Shown: positions 1 to 64,000 of the stretch, in pieces
Position numbering within the stretch: the first letter of the stretch is position 1
How the letters are laid out: every line of letters begins with the position of its first letter
Assembly: GCA_022813865.1 (NCBI GenBank)
Contig: JALDZX010000008.1
Location: 434,001 to 498,000 of the forward strand
Source of the DNA: Xylographa opegraphella
Lineage: Eukaryota
Reading direction: 5' to 3'
DNA: 64,000 nt
The notes under the pieces: generated by a model
Database searches by the model: none
The model's input: only the letters and a program-made list of their open reading frames with translations
Told to the model about the DNA's origin: nothing
Position numbers and translations under genes: made by a program

Positions 1-552
1 GATAGGGGTTTACGATCATAGGAGTTCTACCGACCACTGCGGGCGGTGGAAGAACACGGTGAATAGCTTCCATGCATCATGTAGACTAGACTTCATTGCG
101 AGATCAAGGTCCACCGTGCCATGAGCGCATGCTCGTTCATTCCGCCTACTCTTCAATCTAACGGCTTGAACATTGTCGTCTGTTCCATTGTCTATTATTA
201 AGAGCCGTCAGGTCGCATCTTGTGGCTGGTCGTTCATAGGCGCAAATCCTTGTCAATAGCGTGCAGAGTCGTACCGACCGATCGTCAGAAACTCCACTAC
301 GACACTTCTAGGTGGAGGATCAGCAGCCGGACTCAGACATCGCTCCGCCTGTGACAGTCCTTTGGTACAGTTGGTGTCATTTCTATCGTCTTCGAGCAAC
401 TCAATTCTGCGATTATACGACAGATTGAAAACATCACTCCAAGTCGGTCGATAGCTAACCGCCGCACTTTTCCTTCACTCGACCAAGACCACGAGCTGCG
501 GGGGCCGGGTTCCCGCGAGGGGCTTTCGCGCTATCTCTTGAAACACGACAAC

Positions 553-3349
<2,797 letters not shown>

Positions 3350-4321
3350 ACGACCTTTGTAAGGCGTCTTGAGTCATCTGGTAATTGATATTCGGCGACG
3401 GGTTATATCCTACGACTAAAAATGCTTTGGAAAGTTACGCACATCATTTCAGAGGGTTTGGGTATATGGACCTGCGACTGTACGATCTTGTTTTTCTTTT
3501 CAAATTGAGAGCCAGTTGGCGTTGGATATGCACTGGCATTGACCACCTGTGGAAGCTATCAGGCATCGGCCTTGATATCTCGACGAGAATGGCTATCCTT
3601 CCGCTGTTGTTGTCATCACGAGCCGACCGCCGTGGGACGAAGCACATGGTGGAATCAATACAGCTCGCGCGATTGCTTCAGTGACAAGCACTCCTGTGAT
3701 ACTGTTCCACACAGATAGAGAAACTGGTGCCATGCACCGTTATATTTACTATTCAGCATATATGGTATTTTCAACTGGTAATTATGATAACTTCACATCA
3801 GGCAAAGAAAGTTGCTCATGCACCGTACCGCTCCGCTAGCTCACAGCGCTTCTGAATGTTGCCCCGTATACCGAGCGACTTTATTCAGCTGAGCTTGACC
3901 TGCACGATTGTTGAACATGAAGCACACACAAATTATGTCTATAAATTCCTCAGTCTGCTATTGTGGTCGTCGTCAATAGTGTCTTCAATAGAACAGATGT
4001 GCACGCACAATAGAAAGTCCGCTGCAATTTCCCAGACTAACCTACATAAGTTAGCGCCCCTGGGAGCTAGGGGGAGCTTTCGCGATTTGACGTGTTGTGC
4101 CTATTGTGGCCCCAAGCCTATTGTGCATTCCAAGCTATTTTATTATCATTACAGAGTGTCGAGACAGAAATCTTCACCAAGGTACATAAGATTTGACAAA
4201 ACACTCACGCGCTACAACTCTTCTTCATCATTGCACTGGTTGGCACATTGAATTCTATCTTGTTTGAGAACTTTACATATTCTCTCTCGATCTTGCCATC
4301 GCTGGCTTGGGAACCGCTTCG

Positions 4322-6063
4322 ATGGCTCCAAAGAAAGGCGCAGTCACCACGACCAAAAAAGTGGTACCGAAGATAATAACCAAAGACAAAGGCACAAAGA
4401 CCAAGGTCAACGCCCCATCTAAGTCAGCAACTCGAGGCGAGTCATCAGCAGCCGCTCCGGGAAACGATGAAAAGACAACGTCTACGGCGCGTGTCACTGC
4501 AACCAACAAAAATAAGAGAAAAGCCGAAGCAGACGAAGGCGGCCAATTGAACGGGACCAAAACGACCAAGCTCCACCATGACTCCGATGCTGCGAGTTCG
4601 TTGCCCAAACCAAGAGGTAGACCTCGGAAAGCCACCACGCCTGGTGAAACGACCGGGACAGTTCATCCAGTCAAGAAATCTAAAATTGTTCTCAACGTCG
4701 CCCCTACTCAACGGCTCAACGTTTATGTATTCGGCGCAAACAGTGGTGGCGAGCTTGGACTCGGTCGAGGGAGCACATCCGAAAATGTCACTCGCCCTCG
4801 ATTGAACCCGAATTTACCTGCGGACTCTGTGGGTGTCGTTCAACTAGCTACTGGAGGCATGCATTGTGCTGCACTCACCCACGACAACAAAATTTTGACC
4901 TGGGGTGTTAATGACATGGGAGCACTTGGTAGAGATACGACGTGGGATGGTGGGATGGTGGATATGAAGGACGACAAAGACGACAGCGGATCAGATGATG
5001 ATGCCAGCGAGAGTGCGATCAACCCGAGAGAAGCTACGCCTACTGCTATACTTGCATCGGATTTTCCAGAAGGTACAGTATTCACCCAGGTGGCAGCTGG
5101 AGACAACGCGACGTTTGCTCTTACCGAGGAAGGGTTGGTATATGGATGGGGAAGTTTCAGGGTAAGCGTGTTGACGTTCAACTCCGCAGTATTCCGCTGA
5201 TCATCTTCTAGGGCAATGATGGAATTCTGGGTTTCTCCCCAACGGAAGGCAACCTCCAAGCACGACCTGTCCTTATTAAAAATTTGAAGAATGTGACCAA
5301 GCTGGTTGCTGGAAGCAATCACGTTCTAGCACTCACCGCAAGTGGCGCATTGTATTCTTGGGGTGCTGGCGAGCAAAATCAACTTGGTCGACGTATTGTG
5401 GAACGCACGAGACTCGGAGGACTTGTACCCCGTCAATTCGGTTTCGCCAAGAACATTGTCGATATGGGAGCCGGAGCACACCATTCATTTGCCATTCACA
5501 AAAATGGCAGTGTCTATGCCTGGGGCTTGAACAGCTACGGAGAAACAGGCATCGATGAACATGCCGGGGAGAGTGAGGCTACCATCCTAAAACCGACCGT
5601 GGTGGAGAGTCTAAGTGGTCATGGCAAGATAATCTCCATCAGTGGAGGGAATCATCATACCGTCGCCGTGACTGAGGAGGGCATGTGTCTCACTTGGGGC
5701 CGTATCGACGCGTTCGGCACTGGCCTGAAAATCAAGGACCTCCCGGCCGAGGATGTCATCTTGGACGACAACGGAAAAGCAAGGATCCTCACGGTCGCGA
5801 CGCCCATCCCGGGCCTTAATGTCGCCTTCGCCGCAGCAGGGTCCGATCACTCCATTGCGATCACGAAGGATGGCAAGGCCTACAGCTGGGGCTTCAGCGC
5901 AGACTACCAGACTGGGCTTGGGAATGATGACGACGTCGAATGTGCTACCCTCATCGACAACACGGCCGTTAGGGGCAAGCACTTGACATGGGCTGGTGCA
6001 GGTGGGCAGTATAGTGTCTTGGCTGGAGTCGCTGCGCCGATGACCAATGGGGACGCTCATTAG
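4322..6063 (+). CDS. pim1: RCC1/Pim1/Prp20 Ran GEF (one intron near 5162-5211)
   Basis: Basic N-terminal tail followed by RCC1 repeats (VFGANSGGELGLG, GGMHCAAL, SWGAGEQNQLGR, AGSDHS). Confidence 0.9.
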
Positions 6064-6527
6064 GGTGTTCTGGAGATTGCATTCTAAAAAGTCTACTGCG
6101 ATTGCGGAGGGGGCATGCGTAGTAGGCCCTCTGAAGATTGACACTTTACAGCATTTGGATCCGGGGAGGTTACTGCGGGGACACTCCGGATATCTATCGG
6201 TCAGGTATCCGTTGAGTGTCTAGGGTAAGAGATGATCATTTGGCACCCGCAAAAGGGCACCAGTACAGCAAGGCGTGTATGCTGATGCAGGGATATTTTC
6301 CTTCTGTATCCATTGGCATTCTACCACAGGCCATCACATCTTTTCAGTTCGATAGACACGCTAGCAATGATACTTTGCATGCAAAACATGCTGAAACTAT
6401 GGATGCCATGTACCTCTTGATATGCTATTGACTGCGTTCCACTATTCGTTGTCACGTTACCATACTCCACTTCGCAATCCCGCACCTCCTGCGGACAGCC
6501 CTTCCCTTCCCATCCCGTACAGCCCAC

Positions 6528-8438
6528 TCACAGCGCCAATACACTGACCTCGAGAATACCCTCTTCAGCCACTAGCTTCCCCACCACCTCCTTTCCCACC
6601 TCACGATCGACCCCCAGGATCATCAGCGCCTCATTGCTCTCCTCCTTCCCACCCTCCTGTCCGCCCTCGCCCGCCTGGCTCACAGGCGCCACGCTCATGT
6701 AATTGATATTCACCCCCTCCTTCCCCAGAATGCCGCCCACGGCGCCGATCTTACCGGGCGAGTCGTAGTTGTGGCAGATGAGCAGGTTGCCCTCCGGGAC
6801 GAAGGCCGTGGCGAAGCGGTCGAGGCGCGAGATGTAGATCTGCGACGCCGAGACGTAGCCACTGATGGCTTGCTCAATGAGGAGTGGGTCCCGCGCTGCC
6901 GGGGCGTCGTTGTCTGTGGAGGCGGGCGCGGCCGGTCGGCGCCTGGATGAGGCCCGCGAGGGGGCCGATGAGCGCGCACGTAGGGTCACGAGCGAGGAGT
7001 AGGGGTGGTCAGAGGGCGAGCGCGAGTGCTGCTCATTGATGACGAGCCCACGGTCGCGGGCGATGAATTCGGCGTTGACGATGTTGACGTTCATGCCGGA
7101 GGAGATTGGGGTTGTGAGGCCTTTGATCAGGGCGGCGAAGAGGGGTTTGGTGTTTGTCAATGTGGCGAGGGAACCTTCGTAGATGAGATCGAAGGTCGTG
7201 CGTGCATCGGCCTGGCTGGTAGCTGCTGTCTCTGATAGGTGTGGAGCGGCGTAGTGTTGCGTGTATAGGGAGCCCATCTTCTCTACGAGCCGGACAAAGG
7301 GTTGCAGGGTCTTGTATTCTTCTGGAAGGATGAGCGGAGCGTTGACTGCGCTGCGGGGGAGGTCGCCATGCAGGATGGAGAGCACTTGCTCGCAGACGTC
7401 AATGCTGACGTTCTCCTGGGCTTCGACGGTGGAGGCGCCGAGATGAGGCGTGGCCACGACTTTGGGGTGTGCGATCAGATTTGCAGCTGAAGATCCGGCG
7501 GGAGGCGGCTCGCTGGTGAAGACGTCCATTCCGGCGCCGGCGATGTGGCCGCTGTTGAGGGCTTCAAGCAGGGCTTCTTCATCGATCATCCCTCCTCGAG
7601 CGACGTTCAGGATTCGAGCTCCTTTCTTCATGGCGAGTAGTTCTTTCTTGCCAATCATCCCTTTTGTGCTTGCAATCAGTGGTGTATGGATTGTTAAGAA
7701 ATCAGAGATACTCAGAAGCTTGGGGAGAGAAGAAACGAGGTTAACATTCGCGGATTGGGCGATTGCTGGGGAACAGTATGGGTCCAGAGCTTCTACCGCC
7801 ATGCCGAGGCCTTTCGCGAATCTAGCCACGGTGATTCCAACTTTAATACCCGTTAGTATATTCGAAGTACGGCGTCGGGTAGAATATACATACCTTTGCC
7901 CAAGCCAATGATGCCCAAGGTCTTGCCCTTAACCTCCACCCCCACAAGCCTACTTCTCTCCCACTTGCCCTCTTTCAAGCTTGAGCATGCATCTGCGATG
8001 TTCCTCGCTACGGAAAGCAGGAGAGCAATAGTATGCTCCGCAGCTGCTCCGATATTGCCCGAAGGAGAATTGACGACAATTATTCCCAATTTTGTGGCGG
8101 TTTCGACGTCTGAACGACAACTCAATTGGTATCACAAGTTTTAATTTCATAGCAGATGTCTTACCAACATTGTCAACCCCCACACCCGCTCTAGCAACAA
8201 CTTTGAGCTTCTTGCCAGCCTGGAGGAGCGGTGCTGTGATTTTCGTCTCGGAACGGACTATCAAAGCATCGTAGTCGGGGATCAGCGCCAGGATATCCTC
8301 AGCCGACAATCCTTTCTTTTCATCAACTTCCAACGACTTTCGCAGAAGTACCAAGCCATCAGGAGAGAGCTTCTCGGGGACAAGGACACGAGGGTTCATA
8401 TGGCCATTGCCACCATTTATGCCATTCTTGGATAGCAT
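6528..8438 (-). CDS. SER3: D-3-phosphoglycerate dehydrogenase with C-terminal ACT domain (2 introns)
   Basis: ALIVRSETK, RAGVGVDNVD, GKTLGIIGLGKVG, NVARGG and TPHLGAST motifs. ACT domain at NYDSPGKIGAVGGILG. Confidence 0.93.
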
Positions 8439-8448
8439 GGTCAGCGAT

Positions 8449-8490
8449 AGAGATGGCAGAGATGGCAGAGATGGCAGAGATGGCAGAGAT
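8449..8490. repeat. 9-bp tandem repeat (AGAGATGGC, about 4.7 copies) just upstream of the SER3 ATG
   Basis: Directly visible: agagatggc agagatggc agagatggc agagatggc agagat. Confidence 0.9.
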
Positions 8491-8944
8491 ACGGAAATGA
8501 AGGGGCCAGAGTTGAACGCTTTCCCCACACATGATGAGGCCACACTGATGCCCGATAGCGGGCGACTGCAACCTCATCCTTCGGGCTGACTGACTGACAG
8601 TAAAGGCGGGGGTTTGATGCATGCCCCGGATTGCGGAGAATAATACTAGGGTTTGCAGTAGCGTGAAGCGGATCGGACCGCCAAAAATGGTAGTCTCGTG
8701 GTCACGGTACTGGGAGATATTGTTTACTTGAACCACAACCTGGTCCTAAGTGTGGAAGAAGCCTTATAGTCGCTATTCTTGTGACAAACTGCCCTAAAAA
8801 TACGATGGGTCCGCAAAGTCAGACAGGTTGTTTCTCACAGCTATGTCTGTACGATCTACACAAAATCCGTTGATCGGAATATGTCACGAAGGTACTGAAG
8901 GTGATGCCGTCAGAGTATTGCTGGTAGTCTCCATCATCACATGC

Positions 8945-9672
8945 TCACTCGAAGCCCTCCAAGCCCGCTGGCATCTTGAAATCCCGCAACTCGTCCCTCA
9001 AATATTCGGCTGTTGCCTCTGCCTTTACCTTGATATCATGCCACTCGGGCTCTCCCTCATCACCAGTATCACCGCCTGTCGGTCGTGCCTCACTTTGGTT
9101 TTGTGGACTCTTCGTACTCATATCACTCCCGGCAGTATCAATGTCTGCATTTGGACCAACGTCTTCAGCTGCATCATCTTCCTTAGGATCGTCCACTCTT
9201 TCAGTATCAGCCTTTCCAGCATCAAGCTTCCCCGTGTCATCAGCCTTGGTATCCACTTTCTTCTCGATCTTTTCACCAAATACTCCGACCAACAGCCCTT
9301 CCTTTATATATTCGATTGCAACCATTTCTCCTTCCAAGTCAACAACCATACTTTTCAGCATATTTGTAGTCGTAACCTCCGTATTCATCGTCTTCAATGA
9401 CTGCACACGGGCATGCTGAGCTGGATCATCTCCCAGTGCAAGAGAGCGATTCACACGCCATGTCAAGGCACCGAGCGCGCACGCGCGTTTGACTTTCCGA
9501 TTTGGGGTGACAGCATCCTTTGCGATAATATTACCGCCTACAGTGGTAATACTAGATGCTGTTTAGCTGGCTTTGCCTATAACTTCAGTGGACGAAGTAC
9601 GTACAAAATACCCTTGGCGACATGATCAAGATTCTCTGTGAACAGTGCGGAAAGTGCCCCCGTGCGTAACAT
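8945..9672 (-). CDS. Putative roadblock/LAMTOR2-Ego3-like protein with acidic insertion (one intron near 9553-9604)
   Basis: Spliced N-terminus MLRTGALSALFTENLDHVAKGIFITTVGGNIIAKD...ALGALTW. Later beta-strands (MVVDLEGEMVAIEYIKEGLLVGVFG) and a terminal helix. The family call rests on pattern resemblance only. Confidence 0.5.
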
Positions 9673-11297
9673 GTTGAGCTTCAGTTGTGTGGTACGGAAG
9701 AAAATGAGCTCTTGTCCAAGAGGATTATTACTTGATAGTGTTGCTTGGGAAGGGCAAGATAAGGTGTTGGGAAGATCTTCTGGGTGATTACAGCCTTCGT
9801 AATCAGGATTGGACCGCTCGCAATCGCTGCAACGAGTATATTCGTATAATTGGTTCTCAACCTGTATGGTAGTAGGAGCAGGGGTACGGAGAAGTTCTTC
9901 ACCTTGTGAAGAGGACTTTCCAGTGCTTGGTGGTGAAGAACACAACGGCTTGATCTGGGCTCTATCTCCAAAGGTAGAGACCCTGTGGCTTTCGTCGGGT
10001 TTCAAGATAGCCTGGTCTGCAAATTCAACCTGTCTGTGGACGGTCTTCGTTATAACAAGCTGCGGGAACTGCTCTTGGACGACCTGAACAGTGGTTGTAG
10101 CCGGCCAGGTCACGGATGCTACAAGAGGGGCCGCCTCAGGAGCAGAAGTTGAGGTAACAGGGGCGGCGGAGGCGGGTAACGTCAAGTCCGATCCTATATA
10201 ATCATTTGCATTAGTTTAAAATTGACGGTCATCAACGATCTTGATCAGAAGCAAACGAGATCGCCACCGGCCATACAGATGCTGCATAAGTACGCTTATT
10301 AAGTACACATTCGATCAGTCGGCAACTGTCCGTTGCTCGAAGATCCTGACCCTTTAACTTCACCTCTAAAAGTGTGTGTGAACCATTCTTGGTTACAGTG
10401 GTATATCGCGATGGACAAGAGTTGGGAGGGTACGTACGTCTGTCAGCCATTGTCAGTCAGGGGATTGGAATGTTGTGTATCTTGAAGGTGATCCTCAGTG
10501 GTATCTGTATTCCAGTGGTAACTCACGTGTTTTTGACGACTTACCTAAACTTCAATTCACACACCTGGCAGCGCCGCCTTAACTAAGAACAAAGAACCAT
10601 AGGAAGAATAGCGTATAGAATGTGGAGATAACGAGAAATTGCCGCAGTGTTTTGCTGGAGGGATTGCTGAGTATCTCCAGTGTCTGTACAAACCCTAACT
10701 GACTATCGAAAACGACGCTAAAACAGCAACTAGCCTCAAATAGAAGTAATATCAACTTTACAATGGATCCGTGACCTCTTTCTATGATGAACTACAAAGG
10801 ATGATATGCGGCAAGAGCCCCCCTACACAAAATGCATGGTGTTTTTCTATGACAGTGCGATGACAGACGTTGGATTTTAACTCAATAATTCAAGCGAGCA
10901 CAAACCCAAATTTGCAGCACATATCCCCTTGACGGCCGCCTCGGTCAAGAATGGGCTTCCATGCTGGCGTTCCTGTCAATGCAAAAGGACTGTAGACTGA
11001 ATGCACACAACTCCAATACCTAAAGGCTAAGGTAGCATGCAAGCAGCCGTTGAGCAAGCCTCTAATGTGGGCTGGGGTACCCCTCCCGTGCTTCATCTGC
11101 ACGTCATAGCTGCAGAGTGATCTGCGTATAAAGATGCAGCAATTGCCATTGCTCAGTTCTCCATGTTCACTATCAGAAGTCTAACCCGCAATTACCGACC
11201 TAACTCATACAACGTCAAGCTCTTCAGTCTCGGTGTGTACCCTAGCATTCCAAACCAACAGAATCTAACCTCAGCAGAAAGCAAATCACTAGCAACT

Positions 11298-12400
11298 ATG
11301 ACAGACACTTCCAAATACCGCTTCAACCACTCTATGCTGCGTGTCAAAGACCCGCAAGCATCCATCAAGTTCTATGAGTTCCTTGGCATGAAGAAAATTA
11401 ACCAGATGGATTTCCCAGACAACAAATTCTCGCTTTACTTTCTTGCTTACGACGATAAGAATAGTGCTTCCACAGGAGCTCACTGGTCAGACCGTCAAGG
11501 CGTCCTTGAGCTCACTCATAACCATGGCTCAGAGAATGACCCGAACTTTAAAATTGCCAATGGCAATTCTGAGCCAGGAAAGGGGTTTGGACATGTCTGT
11601 GTAGCCGTCGATAACATACAGGCGGCTTGCACAAGACTCGAAGAGGCAAACTACAAATTTCAGAAGAAGTTGTCAGACGGGCGAATGAGACACATTGCCT
11701 TTGCATTGGATCCCGATAGTATGTCAGATCCTATGACCTGTGAACTTAGAAGTCCAGCTGATACAACGGAGATTACTGGGTGGAAATCATTGGACAGAAC
11801 GACCCCGAGAAAACCAAAGACGTCAAAGAAACGGACACCGGCAGCTACAGATTTGTAAGACATCCTCAACCATATGAGCGATATTTTGACTCCGTACCAT
11901 CACTAACCCCCAACAGAATCACACCATGATCCGCGTCAAAGACGCCGAGAAGTCTCTCAAGTTCTACCAAGAAACCATGGGCATGACCCTTATCCGCACA
12001 AACGAAAACCCGGACAACAAATTCAACCTATATTTCCTCGGCTACCCCGAAGGATCGCCCGCAACGCAGGCCCATCGCGAAGGCCTCCTCGAGCTGACCT
12101 GGAACTACGGCACGGAGAAAGACTCGAACTTCAAGTATCACGATGGCAACTCGGAGCCGCAGGGCTTCGGGCATATCGCGGTCAGCGTCGATGATATCGA
12201 CAAGGCGTGTGCGAGGTTCGAGGAGAAGGGCGTGAGCTGGAAGAAGAGATTGACAGACGGGCGTATGAAGAATGTCGCCTTTGTGCTAGATCCCGGTGAG
12301 TTTCCGCTCGATTGTGAGGATCGAAGTAAGCTAACGAATTCAAGACGGGTACTGGATCGAGGTCATTCAGAACGAGAGGTTGAAGAAATCAAACTTGTAG
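11298..12400 (+). CDS. GLO1: Lactoylglutathione lyase (glyoxalase I, fungal two-domain), 3 introns; alternative upstream ATG at 11163
   Basis: Duplicated motifs NHSMLRVKDP/NHTMIRVKD, LELTHNHG/LELTWNYG, GFGHVCV/GFGHIAV, DPDxYWxE. Confidence 0.95.
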
Positions 12401-12605
12401 GGACAGACGACATCGGTGGTACAGATGCGAACAGAATGAAGCTGGACGCATTATGAAATATAGTGAAAGGTGGTCGAAGACCTTCGCATAGCGTATATAG
12501 TGTACAATGTACAGAGGATGATCTATTGGGTATCATATATCAAAATCTTACAAGGCGCAGACCATCAAATCTTGTCACCGGAACAATTTTTCAGCGTGCT
12601 AACCA

Positions 12606-14598
12606 TCATTCCTTCCCCACCCTTCTCCAAATCGCTACAAAAGCTGCCCCAGCACACACCACTGCCCCCAGCGCAATATACAAGTTCGTCCGATCGCCCA
12701 CTTCCTCCTCGCTCTTGGGGAAGCCGGTCGACGGCCACACGGCCACCTCCGCAATCCGCACAAACAGCTCACTGATGCTTTCCCACCGCACACTCACATG
12801 CAGCGGCTTGCTCATACTCAACCCGCTGGTGTAATCTTCGGGCTGGACCTCGGCCCGCTGCGTGGTCTTGTCGCGATCCGCCTTCAGGGCCACATACAGC
12901 GCCGGCAGGTCGTCGAGGTGAGGGTGCTTGGCGCGCAGGTCGGAAATGTGGCTGAAGGAGTCCGGGTCGCTGGAGTCGTAGGTGTAGACGAGGATGTCGC
13001 ACGCGTCGAGCTTGGCGCGGTTTTCGAGGATGGCGGACTCGAGCTCGCCAAGCTCTTCCAAGATGAGATAGCATTGTTTGCCGCCGGGGAGCTCCACGCT
13101 GTTGACGGCGGTACGGGGCTTGATGGTGGGATGGTAAGTGAGAGAGAAAGGGCGGGCGAGGAAGCTGTCGAGGAGAGCGGACTTCCCGGCGCTGGGGCCG
13201 CCAAGGATATACGCGTGGAGAACGTTGCGCTCCACGCGACCTGGTCGTTTGCGCCGTTTGCGGGCTTTAGTGAGTTGGAGAGCGGTGGTGGTTGTGGAGC
13301 GTGGGTCGGGGTGCTCGAAACCGAGGTAGGCGAGGTAGGCAAGGGTGGTGGCGGGAGAGGTGAACGTCGTCATGCTCCATTGAGCGAGCCAGCCTTGAAG
13401 GGTGATGTAATTTGCTTCATTACGGACTGTGGAGGAGGGGAAGGAGGAATCCGCCCACAGCGCAGGTAAGCCTGGAGTGGGAGCGAACAGGGCGCTCAGT
13501 TCCGAGGGGCTGAGGCCACCGTCGTTATCTTTGTCAAAAAGAAGGAAGAGGTCGACGAAAAACCGGTACCCGGATGGCGAAAGCTCGGCGGAAGAGTAGG
13601 GTGGGATGTCGAATTTGGGGTGGAGGAAGCTATCTTTGAGGCTGAGGCTGTCAGTGTAGTGGAAAGTTCGGAGGATGATCCAGACGGTCTCGTGGCGACC
13701 CTTTTCAGCAAAGACCTTACTGAGGAGAAGAAAACCTTGTTGATTGATGCCTTTCTCCGTGACAGAGTCGCAAGAAATTTTGGAGACAGTTTGCTTAATA
13801 TTATTAAGGTCATCCTCTCCAAGCGGTTTACCGAAACATTTTGTCTGAAAAGCATGGATTTCGCTGTCATTGAGATAGCCATCATGATCCCGGTCACATA
13901 AATAGAATACACGCTTCAGAGCAGACACAGCCGCCGGCTTTAACGTAGACTCTTTTGAGTCGAACAGTGGAGCTATGGGATGAGTGACAGCCTTTTGGCA
14001 TAGAAAGAAGACTTCGTTGATGTTGTGATGTTCCCTCGCACTCGTTCGGATGCACGAATCCACCTCTTTGAATTCCGCCATTAAGGGCAGCATCTCATCT
14101 TCCACCACTTGGGCTGCGCTTTCGCTTCCAGTGGCGAGATCTGATTTGTTGGCGCACAGAACCACTGGGACGTTGACCCCGAGAGAACGGAAGTGCGGTA
14201 TCCAAAACAACCCAGCGCGCTCATAGCTGTAGTGGTCGGAGTAGACCAACAGGATGACGTTCGATTTCCTGATTTCCTTGTTAAGAGCAGCCCGCTCTTG
14301 TGGCAACGCTGAAGTATCCACTATGGTGGTCGTAGCATTTTCCGGTGTCCCAAGACTTGGTGGAATAGTAATCTGTGGAAGGGTCGATTGAATCTTGGCC
14401 GTAACGAAGACATCTTTGACGAGAGAAGTGATGAGGCTGGACTTTCCAGTACCTGTGAGAACATACATATCAGTTGAGCTGACTGGCTGGTTCTGAGGTC
14501 TTGAGATTACCTTCGTCACCACAGACACAAATTCGGACTACGTGCTAGACATTCAGCGATGAACTTTCAAGGATATGGAATTCCATACCAGCGGCCAT
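12606..14598 (-). CDS. GEM1: Mitochondrial Rho GTPase Miro
   Basis: Short 5' exons give [18 protein letters not shown]. Two EF-hands ([16 protein letters not shown]), a second GTPase domain (GGPSAGKS) and a C-terminal TM anchor. Confidence 0.95.
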
Positions 14599-15203
14599 TA
14601 TGACCTGACATATCTTATCCCAGCATACGAGGTCAAGAGAGATTCTGCGACGGGCCCGTACAAGATAGAGGATTCATTGGAAATGATTTTCGGCGTAGAC
14701 TAGCTGTGAACAGAGAGTCGTTCACGGAGAAGACCTCAAGTCAGATATCGCCTAGGCCTGCCGTTTCAGGTGAGCACGTGGCCAAGCTTCGCTAGGGCTG
14801 CGGCTTCATGGATTACGGAGCGCGCCTTGCTCTGCGGGGCATCTATGTGTGCATAGTACAGCGAAAGTAGCTTATTAGCCATCAAACAGACAATACACTA
14901 CTCAATGCTGTATTCCTTCGAAAAGCTGATTGGTCAATGTACATGTTGCAGTGTCTGTACTCTGCTGTAGAGACTCCCTGAGGATTTAGGCTGTTGCTCC
15001 GAGTTGCGGCAAAAGATGCCTCTCTCACCCATGTTCTTCCCCACATTGCGCTAGGCCAGTCAGCTCTCCTTCCATTTGTCCCTGGCATTATCATCCCGTG
15101 TTGGACTGCAGGAACGATGTCGCTGTTTATGAATGCGTGAGTCTTGAATCTCTCCGAAAACTTTCGCTGTCGGAGATCGCGCATTTTCCTTGTTTCGCTC
15201 AAC

Positions 15204-17523
15204 ATGTTGTGAGCGTTCTTTGACATCAACAGCGCCAATCACATCCTGGCAGTGCTGATTAGAAGTGGACAGCGTTTTACCACCACCGCCTCGATATCCT
15301 ATCAACCATGCATATACCACAACTACGACGGGTGGCTTGGCCATACCGATTATGGAGACAAATAATACCGTTAAACACCCATCAGGTCCAGAATATCAGC
15401 TTGCCGTAGGAGAGGGTAACCCCTGCACCACGCGCGCGCAAAATGATGACAAGTCCTGACATATTCTGCAAGGTACCTACGTCCTGCGAGACGATTTTCA
15501 CCTCGCTACTCCTCCTCCACATCCATCCGAGGCTCCTCCTCCGAACCTCAATCCTCTCGCAACCACACCGGCCCCGCCCACTGCCGGCATCAAGCTTTCG
15601 ATCGTCATCATCAGCCCCCGCAAAGTGACGCCCCAGCTATACAGCGTTAATATGAAAACAAGCGAACGCCCCAACTTGGCTACCTATAGTATCAAGGAAA
15701 GCGAGAAGGAATCAAGGGAATCACACGAGACTTCCGGCGATGAAGCGCACTTCCCCCCGTCGTCTACTGGGACATATGGTAAAGCTCCAGCTTTTGGAGC
15801 CGAGAACACCCTTTTGGCAACGATCACGGGCAAAGATGCCTTAAGAAGAAAGAAGCCGAAGAACAACATAATCAAAAGTAATTCGTCCTATGTGTCCCGG
15901 GTTATTCCGCATGAAGCCTTGGCAAAACGCTTGCAGGAGCGAAATCCGGAAGGTCTTTTTGCCTTTACAAATATCAACAGAGCGTTTCAATGGTTAGATC
16001 TTACCACTGACAACATGTTCAAGGTGAGCTCGTGGCAACCCTGATCAAACTCTGTCATCCGCTAACGCCTGAAAGGCTGAACATTTGACAAAAATATTGT
16101 TCACGAAAGCGCATGTGCTATGCCACGATGTAAATGACCTCACAAAGAGTACAAACCATCTAGACGTGATCATGGGCACCTCTACTGCAGATATTATATG
16201 GTATGAGCCGCACTCACAGAAATATGCCAGACTAAACAAGAATGTACTGTGGTTCCTGTTCCTAACCAGACCCGTGCTAAGGCTGTCAAGGGTGTGATCA
16301 ATGCGTCGCCGATATCTAACATACGATGGATACCGGGTTCAGAGAATCTATTTCTGGCCTCCCATACAGATGGAACGCTGTTGATATACGACAAGGAGCG
16401 AGAAGACGCCGCATTCGCACCCGAAGAAAATGGCACCTCGACGCCTGAAAAACACGGCGATGCTGGTGAAGTTCGTCATATTCACATAAACAAGTCTGTC
16501 AACTCGAAGAACCAGAAAAGCAATCCAGTTGCTTCCTGGAAGATTTCAAACCAAAGAATCAACGCCTTTGCTTTTTCGCCCGACAGTCGACATCTCGCGG
16601 TGGTGTCGGAAGATGGGTCATTGCGCGTTATTGACTATCTCAGAGAAGTGTAAGTAGAGTTCGGGTTTCCAGCTTTTCGCTTGTGCCTCCCATCTTGCTA
16701 ATCGCGCATAGGCTGGTGGATCTATACACAAGCTACTATGGTGGGCTCATGTGCGTCTGCTGGTCGCCCGATGGCAAGTATGTCCTGACTGGAGGTCAGG
16801 ATGATCTGGTGACGATCTGGTCGCTGGCTGAGCGACAGATTGTGGCCCGGTGCCCTGGGCATCATTCTTGGGTCACAGCGGTAGCATTTGACCCGTGGAG
16901 ATGCGATGAGCGGAATTATAGGTTTGGTAGCGTCGGCGAAGATTGTCGCTTGTTGCTCTGGGACTTCAACGTCGGAATGCTTCACCGACCGAAAGCTGTA
17001 TGTACCTTGCCTATCCAAGACGATTATCTGCGAACGAAGCTGAGATTCGTAGGCTTCCGTGCGCCAGAGAGGGAGCGTGTCGTCTCACCTGCCATTGACA
17101 CGCAATCGCACTGAAAGTCAAGTTACCGCACGCATACGGTCAAACTCTAGCCTCACCACGAACAGTGCAGAGGGAGAAGAAACAATCGAGCACGCTGTGG
17201 AGTCGAGGACAAGGACGGCGGAACTACCGCCTGTGATGGTAGGTATTTCCGTAACGCAGTGTTTGAGGACAGGCTTCACTGACGCTGGACGTAGTCGAAG
17301 TTAGTGGACCCAGATCCGTTGTCGTGGATAGGATTTGAGGAAGACTGCATTGTTACCTCGTGTGATGAAGGTACGTGGAGGCACCCATGGAATTGATTGG
17401 TTGCCACCCATGGGTTCATGCTCACTCAGGGGATCCGCAGGTCATATTAGAACGTGGGACCGTCCTCGGGAAGGGGTCAACAGCAGCCAGGTCACCCTGT
17501 CCGCTGTGGGAAGTAGTACCTAA
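15204..17523 (+). CDS. creC: WD40 catabolite repression protein CreC (WDR20-like), multi-exon
   Basis: A 5-nt first exon (ATGTT) splices to give [11 protein letters not shown]. Motifs [66 protein letters not shown]. Confidence 0.9.
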
Positions 17524-18560
17524 GCAAGTGACGGTACAATCGGGCGTCCAATCGCCCATTTGATTCATGTGGATACCTTTATGCGGTCGGGATATATACC
17601 TTAGGTAGCTTTGGGATAGCATGATAGCCACATGTCAACAGGAGTAATTATACTCGACGGAAGTTTCTCCTTCAGCCAGCCTCATCTATCAATGTGGATC
17701 CTGAATCACGGTATCACGGCCTTCGCGGGCCGCTAGATAGCAGTCCCGTCGTTTCGTAGCCACAGCACCTACCTTGGTGGACCGGTGACGATAAGCCACA
17801 CAGGAATGACGGGTGGATTCTCAGCGCACGATTGTTGGAACGACGAACGACAAACGACATATGACATACGACATACCTAACTGCACCCACTTTCCCCCGG
17901 CTATTCATCGGTGAAAAGTGAGCCACCAATCGGGTGATCGGATGGCCCTCCGATTGTTCCCGAGGGCAAATATGCTTACTGCTCGCCCTCACTTCTGTCC
18001 CACTCCCATCCAACAGTTGTCTGAATGTCTGACTATCAGGAATTACTGCCGAGGATGCTTCGCCAGGCCCAGACGTTAAAGATTGACTTTTCAACGCCCA
18101 ATTGATTGCCATTGGGTGGCCTGGGTCATCCAGCAGTGCTTACACGATGATTGCACAGCCTGGCACTCCCAGGCAGCGGCCATCCATTTGCTTCGTGCGC
18201 CTTTTCGCGGATCCGGATGGATCACGATACCTTCCCACCACTTTTTGCGTGCGTGAACCGACGTGGGCCTCTTCTTCCTATCATCGCTCCCGGTAATAGC
18301 CCCGGTCGATCCATTTTTAGCTGGAATCTACTTGAATAGTTGCGATGTCCCTTCCTTAGCGGGCATCTGTCTCGGTAACAAGCATTGCGGCTGTGGACGT
18401 CACTGATAGGCTCTTCCCGTACTGAATTTCTTTGTGATCTCTCTGGCCCATGACACGTCTCACATCCTGCACTTCTACCTTCATTGCTTGCCCCTGGTGG
18501 CAAACCGTATCTGCTTAACATCTTTCACGCTTCCATTCTGTCTCTTCACTTTTCACTAAA

Positions 18561-20521
18561 ATGCCCTCCAACTTTCTGTCAAGCATCGGGAATACGAACA
18601 ACGCCCTTTTGTTCGAGATCAGGTATGGCATCTCTTTGATCTATCACAATACATTCGGCCATGAGTGCTGGATAGTATAATTCACTAACGTCACTTGTCC
18701 CCCCAGACTCAACGAGACGAATATCATTCTGCGAGGCAGTGAACATGAGTCGGCAAGCGCCCAGGTCAAAGGGTCCCTCGTTCTTTGCCTCACAGAGCCT
18801 CTCAAAATCCAAGGGATTAGCATGCATCTTTCATGCGAATCTAAGATACAGTAAGGTTTCACGTGCTATATACTGCCTTTCCTGGACTGACTGACAATTC
18901 GATCAGGTTTCCTCTGGCGATCGGCCCACGCGCCGGTTATGGCATAGTGAAGTCAGACAGGGAACATCTACACGAGGATTGGGAATTCCTGGGATCCGAT
19001 AAAGGGCAATCAAAGACCTTACGGGCCGGAAACTACGAATACCCTTTCGAGGCCATCTTGCCAGGGACTTCGCCAGAAAGTGTCGAGGGCTTACCAGATA
19101 CCTGGGTGATCTATCGTATAAAGGCCACTGTCCAACGTGGCAGGTTTGCAAAGGATCTCATCACTCGCAGGCATTTTAGAGTGATTCGGACTTTTGACGA
19201 TAGTGCGCTTGAGCTCTCGCATGGCATGGTATAGTATTCATTGACCCATGATCAAGGGACCATCAACTTATGTGAAGCAGAGCATCGAGAACTTCTGGGA
19301 AGAGAAGATTGATTACTGTCTCAGTACACCGACGAAGGCAGTAATATTCGGCACAAGCGTCCAATGCGATTTCCGCCTAATTCCCCTCTTGAAAGGACTG
19401 AAAATTGAGAAGATGGAGGTCGAGTTGATTGAGCAGCACGAATTTACTGTGGAACATTATCTGAATTGTGACCGGCACCATGAGTACTCACGAACCGTTG
19501 CGACAGCTGCTTGGGAATTACCGGAAGGTACTGAAACGGAGGACATCAATGGCCAAGAGGGCTATTTGTTCTCCGGAAAGCTTGACATGCCGAAAAGCTT
19601 GCGTGAATGCCGTCAAAGCGTCGATTTGTTGGGTATCAAAATAAAGCACAAGCTGAAGTTCAATGTGAAGTTGAGGAATCCAGACGGCCACATCTCTGAA
19701 GTGAGTTCCACATTTCCGCACACGTATCTCTTGTCGTGCTAATCAGGCCTCAGCTGCGAGCTCAATTACCCATCCATATTTTCATATCTCCTAATCTTCC
19801 TGTCAACGATGCGCACGAGCTCGTGACACAAAACCCTCAAGCCGTCCAGGCACTATCAGACATCAATCGCCAGACACCTCCTAACTACGGCGAGCACTTG
19901 TTCGATCAGCTGTACAGCGACGTGGATCCGAATGGATATATGACGCCTGCAGGAAGCAGTACCCCGTTCAATTCTCAAAGCAGAAGCGGGTCATCCGAAA
20001 ATCTGGCATCATTGGGCGATGTATCGACCGACGCCGAAGTTTCTGCAAACACCCTACGCAATCGCCTCAGTAGCTTAACAGACCCGATTGCAATGCGCGC
20101 CAGAGAACGGACACCTATATCAGGAACATCCACACCTCAACCACGGATTCGGGCAAGCCCACCAGGGTCACGCCACCCTTCTATTGCCATATCAGCTCCA
20201 GGAGAATACTCTGCAACATCTATCGGCGGAACCCATGGCTCTGGTACTGCAAGTCCTCGTTCCCGAAGCAACTCAGATGAGGGTTCCGCTCCTCAGCACA
20301 TAGAGCGAGCAGCTCTTTCTAGAGTTCCTAGTTACAACACTGCGTTGCAGACTCCCGTCCGTACACCATGCAGTGACAACCTTCCAACCTACCAGGATGC
20401 CACTAGTCGGCCGTCTACTCCACCCCCTGCACGATCGCGATCGACTCCAGCTCTACAGGCTTTGCGGAACCATTCCGACGACAGTAGCACAAGTGAACCG
20501 GCCGCATCACTGCGGCCTTAG
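18561..20521 (+). CDS. creD: Alpha-arrestin, CreD/Rod1-like HECT-ligase adaptor (multi-exon)
   Basis: Arrestin N/C domains (GNYEYPFEAILPGTSPESVEGL, LRNPDGHISE-LRAQLP). PY-type motifs PPNY, VPSY, LPTY. Confidence 0.85.
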
Positions 20522-21182
20522 TATGGTTGAGCCGCTGCATAAGGACCACGACTAGGAAGTGATGCTTTTGCTCCATATCTAGATTTCAGCGGATACTAAC
20601 TGTTTTGACATTGTTCCCTTAGCATTGGAGTCTGGGCCTGTTGCATTGTGGCGGAGTTTGTATAGGGACGATTCACGAAGACGAACCTGAACATAGGGCT
20701 ACCACATCTAGCTGTTTGATGGATCAGGTTACGGGTAAAAGGGCAAGCACTTATTTCCACCCCCCTCCCTGGGAAGTATCAAAAGCTTTAGGAGCCCGGC
20801 GTAGCAAGTTGCTTTGATCGTATTGATCAACCTTCAACACGTGTAGCTTGAAAGATCGGTTGAACATGGTATTTCCCAATTTGCCAGAGTACTATGTATG
20901 CCATCGAAAATGTAACCAAGTCACCATGTCCTGTTCGTACATTATAAAGTTCGACTTATCCCATTACGCTTCATCGATGAAACCGCAACATGTGACTACG
21001 CTAGGTGGTGTTGAGTATAGCGTTATGAGCACCTCCTACGACTTCAAATGGGTAACTAAGGCAGTAATAAAAGCGATTCCCTTGTGACTTACCATGACAT
21101 TTCAATTCACAAATTCCCTCACTGTGCTAGTAATCACTCTCGTTGACGATCCTCTGTCGCACCGTATGACGTCTGATCTACC

Positions 21183-23307
21183 ATGGAGGAGGTCACACAC
21201 ATACAAAGACCAGGGCTTTCTATGCGTAACTCGCAAGCCTCACAGTGTGGGAAGGAGCACCCAACCTTAGGTGCTGACGGTAGCGATACCATGTTAGCAG
21301 ACAAGCCTCCAAAACCCAGGCCGTGGTCTGCGCTGGAGCTAAGACCGACCCTCTCACCGTCCCCAGTGTTCCTGGAGCCGGCCAAAACGTCCAAAGATGA
21401 CACTCATGTCGTGTCGTCGCCAGTCACACCAAAACGACCAAGCCTACCACCTCGCGGTTTGAGTCTGCAGATGCCCCCGCGAGATGTGACAAGCTCCAGT
21501 ACAGCAAACCTTACTACCAACGTCCTGAATCGGGTTCCTCTCTCACCGAAGCTCGATTCGACCATTACGTACGGACCGGCCGGCTCTGTCTTACCGCGAA
21601 GATCTCGTGGTCTGGACTTTTCAAGAGCCTGTACAAACCTCCATCATTCCACTCTCGCCGAGCAATCGTCCCCAGACTCCTCACCCGTGATCTCCGGTCG
21701 AGCCATGATGATACCGCCACGGAAAAGTCGTCACGGAGGAAGCACTTCCAGTATTCCTGACTCTCCTGGAAGCGCAGCTAATTCGTTGTGGTCTAATTTT
21801 GGGAACATGGACAAGCCTGGAATGTCCAGTTCCGCAGGCAGTATCAACATGATGGATTCAGACAGTGACAGCGATGCCTCTGATCTCGACGTCGTGATGG
21901 GTAGAGCGGAGGATGATGATACAATTCATATAACACCACAAGCCAATAAAACCGGATTCGGCTCTGGCAATCCATTTGTCAGAGGGATAATTTCGAGTCC
22001 AGGGATCGAGTTCCGCAGCCCATTTTCACCCGCGACAGCAAGTCTTATGAGCTTTCAACGCTCTAGACTGAGACATAAACACAGCAGCAGGAAAAGTTCC
22101 AGTAGTGCCAGTGTCAGCGGACATAGCTCGATGCCAAGCCCTGGTCCAGTGTCTCCGCCACTTTTGAAGAGTATTGAAAGTAACCTTAGTAGTGGGTTTT
22201 TCAACAAGGAGATGAGCAAGCAGGCTGTCAATTCGAGACGTGAGAGCTTAAGTTTGGGTACCAACGATATGCAGATTTCTGATGGTGCTGAAAGCGAAGA
22301 GGGCGATGGAAGTCGTGTCAGTCCCCATGATGCTTTGGGTATCCCTATCCCTGTTACGCCGACCTTGGATGAGCGGAGGAACGTCATTCGACGAGCGGTG
22401 ACTCGGCGAGGAAACTTATTAGTAGGCTATACATACCGATGATGCAAGTTTACATGCTGATGAGAAATAGCCTAAGCCTAAAAACTTTGCAAGGATACGG
22501 GCAGCACTGCAAGAAGAATGCTCTCCCGTCGATTCGGAATCTTTGAGAGAGGCGGAAGTTATTCGTCAAGTTCGAGAAAGCGATAACGACATGGAATCCA
22601 ACCACTTTTACTCTCAACCTACTACGAGAGCTTCTTCGCCAAGTCTGGTGCCAATAACTGCTGGACCGACTGGATCGCTCGATGATATATCTGATGTCGA
22701 ATTGACTACTCTCGATGTAAACCAGTTTCGCCGCTCATCAAGCTCCTTCACACAACAAGCGATCAAAAATTCAGCTGGTGCGGATTTCTGGAATAGATTC
22801 GACGGAAGAACCAGGACACCTCCTCCAGCCTCCTTTGCGCGAGGGAGCTCTTCGAGTATGAGTGATGAGATGAGCATGGACACCCCGGCATCTTCGAGTC
22901 TGACATTGACTCCACAGCAATACACGGTCCCAAGTCAATGCGTATCTCGATCTCGTTCGTCAACTCCTCAACCACCATTGATGGCCTCCGAGGTAACGCG
23001 AAAACTTGGAAAACGTCGGCGAGACGATGATCTAGACCCCAACGTGTTCAAACGTCGAGCTGTTTCACCTGGTGTGAGCTTACAGAATAGCCCTATTTTG
23101 CCACCTTCGCCCGCTCAGAGGGAAAGTGGATGGTGGGCTATGCAGGCAAGGGCGAATCGGGAAGTCCTCAACGGGCATGCGGCCGGAGAAAGAGCGAATA
23201 GCTCTGGAGGTAACAACGGCACGAGCAACCTGGGCCCGCCAAAAAGAGTTGGGTTTCATGGAATGAACGATACCAATGATGGACTCATGAATATGAGTAT
23301 TGAGTAA
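21183..23307 (+). CDS. Ser/Pro-rich hypothetical protein, probably conserved in fungi (one intron near 22422-22470)
   Basis: Two long ORFs joined in frame (RRAVTRRGNLL-PKPKNFARIRAAL). Low complexity with islands such as LPRRSRGLDFSRACTNLHHSTLA. Confidence 0.75.
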
Positions 23308-23684
23308 AGATACATCGCATTTTGAGCTGCAAGGAGCATGAGGCATGGATCTTGGATGGCTATTTCGGGCTGCACTGTTTAGAGATACCCAGTTGTTAGT
23401 TTACTACTTGTATGATATTGATACCTATATTTCACAAGAAAGCAACTTCACAGCAGTGCGTAAACAGCTGTACGAGCGAAAAAAAGTTTCAATTGCTCAC
23501 TCAGTAGGTGAGAAGACTTTGCAAACACCCCTGTCGGTCATGATAAGTTTGCCTCGTGTCGCTTCTGAAAGTCAACAAGCAACATCAATGCAATTCAAGG
23601 CCAGGCCGAACATAAAATTTCCACGGCAATGTACATGTATTGAGTTCTAGCTCAAGACACCAATTTCCCTCCCCTCCACTCTCA

Positions 23685-24896
23685 ATGTCCTCCGCCAACA
23701 TCGCCGCCGTGTCGGCCTTTGTCGAAGGCGCCCCGCCTGGAGAGGTATGCCCTCAAAAGCCTCTCTGCACATTCACTCCTATCCTATCACACTCAACTGA
23801 CCTCTACCAGCTTGCCGATGTGATCGCCGGTATGCCATTCCTCCTCACTCCATTGGCAAGAGCCTAGGCTCAAAGCCCCAGACATCAAAGCCCTCACGGT
23901 CGACGAGCCGCAACTCCTGCAGTCCACCTCCGGCGCCTTGGAGAAGTACAACGAGGCGCAACTGACCACGGTTAAGCTGCCTGGCGGTAGTCAAAACGTC
24001 CGTGTCTCCCTCATACAAAGCAGATAGGACCAGAAGCTGATAGTAAAGCCAGGTGCTCGTCACGCCGTACAACTCACTCGGTGGAGGCCGCTACTACGAC
24101 GTCGCGAGCCACAGCTCGTTCGCGTTCGACCACACGACCCAGGTACCGGCAGAAGCTGAACCGCACATGTCCTATGAGCGTATTGCTGACGGCAAGCAGA
24201 AAGCGTCCGCGGTGCAATCACACGTACTCGAGAGCCAACATACGGATCTCATGTGCGTAACCCCCTTCTGCATCCCCCAAATGCTCTTCACGGAACTAAT
24301 TCCCCTCCGCAGCTCCTCCCTCCTCAAAGCGGTCGGCGCTCATGCTGCGGAGCACTACACCAGCAGCACCTACGGCGTATTCCCCACCCCCACCTCCCAC
24401 GACCGCACGCTCGCCATCCTGCTCGTCGCGAACAAATACTCCCCCTCCAACTTCTGGTACCAATCCCCCCTCTCCTTTCCCATCCCGCCCCATCCATCTC
24501 CAGCCAGAACCGCTGACCCCCGCCTTACCTCCCCACAGGAACGGCCGCTGGCGCACCACCTACCTACTCACCCCGTCCGCCTTCCCCCCCTCCCTTACCG
24601 GCACGCTGCAAGTCGACGTACACTACTACGAAGACGGCAACGTGCGGCTCACGAGCACCAAGCCGCTGACGCTGTCGCTCGGCTCCGGCTCCGCCTCTGC
24701 GGCCGACGTCGTGCGGCAGATGGCGCTCGCCGAGCGCAAGTACCAGGAGGAGCTGAACCGCGGTTTCGCGGCGCTGAGCGAGGGCGCCTTCAAGGCTCTG
24801 CGGCGGCAGCTGCCCGTCACGCGGCAGAAGGTCGAGTGGGAGAAGGTGGGCGGGTATAGGCTTGGGCAGGAGATCGGAGGCGGGAGGGCGCGGTAG
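23685..24896 (+). CDS. CAP1: F-actin capping protein alpha subunit (many small exons)
   Basis: FVEGAPPGE, ANKYSPSNFW-NGRWR, VDVHYYEDGNVRL, FKALRRQLPVTRQKVEW. Confidence 0.93.
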
Positions 24897-25254
24897 AAAG
24901 CGTGGGCTGGGGCGGGTTGGGTGGTGTGGTGGCGAAGGGGCTCGGGTACGAGGAGGTAGTCTGTCTACAAGCGTTCTGCAAGGGATGGGGTTCGGTAGAT
25001 GTCAAAAAGGAGCTTCCATGCAAAATAATATCTGATGGAAGATACGATTAGATAGCCGTGCTCAGATGCCTCGCTCTTGGAGATCCAGGATCTGCAGCCG
25101 ACTAGGCCGTCGGCTATGCATCAATCATCTCGACACCAGCCTCTCGAACGCCATCCCATGCATCCCCAGAAACGTAAACACACCCACCCACGGCCCCCCG
25201 CAATGCCACAAAAACCGTTAACAGGAATCCCCCACCATACAAAGCCGCAACCCC

Positions 25255-28200
25255 TCACCGCGCCACCGACCGCCCGTAGAACACGATATACGCTTGCTCG
25301 TTCTGCAGGCTCTGCTCGGGCCGCAGCTTACTGGGATCGAAGTCCGTGGCGTGCGTGTCGTCGAACTTGCGCCAGCAGCCCCGGGCCGGATCCTTGACCA
25401 AGGCGATATAGTGGCCCCCATTGCCCGTCTGGCCCAGGTGGCGCATCACGGCGTAGGCGTCATACTGGAACGGCGGCGTGATGGCCGGGTCCGAGACGCC
25501 ATCGCCGACGTCCTTGGGGTCGGTTTGCGTGGGCGCCATGTAGGGCTCCATCGCGAGGCCGTGCAGGGGAAAGTCGATCGGGGTGTGGACCTTGCGCGCA
25601 GACTCGGTCTTGGACGCGGAGAAGCGCTTGAAGTGGATGATGAGGACGCGAGGCAGGCGCGTGAGGGTGATGCGCTTGGTTGCCTCGCGCTCGCGCTTGC
25701 AGTGCGGGCATTTCCAGACTTCGTCGCCGCTGAGCCGCTCCTCTTGGCAGTAGCTGCGGAGGCACTGGTGGATGTCGCCGCGGCCGGAGCGGGGGATCTC
25801 GACGCTGATGGAGTAGAAGGCTTCGTAAGTGGTGGAGGTATTGCCGCACGTGGTGCAGCGCAGGCGAGACGCGTGCTGCCCGGCGAAGAGGTTGGAGATG
25901 AAAGACTGCTCGCGGTGCGCATAGCGGTCCCATTCCAGCTGGGAGACTTTGGCGACGGGCATGCGTTCCCGGATGAGTTCTTGTTCTGGGGTGAGTGGTT
26001 CAAGAGGGCGACGCCGCCAGTTGGTGTTCAGATCCTCATGTAGGCAGTCGACGAGGAATTCGAGAAACTCTTTGGCGTCCTGCTGACGATCGATGCCCCA
26101 GTCAGTCTTGAGGCGAGCGCAAAAATTACGCAGGGAAGTGGGTCGCACGGCGCGGTCGTCGTTCTTCCAGAGGTTGCGGATGAGGTTGGCGTAGATTTCC
26201 GGCATGATTCCGTTGGAACCTTTCCAATTCTTCTGGGTGAAGCCATGCCAGCGAGTGTCGAGGAAGAATTGCGATAGGGGAGTGGTGGCGAGAAGGCATT
26301 GTATCGTGGCGTTCATGTAGCATGTCACACCGAAGTTGACGAGTCCTGTACGGGGTAGTTTCAGAGAGTGAGGCACAGATCTGGACGTGTAGAGAGGTAG
26401 CTGAGCATGCGAAGGCTGTCGTGAAGTCGGCGATATTGATATTGAACTTCGGTCTGAAACACCACTATAGCTCGGACGAGGAACAGCTGGAGGCGGTCGC
26501 GATGGTATTGCAGGTATCGACGAAACGTATGGTAAAGGCGGTGGGGGGCGTGCTGGAGGGCTTTGGCCGAAGCCAGACATAGATTGGCGAGTATCGGAAA
26601 CCTCGGGAAATCTTCTAAAAAAGTCTTCGTAGGTGTGTGCTAGGGGAGATGGTGCTTCATCCGGCTGCGAAGAAATAGAGTCTGTATCTCCATCACTTTG
26701 CCCTTGATACTCTGCTGGTTCGACCTCCTCTTGTCGAGCCTTTTCCCGCCATACTCTCTCTTCGTCGGCATCAAGGGGATTGTACTCACGCAATCGCCTC
26801 CGTTGAACCTCCCTACTGGAATTAGCGGTCAACGATTTAAGTCTATTAGTCGGTCGCCCCGCTTCGTTGGTAAGTCGTTTTGAACGTGCTGATCCCATTT
26901 GTGCAGCCGTACGCGATGTCTGCAAAGCTTGAGGACCGACAAGGTCTATCCAGGCGTCCAAGCCTCCAAGCAGTACTACTGGCGCCCGCCGAAGCTTCTT
27001 ATAGTGACTGAACTCATAAAGGCACTCGTGTAGATATCTTAGAGCAGGTGCTGAGGAAATGTTCACCGGACCTTCAAGAAAGTGGTTATTCGAAGTTGAC
27101 GCATCATAATACACAACGAGATCATATTCATCCCTCTGCTTGAATAATATTTCTTCAGACTCTGGCGATACCACTAGTCTTTCTTCAAGATCCTCAGCAG
27201 ACATACCTGACCTAAGACTAAGAGGCTCAACACACATGATGGCTTTGGTGAAAATATGACCGTCATCGAATTCCTCGCGGTTTCTAACATCAATTACCAA
27301 GATATCGTATTGTTTGAGTCGGTCGTACAGTTCTTGCGCTGATATAGCTGAGGAATTCGGTAATTTTGGGAATAGGGGTCGTGGTAGTTTTTCTGCTCGA
27401 GTCTGACCTGGGACAGAAATGGGCCGGTTTCCCGGAGGTCCATGCTGGTAAGGTGGCGTGTACGAAAAATCATTCGCATACGATTCCGAAGACAGCGAAG
27501 ACCTTCCACTATTTCCAGAAGTGCTTCGTGTAGAACTTCTAGGTGGAATAATCGATGGTAAAGAAAGATCATTTCGCGCTGGACTGTATGTTGGACTAGG
27601 TTGCCGTGGTAGAGACACCGCGAGCCGTGTATCAAGGGGTAGCTTTGGTGGCAAGGGCGGATTAAATGTAGATGGGGCCATTGAACGAGGGCCCAACGGC
27701 TTACCAACCTCGTACGCTGGTGGTGAAAGCGATCTAGTCGAAACTGAGGGATCATCATTCGAAGCGGGAACTCTCTCCGGCAAAGATAGCTCCATAGAAC
27801 TTCGATTGCTAGGGTAGGGGAGAGGAACATGGAATGTACTTTGTGATGTACCCCTTAATTGTGCAAAACGTTCGGCTAGCACGTCTGCTGAAGAATTGCT
27901 GTATAGCTTTGCAGGTGGCGCATGCATCCGATCGGGCTTTGCCTGAATCGGAGGGCGCTCTCGCGTCGATGCGACTACGTTTGCTGGTTTTCGTCCGTTC
28001 GATTCCGCTGATACATAACGGCGAGAATCATAATTGCCATCGATGTTTGACATATCTGGCAATGATGCAGGACGCGGACTCGATTGCTGAGTTTCACGGC
28101 CAGTATCAATATCAGACGAAGGACGTATACCACTGCTCATGTTGTCTTCAATGATCATATCGCGGATTTTTTCAAATATCTCATGCTGAGAATTTATATG

Positions 28201-28870
28201 CTTCGATAAACAGGATCAGCTTTACGATCTTACAAGATTAAACATTGCGTTGCTACAAGGGACCAAGCCTTCACACCTCGATCAAGCAAAGAGATGCACA
28301 AGAAACTGGACAGAAAGGTGCGCAGAACTTAACGAACCTTGTAAAGTTGTCGATACCTAACAAATGTATTTCCTTGTCTTGACTTCAGATCAGGATACCC
28401 CTTATTCCGCGGAATCACATTGACTAGAATATCTGAGCTCATGAGGTATTGGACATAAGCCTTATCAGGCCGTTTAAAGTCAATGTCGGCCTCCGCTCTG
28501 CTTGCGCAGGTCTCTGCTTTCTGTAGCAAGGACTCGATCTATATGCCGAATTCAAGTTAGACCTTGTTACTTCTGACTTCAGTGGGAAGTGAGCAACCGT
28601 ATGCCTGGTTTGAAGATATAGAGAACTGACCGATGCGGCATTGGAGATAAATCTCATCTCCTCACGTGCTTCTGCAACCAGATCCTTCATATGTCGATAT
28701 CGTGGCGGTTTTTCTTGTTTTCGTTTTATACTGCTCGAAGATTCATCGCCCCCCGCCCAACTAACCCTGTTCGTTGCTTTGGTAGTCGTCCCATTTGCCC
28801 GCGCAAATCCATTTGTGTAGGCATGCGGCGGTCCGTTACCAGGACCTCGAGTAGTTGCTGGAGCACTCAT
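25255..28870 (-). CDS. DOA4: Ubiquitin C-terminal hydrolase, Doa4/USP8 type (MIT-like N-terminus, rhodanese and USP domains)
   Basis: Cys box GLVNFGVTCYMNA, QQDAKEF, His box GGHY. Rhodanese-like IDVRNREEFDDGHI. Short upstream exons. Confidence 0.9.
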
Positions 28871-29394
28871 TGCGATCAACACAGCAGCATACGCTCATGA
28901 TCTTCCATACTGGACTCTGGAGGAAGTGAACTTCGCTACTCCTGTCACAACGCTCAAAGGAAGCCGAGCGTCACTGACAACGGCCAGTGGCAACGGCTTC
29001 GTACATTGTCGCCAAAAGTAGCTCTGGGTCTATATAACCCATATCATGCAGTAATCTTTGTAGTTGATTCTGCGAGGTGAAACAGGCTGTAGCAATGCTG
29101 TAGCAAAGCGCCGTCAAGAGTGTACTTGTGATGGTATTCGAGCCCGTTGCATATTTCCGGAAAGAGACCGTCACCGAACTGTGGCTCGTGCCTTGTGGCG
29201 GGCGGGAGCTAACTTCATCCTAGCTTCGTCATAGGGCCAGGCTACATTCATTCATGTGCCCTTCCGCCCCAAGCATTCAGGCCACCGAATACCTTATCCC
29301 TCTCAGCAGCATTCGAACTCTATTCAGATACTCTGTGGTCTGATAGCTCTAGCCCCGAAGTTATAGCTTCATTTTCGATTGTATGGCGATTGCG

Positions 29395-31847
29395 ATGGCC
29401 GGCTGGTTTGCTTCAAACTCGGCGCTTGACGAGCAGATCGAGCGGGCCACCTCTTCAAGCTTGTGAGTGGCTGGTGATCGAGGAAGCTGCTCCACACTGT
29501 TCTAATTTCGCACAGAGAAGATATAGCTCTGAATCTAGAAATCTCCGATGTTATACGATCCAAGAGTGTCCAGCCAAAGGAGGCTATGAGATCACTGAAA
29601 CGGAGGATAGGGCACAAGAATCCGAACATCCAGCTGGCTACCTTGAAGGTATTTTCAGTGCTCTCAGCTACAGAAACACAGCAAAAAGCTGACTCTGAAT
29701 CCTAGCTTACCGACACTTGCGTAAAAAATGGAGGTTCCCATTTTCTCGCCGAAATCGCTTCCAGGGAATTTATGGATAATTTAGTGTCGCTTCTGAAGGC
29801 ATATGGGGGAGCTGCGGCGAACAACGATGTGAAATCCAAAATCCTAGAACTAATCCAGACATGGGCAACAGCAACACAAGGGCGAACTGAGTTGTCCTAC
29901 GTTGGAGAAACTTATAGGACACTACAGCGGGAAGGCTTCTCTTTTCCTCCCAAGGTTGAAATAACCAGCAGTATGCTGGACAGTAGCGCAGTAGGTTCCA
30001 TCATTTCCATTATGAATTTTACCATTTTGACACGTTCCAGCCACCCGAATGGATCGATTCAGACGTCTGTATGCGGTGCCGCACTGCTTTTAGCTTCACT
30101 AATCGCAAGCATCACTGCAGAAATTGCGGCAACGTCTTTGATGCACAGTGCTCCAGCAAATCCATACCGCTACCTCACCTAGGAATAATACAACCGGTCC
30201 GAGTTGATGATGGCTGTTACACAAAATTGACGGACAGGGCTCGGTCCGGATCTAGTATTGGAGACCGGCCTCTTTCCATATCAAAACCGTATCTCAACAC
30301 AAGGCCTCGCAGCTCGATGCAACCTCGAGATGCACGAGTAGATGACGGCTTCGATGATGATCTTAAAAGAGCTCTGGAAATGAGCCTTGAGGAAGTCAAA
30401 GGACACTCGAGCAATGGATACGTTCCGCAATCACAACTACTATCACAGAAAAGAGATCCACCAGCGACGAATGGATCAACAAAACCATCGAAGGTTCAAG
30501 ACAACGACGATGATGCGGAACTGAAGGCTGCGATTGCTTTATCACTTCAGGACATGGAAGAGCAAAAGAAGAAACATGCCAAAGCTCTCAAAGAACAAGC
30601 ATCCAGTAACTCTGCTTCGAATGGCGTCAAAGTAATCACGCCTAAGAGCGATTACGAACTGACACCGGTGGAGGCAGAAAATATTAACCTTTTCTCGACT
30701 CTTGTCGATCGGCTTCAGCATCAAGCACCAGGTACAATCTTAAGAGAGCCACAAATCCAGGAGCTTTATGAGAGCATCGGTAATCTTCGTCCTAAGCTTG
30801 CCCGGACCTATGGCGAGACAATGAGCAAACATGGTAGTTTACAACGTCAAACTCCTAACCATGCAAGGCTAATTCCAGTTTTTAGATACTTTGCTCGATC
30901 TTCACTCAAAACTTGCCACTGTGGTCCGATATTATGATCGAATGTTAGAAGAGCGACTGTCCCACACCTATGGACAGCATTCCTTAGGTGGCTACGGGGC
31001 AATACCATCGCGCTCGTCTTCTAACATGTATCCCTCGATATCTTCTCAAGTTCCTAGTGGACCAATGGGAGCAGAAAGCTACTATACCAGCAATTCCTCA
31101 GCTCTGCCCGAAGGTTATGGCTTTTCTCGAACTCCTGGCATTAATTATGATCGAGGACCTCCAGCAAATGCGATGAATTACGGTTCCGCAATGGCGCCCG
31201 CAGCTCAACCTCCACAACAACAAAGAACCTATCCACAAAGAGCTCCGAGTTATCAGAGTTATCCCCAGAGTCCTACCCAGCGGACTGATGCAGCTTATTT
31301 CCAAGACCCAAGTATGCAGAGCGTAACTTCACAAGGCCCTCCCTCACAGCCGTCTACACAAAGCCCGCAGTTATACTCATCGAATCTACCACCCACTTCC
31401 CCTGGCGGCGATCCTGCGGCGTCATACTATCACGACGGAGTAAAATTCAACAACTCTGCATATCAGCAATCACAAAAATCCTCCGAGCAAGGATATCCCC
31501 AATCTCAAACGGGATACCCACCACAACAGTACACTCAACCACTTCCTCAAGCGCAGCCGAATATGCAACAAGGTAATCCACAACCGCCTCCACAACAACC
31601 ATATTCTGCACAGCAACCACAATACCAACAACAATATGAACCGCCGCCACCAGGACCGCAACAAGATTATTGGCAGCAACAACAGCAAGACTCGTCAGTC
31701 GCGCAACCTCCGCCTTCATCGCAATCGTATTCCAATGTCCCTTATCCTAGCACGAATGCATCATATTCGCAAGACTCGTTCCCAACAGCGCCGAGCCATC
31801 AACCTCAGCCGAACCCAGTTGTGGAGGAAGCCCTGATCGAACTTTAA
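29395..31847 (+). CDS. VPS27: ESCRT-0 subunit Vps27 (VHS-FYVE-UIM-GAT, Gln/Pro-rich tail)
   Basis: MAGWF...[12 protein letters not shown] start. FYVE motif RKHHCRNCG. UIMs [10 protein letters not shown] and [11 protein letters not shown]-terminal clathrin box LIEL. Confidence 0.95.
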
Positions 31848-32949
31848 GCATAGCATTTTGCTTCCCTTGTCTTCATGACGTCCGCATCTACTTTTTAACG
31901 TGCTATTTTCGTGTATAATGGTTGCATAAAATTATGCAAGTCAAGGCATATACGGCATCGATGTGCTTGACAAGTTACAATACATCCACATATCCAAACT
32001 CTCTCACAGTTTCTAATCAACCTGGCATATCGGAGGCTTGCGGACCGCCATTCAGAAATACTCCGATAGCTTCCAGAGCTTGCATTATTCTGCGACACCT
32101 ATGGAGCTTCCTTGTCCGGTACTGAATAATCGTCAACATGCACACTCACCGCAAGCTACGCACATGGAAACACGTACACATCAGTATTAGCGACTTTATC
32201 TCCGACTGGAACCCCTTCTGAAGGACCTCTTCGCCAAGAGCTATAGACCCGGCCCCCCCGAGCACCTTCCTCGCCTAATGCACCCCATCCTGTACCAATA
32301 TCTCCAACCGCCCCTGCACCCGTACGCTCTATACTGGCTAGACAGCGCGCATCACCGGAGCTGCCAGATTACCCACCTCTGTCTGCGCAGCCGTAGCTGT
32401 CAGTATTGCGCAGCAATAGGCGTACGGAGCCTTGTCGGCTCCCCATTTGAGAAGTCGAGCATGCAGGCGACTACTAGTGGAGGACCGACATTCGGATCCG
32501 TGGCTACGAAGGTAGAGATGGTGTCGTGGGGGCTGGTGGAATGCGGGGTGGTTTCAGGGAGTCGAAGCGAAGCGTGCAATGCAGCTGTGGAGGGGCGTAC
32601 TGTGGATGTGGAAGGAGGGTGAGTGCGAGGGCCATGGGCAGGGAGAGGGATGAAGAGTTTGCGTTCCAAGGCTCTCGTGCCTCAGGCCTGTTGAGACTTA
32701 CGCATCATAATATGTAGGAGCTAGGGAACGTGTTCGTGGTTGTTGATAGAAGGAACAGGCTCATCTTCAAGGGTCCTAGCTACTCAATGAACCCTTAATC
32801 TCAATGCTCAAACCAGACGTTTCGTATCATGAATTATGTAACAGCGCCTCGGCCCACCGCTCGGACGACGGCCTCGAGGCACAACACTAGTAATATACAG
32901 TGAAAGAAGACCCCCCACCCCCTCCCACAAAAACCAAAATAAAATAGCT

Positions 32950-34365
32950 CTACCGATCCGTCGACACCTGATCGATATGTATAGTCTTGAGAATCGCCGG
33001 CTTCTCCTGCACGCGGACCGCAGCCTCTTCCCCGACCTCGAGGTCCTGAAAGTCCTTCGTGCCGAGGTGCAACTCCGACTGGTGGGCGCCGACGTTGGCG
33101 AACGCGAGCGTGTCGAGCTCGCGGTCCATTTCAACGTAGTCTTTGCGCGAGCGCGAGTGCAGGCCCTTGCTGTTCGCCGTCGTGAAGGCGTTGGTGTGTT
33201 GCGGGGAGGAGTCGTTGTAGGCGAAGAGGCGGGGGAGTACCGGGAGGCAGCAGACGACGAGGCCGCTGGAGATCTCGGCGGTGCTGGGAGTGAGGTTAGC
33301 GGGGGAAAGTGGGCGGAGAGGGGGTTAGGGGTGGGACCTACGCCCATAGAGATACTGGCAGTAGGGCGTTTGTGACGTCGGGATTTGGGACGCTTTGGAC
33401 GCTGTAGATCAGCCGCATGACGCTCGAGAGGCAGGCGCTGGAGTTTTTGTTAATGGCAGCAGTGCGAGGTAGCTCGGGAGCGAGACGTACAAGAGACCGG
33501 ACGCGAAGATCATCGATATCCCTATCTTCTTCTTGATTGGCGCCTGTAACTTCCAGATGAATATGATCGGCAAGGTAAGCATGAGAAAGTCGTCGAAAAC
33601 GTTAATCACCGAGGATGCAATGAAGGATCGTTCGGCATCATAGCAACTCCCTGGAATCGTAGGGTTCCAGATTTTCTGCCGTGGTATGCACGCGAATATG
33701 GTGAGGAACAGATAAATGGTGAAGAAGAGAATGTTCAGTGCGATGATCAGGTGGAAGATGTACCACCGACGACTTTTCTTGCTCGTGACAAATATTTGGA
33801 CGAGTTGTAACAGGATCGCAACCTTGGTAAACAGAATCGCGGGCATGTATACAATTTGCTGAATGTTGATCCACTGTTGCAATGTCAATATACGGGGGGC
33901 GCACTACAGTGGCTACACCAGTACCTCTGCGAAATGGGCAAATTGCTCTGGCAGCTCATCCCATAGATGGAGCCCGATTCCGAAGCGGAGCAATTGGAAA
34001 GCAATCGCGACGAGCACAATGAAGAAAAACTGTTGACATATCAGCAGTGCCAATAGAGTGTCAGTCGGTATCGACTCGTACCCATGCTAGGAGACATATA
34101 TCTGCAGGCACTGGTCAGACTCCGGGCCTTGGAATATATATCAAGCCGGTGGATACGTACAATCTACCAAAGTGAACGCTTTGATGAGGACCAATCTGAC
34201 GTACAGCCGCAACACGATCAGGACTGACGGGACGATCAGGCAGACCAGATTTCCAGCAACCCAGACTGTGCTGTATGGGTTCACCGGATTCACAGGATCT
34301 GCAGTCACGCCGGGTGGGGCGGGCAACACGCCCACTGGTGAGGGAGTCGGAGCAGCAGCTGACAT
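32950..34365 (-). CDS. PTH11-like (fungal rhodopsin-domain) integral membrane protein
   Basis: APPGVT N-terminus, LRLYVR, FGIGLHLWD, TKVAILLQ, CIPRQKIWNP, LPIIFIWKLQ...KK. Exon boundaries are approximate. Confidence 0.8.
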
Positions 34366-35105
34366 GGCGGAGAGCAAATCAAAGCCGAGCAACAGGACGG
34401 AACCACCAAAAAAGTATAAACCACTTTAGCAGTCGAAGGCAGAAGAAGCCTACGATCGAAGATAATGTTCAAAGGTGCTCGGCACCTAATAAGCGGTGCT
34501 GCTGTCTCCTTCGTGATCGAAGACGGAGAGCGAGGCACACCATTTTGAGAGATGGAATTAAAGAGGGTGTATAATGACAAGGAGGAAAGGGAGGGATTCC
34601 AAGACTTCTGGTAGGTACTGGTAGAGAGCAGCAGAAATGCACGACGAGAATGGGAAGCACCGCAGGGTTGGTTTTGTAACGCGGGAAGGGTATGAAACGC
34701 CATGTACATCGTGAGTCTGTATTCTAATACACGAGCGTGGTATCGAGCGGGTGAGCAGCATGGTGGCCGCGGAGCTCACCAGGGATGCGTGCATCTATCC
34801 TGGGCCAGCCACATATGTGGGATGCCGCGTTGAGATTGCAGGCTTCGACGGTCGACCTAATCACAGCGCGAGGAAGCCCACCCTGCGTTCTTGGCCGATC
34901 ACACCACGCAGTCCAGATTCACCATCATCACCGCAGCTCCATCGTTGCACGGCATAATCAGACAGCGATTAGCCATGCGTGCCGCCGCTCGTCTGCATGG
35001 TGAGTGCCACTTCGCAATTGCCTGTTCCGTCCTGGGTGGCTGTGGCCCGCGAGAATATCCTTGTTCGCCTGTACCGCACTTTCCACGACATCGAGATAGA
35101 CTGCC

Positions 35106-36771
35106 ATGGCGGATCGTGAGAAAGCCCTCGATGCGGCCAGCACTCAGACGCCGCAAGCCAACGGCCCCGACAATGGTATCATTAAGGAGCCAGCATTCAC
35201 AGTCGAGGCAGGCGGCGACCTTGCCACTGTGGTAAATGAGACGACGACAAAGCCACTCGATCGGTTGATTTTGGTGCCCCAGGTTACAGACCCACGAGCT
35301 TACAAGAGGAGCTGGAAATGGTCGATTACGGTTCTTGTCTCAGCCGCTGCGGCCATAGACTCCATCTCGTCGAACGTTTTCTACCGTATGTCTATGTCGG
35401 AGTTTCTGTGTTATATCCTAGCTCAGAGCTAAAACACCTACTCAGCTTCTCTGCCTCAGATCCCGAGCTCACTCTCCACGTCGCCGACAGTTGCCAACCT
35501 AGCAATTGCCATTCCCATCGCTAGCACTGCCATACTGCCTCTGTACTGGTCTTCCGCTTCGGAGCAGTATGGCCGGCGCGAGACGTATGTCGTGAGTCTG
35601 ATTCTGTGCGTTGTGCTCAATGTCTTATGCGCCCTATCCTCGTCCATTGTCATGCTGGTCATTACAAGAACACTTGCGGCGGGTGCAGGCTGCGCAGTTA
35701 CTCCGATCGGTGCCGCTGTCGTTGCCGACATCTGGGAAATTACGGAGAAAGGTCAGGCCATGAGCATATACTTTGTCGGTATACTTGCAGGTCCTGTCCT
35801 GGGACCGGTTTTGGGAGGCCTGCTTACCCAGCGCTGGAGTTGGCGCGGGACGCAATGGTTCATGATGGCGTACAGCAGTCTCATTCTTTTGTTAATCCTC
35901 TTCGGGCTCCCAAACACCCTACGAGGTGCTGCAGAGCCCAGTTCTGCCACCCAGAACCCCCGGTTGGGATACAAGTCCTCTCGCGCAAAGGTAACTGCGT
36001 GGCTTCTGAGAGCCGGCTCCGCAGCTCTATCACCCTTTCGTATACTGTACTTCCTTTTGTGCCCAGCAATTGCACTCATCATCTACCTCGCAAGCATCAC
36101 CTTCCTAGTCGTCAAAGCTTTACAAATCAGCATCCAACAGTCCTTCGCCACCTCTCCCTACAACTTCACCCCGTCGATCCTCGGCCTGGCATTCCTCCCA
36201 TTCTCAATAGGCCTGATTCTGGGCGACCTCGTGGGCGGTCAATGGTCGGACCATGTCATGCACCGAACGGCAGTCTCGCGCAACGGACAAGAGGAAGGAA
36301 GCGAACCCACCCACACGCCCGAGGACCGCCTGCAAGAGAACGCCTGGGTCGCCATCATCCTGTTCCCGGCTGGCCTTCTCTGGTACGGATGGAGTATCGA
36401 CAAGGGCGTCTTTTGGGTCGTACCGGTATGTTGCTCCTCCATACCCCTTTTCCACCTGATCACTAAATATCCCTGCTTCAACCTAGATGCTAGGCCTAGT
36501 TGCCGTGGGCCTCAGTTCCGGCCTCCTGTTCAGTCTCGTCTTCACCGTCCTGGTGGAGCTGCTCCCCGCACGGAGCGCTTCCTTGGTCGCGTTGGATGGG
36601 CTCGGTGAGAACGCGTTTGCGGCCATCGGCTCGGTCATCGCGCAGCCGATCTTGGCTGCCATCGGTAACGGCTGGGTCTTCACCATCGTGGCGATTGTCA
36701 CGGGTGCGAATGTTTTGGTAATATTACTAATGAAGAAGTATGGGCAGAGGTGGAGGGAGAAGCTGGGATAG
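35106..36771 (+). CDS. MFS transporter, DHA1-like drug:H+ antiporter (2 introns)
   Basis: DPRAY...KW, SEQYGRR, GPVLGPVLGG, WRGTQW, PEDRL, plus multiple TM segments. Confidence 0.88.
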
Positions 36772-37138
36772 GATGGGCATGTTAGGGTTACGGTTCGTTC
36801 GGTAGTGTAGCAGCTTAACGACTGCAGGATATGATAATTTGATTTATTGAATGATGAAAACAAGCAGTAGTCACAGGCCATTGAGATTCGATGTAACATG
36901 TCTCCGAGCGTAGGGCACGCACCCTCTGTGCTGTTCTAGCAAACTGCGTACCACTCGCAGTGCATGTTAATTTACTGGGCACACCGAATCGTAGGAACCC
37001 TGCAGCCTCGTCAAAACCGTACAGAGATCATCCGTGCCCACGCCCCATATAACTACACCGCAGGTATCCAACTCCCAAAAACCAAACATCTCATCCCCCA
37101 ACGCCTCGGATTCGATATCCATCATATCCAACCCCATC

Positions 37139-38335
37139 TCACCCTCCACGCACCCTTCCCATCTCCCTTCCCATGCGATAATGCCTCCCCACAACCGCAC
37201 TCAGCTCCACCTCGGCCTCAAACAAGACCACGACATCCGACCCCCCGAACTGGAAATATGCCAACTCCTCCCCCTTGCGCAACACGACCCCCACCTCCGC
37301 CGTCAGCACGACCGACGACACGACCGCCATCCCGACCGGCAACACAGCCACCAGCCCCCTCGCCGTCTCGAGCACCACGAGGCCCCTCGCCTGCACGAAC
37401 TGGTACCCGGTCTCGTTCGGCGCGTCGAACTCCCTGCGCTTGACGATCTTCTGCTTCGGCTGCTCCAGCACCTGAGCGGTCTGCTCGAGCGGCTCGTCCG
37501 CGCTGCCGATGTCGCGGACCTCGATCTGCGCGTAATGCTGCCCGAGGATGGCCCTTGCTTCCAGCACGCGCCCACCGAGCGGGGCGTGCACGCGGTGGTA
37601 ATCGTTGGTGCCGAGGTAGCCGTGGATCCAGGTGCCGCCCGCGAAGCGCTCCGAATAGGGGCTGTCGGCTAGCAGCTCGCTGATGCGCCACGTGAGGGTC
37701 TTGAGCGTGACGGTCGCGGTGGGGGAGATGGCGAACTGGCCGTTGTAGGTCCAGTCGGCGGGGCTGCTGATGGCGGCCGGGTGGTCGGCGATGGGGCGGT
37801 AGCCGGGCTTGACGTGGCGGGCGAAAAAGTCGTTGAAGGTGCGCCAGCCGCCGCGGGGCTCGAGGTAGTCGTTGAAGTGGAAGGTGGGCGTGCTCTTGAA
37901 CGTTTCGAGGGAGGTGGCCGTTAGCGATTCTGGCGTGTCCATGAAGGCGCCGATGGCGCGGCCGTAGCGAACGATCCAGGCCGAGAGCCAGGAGAGGGGG
38001 CCTGACGAGGAGGGAGTGATGGGGCTCTGGTAGGGGAGTGTGGACGGCTGGTCGAGAACGAAGTAGAATACACCGAATTGGTTAAAGATGTCTTGGGCCT
38101 GGACTCGTTCGCTGGGGATCCAGATCAGAAGCGAGTTGATGAAATCGAGGTAGTCCGTGAAAGACTGGATGTTGGAGAGCTCGTCCATGTTGTATGAACG
38201 GATGGTCTCGATGGCTTTCTCGAAATCGACTCTTCGGTCGTTGTCTGACTGCACCCATTGCTGGAGCTCCTGGACGATGGCTTGATATTGAGGAGTCGCA
38301 GTGGGTCGCCTCGAGATCCAACTCCACAGCATCAT
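37139..38335 (-). CDS. Phosphatidylserine-decarboxylase-family pyruvoyl enzyme (substrate uncertain)
   Basis: TFNDFFAR, SPAD, DYHRVHAP and the autocleavage motif FQFGGS. No C2 domains or mitochondrial leader evident. Confidence 0.85.
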   Translation of the reverse strand: MMLWSWISRRPTATPQYQAIVQELQQWVQSDNDRRVDFEKAIETIRSYNMDELSNIQSFTDYLDFINSLLIWIPSERVQAQDIFNQFGVFYFVLDQPSTLPYQSPITPSSSGPLSWLSAWIVRYGRAIGAFMDTPESLTATSLETFKSTPTFHFNDYLEPRGGWRTFNDFFARHVKPGYRPIADHPAAISSPADWTYNGQFAISPTATVTLKTLTWRISELLADSPYSERFAGGTWIHGYLGTNDYHRVHAPLGGRVLEARAILGQHYAQIEVRDIGSADEPLEQTAQVLEQPKQKIVKRREFDAPNETGYQFVQARGLVVLETARGLVAVLPVGMAVVSSVVLTAEVGVVLRKGEELAYFQFGGSDVVVLFEAEVELSAVVGRHYRMGREMGRVRGG

Positions 38336-39012
38336 GGTCTCTGAATCCTATTTGCTGAAAAAATTGATGAAAACGAAGGTACGATAGATACATCCAAGCT
38401 TCAGAGGTAGAGATTGCACGAATACATCTTGCTTATTCTACAAAACATACATACCTATCGAACTTACTACTGGTCATGCATGTCAGAAACCAATGGTCAC
38501 ATCCACCACCACACCACCGAAACGCCAAGACCAGCAAGTATATGACGGTTTGGGGTTGGACAATCAGGCCGAGGAGATCCAAAGAGACCATAGCCAGTGA
38601 CAGTGTGAACAATACGACGAGTGAAGGCGAGAATAGCCGGTAAAGCGTCATTCCTCTCCGTCGTTGCTCTAGCTCCACCGACGTTCGTGCAGAATCGATC
38701 CATGATAGTCGATTATGCAAGCCATGCTTACTGCATCGAACATGGGTATTCATAGGCTACTCGAAAAGAACCTGCGTTGAATGGATGTAGGATACGTCGG
38801 CTAAAGACCAGCTGCAGAATTCACCACACCACCTTACTTGACCTCACGAACTAATGATGTATCTAGTCGTGCATTCCTTGAAGAGTAGTATAATTCGTGC
38901 GTTGACCTTCGCGCATAAGTGACTCTCTTTGATACGACGTCGAAAGCGTTTTAATAATATTGATAATGCTTCTCTAGAGTATAGTTCTTGGAGAACCTTT
39001 GATCGAGTAACT

Positions 39013-40281
39013 ATGCTGCAGTCGATGCAGTCAGATACGCGGTACTCTCTTGTCAGCTCAGATGATAATAACGAAATACCGATCGAAAAACCATCAGATG
39101 GTTTCCTCAAAGAGCTGAAAAACAAGATCAATAGACCCAAGCTTGTTTTCTGTGGTGTCACCTGCTTACTACTCGGCTTTGCGCTCGGTCTCCTAGCAGG
39201 CAGTTTTGACGTTCGTGCTTTCATTCGCAATACCCCTAGTGGAACTCTATCAGAATGTCTGAATCCCGCAAGTCGTCGCGAGTGGCGAAGCTTGAGTAAA
39301 GCCGAGAAGCACGATTATATCAATGCCGTCCAATGCCTGAGAACAACACCCTCACGCTTGGGCCTCAATCAATCACTTTATGATGATTTCCCATATGTCC
39401 ACAACAGCGTCGGGGGATACTGTACGTAGTTCACTTTATGAGCCACTCGACTCACACTAATACATACTCAAACCACAGCTCATGGTTCGGCCGCTTTTCT
39501 TGCTTGGCACAGATATTTCATACATACATATGAACAAGCACTCCGCGAGCAATGCCAGTATCAAGGTCATTTGGCGTATGTATATACCTATGATCCTTGG
39601 CGTCAGCTACTCACCGTGATACAGTTACTGGAATTGGGGTCTCGACTGGGAAGACGTGACACAGGCACCTGTGTGGGACTCCGAGACCGGCTTCGGTGGG
39701 AACGGCGACCCCAACGTTGGCGAGTCGATTGTGAAAGGTCACTGCGTCGTCGATGGTCCCTTCGCAATGCTCGAAGTTCTGTATCTTGACGACACACTCG
39801 AACCACATTGTCTGTCACGTGGATTCGAGAGCGACGTGGGTCTTGAGCGACAGGGTCAGCATATACGACCGGAAGCCTTAGAGAGGTTGCTGTTGCTCGA
39901 TGATTATGATGCTTTCAACATAGGATTGGAAGATTCCGCGCATATAGCGATCCCACGGACCATTCGCGGAGATTTCTCGCTGTTCACTGCCCCATATGGT
40001 ACGAATCCCTTCTTTTCATCTGCACTGACAATTAGAGTCAAGCTAAGGTCCAACCAGATCCGGTATTCTTCCTGCATCATACACAGTTGGACCGGCTATG
40101 GTGGACATGGCAGCGTAGAGACCCGCAAAAGCGGATATGGCAGTATAATGGTGTGACAGCTCATGGCTCGAAAGAACCAGCATCACTAGAAGATAAGATC
40201 TTGATGGGAGGATTGGCGCCGGACATTGAAGTGTCCGAGATTATACTTACAGAGTCGGATTTGATGTGTTATTGGTATTGA
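39013..40281 (+). CDS. Tyrosinase-family di-copper protein with N-terminal TM anchor (3 introns)
   Basis: RREWRSLS. Spliced CuA HNSVGGYSHGSAAFLAWHR, YWNW, and CuB region AHIAIP...DPVFFLHHTQLDRLWWTWQ. TM segment LVFCGVTCLLLGFALGLLAG. Confidence 0.9.
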
Positions 40282-40764
40282 AATCTTTCGTCCCCGGTGC
40301 GAAAGACAAACGCGGTCTAGTCACTCGGGAGAAATGATTGTCCGAGATATCGCTCTCGTTTTTGACGAACTTGCCTTTGATTATTGACTCCTCCTTCAAT
40401 ATTTCGTGGTGATAATGCAACTGAGCTTCTTTAACTTGACTGCTGCTACTCTGGTATAGACTTGTGCCGCAGCGGTGTCTACCTTAGTGTCGAGAATCGA
40501 GAAAACGGTCATGCAGTGCTCATGCACGCTGTTTTGGTCTCACATCCTGTCCCACACTAAGGCACTGCGTCATGGTGGACACGGTCGACGTCTGGCTACA
40601 TCGGTTACACTCCCTCGTTACAGTCGTTACAGTGCTTATCTCTTGCACATCATTCGATCTCCTCACCATGCATGATGTTGTACTTACTATAGTAGTACGG
40701 AGCTACGACAGCACGAACCTCTCAATGTCTGTTTTAGTGGGATTGCAGGGCCCGTGTGACCGGC

Positions 40765-40901
40765 TGCTTCCTGGTAGCTTCCGCAACCTCGGCACGAGCC
40801 GCCACTCAATCCTAGCGGTAGGATCCCGGTCTTACGCTATTCCATAAAGAGACCGGATACTCCGTGCTCACTGGAAGCTTCCGAGACCACGGCACGAGCC
40901 G
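40765..40901. repeat. Imperfect 37-bp direct repeat, copies offset by exactly 100 bp
   Basis: tgcttcctggtagcttccgcaacctcggcacgagccg versus tgctcactggaagcttccgagaccacggcacgagccg (31/37 identical by manual count). Confidence 0.75.
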
Positions 40902-42080
40902 TGAGTTGGTTAGGCCGCGAATCCCTGTCATGAGGCAGGGATCGGGCCTCTGTCCGGACAACCACGCCGAATGTCAATCAGAGGTAGCGCAACTGTACTT
41001 CAGACGGCTTGGAAGTGAAGAGGAACGTTGGGTTGTGGACCTCATAATTTCTTGAATCGCTGCCATTGCTATTTTCCTGCTCAACGAGTCAATCCCTTCT
41101 AGTGCTTTCGTGTCCGTACAACAGGTCATCTATTGTCTTCATCTGTATCCTTCGCAGCGTGAAAGACTGAGTAGGATATTGATCTTTGGTAACACCGGTC
41201 TTCGAATGAAGTACGGTGCAGGATATTGCGCGATACAGCACACCATCCCGTTCAAGATAATCCTCCTGTGCTCTGCGTCGACAAGGTTCAGGGGTGTGAC
41301 ACTGCTCGCTCTATGAGCTCGCTCGTCGCTCGTAATGCCTCTCTGTCGAAGCTCCGATAACCTTTGCCGGTCTTGGTCTGTTACCTACTTGCTCGAAGAC
41401 AACGATGGGCCTGGTGTGGAGAAACTATGACGATAAGATGATACAACGCACTTGCTGTTGCATCCTTCACCCTACTATTGTATGGGCCGGTTTTAGAGTA
41501 CACAGCCTGCCAGCGCTTTCAATGACTTAGTCTTATCGGCCTGAGTCGGCTCGATTGTACCAAATTCTGCGATCGCTGGCTCAGCTTAAGCACCTCTTGC
41601 CTAGAAGCTGCTTAAACTTGAAGGTTCTAGGCTCGACGGTCTTGGCCATTGAGGGTGTTTTTGAAGGGTGGGCTGATTAAGGTCCATCACACCAGTTGCA
41701 GAAGAAGATGACGTCCCTGTGCTCTATTGCAGCCTCAAGACTGGCTATCATCGTCATGCCGTACAATGGCCAAGCGTCCTATCCTGCCCAATCATGTACA
41801 TGCGACATCCTCCTCAGCAAGTGTGCAGATGTGGTGTAACACAAACGAGCCATTAGTGCGATCGTGGTTGACGATGGCGAGGTCTACCGTTATATATATT
41901 CTCTGTTATATCGTTTGTCTTGTAACTTCAGCGATATTCATTTCTTCGAGCAAGGATATCGAATCACTAACCTCGGCATCAAACTTACTAAACTGAATTA
42001 CTGTTCACGCATAGAACCTGAGCCTGCTTTCCTGATTCTGTCTCTTTAACAATCCTTGTCCTTTACCATTCTTCTTCACG

Positions 42081-42556
42081 ATGCAATATTTCAATTTCTT
42101 TCTTGTTACCTTTCTGGGCTATGCCGCATGCGCCCCGATAAGTATGTTGCGCGTGGTAACCCACGTAAACCATTCAGCTGATTGACGGCAGTCTTATCCG
42201 ATATGGCGCCTGACTATAAGCGAGAGATGACTGCAGATTACGAGGTCGCTCCGGACTATAAAAGGGATATGGCTGCAGACTACAAGAGGGAGATCACTGC
42301 GGACTACGAGGTTGCTCCGGACTATAAGAGAGATATGGCCGCCGACTATAAGAGGGAGATCACTGCGGATTACGAGGTTGCTCCGGACTATAAGAGAGAT
42401 ATGGCCGCCGATTACAAGCGAGAGATCACTGCTGACTACGAGGTCGCTCCGGACTATAAAAGGGATACGGGTGCAGAATACAAGAGGGAGATCACTGCGG
42501 ACTACGAGGTTGAGCCGGATTACAAGAGAGACATGGCTGCCGACTACAAGAAATAA
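42081..42556 (+). CDS. Kex2-processed repeat protein (KEP), a candidate RiPP precursor of 141 aa (intron 42142-42191)
   Basis: Exon 1 encodes the signal peptide MQYFNFFLVTFLGYAACAPI. A GTATGT...CAG intron joins it in frame to ILSDMAPDYKR and then alternating EITADYEVAPDY-KR / DMAADY-KR repeats. Ten KR sites plus a terminal KK. Confidence 0.9.
42200..42553 (+). repeat. Coding tandem repeat, 66-bp unit x5 plus a partial unit
   Basis: 22-aa unit DMAADYKREITADYEVAPDYKR with mostly synonymous differences between copies. Confidence 0.95.
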
Positions 42557-43954
42557 ACCAATATTTCAACTATAAGCTTGCTCCAGATTTTTGCAAAGGA
42601 ATTTGAGCAGATCATTAAGCAACGGATAATTTTAGTAGAGAACTGAGACATATCAAGAAGAATGGACTTTATAACTGTACTTCCAGCTCACTATGACTAT
42701 CTTCAATAAGCTGACGGGGGGGAGTGACAGCGGCCAGAATAGTGTCTGAGCATGCCAAGAATTCAACCACGAAGGCGTTCAAGCCCATGTCACCACGCGG
42801 CGATCCCAACAGCGGAGACGGCACAGCTTGAGCTTCTCGGCCAGAGGGCATTCAAAATACGGATCGACGCTTATCGGCTGAGGCTCACGGCTTTATATGA
42901 TACAATCAAATACGCGTTATTTAGTAATTTAACCGGCCCCGATAGAACATCATTTATAACGTTACGTATAACTGTTTATAGTACCCCTTTTTCCCCGCGT
43001 CGAACCAGCATTCTAAGTAAAGTTATGTCAATCAAAACCCCAAAACCAATTCGATATCAACGCTTGGAGCTGACCTAGCCCCAAGATACGAGCCGGTTCA
43101 CCGGCATAACTGGGACGGAGCCGGCCATAGGACCTAAGTGGATCGGCCCAAGATTGAGCCGTTCGGGAGCCATGTGCGGGCGGGACGGAAAATGGCCCCC
43201 ACTAAGTTAGAGCCCCGAACGAGCCACGGATGCCCCGGGGCCGCGGTCCTATTTACTAGTAGTGGGACGAAGCCGTGTATTTTACAAAGCAAGTTATTTA
43301 TGTCTTGGCAGTAATATTGAAGCGGCATGAGATCGCCTGTTACCCATGTGGCCAAGTCCAGCGGCACAGCATTCAAGAATCCTTCAGTATGGCCTTCCAA
43401 TCAACACTGCAGGTGGCGGCGCACACACCTTCTCGATATGGTGTGTTGCATTGATGAGAATCACTTTGCTTTTACTTGTATCCATGGTCGACGTCAAGGG
43501 TTTACAGCAAGACTATGGCATGACTGGCTCCTGTCGTAGCCACACACCTCGTCCCACACGTGCAGCTTGCAGGCAGCCCATATCCCAGTACTGGATACAC
43601 CAATTGAAGAACGGCATGACTGGCGAAGCCAGGTACTATTGAGCGGCGGAAGACTCTCATGTTATCCGAAGCGGGTTTTGGTGTCTCGGCTGTGCCGTCT
43701 TCGTCCCTCTGGGTATGCCGTCTCGTTCCACATGGACGAATTGTTGTCGTAGCCGGCGCCAACGCAACCGACTTTTATCTCTCGCGTTGCACAAGTGGAG
43801 AGTATGCAGGTCGAGATCTGCCGTACACGCCCACGTGGTTTTCCGGGCATATATTTACCTTTGTTATGGAAATATTATAGAAAAACGAAATCACAAGGCG
43901 ACAAAACGATAACTTTTTCTCTACAATCAACGGCTATTGGCGATACGGGGTATC

Positions 43955-46038
43955 ATGGATACGACCTTCAGCGACAGTGTAAGTCTGTTCCTCATATCGT
44001 CAGAGCTCCTGCTACGTCAGGGAGTTTTTACTCTGATGCCCCAATACTATTTAGCTAATATCTCTGGCAACTGTAGAGTCTTCATGAACTTGAAAATGAG
44101 CTTCACACCGAGGTCGTACCTGGCACGGAGATCATGACCGATGTTGGATCACATCACTTCATCAAAAGCAAAGGCAATGCCACTGTCCTTGTTCCGCAAC
44201 CGTCGCAGGATCCTCACGATCCGCTGGTAAGTGACTATTAACTCTTGCATACACATCATAACTACTATATCATTTGGATAGAAGAAGTGGTCTGTATAGC
44301 TGATAATATTCTGCCTACAGAATTGGAGCCCAATATGGAAGTTCTCAGCAATGGCATCTACCTCGCTGGCAACGTTCATGTTGATACTCTCACCACTAGC
44401 CATCGCACCCATTTTCCCAGACCTCATTATGGACTTCAACTCCGATTTGGCTGGCGTAGTACAATTTACGGGAACAACCATTCTTGTTCTGGGATTTGCA
44501 AACTTCTTATGGTCAGCCACATCCTGCTCCAAGCTCTCTCCTGCAATCAAGGAGCGTCCAGATACTGATTTGTTACTGTAGGATCCCTTTAAGTGACGTA
44601 TATGGAAGAAGATTCGTTCTACTGGCGTCGCTTCTGGTCCTGATAGCAAGCCACATCTGGCGTGCTGAAGCCGGATCGTACTCAAGTTTCATGGGCGCCG
44701 CAGCTATCGCGGGAATTGGTGGTGCTCCTGGAGAGGTAATTCGATTGCGCACAAGGACCGGGGAGTCTCCGACTGACAACAAAATATAGGCTCTACAACC
44801 AATAATTACCACAGATGTTATGTTTTTGCATGAAAGAGGACTCTACACGACATGGTACTTTTCGATACTCTATGGCTCTACTATGGTATTGATTTTCAAC
44901 TATCGTTCTTGGATGCTGTGCTGACTCTTTTCAGCTTGGTCCAATTATCCAAGGAAGTATGGCTCAAGCATATGGATGGCGAAGCTTTTGGTGGCTCAAT
45001 ACGGGACTATGTGCCCTCGCCTTTGTCTTTGTTCTTGTGGGCTTTCCAGAGACGAAACATGTCCGTGTCTATCCAAGCGAGGCACAGAATGGTGCTCCAG
45101 CGTTTGTGACTACCGAGAAAACAGATGCGATATCCCACAAATCTGGGTCATCCGCCGTCGCAACGAGTAATGCAACACCAGTTCCAGCCTCCAATGCGCC
45201 GGATGATTCCCATCTCGGTAAAGGCAGGCCAAGTAGGAGTCAATGGAGGCTTCTGCAACCGGAGAGTCACCCTTTACGACCACTCGCCTTTGGTCTCTAC
45301 CTCCCGTTCAAGTTGTTCTGCTTCCCAATCGTCGTTTTCGCCACCTTTATAGTCAGCTTCAGCAGTACCTGTTATCTGATGATCACGTTTATCCAATCTC
45401 AAGCCTTCGCCGTCCCTCCGTACAGCTTCAACCAGGAATTCATCGGATTTATGAACTTCGCCTCCCTCATTGGTGCCCTGATCGGTCTGTTCACTGCTGG
45501 CCCCCTGAGCGATTGGGTTAGCGCCAAGCTGACCCGACGAAACAATGGCATCCGAGAGCCGGAAATGAGACTTCCAACTATGATACCTTATGTCATAATC
45601 ATGCTTCTCGGAAACTTTGTTGTAGCATTTGGTTTGCAGAACGATTGGGACTGGAGGGTGAGTTCATTTATTACCCCATTCCAATGTCCGGTAACGAAAA
45701 GCTTCTGACTCCATATGTCGCAGGCCATCGTCGTCGTAGGTTTTGGCTGCGCCGGTATTCAAATCGCGTCACTACCAGCTATCGCCTCCACATACGCAAT
45801 CGACTCCTACAAGCCGGCTGCGGGTAGTATTTTCATCGCCATCACTATCAACAAGAACCTGTACGGCTACGGGGTTTCGAAGTTCATCACCCCGTGGGTG
45901 ATACAGTCAGGCTACGTGCCTCCGTTCATGACGAACATGTGTCTGTTATTCCTGTGGGTATGCTGCGGCGCCATCTTCTGGGTCTGGGGCAAACGTTTCA
46001 GGACGTGGACTGCGAAGAGCAGTATCCATCGCCAATAG
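43955..46038 (+). CDS. MFS transporter (HOL1-like), multi-exon
   Basis: VVPGTEIM, LVPQPSQDPHDPL-NWS, YGRR, GWRSFWW...FPET, NGIREPEMRLP. Confidence 0.87.
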
Positions 46039-46516
46039 ATAGATAGCATTGATGTTTGGTCGCGGTGATGTAAACCGCTGTGATACCGACGTAGGCATAG
46101 TACGAACGCGTAGCCGACAGCCTCGCATGGATGATATCATACTGCATGCTTTGGTGCTGATCTGATGCGAGCAACCATCCCGAAGGATTTTCGGTTCCTT
46201 GTCCCGTGCATTGGTGCCTTCGGAGCCCCACGCATCGCAAAGGGCCGTAGATGTGGTGATCTGCCACGAGGCAATTGGCATCCCCCTGTCCGCTCTCTCC
46301 CCATCTCCCACCTCGACGCAAGAAAAACATGTGCCCCGCACGCAAAATAGCTATTTAAGCATTTTCCGGCGGGACATCAAACCGCCTCTCTTCCATCACG
46401 CCTGCCCCTTCAGACACGGTGGAGGAGAGCCCGAAGCCCACTTCTACGCAGTGATCCGATAGACCTTGGAATTTCCCCAAGCCCCGTTCGCTGCTCTACT
46501 CGGCTCCGTCCCCGCA

Positions 46517-48015
46517 ATGGCCTCCTCGCAGCACCCCGCAAGCGGCGGCACCCTTCTCAGCCAGCTCTCGGCCGTGGAGATTCCGTCGGGGGAGACGCTG
46601 GATGAGCGTACACGCAGGGAGGCGTTGGCGGTTGCGAAGGGCATCGTCGACGCGCTGGAGAAGCCGGAGGAGGTGGTGATGCGGTATGCCAACGAGGTGA
46701 GGGCCCGTCCGTTCCGCTACGCTTCCCTCCCTCTGCCGAAGGTTTGGATCTCTCTCGCGACCCACACGGTGCTGAATATAGGCTACTCTGCAGATAATGG
46801 CGCACCGCGTCAGCCTGCGGGTCGGGGTCGAGCTCGGGCTGTTCCGCATGCTGGTGCAGCGGGGCGTGACGCCGCTGTCGGCGAAAAGGATGGCGGAGCA
46901 GACGGGTGCGGAGCTGTTGCTTGTTGGTGAGTGGGTGAGAGAGTGTGTGTGGGGGGCAGACGTGGCATGAAGGGAAGGGGAGACCGATGTGCTGATGCTG
47001 CGGGGTGGTTTTTTTAGTGAGGATCATGCGCGTTGTGTGCGTTATTGGCTTTGCGAAGGAGGTGGGCGTGCAGAGCTATGTGGCCACGCGGCTGACGAAG
47101 GCGATCACGTCGCCGGCGATGGAGGGTGCGATGATGATTTGGTAAGGAGGTGCTCTTTCGGGGCGGATGGTGGATGGGTGCTGATCGAGCGCGGTAGCCA
47201 CGACTATTCCTCTACGTGGCAGCTGCCGCAGTACTTCCAGGCCCATGGCTATACGTGTCCGACCGACAGTTCGGACTGCCCGTTCCAGTGGGCATTCAAA
47301 ACGAAGCAGACGTATTTCGAGCGCATCCACGAGAGCCCGGAGGCGATGAAGGCGTTCAACAATTTCATGAAGGAGATTCGCAGCACGCGGAAGTTCTGGG
47401 CCGATTGGTATCCCGTGGAGGAGGAGATAATCAGTGGGTTTGCGGGCGGGCCGGAGGATGTGCTTCTCGTGGATGTTGGGGGTGGGAACGGGCATGATTT
47501 GGAGTCCTTTCTTGCTTCTTTCCCGCAGGCCAAGGGCCATCTCGTTTTGCAAGACTTGCCGGGGACGATTGAGAACCTCAAGCCCAAAGATGGGATTCGA
47601 GCCATGGCTCACGACTTTTTCACTCCGCAGCCTGTCAAAGGTGAGCAGGTCGTTATGGTGCTATTCGTCGAGATATGCTGACTGTTGGGCAGGCGCCCGT
47701 GCCTACTACACCCATTTCGTGCTGCACGACTGGCCCGACGAGAAGTGCCGGGTGATTCTGCGCGAGCTGATGGCCGCCATGAAACCGGGATACTCGAAGC
47801 TCGTCCTCAATGAGAGTGTGCTTCCGGATATCGACTGCTCGCCGTGGTTCGCGACCAACGATATCAACATGATGGCCATCCTTGCCGGCATGACGCGCAG
47901 CCAGTCACAGTACGTGGAGCTGGTCGAGTCGGTCGGCCTCGAAGTGGTGAAGGTCTGGCGATCGCCGGATGCGGAGGATGCGGAGGGGGTGATTGTAGCG
48001 GTCTTGAAAGCGTAG
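46517..48015 (+). CDS. SAM-dependent O-methyltransferase (methyltransf_2 type with winged-helix N-terminus), multi-exon
   Basis: LLVDVGGGNGHDL, LQDLP, HDFFTPQP, YYTHFVLHDWPD. Confidence 0.92.
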
Positions 48016-48109
48016 GATAATCAAACCCTAGAGTCACGAGATGTTTCGGCGCGTATATACTTCCTGAGTCCGAGTTACAATTTTTTTCGTGGTTGAATTC
48101 ACCGGGCTT

Positions 48110-48844
48110 TCATTCGTCAAACTTTATCAGCAACCAGACATACTTCTGCCCATTCTCCCCCCCGCCCTTGCCGAAATCAAAGATCTCGCTCCCAATCTCC
48201 TGCATCCCGGCTTTGAGATACGTCCTTAGGCCCATCGGCGTTGCGATCGTCCACACCCCCTTGATTCTGCCCGGCCGGGCCTTCGCATCCACCTTCGCTT
48301 GCTCAATCCCCCACCGCACGAGCATGCTCCCCAGTCCGCGCTGCTGAAACTCCGGCAGCGTAGCCAGGGCATCCAGATACCAGTAATGGGAATCACGGTC
48401 ACCGCCCATAAGCGCCTCAGACCACCCCCCCACCAGGGTATCATGCAACCTCCTCATCAGCACGCGCGCATCCCGGTTCTCCACTGGCGCGTCCTCGATC
48501 GCAGGCACCATAGGCCGCGACTCCAGAGCCGGTTTCGTCGCGTTAGCCGCGGGCGCGCACCAGCAGGCCACGGCGACGACTTGAGCGGCGGAGCCGTCCG
48601 CGGGCCGGTAGACGACTTTGCGCCAGTGCCGGTCGGCGTTGCTATCGCCCCGGCCTTCCAGCGCGTTGCTCATCCGCATCCGCTTCCAGGCGCGGGCGAC
48701 GGCGCGTGTTTCGGCAGTTGTGAGCGGCGCGGAGGCGGCTTGGCTGATGGGGTTGCTGGCGAAGGCCCGCTCTTCGATGTCGAGCATGGCGTCGACGTCT
48801 GCGAGGGACATGGGCTGGATCTCGAAGGGCGGTGGGGACACCAT
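48110..48844 (-). CDS. GNAT-family acetyltransferase
   Basis: WYLDALATLPEFQQRGLGSMLVRWG (motif A, QxxGxG) and ATPMGLRTY. Confidence 0.85.
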   Translation of the reverse strand: MVSPPPFEIQPMSLADVDAMLDIEERAFASNPISQAASAPLTTAETRAVARAWKRMRMSNALEGRGDSNADRHWRKVVYRPADGSAAQVVAVACWCAPAANATKPALESRPMVPAIEDAPVENRDARVLMRRLHDTLVGGWSEALMGGDRDSHYWYLDALATLPEFQQRGLGSMLVRWGIEQAKVDAKARPGRIKGVWTIATPMGLRTYLKAGMQEIGSEIFDFGKGGGENGQKYVWLLIKFDE

Positions 48845-49352
48845 GGCGGTGTACTCGATGCGGGTGTGCAGATGGGTGGAGTTAGTGTACTCGCTTGGGA
48901 GTGGATTGAAGTAGAAAGCGACTGAAGCTTTGGCTCGTGTGCTTTTTTGGCCCACTTCCACAGCGCAGTTCGCGCTAGAGTCGCGCTAGGGTTAGGGCCT
49001 GTGCGGCGGTTAAGCCTCAAGCGCAGCGCCGACGACTAGCGACAATAGCCGCCTTGACCTGCGCACACTGATGTGATACTAGAGACGAAATAAGCATCGG
49101 ATTTCAATCGTTCGTACTAGGTGTCATAGACGTGGAACTATTTTTGTCTTTCCAGCTCATAATATTCACAAGGCGAATTTTGATGAATGAAAAGTCGGCG
49201 TGACCGGCTGAGTTTGAAGTGAGTTCAGTATCCACGATATGTACCTATGTGCCAAGGACCTCAGCCTTCGCCACCTCGAGCCATTGTCTCGAAACCGGCA
49301 CCTCCACGTCCCACTCCAACCCTCCTGCCTTCCCACCCCCCATTCTCATACC

Positions 49353-51464
49353 CTACGCATCCGTATACTTCATCAACCCCACCTCTAGCGCCTTGATCTG
49401 CAACGCCAACAACCGCGAATAGTAGCGGCACAGAGCCAAGTTCCCGCCGAAGAACCAGAAACCTTCATGCCCACTTCTCCTCCAGATTGTCCGCAATTCG
49501 CCTTCCTGATCATAGCCCCATACATCACCCACCTGATCTGCCACCTTATCCCCAAATATCTTCCGTGCGGTCTCCCGCATATTCTGATACCCAGTCGCAA
49601 ACACGATCTCATCCGCTTCGATTTCCTCCCCGTCCGCGAACGTCATGCTGTGCTCGTTTACGTGCGAGATCTCTTGCCCTTGTTTGACTCTGATTTTGCC
49701 ATCTGCGATCAGCTGCGATGCTCCAACGTCAATATAGTAGCCGCCTCCACGATGCATATACTTCATCCAGAGGCCCGCGCCATCGGGGCCATTATCGAGT
49801 GCGAACCCTGCAGCCTGCAGGCCCTGCAGGAGGGTTGCGTCGCGGCGGGTCGTTTCGCGTGTGGCGTCGATGTGGAAGCGCTTGAGAACGGGACTGGGAA
49901 GGGAGTGGCTGATGAGATCTGCGTCCTCAACGGGAGGACCGCCTTCGCAGTAGACACCTGCCATCGTGACGTCAATGAGCGCGCGGCTGGTTACCACGAG
50001 GGTACTGCTGCGCTGCACCATCGTGACCGCATAGCCGTGCTCGAGATAGTCCTGTGCAATGTCATGTGCGGAGTTGCAGCTACCGACTATGATGGCTTTT
50101 TTCCCGGCGCCCGCGGATTGAGGGCCGACGAATTGCGAAGAATGAACGAGAGGGCCATGGAAGGAGGAGAGGCCGGGGATGGTGGACGGGAAATTCGCTT
50201 CGCCGCTGGCACCAGTGGCTTGGATTATATGACGTGGGTGGAATGTCCCTATCTGAGGTCAGTGGGAAGCAAGCGGATGATGGTGATATACGTACGGATT
50301 GACTTCTTTCCATCCATGTCTCGCGTAAGCGTTACGGTCCAGTGCTTGGCTTTCTCATTCCATATTGCTTCTGTGAGTGTGGTGGAATTCCACACGTTGA
50401 GCTCCATGGCCTTGACGTATATCTCAAACCACTCTGCAAGTTTGTCCTTCGGAGTGAATACCTGGATGAATTAGTATCAGGACGTCTATGAATGGAGAGC
50501 CCGGAGAACTTACAGGCCAGTTCGGTGGGAAGTCTAAATATGGCATGTTGTCATACCTTTGAGACTCGTTCAGTATTCTGTAGTGCTATGGATTGGGGCC
50601 GCAGATCTTGAGCTTACCACACCGCATCATGGAGAACCAGCTGGTGATATCTATTGCGCCAATTGTCTCCGACATGAGGGTTTTGATCGACCATGAGAGT
50701 TACAATGCCTAACTGCTTCAACCGTGCAGCTGCTGTCAAGCCCCCTTGGCCAGAGCCTTCAGCGTGAAACGTCAGCTCTGTGTCTCCTTCCCACAAATAA
50801 TGGAAGACTGACCGACAATGATTACCGAGGGCTCAAGCCCATCCTCAAAATTCACTTCGGCATCTCTTCGTTCTTTCCAATTCTTCCTTCCAGGATGCGA
50901 ACCATGAATGACACCCGTTGGTCTCCGTTCCTCAATGAATTCTTCATAACCTTTCAGTTCTTTCAGCGAGGTGAACAAAGTAAAAGCTTTCCATTTGCCC
51001 CCGTCGTCTGGATCTTGGACAAGCCTGACCAGACCCCTGCCTCTGCCAACGTCAGTTTCGACAGTGAGGAACGACTGGATGCCTTTCAGAGTTCCCCCAA
51101 AATCGACTGAGGCAACTGTAGGCTTTCCCACATAACTGGTCTGGTCAATAGCGAGAGAAGTAATTCGTGAACCCTTGCTCTGCGCTTTTAAGATAGATGA
51201 GATATTCTCCCGACCACTAAGGGTATGGAAGTCCCATGTCAGGCAAAGAAGATCCCTCCAGTATGATTCAGAAAGAAAGACCTTGGAGAGATCAGAAGCA
51301 CCACTTTGGAGATGGTCATTGGACAAAGAAAGCCATCCGGTGACTACAGATTCTGCGTCCAATTGAGATAAGTCCGTGGGCCTTGGGTAGAGCACTGGAT
51401 CAAGAGCGTGGGAGCCCGGTAACATGCGGTTTGACGATAGGACCTCCACTGCAGCCGTGGCCAT
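49353..51464 (-). CDS. Flavin-containing monooxygenase (class B, N-terminally extended type), multi-exon
   Basis: IVGSGQGGL FAD motif, GDNWRNRY...LHD, FHGPLVHSSQF, VGSCNSAHD, GGYYIDVG, FATGY. N-terminal YWRDLL domain. Confidence 0.9.
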
Positions 51465-52685
51465 GATGTAGACTCAGGACTGTATGGTAGCACGGCCAGT
51501 GAGCACTCCAGCGTGGCGTTGGTGAGTCCATTACTGAAATGTAGCGAGCGTGGCAGCCAGCGGAGCAATGACGAAATAAGGAAATCATCGCCTCGCCCTC
51601 ACAGAGCAGTTCGGAGGTAATCACGCATTGAATTATGCCGCGTCAACGGTTCTCACTTCCGTGGCGTGGGCCAGTCTCCTGGTCGAGCGGTTGTTGTGCC
51701 GTGCTGTGTATTACCCCACGGGATTGCCACAAAATGCCTTTATCCTAAAGCTACCTTAATCCTAGGTGCCGTGGGGGGCGGGACGGGAGTGTTTCCTAGC
51801 GCTTCGATAGTGTCAAGCCTGATCCGTGCATGGGACGATGACATCACTACGCTCGACCTCATCTCTCGACTTTCGGCCTTCAGCTGACAGTTTCGCCCCC
51901 ACTGGATCATCTGCCATTGCCTCAAGGATTTCAATCCTTCGCTGAAGCAGAACAAGGACCTCATAGGTCCGCATTCTAGTTCTGCAGCCATCCTTACTTT
52001 CATCGCCTCTCAGGATGACTGATGGATCCTCACACCATGACCATCACCGGGGCCACACTTTATTCAAGTATGCCTGCCCGTTGCAGTGTACGGGCATTTG
52101 ACTTGAGCTTGTTTGCTTTTATCGAACGAGTACCTGAGTGCTGGTCGTTGACGAGGACGAATAATTGCCATTGCGCCATACTTTAAACCTTGTTTACTCT
52201 CCTCGTCTAGACCCAACATACGAAGTATCGTCCAGCGTGTCGTACGACCGCTGTGCCACCTCAAGGCAGAGACGATCACTGCGGCCTCGTTACCATGCTC
52301 CTTCGCTCCTCCTCATGTAAGCCACTCGGCGTCATAGCCCTCTGAAAAGCCAGGATTCTGTTGGTTTTTGGGCAGTCCTTGAGCTGCGCGTGGTCGGAAC
52401 AGCAGGTCGCAGTTCTTTATCTGCTTGAAAGCTACCACACCACAGTAATAAACTGGCATCCCTTCGTGGCACAGCTGGTTACAGCTCTGGATTAACGCCA
52501 GTATGATTGACTGCCGGTACTACGATAATCGGAGCACTTCAATGGCCCACATAGAATTGTTCTGCGTTGCTGCATGCTTCCTTATTCTTCATTGTGAAAG
52601 ATCGCTTTGTTGCTAAGTTTTAGGGGCACTCGACAGTCTGTTTCTGTTTTCACGCAATCTCATTAAAGCGTCAACAAGTCTCAAC

Positions 52686-53989
52686 ATGGACAAAGGCCCT
52701 GTACCCTCCGATGGCGACGTGAGTATGCAAGCGGGTATTCTTGCTACCACCATCGTAGTCACTATTCTCGCAGATACCGTCGTTGCTCTTCGATTCGTGG
52801 TGCGAAAATGGATTGTAAAGAATATTGGCTGGGATGACTGGTGTATCCTTGGTGCAGTCATCGGCATCACAATAGGAATGGCCCTTGTCATCGTGCAAAT
52901 TTCTTATGGCTTTGGAAGACACAAATACTATCTTACACCGCACGAGCTGCAGGAGTTCCAGAAGTATTCATTTGGAGAATGGATACAGACATTTGCCACA
53001 CTGATGTGGACCAAGATCTCGATATGCTTGTTTCTTCTGCGGATTACCATCAGCAAAGCATTCATTCGTCCCCTCCAAGTTGCGATCATCATTCTAGTGC
53101 TAAGTAACGTTATTCTGACTGTCCTCTGGGCGGTTCAATGCAGTCCTGTTGCGCTGGCTTGGGATTTGACCCAGCAGGGCACTTGCTTCAGTGTGGCTCA
53201 GATAGACGATATTATTTTGGCTCAAGCTAGTAAAACAACACCTCTAAGCTGTGGGTACATTCAAGCTAACAATACCAAGTCATCTCGATCGTCTCAGACT
53301 TTTTCCTCGCCGCATTCCCTATTCTCATCCTTCGACACGTTCAAATCAATATACGGGTCAAAATCGGGCTGTGTCTACTCATGGGCATGGGAGTAATGTA
53401 AGTTGGACTCGATATACGATGGGTACTTACTCGTGACTGACTCATTCGAATAGTACTGGGTGTATCTGCATAGCTCGAGCTGTCCTTAACTGGCAAAATG
53501 ACTACAGCCAAGATCCGACCTGTAATCTGCTCCCCGACCCGCAACTATTTTCCCTCTTACTTCACCCACTAACCAATATCAGGGGTCAGTGTTCCAAATT
53601 GGTATCTACGGTCATGGGAAATCTGCGTTGGTATCATAGCCGCGTCCGTCCCTACGCTGCGTCCTGGCTACCTCTATATGCAAGACCGTCTCGTCGCCTC
53701 CTTCTCTTCCAAGGCCAGCTCTAGCGCTCCTTTTTCCAAGTCCAAAACACTTGTTCCGTCACCAGTAGCCCGCACGAAAGCCTCCAACCCCTTCAAGTCG
53801 TTTGGTACCAATACGTCGTCCACTACGGAGGGCAATTTCCTGCCGCTGCAAAACTTTGAGATTCGAAAGACTACAGACATTGATGTGGAAAAGAAATCGA
53901 ATTCGCGCAGTACCAGTGGGGCTTATAGACCACGGATTGGACGCACAGATTCAGAGGCGCATTTGAGGAGTGTAGAAGATATTGTTTAG
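52686..53989 (+). CDS. PTH11-like (fungal rhodopsin-domain) integral membrane protein
   Basis: LRFVVR...GWDDW, GFGRH, TKISICLFLLR, QCSPVALAWD, WEICVGIIAASVPTLRP. Confidence 0.85.
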
Positions 53990-54995
53990 GGCTTTCTGCG
54001 CGCTTTGCAGAATTTAGTTTTGGCCTACCAGGCGCCGCCTAGTGACTTTATTTTTTGAGGTAGATGTTCATATGGGATGTGTTCACTTGGAAGGAGCATA
54101 TGTCCCGTGCTATCATGCCATATTCCCACGAACACTGACACGATAACTTTCGCTTTTAATTTTTTTGCGCGATATCGATTATCCTACGCTGGCTGCAGTA
54201 GTGTCAATGGATAATATGTAGGTCAGCTTACCCAACTGACTCGGTCTATTGTTGTACTTGATAATGATCGTTCGTGATATAGATTATTGTTTTTTATATT
54301 CGTAGACTTGAGATTTTGCGATTTCAACGGTATTGATTTAGGGCCATGCACCGTGCGGGAGTGCTCCTAATCGGGAAGCTCGAGACTAGTGACAGGAGTA
54401 CTCCTTAACCCACCGCAGTGCATCAAGGTCAACCATGGAACTCGACTCTCCTCCAGCCAATGGACAAGATCAATGCACCTAAAATATTGCCTTTCTATGA
54501 ATGAGAACGATTCACAATGCTGTTGATCCAATGCCGAGTGAGGGCCTTGTATCACAGCAGAATTGTGCTCGGGGCTTGCAGCCTCATCCATTACTGACCA
54601 ACGGATAAAACATCCGCGTGCGAGAAAGAATGCTAAACAGTGGTATGATGCAATTCTCATCAGGATCATATCGTGCATCAAATCCTGTACCTCTGATTAT
54701 TACTTGCCGTACTTTGTGTCCTTCTGTTGTTACGCCACAGTATTCGAGACTTTCCCATCAAACCTAGCTAGTCTAGGAATTGCATCCTTCGCGCCTCTGA
54801 GTCAATGGCAGTGAGCTTATGCCGAAGACAATCACTGCCGATCACATACATCACACTCACTGGCGAATTAGCGTGCATTTCACCCCATCCTTGTGTAATT
54901 CAGGAACGATGTCATTGTTCCATTTCCCCATGCGTCCTGTTGCTTGAATTGCCATCTTCTCGGCCGTCCCTTCATCTCCTTGCTTGCATCTCACC

Positions 54996-56181
54996 ATGGC
55001 GTCTCATGTACCTCCTGGAAGCTTACGCCTACTTGACAAGGTCGCCATTGTAACTGGTGCTTCCTCTGGGCTCGGCCGTGCCATTTGCCTGGCGTTCGCA
55101 GCCCAGGGGACCCATCTCGTTGTATGTGCGGACTTGCGACCCACACCCCGAGGGGTATTTGGGGCCCAGGATGTGGAGGTCTCAACGCATGACCTGATCT
55201 GCCAGCGCCATGGCGAGAAGAAGGCTGTGTTTGTGAAGACGGACGTGACGGTTGCCGCGGAGGTGGAAGCGTTGGTACAGGAGGCAGTCAAGCTGGGGGG
55301 CAGATTGGATATGTGAGTTCTACTTATGCTCAACGATCGATAGGGACAGAGTTCCAGCGGCTTTTATATGCTCCACGATCTCTGGTGGTAGTAATGGCAA
55401 AATGGGTTGGGTATCATTCAGGCTGACCTTTCACTTGTTTTTAGTATGGTCAATAATGCCGGTACAGGCGGCACGGAAAGCGCTGGAAAAGTTCATGAGA
55501 TGAAAGACGAGACGTGGGACTTTGTCATGTAAGTGGTGATCCTTGCTCGCCAGTCCTCTAATACCCTGTATTCATCTCTCCGTACAAACTGCTGATATAT
55601 CAATGTTGCAGGAATATCAATAGCCGCAGCGTCTTCCTTGGCTGCAAGCACGCCGTCGGGCAGTTCCTCAAACAAGAACCACGTCCCAACAAGCATCGAG
55701 GATGGATAATCAATACAGCAAGCATGCTTGGCGTGGTAGGCTTGAAACCTGGTGCTTGTAAGTCGAGGAATGTCCTCTTTACATAAGTTGCATTGGCTAA
55801 AAAGATCCGATCCACATAGCCGCATACTGTGCATCGAAAGGAGCCGTGGTTCTGCTGACGAAGCAGATTGCAGTCGAATACGGCAAGGAGAAAATCCACT
55901 GCAACGCTTTGTGCCCGGGCTGTAAGTCAACTCTCAACCTTCCTCCGAGTCTGTATGCGGTCATCTGATAATCATGTTCACCGCCAGATCTCAAAACCCC
56001 CATGACAGAGCCTATCTACAACGATCCCCAAAATAGAGCCGACATCGAAGCCATGACGCCCTGGGGCGAATGGGGTAACGTGGAAGACGTGGCCGCCTGC
56101 GCCGTGTTTCTAGCCAGCGACGATGCGGCCTACGTGACTGGCGTGCCGCTGTTGATTGATGGAGGATATACTGCTCAGTAG
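54996..56181 (+). CDS. Short-chain dehydrogenase/reductase (multi-exon)
   Basis: VTGASSGLG, spliced VNNAG, INTAS, catalytic YCASK, NALCPG, IDGGY. Confidence 0.92.
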
Positions 56182-56786
56182 AAAATGGGAAATGCCAGCA
56201 GGAATCCTCGAACAGATTCACATATTCAGACGACTGTAACAACATAAAAAGTCCCAACTGCCCTTACCACCTCTTTACCACCGCTCTCATCGCCCAATTC
56301 CCCACTATTGGCCACCCTTATCATGCCCATTCCTTCAGACTCTATCTACCGTGAACGGCTTGAACGCCTATCCTCCATAGCTCATTCACTCTTCGGGTTC
56401 TTCCACCACGACTTACTGTATCCCAGACCTATACGGCCGCACCATACCACCTCTATAGTCCTTATCCAGCATCGTCGGCGCTCCGTGCAGTAGAAGCTCG
56501 CGGCGGCGCCCTTCGATATAAGCGGTCAACCCTCAAAATCCTTGAGATATGTTGATAGAGTATTCCATGCTTACGGGCTCCGACAGTCAAAACCCCCATG
56601 ATACGAAGGCCATACCTATCCGATTGGTGGAACCGCAGGACAATCAATCCTCCGAACAACAGATTAAGAGAAGAAGTAACACAAACCTCTTCCCCGAAGG
56701 CTCCGCGCCCTCATTCAGCGCTCTCCCACCCTTCTTTACCTTATGCTACCGAAAAACCTAACATTCCCCACACCACGCTCCTCAGC

Positions 56787-57942
56787 ATGGAAAGCCAAGA
56801 CGCGCTCGACGCCTCGCCATTCTGCAACCCCCCAACCAGTGATGGGGAAGCGCCAGATAAGGCATGCGAGCAGCAGCGCCTAACATTCGCCACCGAGTTC
56901 GTACACCGGCTGCAGCGCGACGGATACGTGAGACTGCGCGGCCACGGCATCAGCGCCACGCAGATCTCGGAGGTCTTCCAAGCCGTGAGTCCCTTTCACC
57001 CCCCCCCCCCCCACCAACTCGCCACGCAGCCAAACGAAGCCAACGAAAAAAAAAACCCCCCTACAGCACAAAACATTCTTCGACCTCCCCCTCTCGCGCA
57101 AGCGCGAACTGCTCCACCCCGGCGGCGCCCGCCCCGCCCGCGGCTTCACGCCCTCGCACACGGAGAAAACTTTCCTCCACCTCCCGCACCTCTCGCGCGC
57201 CGCCCCCGACGCCGCCGAGCCGCGCGAGCAGTTCACGCTCGGCCCACCCACGGACGACACCTACCCGACCCCCTGGTTCCCGGCCCCGCACCTCTCGCCC
57301 GAGCACGCCACCCTGCTCACCTTCTACGACGCCTGCCGCACCACCGCCCTCGCCCTGACGCAAGCCCTCGAGCTCGGCCTCGGCGTCCGCAGCGGCACGC
57401 TGACGACGCACTGCGCGCCCGACGCGTCGGAGCTGACGCTGAACTGGTACCCGGCCGCCGCGCACGCGGCGCTGCAAGGCCCGCGCCTGCAGCGCATCTG
57501 GCCGCACTCCGACCTCGGCATCGTGAGCCTGCTGTTCCAGGACGGCGTCGGCGGGCTCGAGTTCGAGGACCGCGCCCGCGGCGGCGGCGGCGGCGGCGGC
57601 GGCGGCTTCGTGCCCGTGCGGCCGAGCGCCGTGCCGGGCGAGCTGCTGCTCAATGCGGCGGATACGTTGGAGCGCTGGACGAACGGCATGGTGCCGGCGG
57701 GCGTGCATCGCGTCGCGGTGCCGGTGGCGATGAGGGGCGGCGGCGGCGGCGGTGCGGCCGAGGGGGAGATGGTGCCGGGGAGGCGCTCGGTCGTGCTGCT
57801 GTACCGCGCCAGGGGGGAGGCGTCGGTGGCGCCGTTGCCGGCGTTCGTGACGCCGGACGCGCCGGCCCGGTTCGGGGAGATGACGGCGACGGAGTACTTG
57901 AAGGTGAAGAATAAATTGACGTTCGGGGACGTTGTGGAGTGA
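56787..57942 (+). CDS. 2-oxoglutarate/Fe(II)-dependent oxygenase (IPNS/DIOX-like), one intron near 56985-57066
   Basis: GYVRLRGHGI, LNWYP, HSD (HxD), LLFQDGVGGLE, LERWTNG, HRV, RRS (RxS). Confidence 0.9.
57580..57606 (+). repeat. (GGC)9 microsatellite encoding poly-Gly inside the 2OG oxygenase
   Basis: Directly visible. A second, shorter Gly run lies near 57735-57752. Confidence 0.9.
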
Positions 57943-58097
57943 GATGGCAATTAGTCGATTTACGGCTCAAACTTTTATTACATATCCTCCATCCGCGTCA
58001 TGTTTCACCCAGTATTCGCCGTCCTTCGCCGTCCTTCACCGCGCATACATGCCAAGACATCCCGCTTCCTAGCCCCGTCGCTCGCTTCCATCGCCAC

Positions 58098-59876
58098 TTA
58101 CCCGCCGGACGCCTCGGCTTGCGCTTTGCCGCCCGCATCGTTCCCCTCTCCCCCTGGCAAGCTCCACTGCGGATCCCAGTAGTCCCACAACCGATCCGCC
58201 TCTTGCCCATTCCCTGTGCCACCCTTTCCGTTCTTCGTGATATGACTGCTTGGAGCCCGGAACCGGCTCAGGCCGGTGGTGCGGTCGTAGCTTTCATACG
58301 CGCATGCTAGCCGCTTGCCGCCGCCGCCGGGTAGCGTGACGATGAAGTTGGGGGTCATGAAGCCGGCGATGGTGCCGCGCATCCGCGCCTCTAGCGCCAG
58401 GATGATTGACAGTGGTGTGCGCAGATCTTCGACGCCGCGTACCATGTCGCCCTGTAGAACGTAGTACTGGTGTTTGCCTGTTAGTGCACCCTGAATGGGG
58501 AATCGGTGTTCATTGTGCACAGGTGGAAATACTCCAACTCAAAAGAGATAGGATCTGGTGGTACGAGCTATATGTCCACGTCTACCCCAGCAGAGAAAGG
58601 GCCAACGGGGATCAAAGCTAAGTGCATAGAAAATCTACTCACCGGCTGAATATTCAGCACCGCTAGTTTGTGGATAAGCGTGCTCATGGTATCGAAATCG
58701 CTATTGACGCCATTGAGCAACACTGTCTGGTTGCGCACACTAACGCCGCTGCGGAAGAAGCGGCGAGCCGCAGCCTCCGTAACCCAAGTGATTTCGCGAG
58801 GGTGGTTGAAGTGAGTTTGCAAGCTGACGCTTTTGCCCACCGCACGGCCAGTGTCGCTCAGCTCGATAAGCGCTTCCGCCCACGAGTCGTGCGGGTCGAT
58901 GATGCGCGAGGGGCACACGGCCAGACCCTTGCTCGCAAAGCGGACACGTGTAACATGTGGGATGGCAAGCAGTCGCCGCCCGATAGCTAGCAGCTGCGCG
59001 GGGTCCAGGCTGTAGCCATCGCCGCCGGAGACCAACACGTCGGCGAGCTGTGGCGTGCGCTCGATGTAGTTGAAGATAGGCTCCCATCGCTTGGCGATGG
59101 GCAAGAAGCGCACTTTGCTCACACTGTCGGTATCGACACCGACGCTGTAGGAGCGTGTGCAAAAGCGGCAGTAGACCGGGCAGACAGAGCTCGCTGCATT
59201 GGTAGGTTACCGTATGCTGAGGATATCGCAATGCCGAGCAGGACTTACCGAGAAAAAGGGCTTTGTCCGGGTAGCGATGAACGAGACCGTGGACAGGTGA
59301 GTCGCCGGCCTCATCCAACGAGTCGAGACGGAGCCGTGGGTGGTCAGGACGAAGCCGAGAGCCGAGTGGGACAAATTGGCGGAATAGAGGATCAGAAAGC
59401 GGATCGGACCAGTTGATAAGACTCAAGATGTGAGGAGACAATCGGACCGACATGGGCGCTTTTTGGATACCAACGGTAACATCATTTATCAGTCGAGAGC
59501 TATCCAAAAGCACCGGAGAAGTTGCACTCGAAGATGAGGTTGGTGGGATGTCGTGCGGTAGCACGGAGCGGAGAAAATCAAAGAGCTGAACAGGAGTCTG
59601 GACAGTATTGTTTCTCTATTCATAGGTTGACTTCATTTCCAATTTCGATTGGGACACTGTGCATACTTGCCAATCGTAGTTAAGAAAATCATCTGAAGTA
59701 GCCCTTCTCCAACGAGGGATTTGCTGCCAGTAAAGTTCTTGGGTTGAAGCTTGTGACTCGAATGCTAGGAGCCGCGGGGAATAGGTGGCGAAGCCATGTG
59801 TCGATGGCGATGCTCCTCGAGCCCAGGCTTCATTTATTGATTTGCGGACGACAGAACCGTGCCAGATGGACCGCAT
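58098..59876 (-). CDS. KamA-family radical-SAM/PLP aminomutase (lysine 2,3-aminomutase-like), 3 introns
   Basis: GLVHRYPDKALFL. Spliced CPVYCRFCTRSY (CxxxCxxC), SGGD, THFNHPREIT, NQTVLLNGVN, PYY, and LPGGGGKR carrying the PLP Lys. Confidence 0.92.
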
Positions 59877-60433
59877 CGTGCTGCGTTGAACTTACTGCTG
59901 ACTTGAGAGTAAGGTTCGTGAGGCTTTGGCGGCTACGAGCCAAGCTTGCTATTTTTTAATCTTGCACACAGATATCGCCGAACATTGCTTGACTTTGAGC
60001 GAAGTAACTTTGAGTAAGATCTTCTTAAAGAGTATTGATGGAAGAAACAACCCCGCTTTCCCAAGCATGTTGATCTTCTTGTCGTGCAGCTCTGGTGGCT
60101 GCAGTATGGTGGGGTTGTTGGTCCATCTCGATCACACTTGACATAGTACCGCGAGTGAGGAAATAAGAGAAAGAATCAGATGCGAGACAAGAGTAGGGTT
60201 GTGAATATAAAAATGCCAACAATAGGCCATTGTTCCCGGGCGGACCTGCCCCTAATGTGACTGTCCACCCAAATCGTTTCAGGCTATCATGGATGATGGG
60301 AAAGGGTTCTGACCAAGTATATTCTATACATCGTAAATGCCCAGCCTGCACAGAGAGATAATGTTAGGAAGCTAATTGACGGTATGCTCAAATGGTTTCC
60401 AACAATTTACTTTCTGTAACTGAACACTCTGTT

Positions 60434-62325
60434 CTATGGAGCAATCATGACGAACTGGGGCCCATTGTAGTTACCACGCGCATGCAGATTCCAGTTCAAA
60501 GCACCAAACAGCGCTACTACCACCAACACGACGCATGTATAATCTGTTGTGCGGTTAGTGAACTCATGCATGTTGGATGACTTATCGTGCAGTAAATGCT
60601 AGGAATACAGAACGTACTCATGTTCCCGGCCGTAGCCGGCATATCTGATGGCAAACTGTAAATGATGGCAACGACAATCGTCCAAGTGACGGTGACTCCA
60701 TTGAATACCCAACCAAGACGACCCATGTTGAAATGACCTTGACGTGGGAGGTAACGCGAATCACGTTGACGCCACATCAGCAATGCGGCAGGGAAAGCAA
60801 ACGATATCTGCTCGACCAGGACGCCTGTTCCGCAGAGACTGTTAAATGCTGCATTACCCGTTAGCAGCCATGCAAAGACCTTTGATCAGCGCGACAAGAA
60901 GCTAACCGGTACTGGAAGCCATGTACAAGCATCCCAGGGCTGCGATCCAGATGGCATTGTACGCAAGCGCATTAACAGGAATTTTCTGCTTGGGGCTGAT
61001 TCTTTTGATAGAGGTGGATCCTACTAGAGCATCATCACGAGCAAAGGCCCATGTCAGACGTGAAGCAGTTGCAACACTTCCAATCGCAGTGAACAAGCCA
61101 ACCGAAGTAAACAGGACTATGAAAGTATTGGTCGCAGCTGGCGAGCGAGTTGCCTGAAACCACATCTCAAACAACGGTACTCTGAAAGTAGTAAGTATAA
61201 GCTAAAGCCCATGGGGAATAGCCCCTACCCTGTTGCTGATGATATAAGACTTCGGAGGTTGGTGATGCAGTAAAGCATCACAACCACAAACAGCAACGCT
61301 GATATGCATCCCATGAAGAGACTGACCAGTATAGACATAGGCACGGTACGAGCTGGATTGAACGTATCTTCCGACAGATGAATTGGACCGTCAAGTCCAC
61401 CCAGGCCAAAATTTGGGCACGTAAGGCCAGTGAGAAATGTAGCAGCAGAACTCTGCCACCCGCTCTCATCCACAAACGTTGTCCAGACATATCTACTCGA
61501 TTGTTTCGAATTTGCCATGGCGAGACAAGTGATGGTAATGGCGAAGAAGGAGACTATCGAGAGTATACCTAGGAAGCACTTAGCGGCCACAAAATTTGTT
61601 GCTACGAGGTACTCACAACCAACTTGATGGGTCCCTGGTAGGTGGTATAGTGCAATTGCATTGTATAAAAAGGTCATCACATTAATACCTTGATAAAGCA
61701 AAAAGATATGCCAGCGTCGGATAGTGAAGCCTGGAGAGTTGAAGGCAACTAGACCCATGATGAATTGGGCATTTGCAACTGTGACACCTGCACAAATCCC
61801 CAGACGCCCCACTACATTGGCAATCGCGCAACAGTAACTCTAGATTATATTAGAACAGGATACACTAGCGACTGAAATACTGACCAGGAGTCGTTTTAGG
61901 CGCTTCGGCGCAAGCAAATGCGTCCAGTGATACTGGCCCCCAGCAGTGGGATAGTGAGCAGAAAGTTCCGCAAGTGATAAGGCCGTGGCCCCGTAAACCA
62001 GTGACAGCAGCATCATGCCATAAATCAACGTCACTGGACCACCATGGGTGATACCGACAGCAAAAACAGCGCCAAATCCCCACCAAGTATTCAGTATATT
62101 CCATGCTGCAGCTAAAAGCGTAAGGTTACTCATTGACTTAATGGGTTTCTCAACATCGCCTCGAACCATATTACCTTGCTGTATTAATCTCAAAGACAGA
62201 ACGTATAGGCCGGGACGGGACTGACCTTCGCGAACTAAGTTCTGAAGTTCGTGTTCTGGCTCCTTGGAGACTCGAGTCATGCCACCATGGTTTTCTACGT
62301 CTTTCGGACGTGGCGAAGACATCAT
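60434..62325 (-). CDS. APC-family amino acid/choline/GABA permease (HNM1/UGA4-like), multi-exon
   Basis: GGPVTLIYG, SLAELSAHYPTAGGQYHW, HLSED...VP, SRLTWAFARD. Confidence 0.88.
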
Positions 62326-63514
62326 GAAGTTGCTGAAGTCCAGTTCATGGGCTTCGCTGGCTCAACTATAACCCCTGGTTGGACTTTCAGAGAGATGATG
62401 AATATCAAAGCGATACTGAGCAAGCTGTGAAGGGTGCTCTGCCACACCATTAAACCCTGACTCATAGTGGTTGGGAGAGCTTATCAGGTACCTCTGCCCT
62501 GCCAGCATCACTGCATCAGATCTGGTTAGCATACAAGTAGGCACCAAAATCGCATGGGCTACACAAACATCAGAGTTTGATCCTTTGAAACTGACTTTTG
62601 GCGAAAGACCTCAGCAGCAGTAGAAACCACATGACATTACACATTCGCGACGGCAGGCATATGTTTCTTTTCCCAAAGGGTATGCTTCCGGACATTCGAC
62701 CATGGGTGTTCCAGAAGCAGCGACAACAGTGTCCGGAGTTGTATCGCAATTCACGACAGCCATGATATCATAGATTGGACGGTGGCAGTCACACTTCTTT
62801 CCTTAGTCCTAAGACAGCAACGGTCCAATCGTCCAGCGGGTGATGAGATGTTCTTCGTGGATGTCGGTCAGAGCGAACCAATGGCTGCATACCGCTGATG
62901 CACGTCATCCAGCGGGCCGCGCTGTCTATTCAAAGGAACGGGCTGAGCTTCTGAAGGGAAGGAGCTGATGCGGCTATAAGGCGCAAACCTAACATAACTT
63001 CCAATCGGAAAGATGTAGTGACTCCGCGCTTACCGGCCCATGGATCCCAGAGCTGAGGGCGGATCTCTGGCCTTAGGCTACGGTCATCGTACCGGAACAT
63101 ATAGGATTGGTTGTCCAACATGTGTTAAGATCGTCACATGGCGCGAGTGTGGTTCTACAAAGCCAGTCATTCAAGCACGGAAATTGGCAAGATACCCGCC
63201 CGATCCGACAAGAGACATGAGAGGTAAGTGAGAACTTGATTCTGGATTCAGGGTGGAGGGGAGAGAAAGCCACCTTGCTCCATGCGAGATGATAGACCAC
63301 CGAAGTATCTTGTTTCTCGATCCTGATTTTTCCTCGCTTTGTCTCTTCGTACCGTGCCACGCTATTACAGCCATATTTACATACTCACAGCTACAGCCAA
63401 GCAACGGGTGAGAGTTTGAGTCACGAATTTGTATCCGCACACCTGCTCTCGAGAGATGTTAGGGTTAATTTGGGCCGCTTGTCATTGCGCATAACTCTAT
63501 CTCCGCCAGTTATG

Positions 63515-64000
63515 CTAAGCTCTCGCTGGTACGGCAAGACAATCTTCAAATGGTAGCCCAGCTGCTTGTTTGATGATTTCCAAAGCTTGCATCACTTTCT
63601 CGTCGTCCATCCTCTTGGCAACCAGTTGAAGACTCACCGGAGAGTCTCTCTGTTTGTATGCATCATAATGATCGTGGGACCATTTGTCTATCTCGCTCCG
63701 GGGCTCGTAATCCTCGTCTTCCCGGTCCAGCTTCGGATCGACCCTACCAACGGGGAACACACAGGCTGGATAGTCAAGCAGATTCCAGATGGATGCGTAC
63801 CCCCAATAATGCGCAGTTTCCAGCAGTGGAGCGGGGCTTTGCTGGTATGGGCAAAGAATCACGTCCATGTCAGGGGCTTTGGCATTCCACTCTTGTAGAT
63901 ATTCATAGCGATACTTCTCTCGTTCGTTTGTCCACTTCCACACCTCGTGCAATGATAGTTCTTCCACCCCTGGGCCATCGACCATTCGGTACGATGTCAA
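63515..64000 (-). CDS. Amidase-signature (acetamidase-like) enzyme, C-terminal part; runs off the window
   Basis: DVILCP, YWGYASIWNLLDYPACVFPV, PVSLQLVAKRMDDEK. Confidence 0.8.
   Translation of the reverse strand: MTSYRMVDGPGVEELSLHEVWKWTNEREKYRYEYLQEWNAKAPDMDVILCPYQQSPAPLLETAHYWGYASIWNLLDYPACVFPVGRVDPKLDREDEDYEPRSEIDKWSHDHYDAYKQRDSPVSLQLVAKRMDDEKVMQALEIIKQAAGLPFEDCLAVPARA

What the first reader, a model, noticed from the sequence alone, without database searches (positions are those of the whole stretch)
35106..51464. Candidate tyrosinase-type fungal RiPP cluster with no visible DUF3328 oxidase
Seen: the order is MFS, PSD-like decarboxylase, tyrosinase, repeat precursor, MFS, O-methyltransferase, GNAT, FMO. 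The block has no PKS/NRPS backbone and is bracketed by two PTH11-like genes. Established: the ustiloxin cluster pairs its precursor with a tyrosinase (UstQ), a methyltransferase (UstM), FMOs (UstF1/F2), an MFS (UstT) and DUF3328 oxidases (UstYa/Yb) carrying HxxHC motifs. I found no HxxHC-bearing gene near the precursor. Inference: maturation may rest on the tyrosinase alone (Tyr hydroxylation or cross-linking), possibly followed by methylation and acetylation. Only the tyrosinase-precursor link is strong; the other genes may be bystanders.
Basis: partly seen in the sequence, partly recalled or inferred. Interest (0 to 1): 0.85.

Follow-up and report, generated by a model that had tools for sequence, protein, structure and literature searches.

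The report
Tyrosine-repeat secreted peptide gene beside tyrosinase
A fungal gene for a secreted, cleavable repeat peptide whose fragments almost all end in Asp-Tyr lies next to a membrane-anchored tyrosinase of the type used in ustiloxin and phomopsin biosynthesis, with no DUF3328 oxidase nearby, so it is a plausible but unproven candidate for a new kind of modified fungal peptide.

Summary
Pfam scans confirm the gene order MFS, PSD-like decarboxylase, tyrosinase, repeat precursor, MFS, O-methyltransferase, GNAT and FMO. Two PTH11-like genes flank the block, and there is no PKS, NRPS or DUF3328 anywhere in the 64 kb.

The precursor is a real-looking two-exon gene of 141 aa. It has a hydrophobic signal-type N-terminus and ten KR sites. 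Its repeats keep the peptide sequence through many synonymous changes. A full phmmer scan found three short secreted relatives. In the four proteins together, 24 of 25 dibasic-terminated fragments end in [A/P]-D-Y.

The tyrosinase (367 aa, type II membrane anchor) aligns end to end with PhomQ1' at 38% identity. It shares that family's odd H-x3-P in place of the second CuB histidine.

Adjacency, enzyme subtype and the invariant Tyr favour a tyrosinase-precursor pair. Three tests could not be run: a genome-wide DUF3328 search, expression, and synteny in other fungi. The pyruvoyl PSD-like enzyme needs a free alpha-amino acid, so it is an unlikely peptide tailoring enzyme. The other enzymes could form a separate small-molecule module or be bystanders.

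My odds: tyrosinase-modified peptide about 0.4, unmodified peptide beside unrelated enzymes about 0.3, and a split conventional dikaritin about 0.15.

The parts
32811..33903 (-). PTH11-like (fungal rhodopsin domain) membrane protein, left flank; approximate limits
   Evidence: PF20684 E 3.2e-31 on ORF 33412-33903
35106..36771 (+). MFS transporter 1 (several exons)
   Evidence: MFS_1 E 3.8e-31 on 35433-36605 and 3.4e-6 on 36487-36768. ATG read from the translation.
37139..38335 (-). PSD/PsiD-family pyruvoyl decarboxylase, single exon, 398 aa, with the FQFGGS self-cleavage motif. It is divergent from the tyrosinase across a 677-bp gap.
   Evidence: PF02666 E 5.3e-43. Present as P0001 in the protein collection. 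PDB: PsiD 1.8e-12, E. coli PSD 6e-11, Ao-ADC1 7.5e-9.
39013..40281 (+). UstQ/PhomQ-type tyrosinase-like protein, 367 aa. Exons are 39013-39421, 39479-39575, 39625-39998 and 40058-40281. It has a short cytosolic N-terminus and one TM helix (type II anchor).
   Evidence: Introns of 57, 49 and 59 nt, all GT..AG. PF00264 in three exons. End-to-end alignment with 16 relatives including PhomQ1'.
42081..42556 (+). Kex2-processed repeat precursor, 141 aa. Exon 1 is 42081-42141 (signal-type N-terminus), the intron is 42142-42191 (GTATGT..CAG, 50 nt), and exon 2 is 42192-42556. It has ten KR sites, and its fragments end in [A/P]DY. A TATA-like site lies at 41891 and AATAAA at 42552.
44460..46035 (+). 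MFS transporter 2 (several exons; limits approximate)
   Evidence: MFS_1 E 2.6e-12 on 44893-45705 and 7.3e-4 on 44460-44786
46517..48015 (+). Class-I O-methyltransferase of the fungal small-molecule phenol type (with introns)
   Evidence: PF00891 1.7e-5 and 1.4e-10. Nearest solved structures are MpaG' 2.5e-25 and LepI 2.6e-19.
48110..48844 (-). GNAT acetyltransferase, single exon, about 244 aa
   Evidence: PF00583 E 8.2e-7. No solved relative at E<=0.01.
49353..51464 (-). Long class-B flavin monooxygenase with an N-terminal extension of about 220 aa (with introns)
   Evidence: Pyr_redox_3 7.1e-11, FMO-like 2.3e-9 and NAD_binding_8 3.8e-5. PDB 8acs at 1.6e-69 for the C-terminal part and 1.1e-22 for the N-terminal part.
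52617..53393 (+). PTH11-like membrane protein, right flank (first exon ORF)
   Evidence: PF20684 E 1.7e-26

Best explanation
The precursor and the adjacent tyrosinase form a minimal two-gene peptide-modification module.

**Proposed mechanism**
1. The 141-aa precursor enters the ER through its signal-type N-terminus.
2. In the Golgi it is cut at ten KR sites by the housekeeping Kex2 protease and trimmed by a carboxypeptidase.
3. This releases about four copies each of a 12-mer (EITADYEVAPDY type) and a 6-mer (DMAADY type). All of them end in Asp-Tyr.
4. The tyrosinase is a type II membrane protein with its catalytic domain in the same lumen. It oxidises the conserved Tyr to DOPA or the quinone, the role assigned to UstQ/PhomQ at the start of the ustiloxin and phomopsin pathways.
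5. No DUF3328 oxidase is at hand, so no Tyr-to-aliphatic ether ring is made.
6. The product is a catechol or quinone peptide, possibly cross-linked.

**Shown:** the gene structures, the repeat architecture, the conservation pattern, the enzyme subtype, the predicted topology, and the absence of DUF3328 in 64 kb.

**Inferred:** secretion, Kex2 cleavage, that the tyrosinase acts on this peptide, and the chemistry.

The PSD-like, OMT, GNAT, FMO and MFS genes are most likely not part of this module.
For: **(1) The gene looks real and is under selection.**
- It has a canonical 50-nt intron, a TATA-like site 190 nt upstream and AATAAA at the stop.
- Among the five 22-codon units, codon differences summed over the 10 pairs are 63 synonymous against 24 non-synonymous.
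- Units 2 and 3 encode identical peptides with 4 synonymous differences. Unit 1 differs from each by one residue and 8 synonymous changes.

**(2) The protein belongs to a small family.**
- phmmer against 1.84 billion representatives gave 90 hits at E<=0.001, mostly long low-complexity proteins.
- Three hits are short secreted repeat proteins: P0273 (70% identity), P0271 and P0280.
- Over the four proteins, 24 of 25 fragments that end at a dibasic site end in [A/P]-D-Y. The one exception ends in A-E-Y.
- The Tyr before the cleavage site is therefore the conserved element.

**(3) The tyrosinase is of the RiPP-associated kind.**
- Exon 3 hits 'tyrosinase ustq' (45%) and Swiss-Prot PhomQ1' (41%, E 1e-16).
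- The full model aligns with PhomQ1' over 352 positions at 38% identity.
- The two share the N-terminal anchor, the CuA histidines, H-x3-P at CuB and the C-terminal LCY-Y.

**(4) The topology fits.** Basic residues precede the single TM helix, which places the catalytic domain in the lumen where the precursor travels (inference from the positive-inside rule).

**(5) The two genes are direct neighbours on the same strand** (40281 to 42081), and this is the only KEP-like ORF in the window.

**(6) Literature.** UstQ and PhomQ are each required for formation of the cyclic scaffold from Tyr-containing KR-flanked repeats (PMC6514808, passages).
Against: - No evidence of expression or co-expression exists; no RNA run could be listed.
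- The neighbours of the three precursor relatives and of the closest tyrosinases (Lasallia 69%, Bathelium 62%, Bogoriella 61%) could not be retrieved. Co-occurrence is therefore untested.
- In the survey of 7878 KEPs, 78% lack DUF3328 within 15 genes, and tyrosinase genes show no accumulation next to those KEPs (PMC7329392, passages). A chance neighbour is credible.
- All 27 dikaritin-type clusters found with PhomA/PhomQ/PhomM carried DUF3328 proteins (PMC6514808, passages). A UstQ-type enzyme working alone has no precedent.
- The tyrosinase shares its promoter region with the PSD-like gene, not with the precursor. The precursor sits 1.8 kb downstream.
- No shared promoter word was found among the cluster's upstream regions.
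- The family lacks the second canonical CuB histidine, so its chemistry may not be classical Tyr hydroxylation.
Confidence: 0.4

Rival explanations
1. The precursor is an ordinary unmodified Kex2-processed repeat protein, giving linear secreted peptides such as a signal, effector or pheromone-like peptide. It merely lies beside unrelated enzymes. The tyrosinase, its divergent partner the PSD-like decarboxylase, the OMT, GNAT, FMO and the two MFS genes either form a backbone-free small-molecule pathway from an aromatic amino acid, or are unrelated accessory genes. Such a pathway would run: decarboxylation to an amine, ring hydroxylation, O-methylation, N-hydroxylation or N-acetylation, then export.
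For: - 78% of 7878 KEPs have no DUF3328 nearby, and tyrosinases do not accumulate beside those (PMC7329392, passages).
- The PSD-like enzyme has the GGS pyruvoyl motif. Its solved relatives decarboxylate free Trp (PsiD) or free Arg (Ao-ADC1), or phosphatidylserine. All of these need a free alpha-amine.
- The OMT is nearest small-molecule phenol methyltransferases.
- The PSD-like gene and the tyrosinase are divergent over 677 bp.
- The enzyme set makes chemical sense for an arylamine (inference).
Against: - No species is shared between the named hits of the PSD-like protein (top 120 of 735) and of the tyrosinase (77).
- No longest-contig length is shared between the two lists (compared by eye). 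The enzyme pair is therefore not visibly conserved either.
- The tyrosinase is of the UstQ/PhomQ subtype with a lumenal domain, while the other enzymes have no signal or anchor.
- Bacterial members of the PSD-like family have no conserved partner: Pfam on the two immediate neighbours at 14 loci found only a second PSD paralogue, at 3 of the 14.
- The strict conservation of Tyr before each cleavage site in four proteins calls for a reason.
Confidence: 0.3
2. It is a conventional dikaritin-type pathway that is split. The precursor and UstQ-type tyrosinase lie here, while one or more DUF3328 (UstY) oxidases that make the ring are encoded elsewhere in the genome.
For: - Every characterised pathway that uses a UstQ/PhomQ enzyme also needs DUF3328 proteins (PMC6514808, passages).
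- Lichen-fungus clusters with DUF3328 x2, tyrosinase and OMT but no detectable precursor have been described (Clan R1, PMC12048977, passages). Parts can therefore be separated or missed.
- The nearest tyrosinase relatives are from lichen-forming fungi.
Against: - DUF3328 genes sit on average 3.09 genes from their KEP (PMC7329392, abstract and passages).
- Here there is none in 64 kb, in ORFs of 75 aa or more, or in small ORFs around the precursor, and no HxxHC motif within 20 kb.
- The fragments place Tyr directly before KR, without the Tyr-x-aliphatic core seen in ustiloxin and phomopsin (recalled core sequences; YAIG/YVIG/YVIP are quoted in PMC7329392).
Confidence: 0.15
3. The repeat ORF is not an expressed gene. 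It would be a tandem-repeat DNA element that happens to be open, and the finding would reduce to a lone tyrosinase among accessory genes.
For: - Neither the precursor nor any relative was found among predicted proteins of 66-210 aa in the 5.8-billion-cluster collection.
- No RNA data are available.
Against: - There is an excess of synonymous over non-synonymous differences between repeat units.
- The gene has a signal-type first exon joined by a canonical intron in phase.
- Three relatives share the same architecture.
Confidence: 0.05

Closest known systems
Ustiloxin cluster (ustA precursor, UstQ tyrosinase, UstYa/Yb, UstM, UstF1/F2, UstT)
   Same: It has a signal peptide plus KR-separated Tyr-containing repeats. 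A membrane-anchored short tyrosinase of the same family is present (hit named 'tyrosinase ustq', 45% in exon 3). An MFS, a methyltransferase and a class-B FMO lie nearby.
   Different: No DUF3328 lies within 64 kb. The methyltransferase is a phenol-type OMT, whereas UstM is described only as a methyltransferase in PMC6514808. No P450 or PLP enzyme is present. Tyr sits directly before KR instead of inside a Tyr-x-Ile core. The tyrosinase is the direct neighbour of the precursor, whereas it is 7 genes away in ustiloxin (PMC7329392).
Phomopsin cluster (PhomA, PhomQ, PhomM, PhomYa-e)
   Same: The tyrosinase aligns with PhomQ1' over 352 positions at 38% identity, with the same anchor, CuA histidines, H-x3-P at CuB and C-terminal motif. 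The precursor is of the same architectural type.
   Different: There are no DUF3328 genes (five in phomopsin), no S41 peptidase, and no zinc-finger regulator in the window.
Parmeliaceae 'Clan R1' putative RiPP clusters (PMC12048977)
   Same: They are from lichen-forming ascomycetes and have a tyrosinase and an O-methyltransferase together.
   Different: Clan R1 has two DUF3328 genes and no detectable repeat precursor. This locus has the precursor and no DUF3328. No sequences from that paper were compared here.
Stand-alone Kex2-processed repeat proteins (alpha-factor type, KEPs without DUF3328; PMC7329392)
   Same: They have a signal peptide and multiple KR sites, and acidic residues follow each KR. 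No cyclisation factor is nearby, as in 78% of KEPs.
   Different: This one has an invariant Asp-Tyr before each cleavage site and a UstQ-type tyrosinase next door. No match to MF_alpha families was found in the Pfam scan.
PsiD (Trp decarboxylase) and Ao-ADC1 (Arg decarboxylase), PSD-family pyruvoyl enzymes
   Same: It has the PF02666 domain, an N-terminal helical extension, and a FxFGGS cleavage motif as in the PsiD alignment.
   Different: The relationship is only distant (E 1e-12 to 1e-8). Its own subfamily is about 50% identical between fungi and many bacteria and has no characterised member known to me.

Membership tests
Dikaritin (ustiloxin-class) RiPP cluster | Precursor with an N-terminal signal peptide and repeated core peptides flanked by KR | tested here: met
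   The 141-aa model has a hydrophobic N-terminus, ten KR sites and five 22-aa units. The signal peptide was judged by hydropathy only, not by a dedicated predictor.
Dikaritin (ustiloxin-class) RiPP cluster | DUF3328 (UstY) protein with a double HxxHC motif in the cluster (the class-defining enzyme) | tested here: not met
   No PF11807 hit in 320 ORFs of 75 aa or more across 64 kb, or in 76 small ORFs around the precursor. There are only 2 HxxHC motifs in six frames, both more than 20 kb away in tiny ORFs.
Dikaritin (ustiloxin-class) RiPP cluster | DUF3328 protein anywhere in the genome acting in trans | not testable with these tools
   No genome is held for this window.
Dikaritin (ustiloxin-class) RiPP cluster | UstQ/PhomQ-type tyrosinase (accessory feature, original definition by Ding et al.) | tested here: met
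Kex2-processed repeat protein (KEP) | Secretory N-terminus plus several repeats separated by dibasic KR sites | tested here: met
   Cleavage itself is inferred.
UstQ/PhomQ-type tyrosinase-like protein | PF00264 domain, about 370 aa with no C-terminal lid domain, an N-terminal TM anchor, and full-length alignment with PhomQ1' | tested here: met
   PF00264 in three exons. The 367-aa model is 38% identical to P0197 over 352 positions.
UstQ/PhomQ-type tyrosinase-like protein | Conserved copper-site residues of the family: three CuA His, a first CuB His, H-x3-P, and the HH pair | tested here: met
   H130, H138, H147, H275, H300 and H301 are conserved in at least 15 of 17 aligned sequences. Pro stands where hemocyanin units have the second His of HxxxH. 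That this pattern defines the family is my reading of the alignment, not a published criterion.
Classical melanin-type tyrosinase | Six copper-ligand histidines, including HxxxH at CuB | tested here: not met
   The second CuB His is replaced by Pro in the window protein and in all 16 aligned relatives.
PSD/PsiD-family pyruvoyl decarboxylase | PF02666 domain and a Gly-Ser self-cleavage motif | tested here: met
   PF02666 at 5.3e-43. FQFGGSD is invariant in 16 of 16 aligned sequences. Cleavage and substrate were not tested.

The most novel reading that the evidence does not exclude
This is a DUF3328-independent class of fungal ribosomal peptides. In this reading, a family of secreted precursors is cut into short peptides that all end in [A/P]-Asp-Tyr. 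A dedicated UstQ-type copper enzyme in the secretory pathway converts that terminal Tyr into DOPA or a quinone. The result is catechol peptides, for example metal-binding, adhesive or cross-linking agents of a probably lichen-forming fungus. The enzyme family's missing CuB histidine would point to non-classical copper chemistry.
Probability: 0.25. Interest if true: 0.8.

Novelty: new variant of a known kind. Interest (0 to 1): 0.5.

Why it matters
All characterised fungal repeat-precursor RiPPs that use a UstQ/PhomQ enzyme also use DUF3328 oxidases, and genome-mining tools key on DUF3328. If a tyrosinase alone matures a Kex2-processed precursor, three things would follow:
- a hidden set of fungal peptide products would be missed by current mining rules;
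- the long-unclear individual role of UstQ-type enzymes could be tested in a two-gene system;
- the first ribosomal peptide chemistry would be tied to a lichen-type fungus.

If the adjacency is chance, the locus is an ordinary unannotated secreted repeat peptide beside accessory metabolic genes.

Tried and rejected
- **RNA runs:** no RNA holder was listed for window 37001-47000, so no reads could be laid.
- **Word-indexed homologue search with the precursor:** 0 hits at E<=0.01 among 3475 candidates of 66-210 aa.
- **Metagenome scan with the precursor:** 54 pattern matches gave one confirmed locus, L001. It is a bacterial xanthine/CO-dehydrogenase-type FAD subunit with a chance 'ADYKRDMAA' stretch, so I rejected it as spurious.
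- **Cluster look-up for names and accessions** of the three precursor relatives and seven tyrosinase relatives: the database was switched off.
- **ESM Atlas:** no usable hit.
- **Bacterial genome scan with the PSD-like protein alone:** 40 pattern matches, none confirmed. With alignment A1 it found 540 loci and kept 80. Pfam on the two immediate neighbours at 14 loci gave no conserved partner and no phosphatidylserine synthase, so there was no functional clue.
- **Promoter word search** over eight upstream regions: one 8-mer shared by four regions and none at k=9 or 10, so it was uninformative.
- **Literature:**
  - No paper combined PSD, tyrosinase, OMT and a fungal cluster meaningfully (one irrelevant hit).
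  - No paper held '8ACS'.
  - The motif searches PDYKR/ADYKR/DYKRD returned only PD-L1 and SARS-CoV-2 papers.
  - The motifs are absent from the three supplementary files of PMC7329392, which list accessions rather than sequences.
  - A search for dikaritin, tyrosinase and new-class fungal RiPP papers from 2022 on listed nothing describing a tyrosinase-only class (listing only).
- **PDB search with tyrosinase exon 3 alone:** no hit.
- **Complex and structure prediction:** not used.
- **Tyrosine sulfation of the Asp-Tyr motif:** considered and not pursued, because no fungal sulfotransferase is known to me and none is in the window.

Full report
**What is there**

The window is fungal DNA with short GT..AG introns. 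Its first 32 kb hold housekeeping genes: a PAK-type kinase, an RCC1-like protein, phosphoglycerate dehydrogenase, a glyoxalase, a Miro GTPase, WD40 and arrestin proteins, F-actin capping protein alpha, a UBP hydrolase and Vps27.

An accessory region starts at about 32.8 kb.
- PTH11-like, 33412-33903, minus strand
- MFS, 35106-36771
- PS_Dcarbxylase, 37139-38335, minus strand
- tyrosinase, 39013-40281
- the repeat ORF, 42081-42556
- a second MFS, about 44460-46035
- Methyltransf_2, 46517-48015
- GNAT, 48110-48844, minus strand
- a class-B flavin monooxygenase, 49353-51464, minus strand
- PTH11-like, from 52617

Beyond the second PTH11 gene lie a short-chain dehydrogenase, a 2OG-Fe(II) oxygenase, an amino-acid permease and an amidase.

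**No DUF3328, no backbone**

I scanned all 320 ORFs of 75 aa or more in the window against Pfam (35+107+127+53 ORFs, which include two 72-aa ORFs). I also scanned the 76 ORFs of 30-74 aa in the two 1.8-kb gaps that flank the precursor.
- PF11807 was not hit, and neither was any PKS or NRPS domain.
- A six-frame search for HxxHC found two occurrences in 64 kb, in ORFs of 44 and 31 aa at 21.9 and 9.7 kb. Neither is in a DUF3328-like context.
- The precursor sits at 42 kb, so roughly 20 kb or eight genes on each side are clear.
- The published average distance of DUF3328 genes from their precursor is 3.09 genes (PMC7329392, abstract and passages).
- The rest of the genome could not be searched.

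**The precursor**

The sequence and a script give a two-exon gene.
- Exon 1 (42081-42141) encodes a hydrophobic signal-type N-terminus.
- A 50-nt intron follows (GTATGT...CAG).
- Exon 2 (42192-42556) encodes the repeats.
- A TATA-like site lies 190 nt upstream, and AATAAA overlaps the stop.
- The protein is 141 aa with ten KR sites and a terminal KK.
- Tandem Repeats Finder reports a 66-nt unit, 5.3 copies, 84% matches.
- Cutting at KR gives alternating 12-mers (EITADYEVAPDY type) and 6-mers (DMAADY type).

The five 22-codon units differ mostly at synonymous positions. Summed over the ten pairs there are 63 synonymous and 24 non-synonymous codon differences. Units 2 and 3 encode the same peptide with 4 synonymous differences. 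The pairs are not independent, but the direction is clear. The peptide sequence, not the DNA repeat, is being kept.

**Relatives of the precursor**

The word-indexed search found nothing. The metagenome scan found only a spurious bacterial match.

The exhaustive phmmer search of 1.84 billion representatives gave 90 hits at E<=0.001. Most are long, charged, low-complexity proteins. I inspected twelve of them. Three are short proteins with a signal-type N-terminus and dibasic-separated repeats of the same kind:
- P0273: 83 aa, 70% identity over the matched part
- P0271: 70 aa
- P0280: 132 aa

Over the window protein and these three, 24 of 25 fragments that end at a dibasic site end in [A/P]-D-Y. 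The exception ends in A-E-Y. Everything upstream of that tripeptide varies freely. So a small family exists, and its conserved element is an Asp-Tyr placed directly before the cleavage site. Their genomic neighbourhoods could not be retrieved.

**The tyrosinase**

Hand splicing, checked by script, gives four exons and 367 aa. A short N-terminal tail rich in basic residues is followed by one TM helix and then the catalytic domain. This is a type II anchor with a lumenal enzyme (inference from the positive-inside rule).

Exon 3 finds 77 longer proteins at E<=1e-5.
- The best are from lichen-forming fungi: Lasallia pustulata 69%, Bathelium mastoideum 62%, Bogoriella megaspora 61%.
- Further down come a protein named 'tyrosinase ustq' (45%) and Swiss-Prot PhomQ1' of the phomopsin producer (41%, E 1e-16).

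The full model aligns end to end with 16 relatives. It is 54-55% identical to the Bathelium and Bogoriella proteins and 38% to PhomQ1' over 352 positions. Seven histidines are conserved in at least 15 of the 17 aligned sequences (H130, H138, H147, H230, H275, H300, H301).

At the position where hemocyanin units show the second histidine of the CuB HxxxH motif, the whole family has proline. The closest single-domain solved structure for the family is the Aspergillus oryzae catechol oxidase 4j3p (E 1.6e-34, with the Bogoriella protein as query). The enzyme is therefore a member of the UstQ/PhomQ kind and not a classical melanin tyrosinase.

**The other genes**

*PSD-like protein.* It is 398 aa in a single exon, with an FQFGGSD motif invariant in 16 of 16 aligned sequences. 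It is a pyruvoyl enzyme.
- Its nearest solved relatives are PsiD, a Trp decarboxylase (1.8e-12), E. coli PSD (6e-11) and Ao-ADC1, an Arg decarboxylase (7.5e-9) (Ao-ADC1 chemistry from PMC12904898, passages).
- All of these form a Schiff base with a free alpha-amine next to the leaving carboxylate. A peptide does not offer that, so I consider it an unlikely tailoring enzyme for this precursor (inference).
- Its own subfamily is about 50% identical between fungi and many bacteria. I examined Pfam for the two immediate neighbours at 14 bacterial loci. No partner recurs except a second PSD paralogue, at 3 of the 14.

*Other enzymes.*
- The OMT is nearest the phenol O-methyltransferases MpaG' and LepI.
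- The FMO is a long form homologous over its whole length to PDB 8acs, an entry titled only 'FAD-dependent oxidoreductase'.
- The GNAT has no solved relative.

*Do the genes travel together?*
- The PSD-like gene and the tyrosinase are divergent across 677 bp. The precursor lies 1.8 kb downstream of the tyrosinase on the same strand.
- Named PSD-like hits (top 120 of 735) and named tyrosinase hits (77) share no species. By eye, no 'longest contig' length occurs in both lists. There is thus no sign that these two enzymes travel together elsewhere.
- This is weak evidence, because both lists are truncated.

**Weighing**

Points for a functional precursor-tyrosinase pair:
- They are direct neighbours.
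- The enzyme subtype has only one characterised role known to me, oxidative processing of Tyr in KR-flanked repeat precursors (PMC6514808, passages).
- Precursor and enzyme are predicted to share the same compartment.
- The family-wide invariant Tyr otherwise has no obvious reason.

Points against:
- Tyrosinases do not accumulate next to KEPs that lack DUF3328 in a survey of 7878 KEPs, and 78% of KEPs have no DUF3328 (PMC7329392).
- All 27 clusters found with PhomA/Q/M contained DUF3328 (PMC6514808).
- No expression data, no synteny and no shared promoter words are available.

I put the tyrosinase-modified peptide at about 0.4, an unmodified KEP beside unrelated or small-molecule enzymes at about 0.3, a split conventional dikaritin at about 0.15, and a non-gene at about 0.05.

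**Comparison and novelty**

The locus works most like the first step of the ustiloxin and phomopsin pathways. It fails the class-defining test for dikaritins, since no DUF3328 is in the cluster. I therefore do not file it as a dikaritin cluster.

It complements the Parmeliaceae 'Clan R1' clusters (DUF3328 x2, tyrosinase and OMT, with no precursor found; PMC12048977, passages).

Four searches of the held library turned up no description of a tyrosinase-only fungal RiPP or of DY-KR repeat precursors. A 2022 review abstract still lists four fungal RiPP classes (PMC9233826, search listing only). Subscription papers are not covered.

If real, this is a new variant of a known kind. It is a reasonable genome-mining candidate with a cheap two-gene test.

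Noticed in passing
window 39835-39850 (tyrosinase exon 3, CuB region); also P0127-P0197: The whole UstQ/PhomQ-type family has H-x3-P where classical tyrosinases and hemocyanin units have the HxxxH pair of CuB ligands. This holds for the window protein and 16 of 16 aligned relatives, including PhomQ1'. An extra conserved His (H230, in the PHCLSRGF stretch) and an HH pair remain. These 'tyrosinases' may not have a classical dicopper site.
   Followed up: partly
window 37139-38335 (-); loci L002-L081: The PSD-like decarboxylase belongs to a subfamily that is about 50% identical between ascomycetes and many bacteria (Acidobacteria, Caulobacter, Bacteroidota and others; 540 bacterial loci). That is unusually high and suggests horizontal transfer. 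In 3 of 14 bacterial loci examined, a second PSD-family paralogue lies next door. No characterised member is known to me.
   Followed up: partly
window 39013-40281 and 42081-42556: Neither the tyrosinase nor the precursor came back as a 100% self-hit from the protein collections, while the PSD-like gene did (P0001, on a contig of 571,943 bases). Both genes are probably missing or mis-modelled in the public annotation of this assembly.
   Followed up: no
window, whole: The closest named tyrosinase relatives are from lichen-forming fungi (Lasallia, Bathelium, Bogoriella), and the closest named fungal PSD-like relative is from Trapelia. The window probably comes from a lichenised or related ascomycete with no close sequenced relative in the named sets.
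   Followed up: no
window 54948-64000: Beyond the right PTH11-like gene lie a short-chain dehydrogenase (from 54948), a 2OG-Fe(II) oxygenase (56989-57939), an amino-acid permease (60520-62361, minus strand) and an amidase (from 63518, minus strand). This may be a second accessory metabolic block or an extension of the first.
   Followed up: no
window 43321-43536 (+): There is a sub-threshold Pfam hit to the GH3 N-terminal domain (E 0.0047, 16.6 bits against a cutoff of 23.6) in the gap between the precursor and the second MFS. Among 76 small ORFs this is about what chance gives, but several short plus-strand ORFs cluster here.
   Followed up: no
P0138, P0168 (relatives of the tyrosinase): Two public gene models fuse a tyrosinase of this family to a GMC oxidoreductase (Botrytis fragariae) and to an ABC transporter (Cordyceps javanica). 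These are probably mis-joined neighbours, which hints at the cluster context of those relatives.
   Followed up: no

Follow-up and report, generated by a model that had tools for sequence, protein, structure and literature searches.

Tyrosinases of the characterised peptide pathways

The nearest points of reference for the locus considered here are UstQ and PhomQ, tyrosinases of fungal peptide pathways. The two characterised tyrosinase-dependent pathways are described as requiring UstYa-type partners, with UstQ working together with UstYa and UstYb, and PhomQ is reported to be essential for phomopsin production (PMC6514808). The phomopsin cluster is likewise described as containing UstYa-type genes and as having tyrosine at the first position of the core (PMC7329392), and UV8b_06024 of Ustilaginoidea virens is given as ustQ, lying beside ustYb, ustYa and ustA (PMC12028740, 2025). 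The UstYa (DUF3328) protein is presented as the enzyme that defines the class of dikaritin clusters (PMC12048977). As for the tyrosinase, these accounts go no further than to call it 'likely involved in cyclisation' when ustiloxin and phomopsin are formed.

At the metal site the two model enzymes are not alike: UstQ has six histidines, PhomQ five histidines and a proline. Both UniProt entries from the phomopsin cluster of Diaporthe leptostromiformis, PhomQ1 (P0384 among our relatives) and PhomQ1' (P0077), read HNAIP at the first CuB motif (HxxxP), whereas UstQ of U. virens (UV8b_06024; P0344) reads HGSLH. The Aspergillus parasiticus protein labelled 'Tyrosinase ustQ' (P0334) also has HxxxH, with three of four cluster-mates showing HNPLH or a close form; these UstQ proteins of section Flavi are identified by label rather than by checked orthology to A. 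flavus UstQ. The UniProt wording, 'tyrosinase-like' for PhomQ and 'tyrosinase' for UstQ, may reflect this difference in CuB. A full-text search of the open literature found no discussion of a family-wide five-histidine site or of the contrast with UstQ. Here, we describe another protein of the PhomQ-type family, whose gene has, unusually, no UstYa in its surroundings, from a 64-kb stretch of the Xylographa opegraphella genome (contig JALDZX010000008.1, positions 434,001 to 498,000), referred to below as the window.

An anchored tyrosinase-like protein with five ligand histidines

The gene and the elements within it are as follows.

39013..40281, + strand: tyrosinase-like gene, four exons, 367-aa product
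39013..39421, + strand: exon 1, with the predicted cytosolic N-terminus, the membrane helix and the first part of the catalytic domain with HA1 (H130, 39400-39402)
39142..39207, + strand: predicted single transmembrane helix, residues 44-65 (from hydropathy and the model of a homologue)
39479..39575, + strand: exon 2, with HA2 (H138, 39481-39483) and HA3 (H147, 39508-39510) within SHGSAAFLAWHR
39625..39998, + strand: exon 3, with the PHCLSRGF loop and the first CuB helix
39941..39955, + strand: first CuB motif, H-I-A-I-P, with HB1 at H275 and the HB2 position at P279
40058..40281, + strand: exon 4, with DPVFFLHH (H300 and H301 at 40075-40080), the C-terminal CYWY and the stop codon

The three introns (57, 49 and 59 nt) are all of the GT-AG type, and the alignment of the spliced product with the 366-aa homologue P0008 is free of gaps at each of the three splice junctions. 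In a related metagenome locus, L006, each of the four exons has a tblastx match, and their order is preserved. Against a cut-off of 22.6 bits, PF00264 scores 39.4 bits in exon 2 and 28.7 bits in exon 4, with exon 3 staying below it at 17.7 bits, and the domain is present in 76 of the 77 homologues recovered with exon 3.

The original prediction, made from the sequence of the locus, was of a membrane-anchored tyrosinase with a complete CuA site, a histidine-to-proline change in CuB, an intact FFLHH and no C-terminal domain, and each of these features was confirmed. The three CuA histidines are encoded by exons 1 and 2 and are spaced by 8 and 9 residues, which we take to be the spacing of AoCO4. 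In CuB, the codons CAT ATA GCG ATC CCA specify the altered motif, into which HxxxH relatives align without gaps, reading HAPIH, HNTLH, HNPLH or HGSLH, each followed by the shared GDF...DPxFxxHH (P0049, P0058, P0059 and the UstQ-type proteins); hence P279 stands at the position of the second CuB histidine. We based this assignment on in-family alignment, the HMMER alignments to hemocyanin domains having placed the histidine differently from one domain to another. Exon 4 supplies H300 and the third CuB ligand, HB3 (H301). Thus, the protein has PF00264 and three CuA histidines but two of the three CuB histidines expected of a type-3 copper protein, and it does not count as a tyrosinase where six histidines are strictly required. 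With the chain ending 66 residues beyond H301, a C-terminal lid domain is lacking.

The N-terminal hydrophobic segment at residues 44-65 (mean Kyte-Doolittle 2.49) is the only one of its kind in the protein and is preceded by a charged N-terminus, at variance with the cleavable signal peptide of a soluble enzyme of the AoCO4 type. The AlphaFold model of P0008, which is 61-65% identical to the window protein, has a helix at residues 33-62 (pLDDT 85.5), in keeping with the single membrane segment originally predicted. The excess of lysine and arginine on the N-terminal side of the helix suggests a type II orientation. In the same model, another helix (261-280) passes through H273 and P277, and the best structural matches found by Foldseek are 4j3p (E 1.7e-17) and 6z1s (E 1.8e-18), with probability 1.00 and TM about 0.68; judged on this homologue rather than on the window protein itself, the fold is the four-helix bundle. 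These matches, the A. oryzae catechol oxidase AoCO4 (4j3p) and a Thermothelomyces PPO (6z1s), share with the window protein the conserved cysteines and the want of a C-terminal domain. In contrast, they are soluble, secreted and have six histidines, where the window protein has five and a membrane anchor.

An internal hydrophobic segment is found in 74 of 96 full-length relatives with proline at HB2 (the Pro group) against 9 of 55 with histidine (the His group), 28 of the latter having signal-peptide-like N-termini; such N-termini prevail in the all-His outgroup, unlike in the anchored window protein. Nevertheless, we ruled out the anchor as a trait specific to the proline-bearing proteins, since UstQ-type HxxxH proteins (11 examples) carry the same segment, and it belongs instead to a wider group comprising UstQ and PhomQ.

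The cysteine of the PHC loop and that of the C-terminus are near-invariant among relatives. A model of MtPPO7, derived by homology from the crystal structure of AoCO4, is reported to contain three conserved disulfides (PMC5424327), and the conserved cysteines of the present family fall at the positions assigned to them. By likeness to that model, the window protein would have the same disulfide pairing, which would suit a lumenal or extracellular catalytic domain.

The proline is a conserved feature of a large family

Nothing but its departure from the textbook motif would suggest that P279 is a sequencing error or a loss of function confined to the X. opegraphella genome. The reading frame is intact, all other ligands are present and the proline codon, CCA, is two base changes away from every histidine codon. 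Moreover, far from all retaining HxxxH, close relatives mostly share the proline. A word-index search with exon 3 yielded 77 relatives, the best being a protein of the lichen fungus Lasallia pustulata (69% identical), and the HB2 residue in these is proline in 72, histidine in three and serine in two. A profile (A1) built from 24 clean full-length relatives and run against 1.84 billion representatives recovered 12,868 proteins at E <= 1e-3, of which 1,129 reached E <= 1e-30. The 378 relatives collected after two further searches have proline in 239, histidine in 117, serine in 13 and other residues in five, with four unaligned; as this sample is skewed towards the query's own clade, the counts speak of fixation rather than frequency. 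A scan of metagenome contigs retained 80 loci, 75 of which align at CuB, with 54 reading HxxxH, 13 HxxxP and eight other forms. On these comparisons the idea of a private loss or error is refuted, and we attach next to no probability to it.

The remaining ligands are retained irrespective of the residue at HB2. In the Pro group, the five other ligand histidines are kept at 94-99%: HA1 in 202/207 (His group 101/103), HA2 in 196/208 (109/110), HA3 in 205/207 (111/111), HB1 in 232/238 (116/117) and HB3 in 182/184 (113/113). The first histidine of the HH pair, equivalent to H300, is kept in 180/184 and 110/113, respectively.

The HB2 column was omitted from every tree. FastTree analyses, restricted to rows that span 90% or more of the core columns, gave four changes between proline and histidine on 123 rows and again four on 249 rows, and a quick IQ-TREE search without bootstrap, on 134 rows thinned from 225 to under 62% identity, gave two. 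In the latter, the window protein and PhomQ1' lie within a 60-row set in which all members have proline (SH-aLRT 96), and two UstQ-labelled proteins lie within a separate five-row all-histidine set (SH-aLRT 98). It is possible, as far as unrooted quick trees without bootstrap can indicate, that the proline arose once or twice. Taken with the alignments, these trees point to HxxxP being an old and conserved trait of a large family that includes PhomQ, with the histidine apparently replaced deep in the PhomQ-type family and the proline retained thereafter.

The assignment of the window protein to that family is grounded in its grouping with PhomQ (in the same quick search without bootstrap) and in the HxxxP motif combined with retention of the other five histidines. 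PhomQ1 and PhomQ1', at about 41% identity over exon 3, also resemble the window protein in being anchored N-terminally (near residue 43-54), in ending without a C-terminal domain and in being encoded next to a gene for a Kex2-type repeat precursor. UstQ, too, has the short fold, the N-terminal anchor, the PHC loop, a C-terminal CYxY and the link to a peptide pathway, but it differs in its canonical HxxxH (HGSLH, HNPLH) and in belonging to a separate all-His clade.

The search for a substitute ligand

With HB2 occupied by proline, CuB would be held by two histidines, H275 and H301. A column-by-column comparison of the Pro and His groups found no ligand-type residue fixed in the Pro group only. 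The most divergent columns have phenylalanine for methionine in GDF, alanine for serine and arginine for glycine, none of them of ligand type. The histidine of the PHCLSRGF loop was considered as a compensating ligand and rejected, being common to both groups (Pro group 117/122, His group 63/76). The sole lead is His152 (HA3+5), present in 160/197 of the Pro group against 33/103 of the His group; its position is occupied by glutamine in the nearest relatives, P0007 and P0008. As for H300, the first histidine of the HH pair is equally kept in both groups, and its conservation thus gives no sign of a new role.

The absence of a newly fixed ligand, with the loop histidine being shared by both groups, would also be in line with a site that is no longer that of a two-copper oxidase, the protein having turned into an enzyme with one metal or without redox chemistry, or into a scaffold for other enzymes. 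A precedent is the hemocyanin-like cyclopenase AsqI of A. nidulans, for which the published account gives a B site of His/Leu/Tyr without metal and a zinc at site A, with mutation of the remaining B-site histidine being without effect (PMC6053404). Like the window protein, AsqI is encoded in a fungal gene cluster, has the type-3 copper fold and departs from the canonical B site. However, the two stem from separate branches of the superfamily, and in AsqI two of the three B-site ligands are gone, the one left being dispensable by that same account. In the window protein HB2 alone is replaced, and across the Pro group HB1 and HB3 show the same strict conservation as the CuA ligands. Further, the HB2 residue is itself fixed, 239 prolines standing against 18 other non-histidine residues, which argues for a selected geometry rather than decay. 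We therefore hold a degraded site to be decidedly unlikely; as the five ligand histidines that remain are near-invariant, the site most probably still serves to bind metal.

A tyrosine-rich precursor gene downstream

The original prediction placed a tyrosine-rich precursor 1.8 kb downstream of the tyrosinase gene on the same strand, and this gene (42081-42556) is confirmed.

42081..42141, + strand: precursor exon 1, encoding the signal-peptide-like MQYFNFFLVTFLGYAACAPI, with a phase-1 intron after it
42192..42556, + strand: precursor exon 2, with ten KR sites and a terminal KK; units DMAADY, EITADYEVAPDY and variants

The product has the layout of dikaritin precursors, a signal peptide followed by repeated core peptides flanked by KR. 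Its units ending in KR include four of DMAADY, in addition to EITADYEVAPDY and its variants, and the DNA repeats with a 66-nt period over 5.3 copies. All 16 tyrosines are preceded by aspartate or glutamate, and 11 of them stand immediately before a dibasic site.

A published survey found that tyrosinase genes are not enriched near such precursors where DUF3328 is absent (PMC7329392), which counsels caution over a single adjacency. The pairing is strengthened by L006, the closest metagenome relative of the window protein (54%; motif HIAVP). There, a precursor gene lies about 1 kb downstream of the tyrosinase on the same strand, and it too has a signal-peptide exon and a phase-1 intron at the matching place, followed by eight AVVDxDGGDVY-RR units and an ending in DPGY. 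This is a second, independent case of a tyrosinase followed by a precursor, again with tyrosine directly before the dibasic sites.

UstYa genes and the related loci

A PF11807 (UstYa/DUF3328) scan of 257 of the 320 stop-to-stop ORFs of at least 75 aa in the window, a figure that counts four exon pieces and sets aside 63 overlapping or antisense ORFs, gave no match. Likewise, tblastn with five UstYa fragments against the entire window returned nothing at E <= 0.01, and the three occurrences of HxxHC in the window are not in any plausible ORF. Within the 64 kb searched, the cluster thus fails the DUF3328-based definition of a dikaritin cluster. In this respect it is unlike the phomopsin cluster, from which it also differs in having the tyrosine at the end of each unit.

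Flanks of 4.7 kb or more are available for eight of the metagenome HxxxP loci. Their Pfam scans covered 138 of 142 and 120 of 167 ORFs, overlapping or antisense ones having been dropped by eye, and the UstYa tblastn spanned whole loci. UstYa is encoded in four of the eight, L001, L004 and L007 (two copies each) and L012, often alongside genes for an O-methyltransferase and a Fung_rhodopsin protein; the O-methyltransferase gene adjoins the HxxxP tyrosinase in L001, L004 and L007. The accessory set of these three loci, an HxxxP tyrosinase, two UstYa and an O-methyltransferase, resembles the lichen 'Clan R1' clusters, described as having a tyrosinase, two UstY and an O-methyltransferase (PMC12048977). 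The window shares the O-methyltransferase with 'Clan R1', and also has Fung_rhodopsin-domain genes, but is without the class-defining UstY genes. L006 has no UstYa within its 5.3 kb. Among the eight loci no convincing precursor was found other than that of L006, and in three, L003, L009 and L020, neither UstYa nor a precursor was found.

These distributions qualify the proposal that HxxxP marks the KEP-associated clade. It stands insofar as the motif is a clade feature shared with PhomQ1 and PhomQ1'. It does not hold as a general sign of such pathways, given the HxxxH of UstQ and the three HxxxP loci with neither UstYa nor a precursor. As UstQ keeps HxxxH, the motif is better seen as a mark of the PhomQ-type branch than of all peptide-linked tyrosinases.

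Other genes around the tyrosinase-precursor pair

The pair is surrounded by genes for two MFS proteins, a PsiD-like protein, an O-methyltransferase, a GNAT protein, an FMO and two Fung_rhodopsin-domain proteins. The coordinates of two of them are as follows.

37142..38335, - strand: PsiD-like gene of the phosphatidylserine-decarboxylase family (PF02666, 5.3e-43), divergent from the tyrosinase gene, possibly of the same cluster
46971..48012, + strand: O-methyltransferase gene, possibly of the same cluster

The PsiD-like gene lies 0.7 kb upstream of the tyrosinase gene on the opposite strand, and the closest solved relatives of its product are the L-tryptophan decarboxylases 8zia and 8x4q (E about 2e-12). 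The MFS, O-methyltransferase, GNAT and FMO genes follow at 44.3-50.3 kb. Together, they could constitute a small-molecule pathway, in which the tyrosinase-like enzyme would oxidise free tyrosine or another phenol and the precursor would be an unrelated neighbour. Pyruvoyl decarboxylases require a free alpha-amine, and the C-terminal tyrosine of a peptide lacks one, which would favour such a free substrate. However, a gene of the phosphatidylserine-decarboxylase family was not seen in the seven other HxxxP loci scanned, most of their ORFs being covered, whereas the order of tyrosinase and precursor recurs in L006. Moreover, the prediction puts the catalytic domain in the lumen, while no anchor is seen in the other enzymes. 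PhomQ, a member of the same clade, belongs to a peptide pathway (PMC6514808). On balance, we regard a purely small-molecule role as rather unlikely.

A putative peptidyl-tyrosine oxidase

We favour the reading in which the window protein has a working but altered copper site and is a lumen-facing peptidyl-tyrosine oxidase acting on the products of the neighbouring precursor, and would place its probability at roughly 0.55. Under this proposal, a short tyrosinase/catechol-oxidase fold, free of a lid domain, would be tethered to the membrane through a single N-terminal helix, its disulfide-bearing catalytic domain probably on the lumenal side of the secretory pathway. Trimming of the precursor at KR sites would release peptides ending in Asp-Tyr, and the most likely job of the enzyme would be the oxidation of the peptide-bound tyrosine of these products, by ortho-hydroxylation or quinone formation, with no UstYa partner.

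More tentatively, and with rather less than even odds in our estimation, lichen-type fungi might possess a minimal UstYa-less pathway in which an anchored five-histidine enzyme, its site shaped by the fixed proline, directly oxidises the C-terminal Asp-Tyr of Kex2-released peptides. Here, the freed coordination position might admit the peptidyl-tyrosine or the neighbouring carboxylate to the copper.

The five-histidine form is no oddity of a single genome but a large conserved branch. By pairing such an enzyme with a precursor, with no UstYa nearby, the window and L006 offer a simpler system for the effect of a tyrosinase alone on a peptide. The same pairing allows one to ask whether a type-3 copper site works with a two-histidine CuB. 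If the proposed role is correct, the PhomQ-type branch, with more than 200 sequences sampled, would be a distinct and so far undescribed class of peptidyl-tyrosine oxidases.

Conserved residues of the tyrosinase-like protein

Two positions stand out among the tyrosinase relatives that we collected, most of which carry either proline (HxxxP) or histidine (HxxxH) at the second CuB ligand position.

39523-39525, exon 2: H152 in WHRYFIH, five residues after the third CuA histidine
40267-40278: C-terminal CYWY, the final four residues of the tyrosinase

Histidine at the former position is enriched with the CuB proline (160/197 HxxxP versus 33/103 HxxxH proteins); the nearest relatives of the window protein, P0007 and P0008, have glutamine there. 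The C-Y-x-Y terminus is near-invariant in both groups, with the cysteine present in 146 of 152 HxxxP and 93 of 96 HxxxH proteins and each tyrosine kept at at least 94/96, and the protein invariably stops at this motif.

Neighborhoods of related tyrosinases

In three metagenome loci (L001, L004, and L007), an O-methyltransferase and two UstYa genes accompany the HxxxP tyrosinase, which matches the gene content of the lichen Clan R1 clusters described in PMC12048977. Repeat ORFs also lie near tyrosinases at two metagenome loci:

L015, 13228-13962, forward strand: canonical HxxxH tyrosinase-like gene (PHLGGH)
L007, 16274-16480, forward strand: possibly coding low-complexity ORF of four-residue FDRK/LDRK units

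In L015, an ORF of at least five 23-residue units, each ending in RR (QRLGDGILHNGELGSLCSALNRR), lies 2.4 kb 3' of the tyrosinase-like gene on the same strand, and may be a further repeat precursor adjoining a tyrosinase. The L007 ORF lies 5 kb 3' of the HxxxP tyrosinase, at a locus that also has the two UstYa genes.

Fung_rhodopsin (PF20684) genes are found less than 10 kb from HxxxP tyrosinases in the window and three metagenome loci.

Fung_rhodopsin-domain genes
Window, 33412-33903, reverse strand
Window, 52617-53393, forward strand
L004, 5439-5831
L007, 634-975
L012, 3576-3965

Genes flanking the tyrosinase and precursor

37142-38335, reverse strand: single-exon phosphatidylserine-decarboxylase-family gene, divergent from the tyrosinase gene
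44300-50258: block 3' of the Tyr-rich repeat precursor gene, comprising
within the block, forward strand: MFS transporter
46971-48012, forward strand: O-methyltransferase
48113-48985, reverse strand: GNAT acetyltransferase
49356-50258, reverse strand: flavin monooxygenase
54948-55313, beyond the block: SDR
56989-57939, beyond the block: 2OG-Fe(II) oxygenase

The top solved relatives of the decarboxylase-like product, which has an FGGS motif close to its C-terminus, are the L-tryptophan decarboxylases PsiD (8zia, 8x4q; E ~2e-12), narrowly outranking true phosphatidylserine decarboxylases. The genes from the 44300-50258 block onward, including the SDR and the 2OG-Fe(II) oxygenase, may constitute a single biosynthetic cluster.

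Follow-up and report, generated by a model that had tools for sequence, protein, structure and literature searches.

The locus at 42,081 to 42,556 of the Xylographa opegraphella window (the whole 64,000-nt stretch of DNA analysed here) raises two questions: whether an open reading frame of short tandem repeats belongs to a spliced gene for a secreted peptide precursor, and whether the genes around it act on the released peptides. The original prediction held that a short signal-peptide exon splices in frame onto the repeats and that ten Lys-Arg (KR) sites delimit acidic, tyrosine-ended peptides. Recomputing exon 1, the 50-nt intron, exon 2 and their in-frame join gave exactly the predicted coordinates (Table 1), and both the peptide list and the ten KR sites are identical in the spliced translation. 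We conclude that the locus is a real two-exon precursor gene, apparently unannotated. The gene set overlooked it: the precursor is missing from the protein collection searched, though the protein of its neighbour is present there.

Table 1. Features of the precursor gene and its surroundings (positions within the window).
Feature	Position	Strand	Remarks
PsiD/phosphatidylserine-decarboxylase (PSD)-like gene	37139..38335	-	398 aa; Pfam PF02666
Tyrosinase-like gene	39013..40281	+	next gene upstream of the precursor, 1.8 kb away; PF00264 on three exon ORFs
TATA-like element TATATATAT	41891..41899	+	about 185 nt 5' of the ATG; possible core promoter, by consensus resemblance only
Exon 1	42081..42141	+	61 nt: ATG at 42081, 20 codons and first base of codon 21
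Predicted intron	42142..42191	+	50 nt: GTATGT donor, CTGAT branch-like site, CAG acceptor
Exon 2	42192..42556	+	short linker, 11 units ending in D/E-Y, 10 KR sites, KK, TAA
Tandem array	42200..42551	+	Tandem Repeats Finder: period 66, 5.3 copies, 84% matches
AATAAA	42552..42557	+	overlaps the stop codon; possible polyadenylation signal, by consensus resemblance only
MFS transporter gene	44134..46038	+	next gene downstream; PF07690 on exon ORFs
O-methyltransferase gene	46517..48015	+	COMT/MpaG'/LepI type; PF00891; PDB 8xte, E 2.5e-25
GNAT acetyltransferase gene	48110..48844	-	PF00583
Flavin-dependent monooxygenase/oxidoreductase gene	49353..51464	-	Pfam FMO-like and Pyr_redox; PDB 8acs, E 1.6e-69

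Exon 1 reads as MQYFNFFLVTFLGYAACAPI (20 codons plus one base). Without splicing, its frame meets a stop after 34 codons, and the repeat frame is closed by a stop codon within the intron (42179-42181); as the intron thus carries stops in both frames, the repeats gain a signal peptide solely via the predicted splice. Exon 2 joins, in frame, an ORF with an ATG at 42203 and a TAA at 42554-42556, and the predicted spliced product comprises 141 residues, starting with a hydrophobic N-terminus, carrying ten KR sites and closing in KK. Splice signals were judged by resemblance to fungal consensus sequences, and the intron is a prediction from sequence; its CTGAT (within 42142-42191) sits 10 nt before the intron end. 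No Rfam family was found within 40300-44200.

The N-terminus has the character of a signal peptide. Within the 45-residue N-terminal stretch scored, the Kyte-Doolittle mean is 1.22 for residues 2-20 as against -1.43 for residues 23-45, and the exon-1 peptide (20 residues) ends in the small residues A-C-A. Three of the five relatives introduced below (P0076, P0083 and, from Met72, P0091; P0074 and P0092 were left out of this comparison) have N-termini that align with it; identity to P0091 extends to 7 of 22 positions, including the ...AP-I end, and in all three the hydrophobic N-terminus lies directly ahead of the repeats. Proline right after an A-x-A site disfavours signal-peptide cleavage, and since the best such site here (A-C-A) precedes Pro, the exact signal cut is uncertain. 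The assignment combines hydropathy, inspection and the alignment to relatives and presupposes the predicted splice; by the first two of these, the product carries a predicted ER signal peptide.

The 66-nt period of the array equals 22 codons, which spell a 6-mer, KR, a 12-mer and a second KR. Division at the KR sites yields EITADYEVAPDY three times, EMTADYEVAPDY, EITADYEVEPDY, DMAADY four times, DTGAEY and an N-terminal piece ending in DMAPDY, i.e. five 12-mers (E-I/M-TADYEV-A/E-PDY), five 6-mers and the N-terminal piece. All units are strongly acidic and end in Asp/Glu-Tyr (ten DY and one EY among the 11 unit ends), the residue following KR is Asp or Glu at 10 of 10 sites, and tyrosine accounts for 16 of the 121 residues beyond the exon-1 peptide. 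When five full units were compared, 14 of 19 variable columns fell at the third codon position, well beyond a chance level, and pN/pS was 0.08 in the repeat frame; the other two plus-strand frames gave 1.7 and 6.1, and the three on the reverse strand 0.15, 2.9 and 4.9. This third-position bias, together with the low pN/pS, argues that the repeat frame is translated and under selection, and the peptide sequence of the precursor is under purifying selection. Further frames across the repeat are likewise open.

Querying a word index with the repeat ORF as a single sequence, over a protein size range of 66-210 residues, gave no match at E <= 1e-3. A profile search at the same threshold, in which 8000 candidates were scored, recovered five relatives with E-values from 2.5e-45 to 2.1e-4: P0076, which is the hypothetical protein BDR22DRAFT_885246 of Usnea florida (NCBI), and the unnamed P0083, P0074, P0091 and P0092. 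Two of them (P0074 and P0092) are fragments, and the model of P0091 bears a spurious N-terminal extension of 71 residues. All five are built of acidic units that end in DY and are followed by KR or RR. When the six proteins were pooled, DY preceded 36 of the 38 dibasic sites, the remaining two being preceded by EY and FG; unit interiors and lengths vary across the family (5-20 residues), while the DY-dibasic boundary is fixed. P0076 also has a double unit in common with the present precursor (ELTADY-TEADY-KR against EITADY-EVAPDY-KR), whereas the relatives have a pro-region of 15-45 residues of which the present precursor has almost none. The precursor and its five relatives are therefore a small uncharacterised family with Asp-Tyr before the dibasic site as its only invariant feature; the claim of an uncharacterised peptide family is borne out, none of the relatives having been characterised.

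An exhaustive representative search returned 90 matches at E <= 1e-3. Sequences were inspected for 18 of these, and comprised three of the relatives already named (P0076, P0074 and P0083) and 15 unrelated proteins, which we rejected as other repeat or low-complexity proteins (e.g. TPR proteins with AVPDYRR); the remaining 72 were judged solely by their DY-dibasic motif count, taken over all 212 stored proteins. In a metagenome scan with a two-sequence alignment pattern, one locus was confirmed among 242 pattern matches, and it was rejected as a relative, being a prokaryote-like contig with a lone chance ADYTDADY string. The ESM Atlas gave no usable match.

Taken together, the precursor is a Kex2-processed repeat protein (KEP), a member of a known and very diverse class. 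Umemura 2020 (PMC7329392) defines KEPs by an ER signal peptide and highly repeated short sequences between Kex2 sites, and both features recur here, the repeats as eleven units bounded by ten KR pairs and a terminal KK; the signal-peptide and KR-repeat architecture of the original prediction is thus present in the spliced product, with the signal itself predicted. According to the same text, new types of KEP turn up routinely; it counts 838 types and 2560 singletons. The precursor may fall in one of the 838 types, which the tables of PMC7329392 list by accession and not by sequence; the unit strings do not occur in the three supplements, nor do those tables have an Usnea or Cladonia entry. As it is missing from the protein collection, the precursor would lie outside that survey unless annotated. 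Text searches with the x-x-x-A/P-D-Y unit strings led to 12 papers, all on unrelated subjects (PD-L1 peptides, viral proteins), and within these searches the units match no characterised peptide. Literature searches on Kex2/DOPA/tyrosinase peptides and on the Usnea locus tag likewise gave nothing relevant.

The yeast alpha-factor precursor, too, has an acidic residue right after KR and is cut by Kex2, then trimmed by Kex1, and the maturation proposed here follows the same logic as that of alpha-factor (MFalpha1) and ascomycete alpha-type pheromone precursors. The present units differ from such pheromones in having no X-Ala spacer dipeptides for Ste13 and no Trp or Cys, and in being far more acidic. 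An alpha-type mating pheromone precursor was rejected: Pfam gave nothing for the repeat ORF, hence neither MF_alpha nor MF_alpha_N, and no pheromone name occurs among the five profile matches.

We consider it probable that this two-exon gene encodes a 141-residue repeat protein that is processed by a Kex2-type protease and matures along the following lines. The N-terminal exon-1 peptide of about 17-20 residues would direct the protein into the ER and then be removed. A Kex2-type protease of the late Golgi would cut after all ten Lys-Arg pairs, a step we infer from the architecture, and the basic residues left behind, the final KK among them, would be trimmed by a Kex1-type carboxypeptidase. 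Cleavage and trimming would free eleven short acidic peptides ending in Asp/Glu-Tyr, which would then be secreted. Going one step further, the invariant C-terminal tyrosine could serve as a handle for the adjoining membrane-anchored, lumen-facing tyrosinase-like protein, possibly followed by O-methylation and export through the neighbouring O-methyltransferase and MFS transporter. Alternatively, the peptides might act unmodified, as is assumed for most KEP peptides.

The tyrosinase-like gene has an intact four-exon model of 367-372 aa with GT-AG introns at 39422-39478, 39576-39624 and 39999-40042/40057, and its product is predicted to begin with a cytosolic tail and to cross the membrane once (a type II anchor that would face the enzyme towards the lumen). 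Against the PDB it gave a weak match to catechol oxidase (4j3p/4j3q), and a 47-residue segment of its CuB region matched nothing there, although the threshold was relaxed to E <= 10; what we take to be the second CuB histidine is apparently Pro (AHIAIP, 39941-39955, with the Pro codon at 39953-39955). We regard this protein as a candidate tailoring enzyme with an inferred tie to the precursor, and the downstream MFS transporter, on the same footing, as a candidate exporter; a second MFS gene lies at about 35.2-36.8 kb. The PSD-like gene, whose protein best matches L-tryptophan decarboxylase in the PDB (8zia/8x4q, E about 2e-12), is possibly tied to the precursor as well; it and the tyrosinase-like gene have a divergent promoter region of 677 bp in common. 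A homologue of the PSD-like protein, P0191, and the KEP relative P0074 both have 52329 as the figure for the longest contig, which suggests that the linkage is conserved in another genome.

Further downstream, no signal peptide was seen in the O-methyltransferase, the GNAT acetyltransferase or the flavin monooxygenase, so that these three enzymes would occupy a compartment other than that of the peptides. No PDB relative was found for the GNAT acetyltransferase, and the literature on PDB 8ACS offered nothing relevant. Pfam scans revealed neither a PKS, NRPS or terpene core gene nor a cluster-specific transcription factor in the island, and no FGE-sulfatase domain was found in the window. Six candidate promoters were compared, and no 7-, 8- or 9-mer was common to at least five of them. 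The best promoter word, CTTCAGCGA, occurs three times in the window, each time in a promoter (of the KEP, MFS and monooxygenase genes); it was rejected as a cluster motif because 5 of 100 shuffles reach three matches and the word does not extend past 9 nt.

Against this background, there is a fair possibility, somewhat below even odds, that the acidic, Tyr-ended peptides act unmodified, as a signal, a metal or mineral binder or an effector, and that the neighbours are unrelated. The precursor has no DUF3328 neighbour, as is the case for 78% of the 7878 KEPs in PMC7329392, and that survey proposes that many KEPs yield linear peptides. Support for the neighbours' membership in a cluster is, besides, weak. 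However, unmodified peptides would leave two observations unexplained, namely the adjoining tyrosinase-like gene and the invariance of Asp-Tyr at the cut site while unit interiors drift.

The precursor could also be the core gene of a biosynthetic cluster and represent a fungal RiPP class that is new and independent of UstY, an extension of the best explanation to which we give about the same chance, again below even. The tyrosinase-like enzyme would oxidise or cross-link the C-terminal tyrosine, the O-methyltransferase, GNAT and monooxygenase would decorate the peptides, and the MFS transporter would export them. In favour of this scenario, the tyrosinase-like gene adjoins a precursor in which every unit ends in Tyr, and the invariant DY at the cut site of six proteins suggests a recognition element. 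The island holds tailoring-type enzymes and two MFS transporters without another core enzyme, and the shared contig figure of P0074 and P0191 points the same way. A tyrosinase gene is among the 15 nearest genes in just 4.3% of the 7878 KEPs (PMC7329392), and the locus has, if its O-methyltransferase is counted, four of the five gene types listed by Ding et al., as quoted in PMC12048977. On the other hand, what speaks for the cluster is gene adjacency throughout, and PMC7329392 found tyrosinase genes not to be enriched beside KEP genes without DUF3328. In addition, three of the enzymes have no signal peptide, the tyrosinase-like protein may be short of a copper-ligand histidine at the position we presume, and there is neither a common promoter motif nor, in Pfam scans, a cluster-specific transcription factor. 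Of the RiPP label in the original prediction, the KEP architecture therefore stands, while the RiPP part draws entirely on the neighbouring genes.

We regard Tyr-directed tailoring by the neighbours as a plausible UstY-independent, RiPP-like pathway, if short of a likely one. Somewhat less likely is the full proposal of a new UstY-independent RiPP class of lichen-forming ascomycetes, in which the tyrosinase-like enzyme hydroxylates or oxidises the C-terminal Asp-Tyr within the secretory pathway and the MFS transporter exports the products. If it holds, hydroxylation or quinone chemistry, perhaps with O-methylation or cross-linking as a further step, would give small acidic catechol-type peptides, which might bind metals or minerals or signal to the symbiotic partner.

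It is improbable that the protein stays uncut and functions as a secreted acidic, disordered, Tyr-rich repeat protein, e.g. in the wall or as an adhesive, with its tyrosines cross-linked by the tyrosinase-like enzyme. Repeat proteins can remain intact, and the tyrosine content (16 in 121 residues) next to a tyrosinase-like gene would suit such a role. Yet in six proteins practically all units are followed by a dibasic pair, and variable unit lengths combined with a fixed DY-KR boundary form the pattern of cleavage sites and not of a structural repeat.

More improbable still is that the locus encodes a dikaritin (ustiloxin-, phomopsin- or asperipin-type) precursor whose tyrosine is cyclised by a UstY enzyme, although the original prediction had pointed to that architecture. 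In its favour, the present locus offers a signal-like peptide and KR-delimited Tyr repeats, with genes for a tyrosinase-like protein, a methyltransferase and a transporter close by. Five gene types define dikaritin clusters in the list of Ding et al. (quoted in PMC12048977). Three are present here: a precursor with N-terminal leader and repeated core motifs, a tyrosinase gene (PF00264 on three exons, with the second CuB histidine possibly absent) and a transporter or peptidase gene, represented by the two MFS genes. For a fourth, the methyltransferase, the locus has a PF00891 O-methyltransferase that most resembles MpaG' and LepI and is a possible counterpart of UstM or PhomM. The fifth, a DUF3328/UstY oxidase with HXXHC near the precursor, was not found. 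Three Pfam scans of 139, 118 and 149 ORF translations (ORFs of at least 110 aa over the whole window and of at least 45-50 aa in 32 to 60 kb) gave no PF11807/DUF3328 match, while in PMC7329392 the mean distance between a KEP gene and such DUF3328 genes is 3.09 genes. The H-x-x-H-C motif occurs just three times in six frames, once across a stop codon and twice with a stop within few residues. With no DUF3328/UstY gene in the window, we take the precursor not to be a dikaritin precursor; the architectural half of the proposed link stands, and the UstY half does not. Comparison with known clusters agrees. UstA and its cluster, as described in PMC7329392 and PMC12048977, resemble the locus in their signal peptide and KR-delimited Tyr repeats and in having tyrosinase, methyltransferase and MFS genes, but the ustiloxin cluster has UstYa/UstYb (DUF3328), which the window lacks. 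Flavin monooxygenases occur in the ustiloxin cluster as well. The methyltransferase found here is an O-methyltransferase of the MpaG'/LepI type, the tyrosinase lies 7-8 genes off in ustiloxin and phomopsin clusters and adjoins the precursor here, and the units contain no Y-x-I type cores (YVIG, YAIG, YVIP; PMC7329392).

Least probable of all is that the array is non-functional, i.e. a minisatellite in decay or an ORF that arose by chance: the other frames across the repeat are open too, but the pN/pS of 0.08 with third-position drift, protein-level relatives in other genomes (one an annotated NCBI protein) and a start, signal-like peptide, splice signals and stop that form a coherent gene all argue against it.

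Most of the ascomycete RiPPs known so far (ustiloxins, phomopsins, asperipin, epichloecyclins) are reached through KEPs, as are peptide pheromones, and KEP genes are small, frequently carry an intron just past the signal peptide and are easily overlooked. The present family is a case in point, conserved and nonetheless missed or misannotated by gene callers, with the X. opegraphella precursor absent, P0091 extended and P0074 and P0092 fragmentary. Asp-Tyr at the cut site, together with the adjoining tyrosinase-like gene, leads to a testable hypothesis, namely Tyr-directed tailoring without UstY, whereas current genome-mining rules require UstY enzymes. If the peptides are unmodified, the precursor is one more among several thousand uncharacterised KEPs.

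In lichens, two RiPP clans of Parmeliaceae described in PMC12048977 are defined by UstY/DUF3328 signature genes: R1, which pairs tyrosinase and O-methyltransferase genes, and R2, which carries GNAT genes. The present window has tyrosinase, O-methyltransferase and GNAT genes in common with these clans, but no UstY/DUF3328 gene, and we found no evidence tying the precursor to either. That 2025 survey (PMC12048977) found a repeat-type precursor in neither R1 nor R2 and failed to detect any in lichen genomes, and unannotated genes like the present one may partly explain this. Besides, the DY-dibasic family occurs in a Parmeliaceae species, U. florida.

The precursor gene is predicted to consist of two exons. 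Read without splicing, the exon 1 frame meets a stop after 34 codons, and the intron holds a stop (42179-42181) in the repeat frame, so that the signal peptide is predicted to join the repeats only via the 50-nt splice. The predicted spliced product comprises 141 residues, with ten Lys-Arg (KR) sites and a KK at its end. Its KR-bounded pieces are three copies of EITADYEVAPDY, one each of EMTADYEVAPDY, EITADYEVEPDY and DTGAEY, four of DMAADY, and at the N-terminus a piece with DMAPDY at its end. The start, 61-nt exon, 50-nt intron and in-frame join of the original prediction were all reproduced from the sequence, and the spliced translation yielded the identical set of KR sites and peptides. 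The repeats form the sole long-period tandem array within the 64-kb window; two short perfect repeats were also noted.

Among the five full 66-nt units, 19 columns vary, and in the proposed frame 14 of them are at codon position 3. With unit pairs pooled, this frame gives a pS of 0.61 and a pN of 0.049 (ratio 0.08), compared with pN/pS values of 1.7 and 6.1 in the other two forward frames and of 0.15, 2.9 and 4.9 in the reverse frames. The repeat DNA has thus diverged between copies while the encoded peptides stayed constant, a signature of translation and purifying selection. Rfam returned no family match in 40300-44200.

The protein collection contains the window's own phosphatidylserine decarboxylase (PSD)-like product (P0093, 100% identity, contig of 571,943 bp), yet the 117-residue ORF and the spliced precursor were missing from both protein searches able to show them. 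The precursor is therefore absent from that gene set, and its earlier description as a hidden gene is borne out. The repeat ORF alone had no match in a word-index protein search; an exhaustive HMMER search of 1.84 billion representatives gave 90 matches at E <= 1e-3. Eighteen of these were inspected by sequence: three were clearly precursor-like, and 15 were dropped as unrelated repeat or low-complexity proteins. A family profile built from the three relatives and the window ORF then found five proteins, namely P0083 (132 aa), P0091 (207 aa), P0076 (83 aa; named hypothetical protein at NCBI, from Usnea florida) and the fragments P0074 (70 aa) and P0092 (57 aa), as expected of the uncharacterised family that had been proposed.

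All five relatives are built of acidic units, each with Asp-Tyr at its end and KR or RR next. Across all dibasic sites of the six proteins, DY precedes 36 of 38, EY one and FG one, the last in the N-terminus of a fragment that is probably mis-called. Units are 5 to 20 residues long with variable interiors, and P0076 retains a double unit (ELTADY-TEADY-KR versus EITADY-EVAPDY-KR in the window). A hydrophobic, signal-like N-terminus directly precedes the repeats in P0076, P0083 and P0091 (from Met72). The exon 1 peptide aligns with these N-termini (7/22 identities to P0091, including the terminal A-P-I), which lends independent support to exon 1 and the splice.

This architecture makes it quite probable that the gene encodes a Kex2-processed repeat protein (KEP), a reading we consider well supported. 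In a maturation scheme drawn in part from the processing of alpha-factor, the N-terminal signal peptide would be removed, Kex2 would cut after each KR (always followed by D or E in the precursor) and Kex1-type trimming would act on the released products, leading to secretion of eleven acidic peptides with Tyr ends. The KEP reading of the original prediction stood; the resemblance to dikaritin precursors that it noted is one of architecture. No DUF3328 match was found in three Pfam-scanned ORF sets (139 of 110 aa or longer, whole window; 118 of 45 aa or longer near the precursor, 38.4-46.9 and 50.2-52.6 kb; 149 of 50-109 aa in the remainder of 32-60 kb), and the UstY motif H-x-x-H-C is found at just three places in the six frames, once across a stop codon and twice with a stop within a few residues. 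A dikaritin precursor was rejected on these grounds. The repeat ORF itself matched no Pfam family, pheromone domains included. According to the part of the fungal survey drawn on here, 7878 KEPs occur in 1345 of 1461 genomes, about five per genome, in 838 types plus 2560 singletons (PMC7329392), so that a new KEP type is ordinary in itself. The present family is new, conserved and poorly annotated, within a class that is known and very large.

Features of the precursor locus and its surroundings (window positions)
Feature	Position	Strand	Remarks
Housekeeping genes	1-32000		PAK-type kinase, RCC1, phosphoglycerate dehydrogenase, glyoxalase, Miro GTPase, arrestin, capping protein, ubiquitin hydrolase, Vps27
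Short tandem repeat	8449-8490		AGAGATGGC x4.7
Fungal-rhodopsin-domain (PF20684) gene	33412-33903	-	
MFS transporter	~35.2-36.8 kb		
PSD-like decarboxylase	38335-37139	-	398 residues
Tyrosinase-like gene	39013-40281		divergent from decarboxylase, 677 bp between
Its CuB region	39941-39955		A-H-I-A-I-P-R-T-I-R-G-D-F
CTTCAGCGA copies	41926-41934, 43966-43974, 51939-51947		upstream of precursor, MFS, monooxygenase
Precursor exon 1	from ATG 42081	+	61 nt; MQYFNFFLVTFLGYAACAPI plus one base
Precursor intron	42142-42191	+	50 nt; 5' GTATGT; CTGAT 10 nt before terminal CAG
Precursor exon 2	from 42192	+	in frame with 117-codon ORF (listed ATG 42203, TAA 42554-42556)
Precursor array	42200-42551		66-nt period, 5.3 copies, 84% matches (Tandem Repeats Finder)
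MFS transporter	44134-46038		
O-methyltransferase	46517-48015		most like MpaG' and LepI
GNAT	48844-48110	-	
Flavin monooxygenase	51464-49353	-	8acs, E 1.6e-69
Fungal-rhodopsin-domain (PF20684) gene	52617-53393	+	
Short-chain dehydrogenase	~54.9-56.2 kb		
2OG-Fe(II) oxygenase	~57-57.9 kb		
Short tandem repeat	57578-57606		GCG x9.7
Amino-acid permease	60-62.4 kb	-	
Amidase	end of window		

Gene content shifts sharply along the window, from Pfam-assigned housekeeping genes in the first 32 kb to transporter and tailoring-enzyme genes in 33000-64000, and from ~33 kb the region is an island typical of secondary metabolism. Genes for fungal-rhodopsin-domain membrane proteins lie on both sides of it. 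The Pfam scans detected no PKS, NRPS or terpene synthase in the island, which would leave the precursor as its sole candidate core gene.

The KEP finding comes with a specific testable hypothesis, a RiPP reading in which at least one neighbour tailors the peptides, which we regard as possible while falling somewhat short of probable. Besides the island's tailoring enzymes and transporters without a rival core gene, it is favoured by the invariance of DY beside the cut site in six proteins and by the tyrosinase-like gene adjoining a precursor whose every unit has a Tyr end. The tyrosinase-like model is intact (four exons, 367-372 residues, GT-AG introns), and its type II layout of N-terminal tail, single hydrophobic span and catalytic domain predicts lumenal placement, on the precursor's route. 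Both its CuA region (SHGSAAFLAWHRYF) and its C-terminal DPVFFLHHTQLDRLW appear canonical. However, type-3 copper proteins carry an H-x3-H pair at CuB, and, judged against this motif only, the second His appears to be replaced by Pro (AHIAIP); if real, the enzyme may differ from a standard tyrosinase. Moreover, in the part of the survey used here, DUF3328/UstY genes lie near 22% of KEPs (average distance 3.09 genes) and tyrosinases within the 15 nearest genes of 4.3%, yet tyrosinases do not accumulate near KEPs where DUF3328 is absent (PMC7329392).

Other neighbours also weigh against tailoring. The O-methyltransferase, GNAT and flavin monooxygenase show no signal peptide. Among six candidate promoters, no word recurs more often than chance allows. 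The 9-mer CTTCAGCGA, present three times in the window and each time upstream of a gene, was rejected as a shared promoter motif, since 5 of 100 shuffles reach three matches and the similarity ends at the 9-mer. The closest solved relatives of the PSD-like protein are PsiD-type L-tryptophan decarboxylases (E about 2e-12). As pyruvoyl-type decarboxylases require a free alpha-amine, this enzyme is unlikely to act on peptide C-termini, and its family is widespread, at about 50% identity, in fungi (Aspergillus, Trapelia, Xylaria, Cadophora) and bacteria (Longimicrobium, Lysobacterales, Acidobacteria), its nearest relatives being only 58% identical. On the favourable side, the 54% identical PSD-like homologue P0191 and the KEP relative P0074 are both ENA entries with a longest contig of 52329 bp each, one hint of conserved linkage from one coincidence when the five KEP relatives were checked against 120 listed homologues.

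A 2025 study of lichen genomes describes, in the part considered here, two Parmeliaceae RiPP clans, both built around UstY genes, and reports a failure to find any repeat-type precursor (PMC12048977). The present locus shares some of their accessory gene types but lacks UstY and FGE-sulfatase, which places it outside both clans as there described. It shows that this part of the fungal tree does contain repeat-type precursors, which can escape annotation. Public models for the relatives seem faulty too: in P0091, 71 residues stand ahead of the signal-like Met, and the fragments P0074 and P0092 have no signal peptide, pointing to a missed first exon or intron in these three as well.
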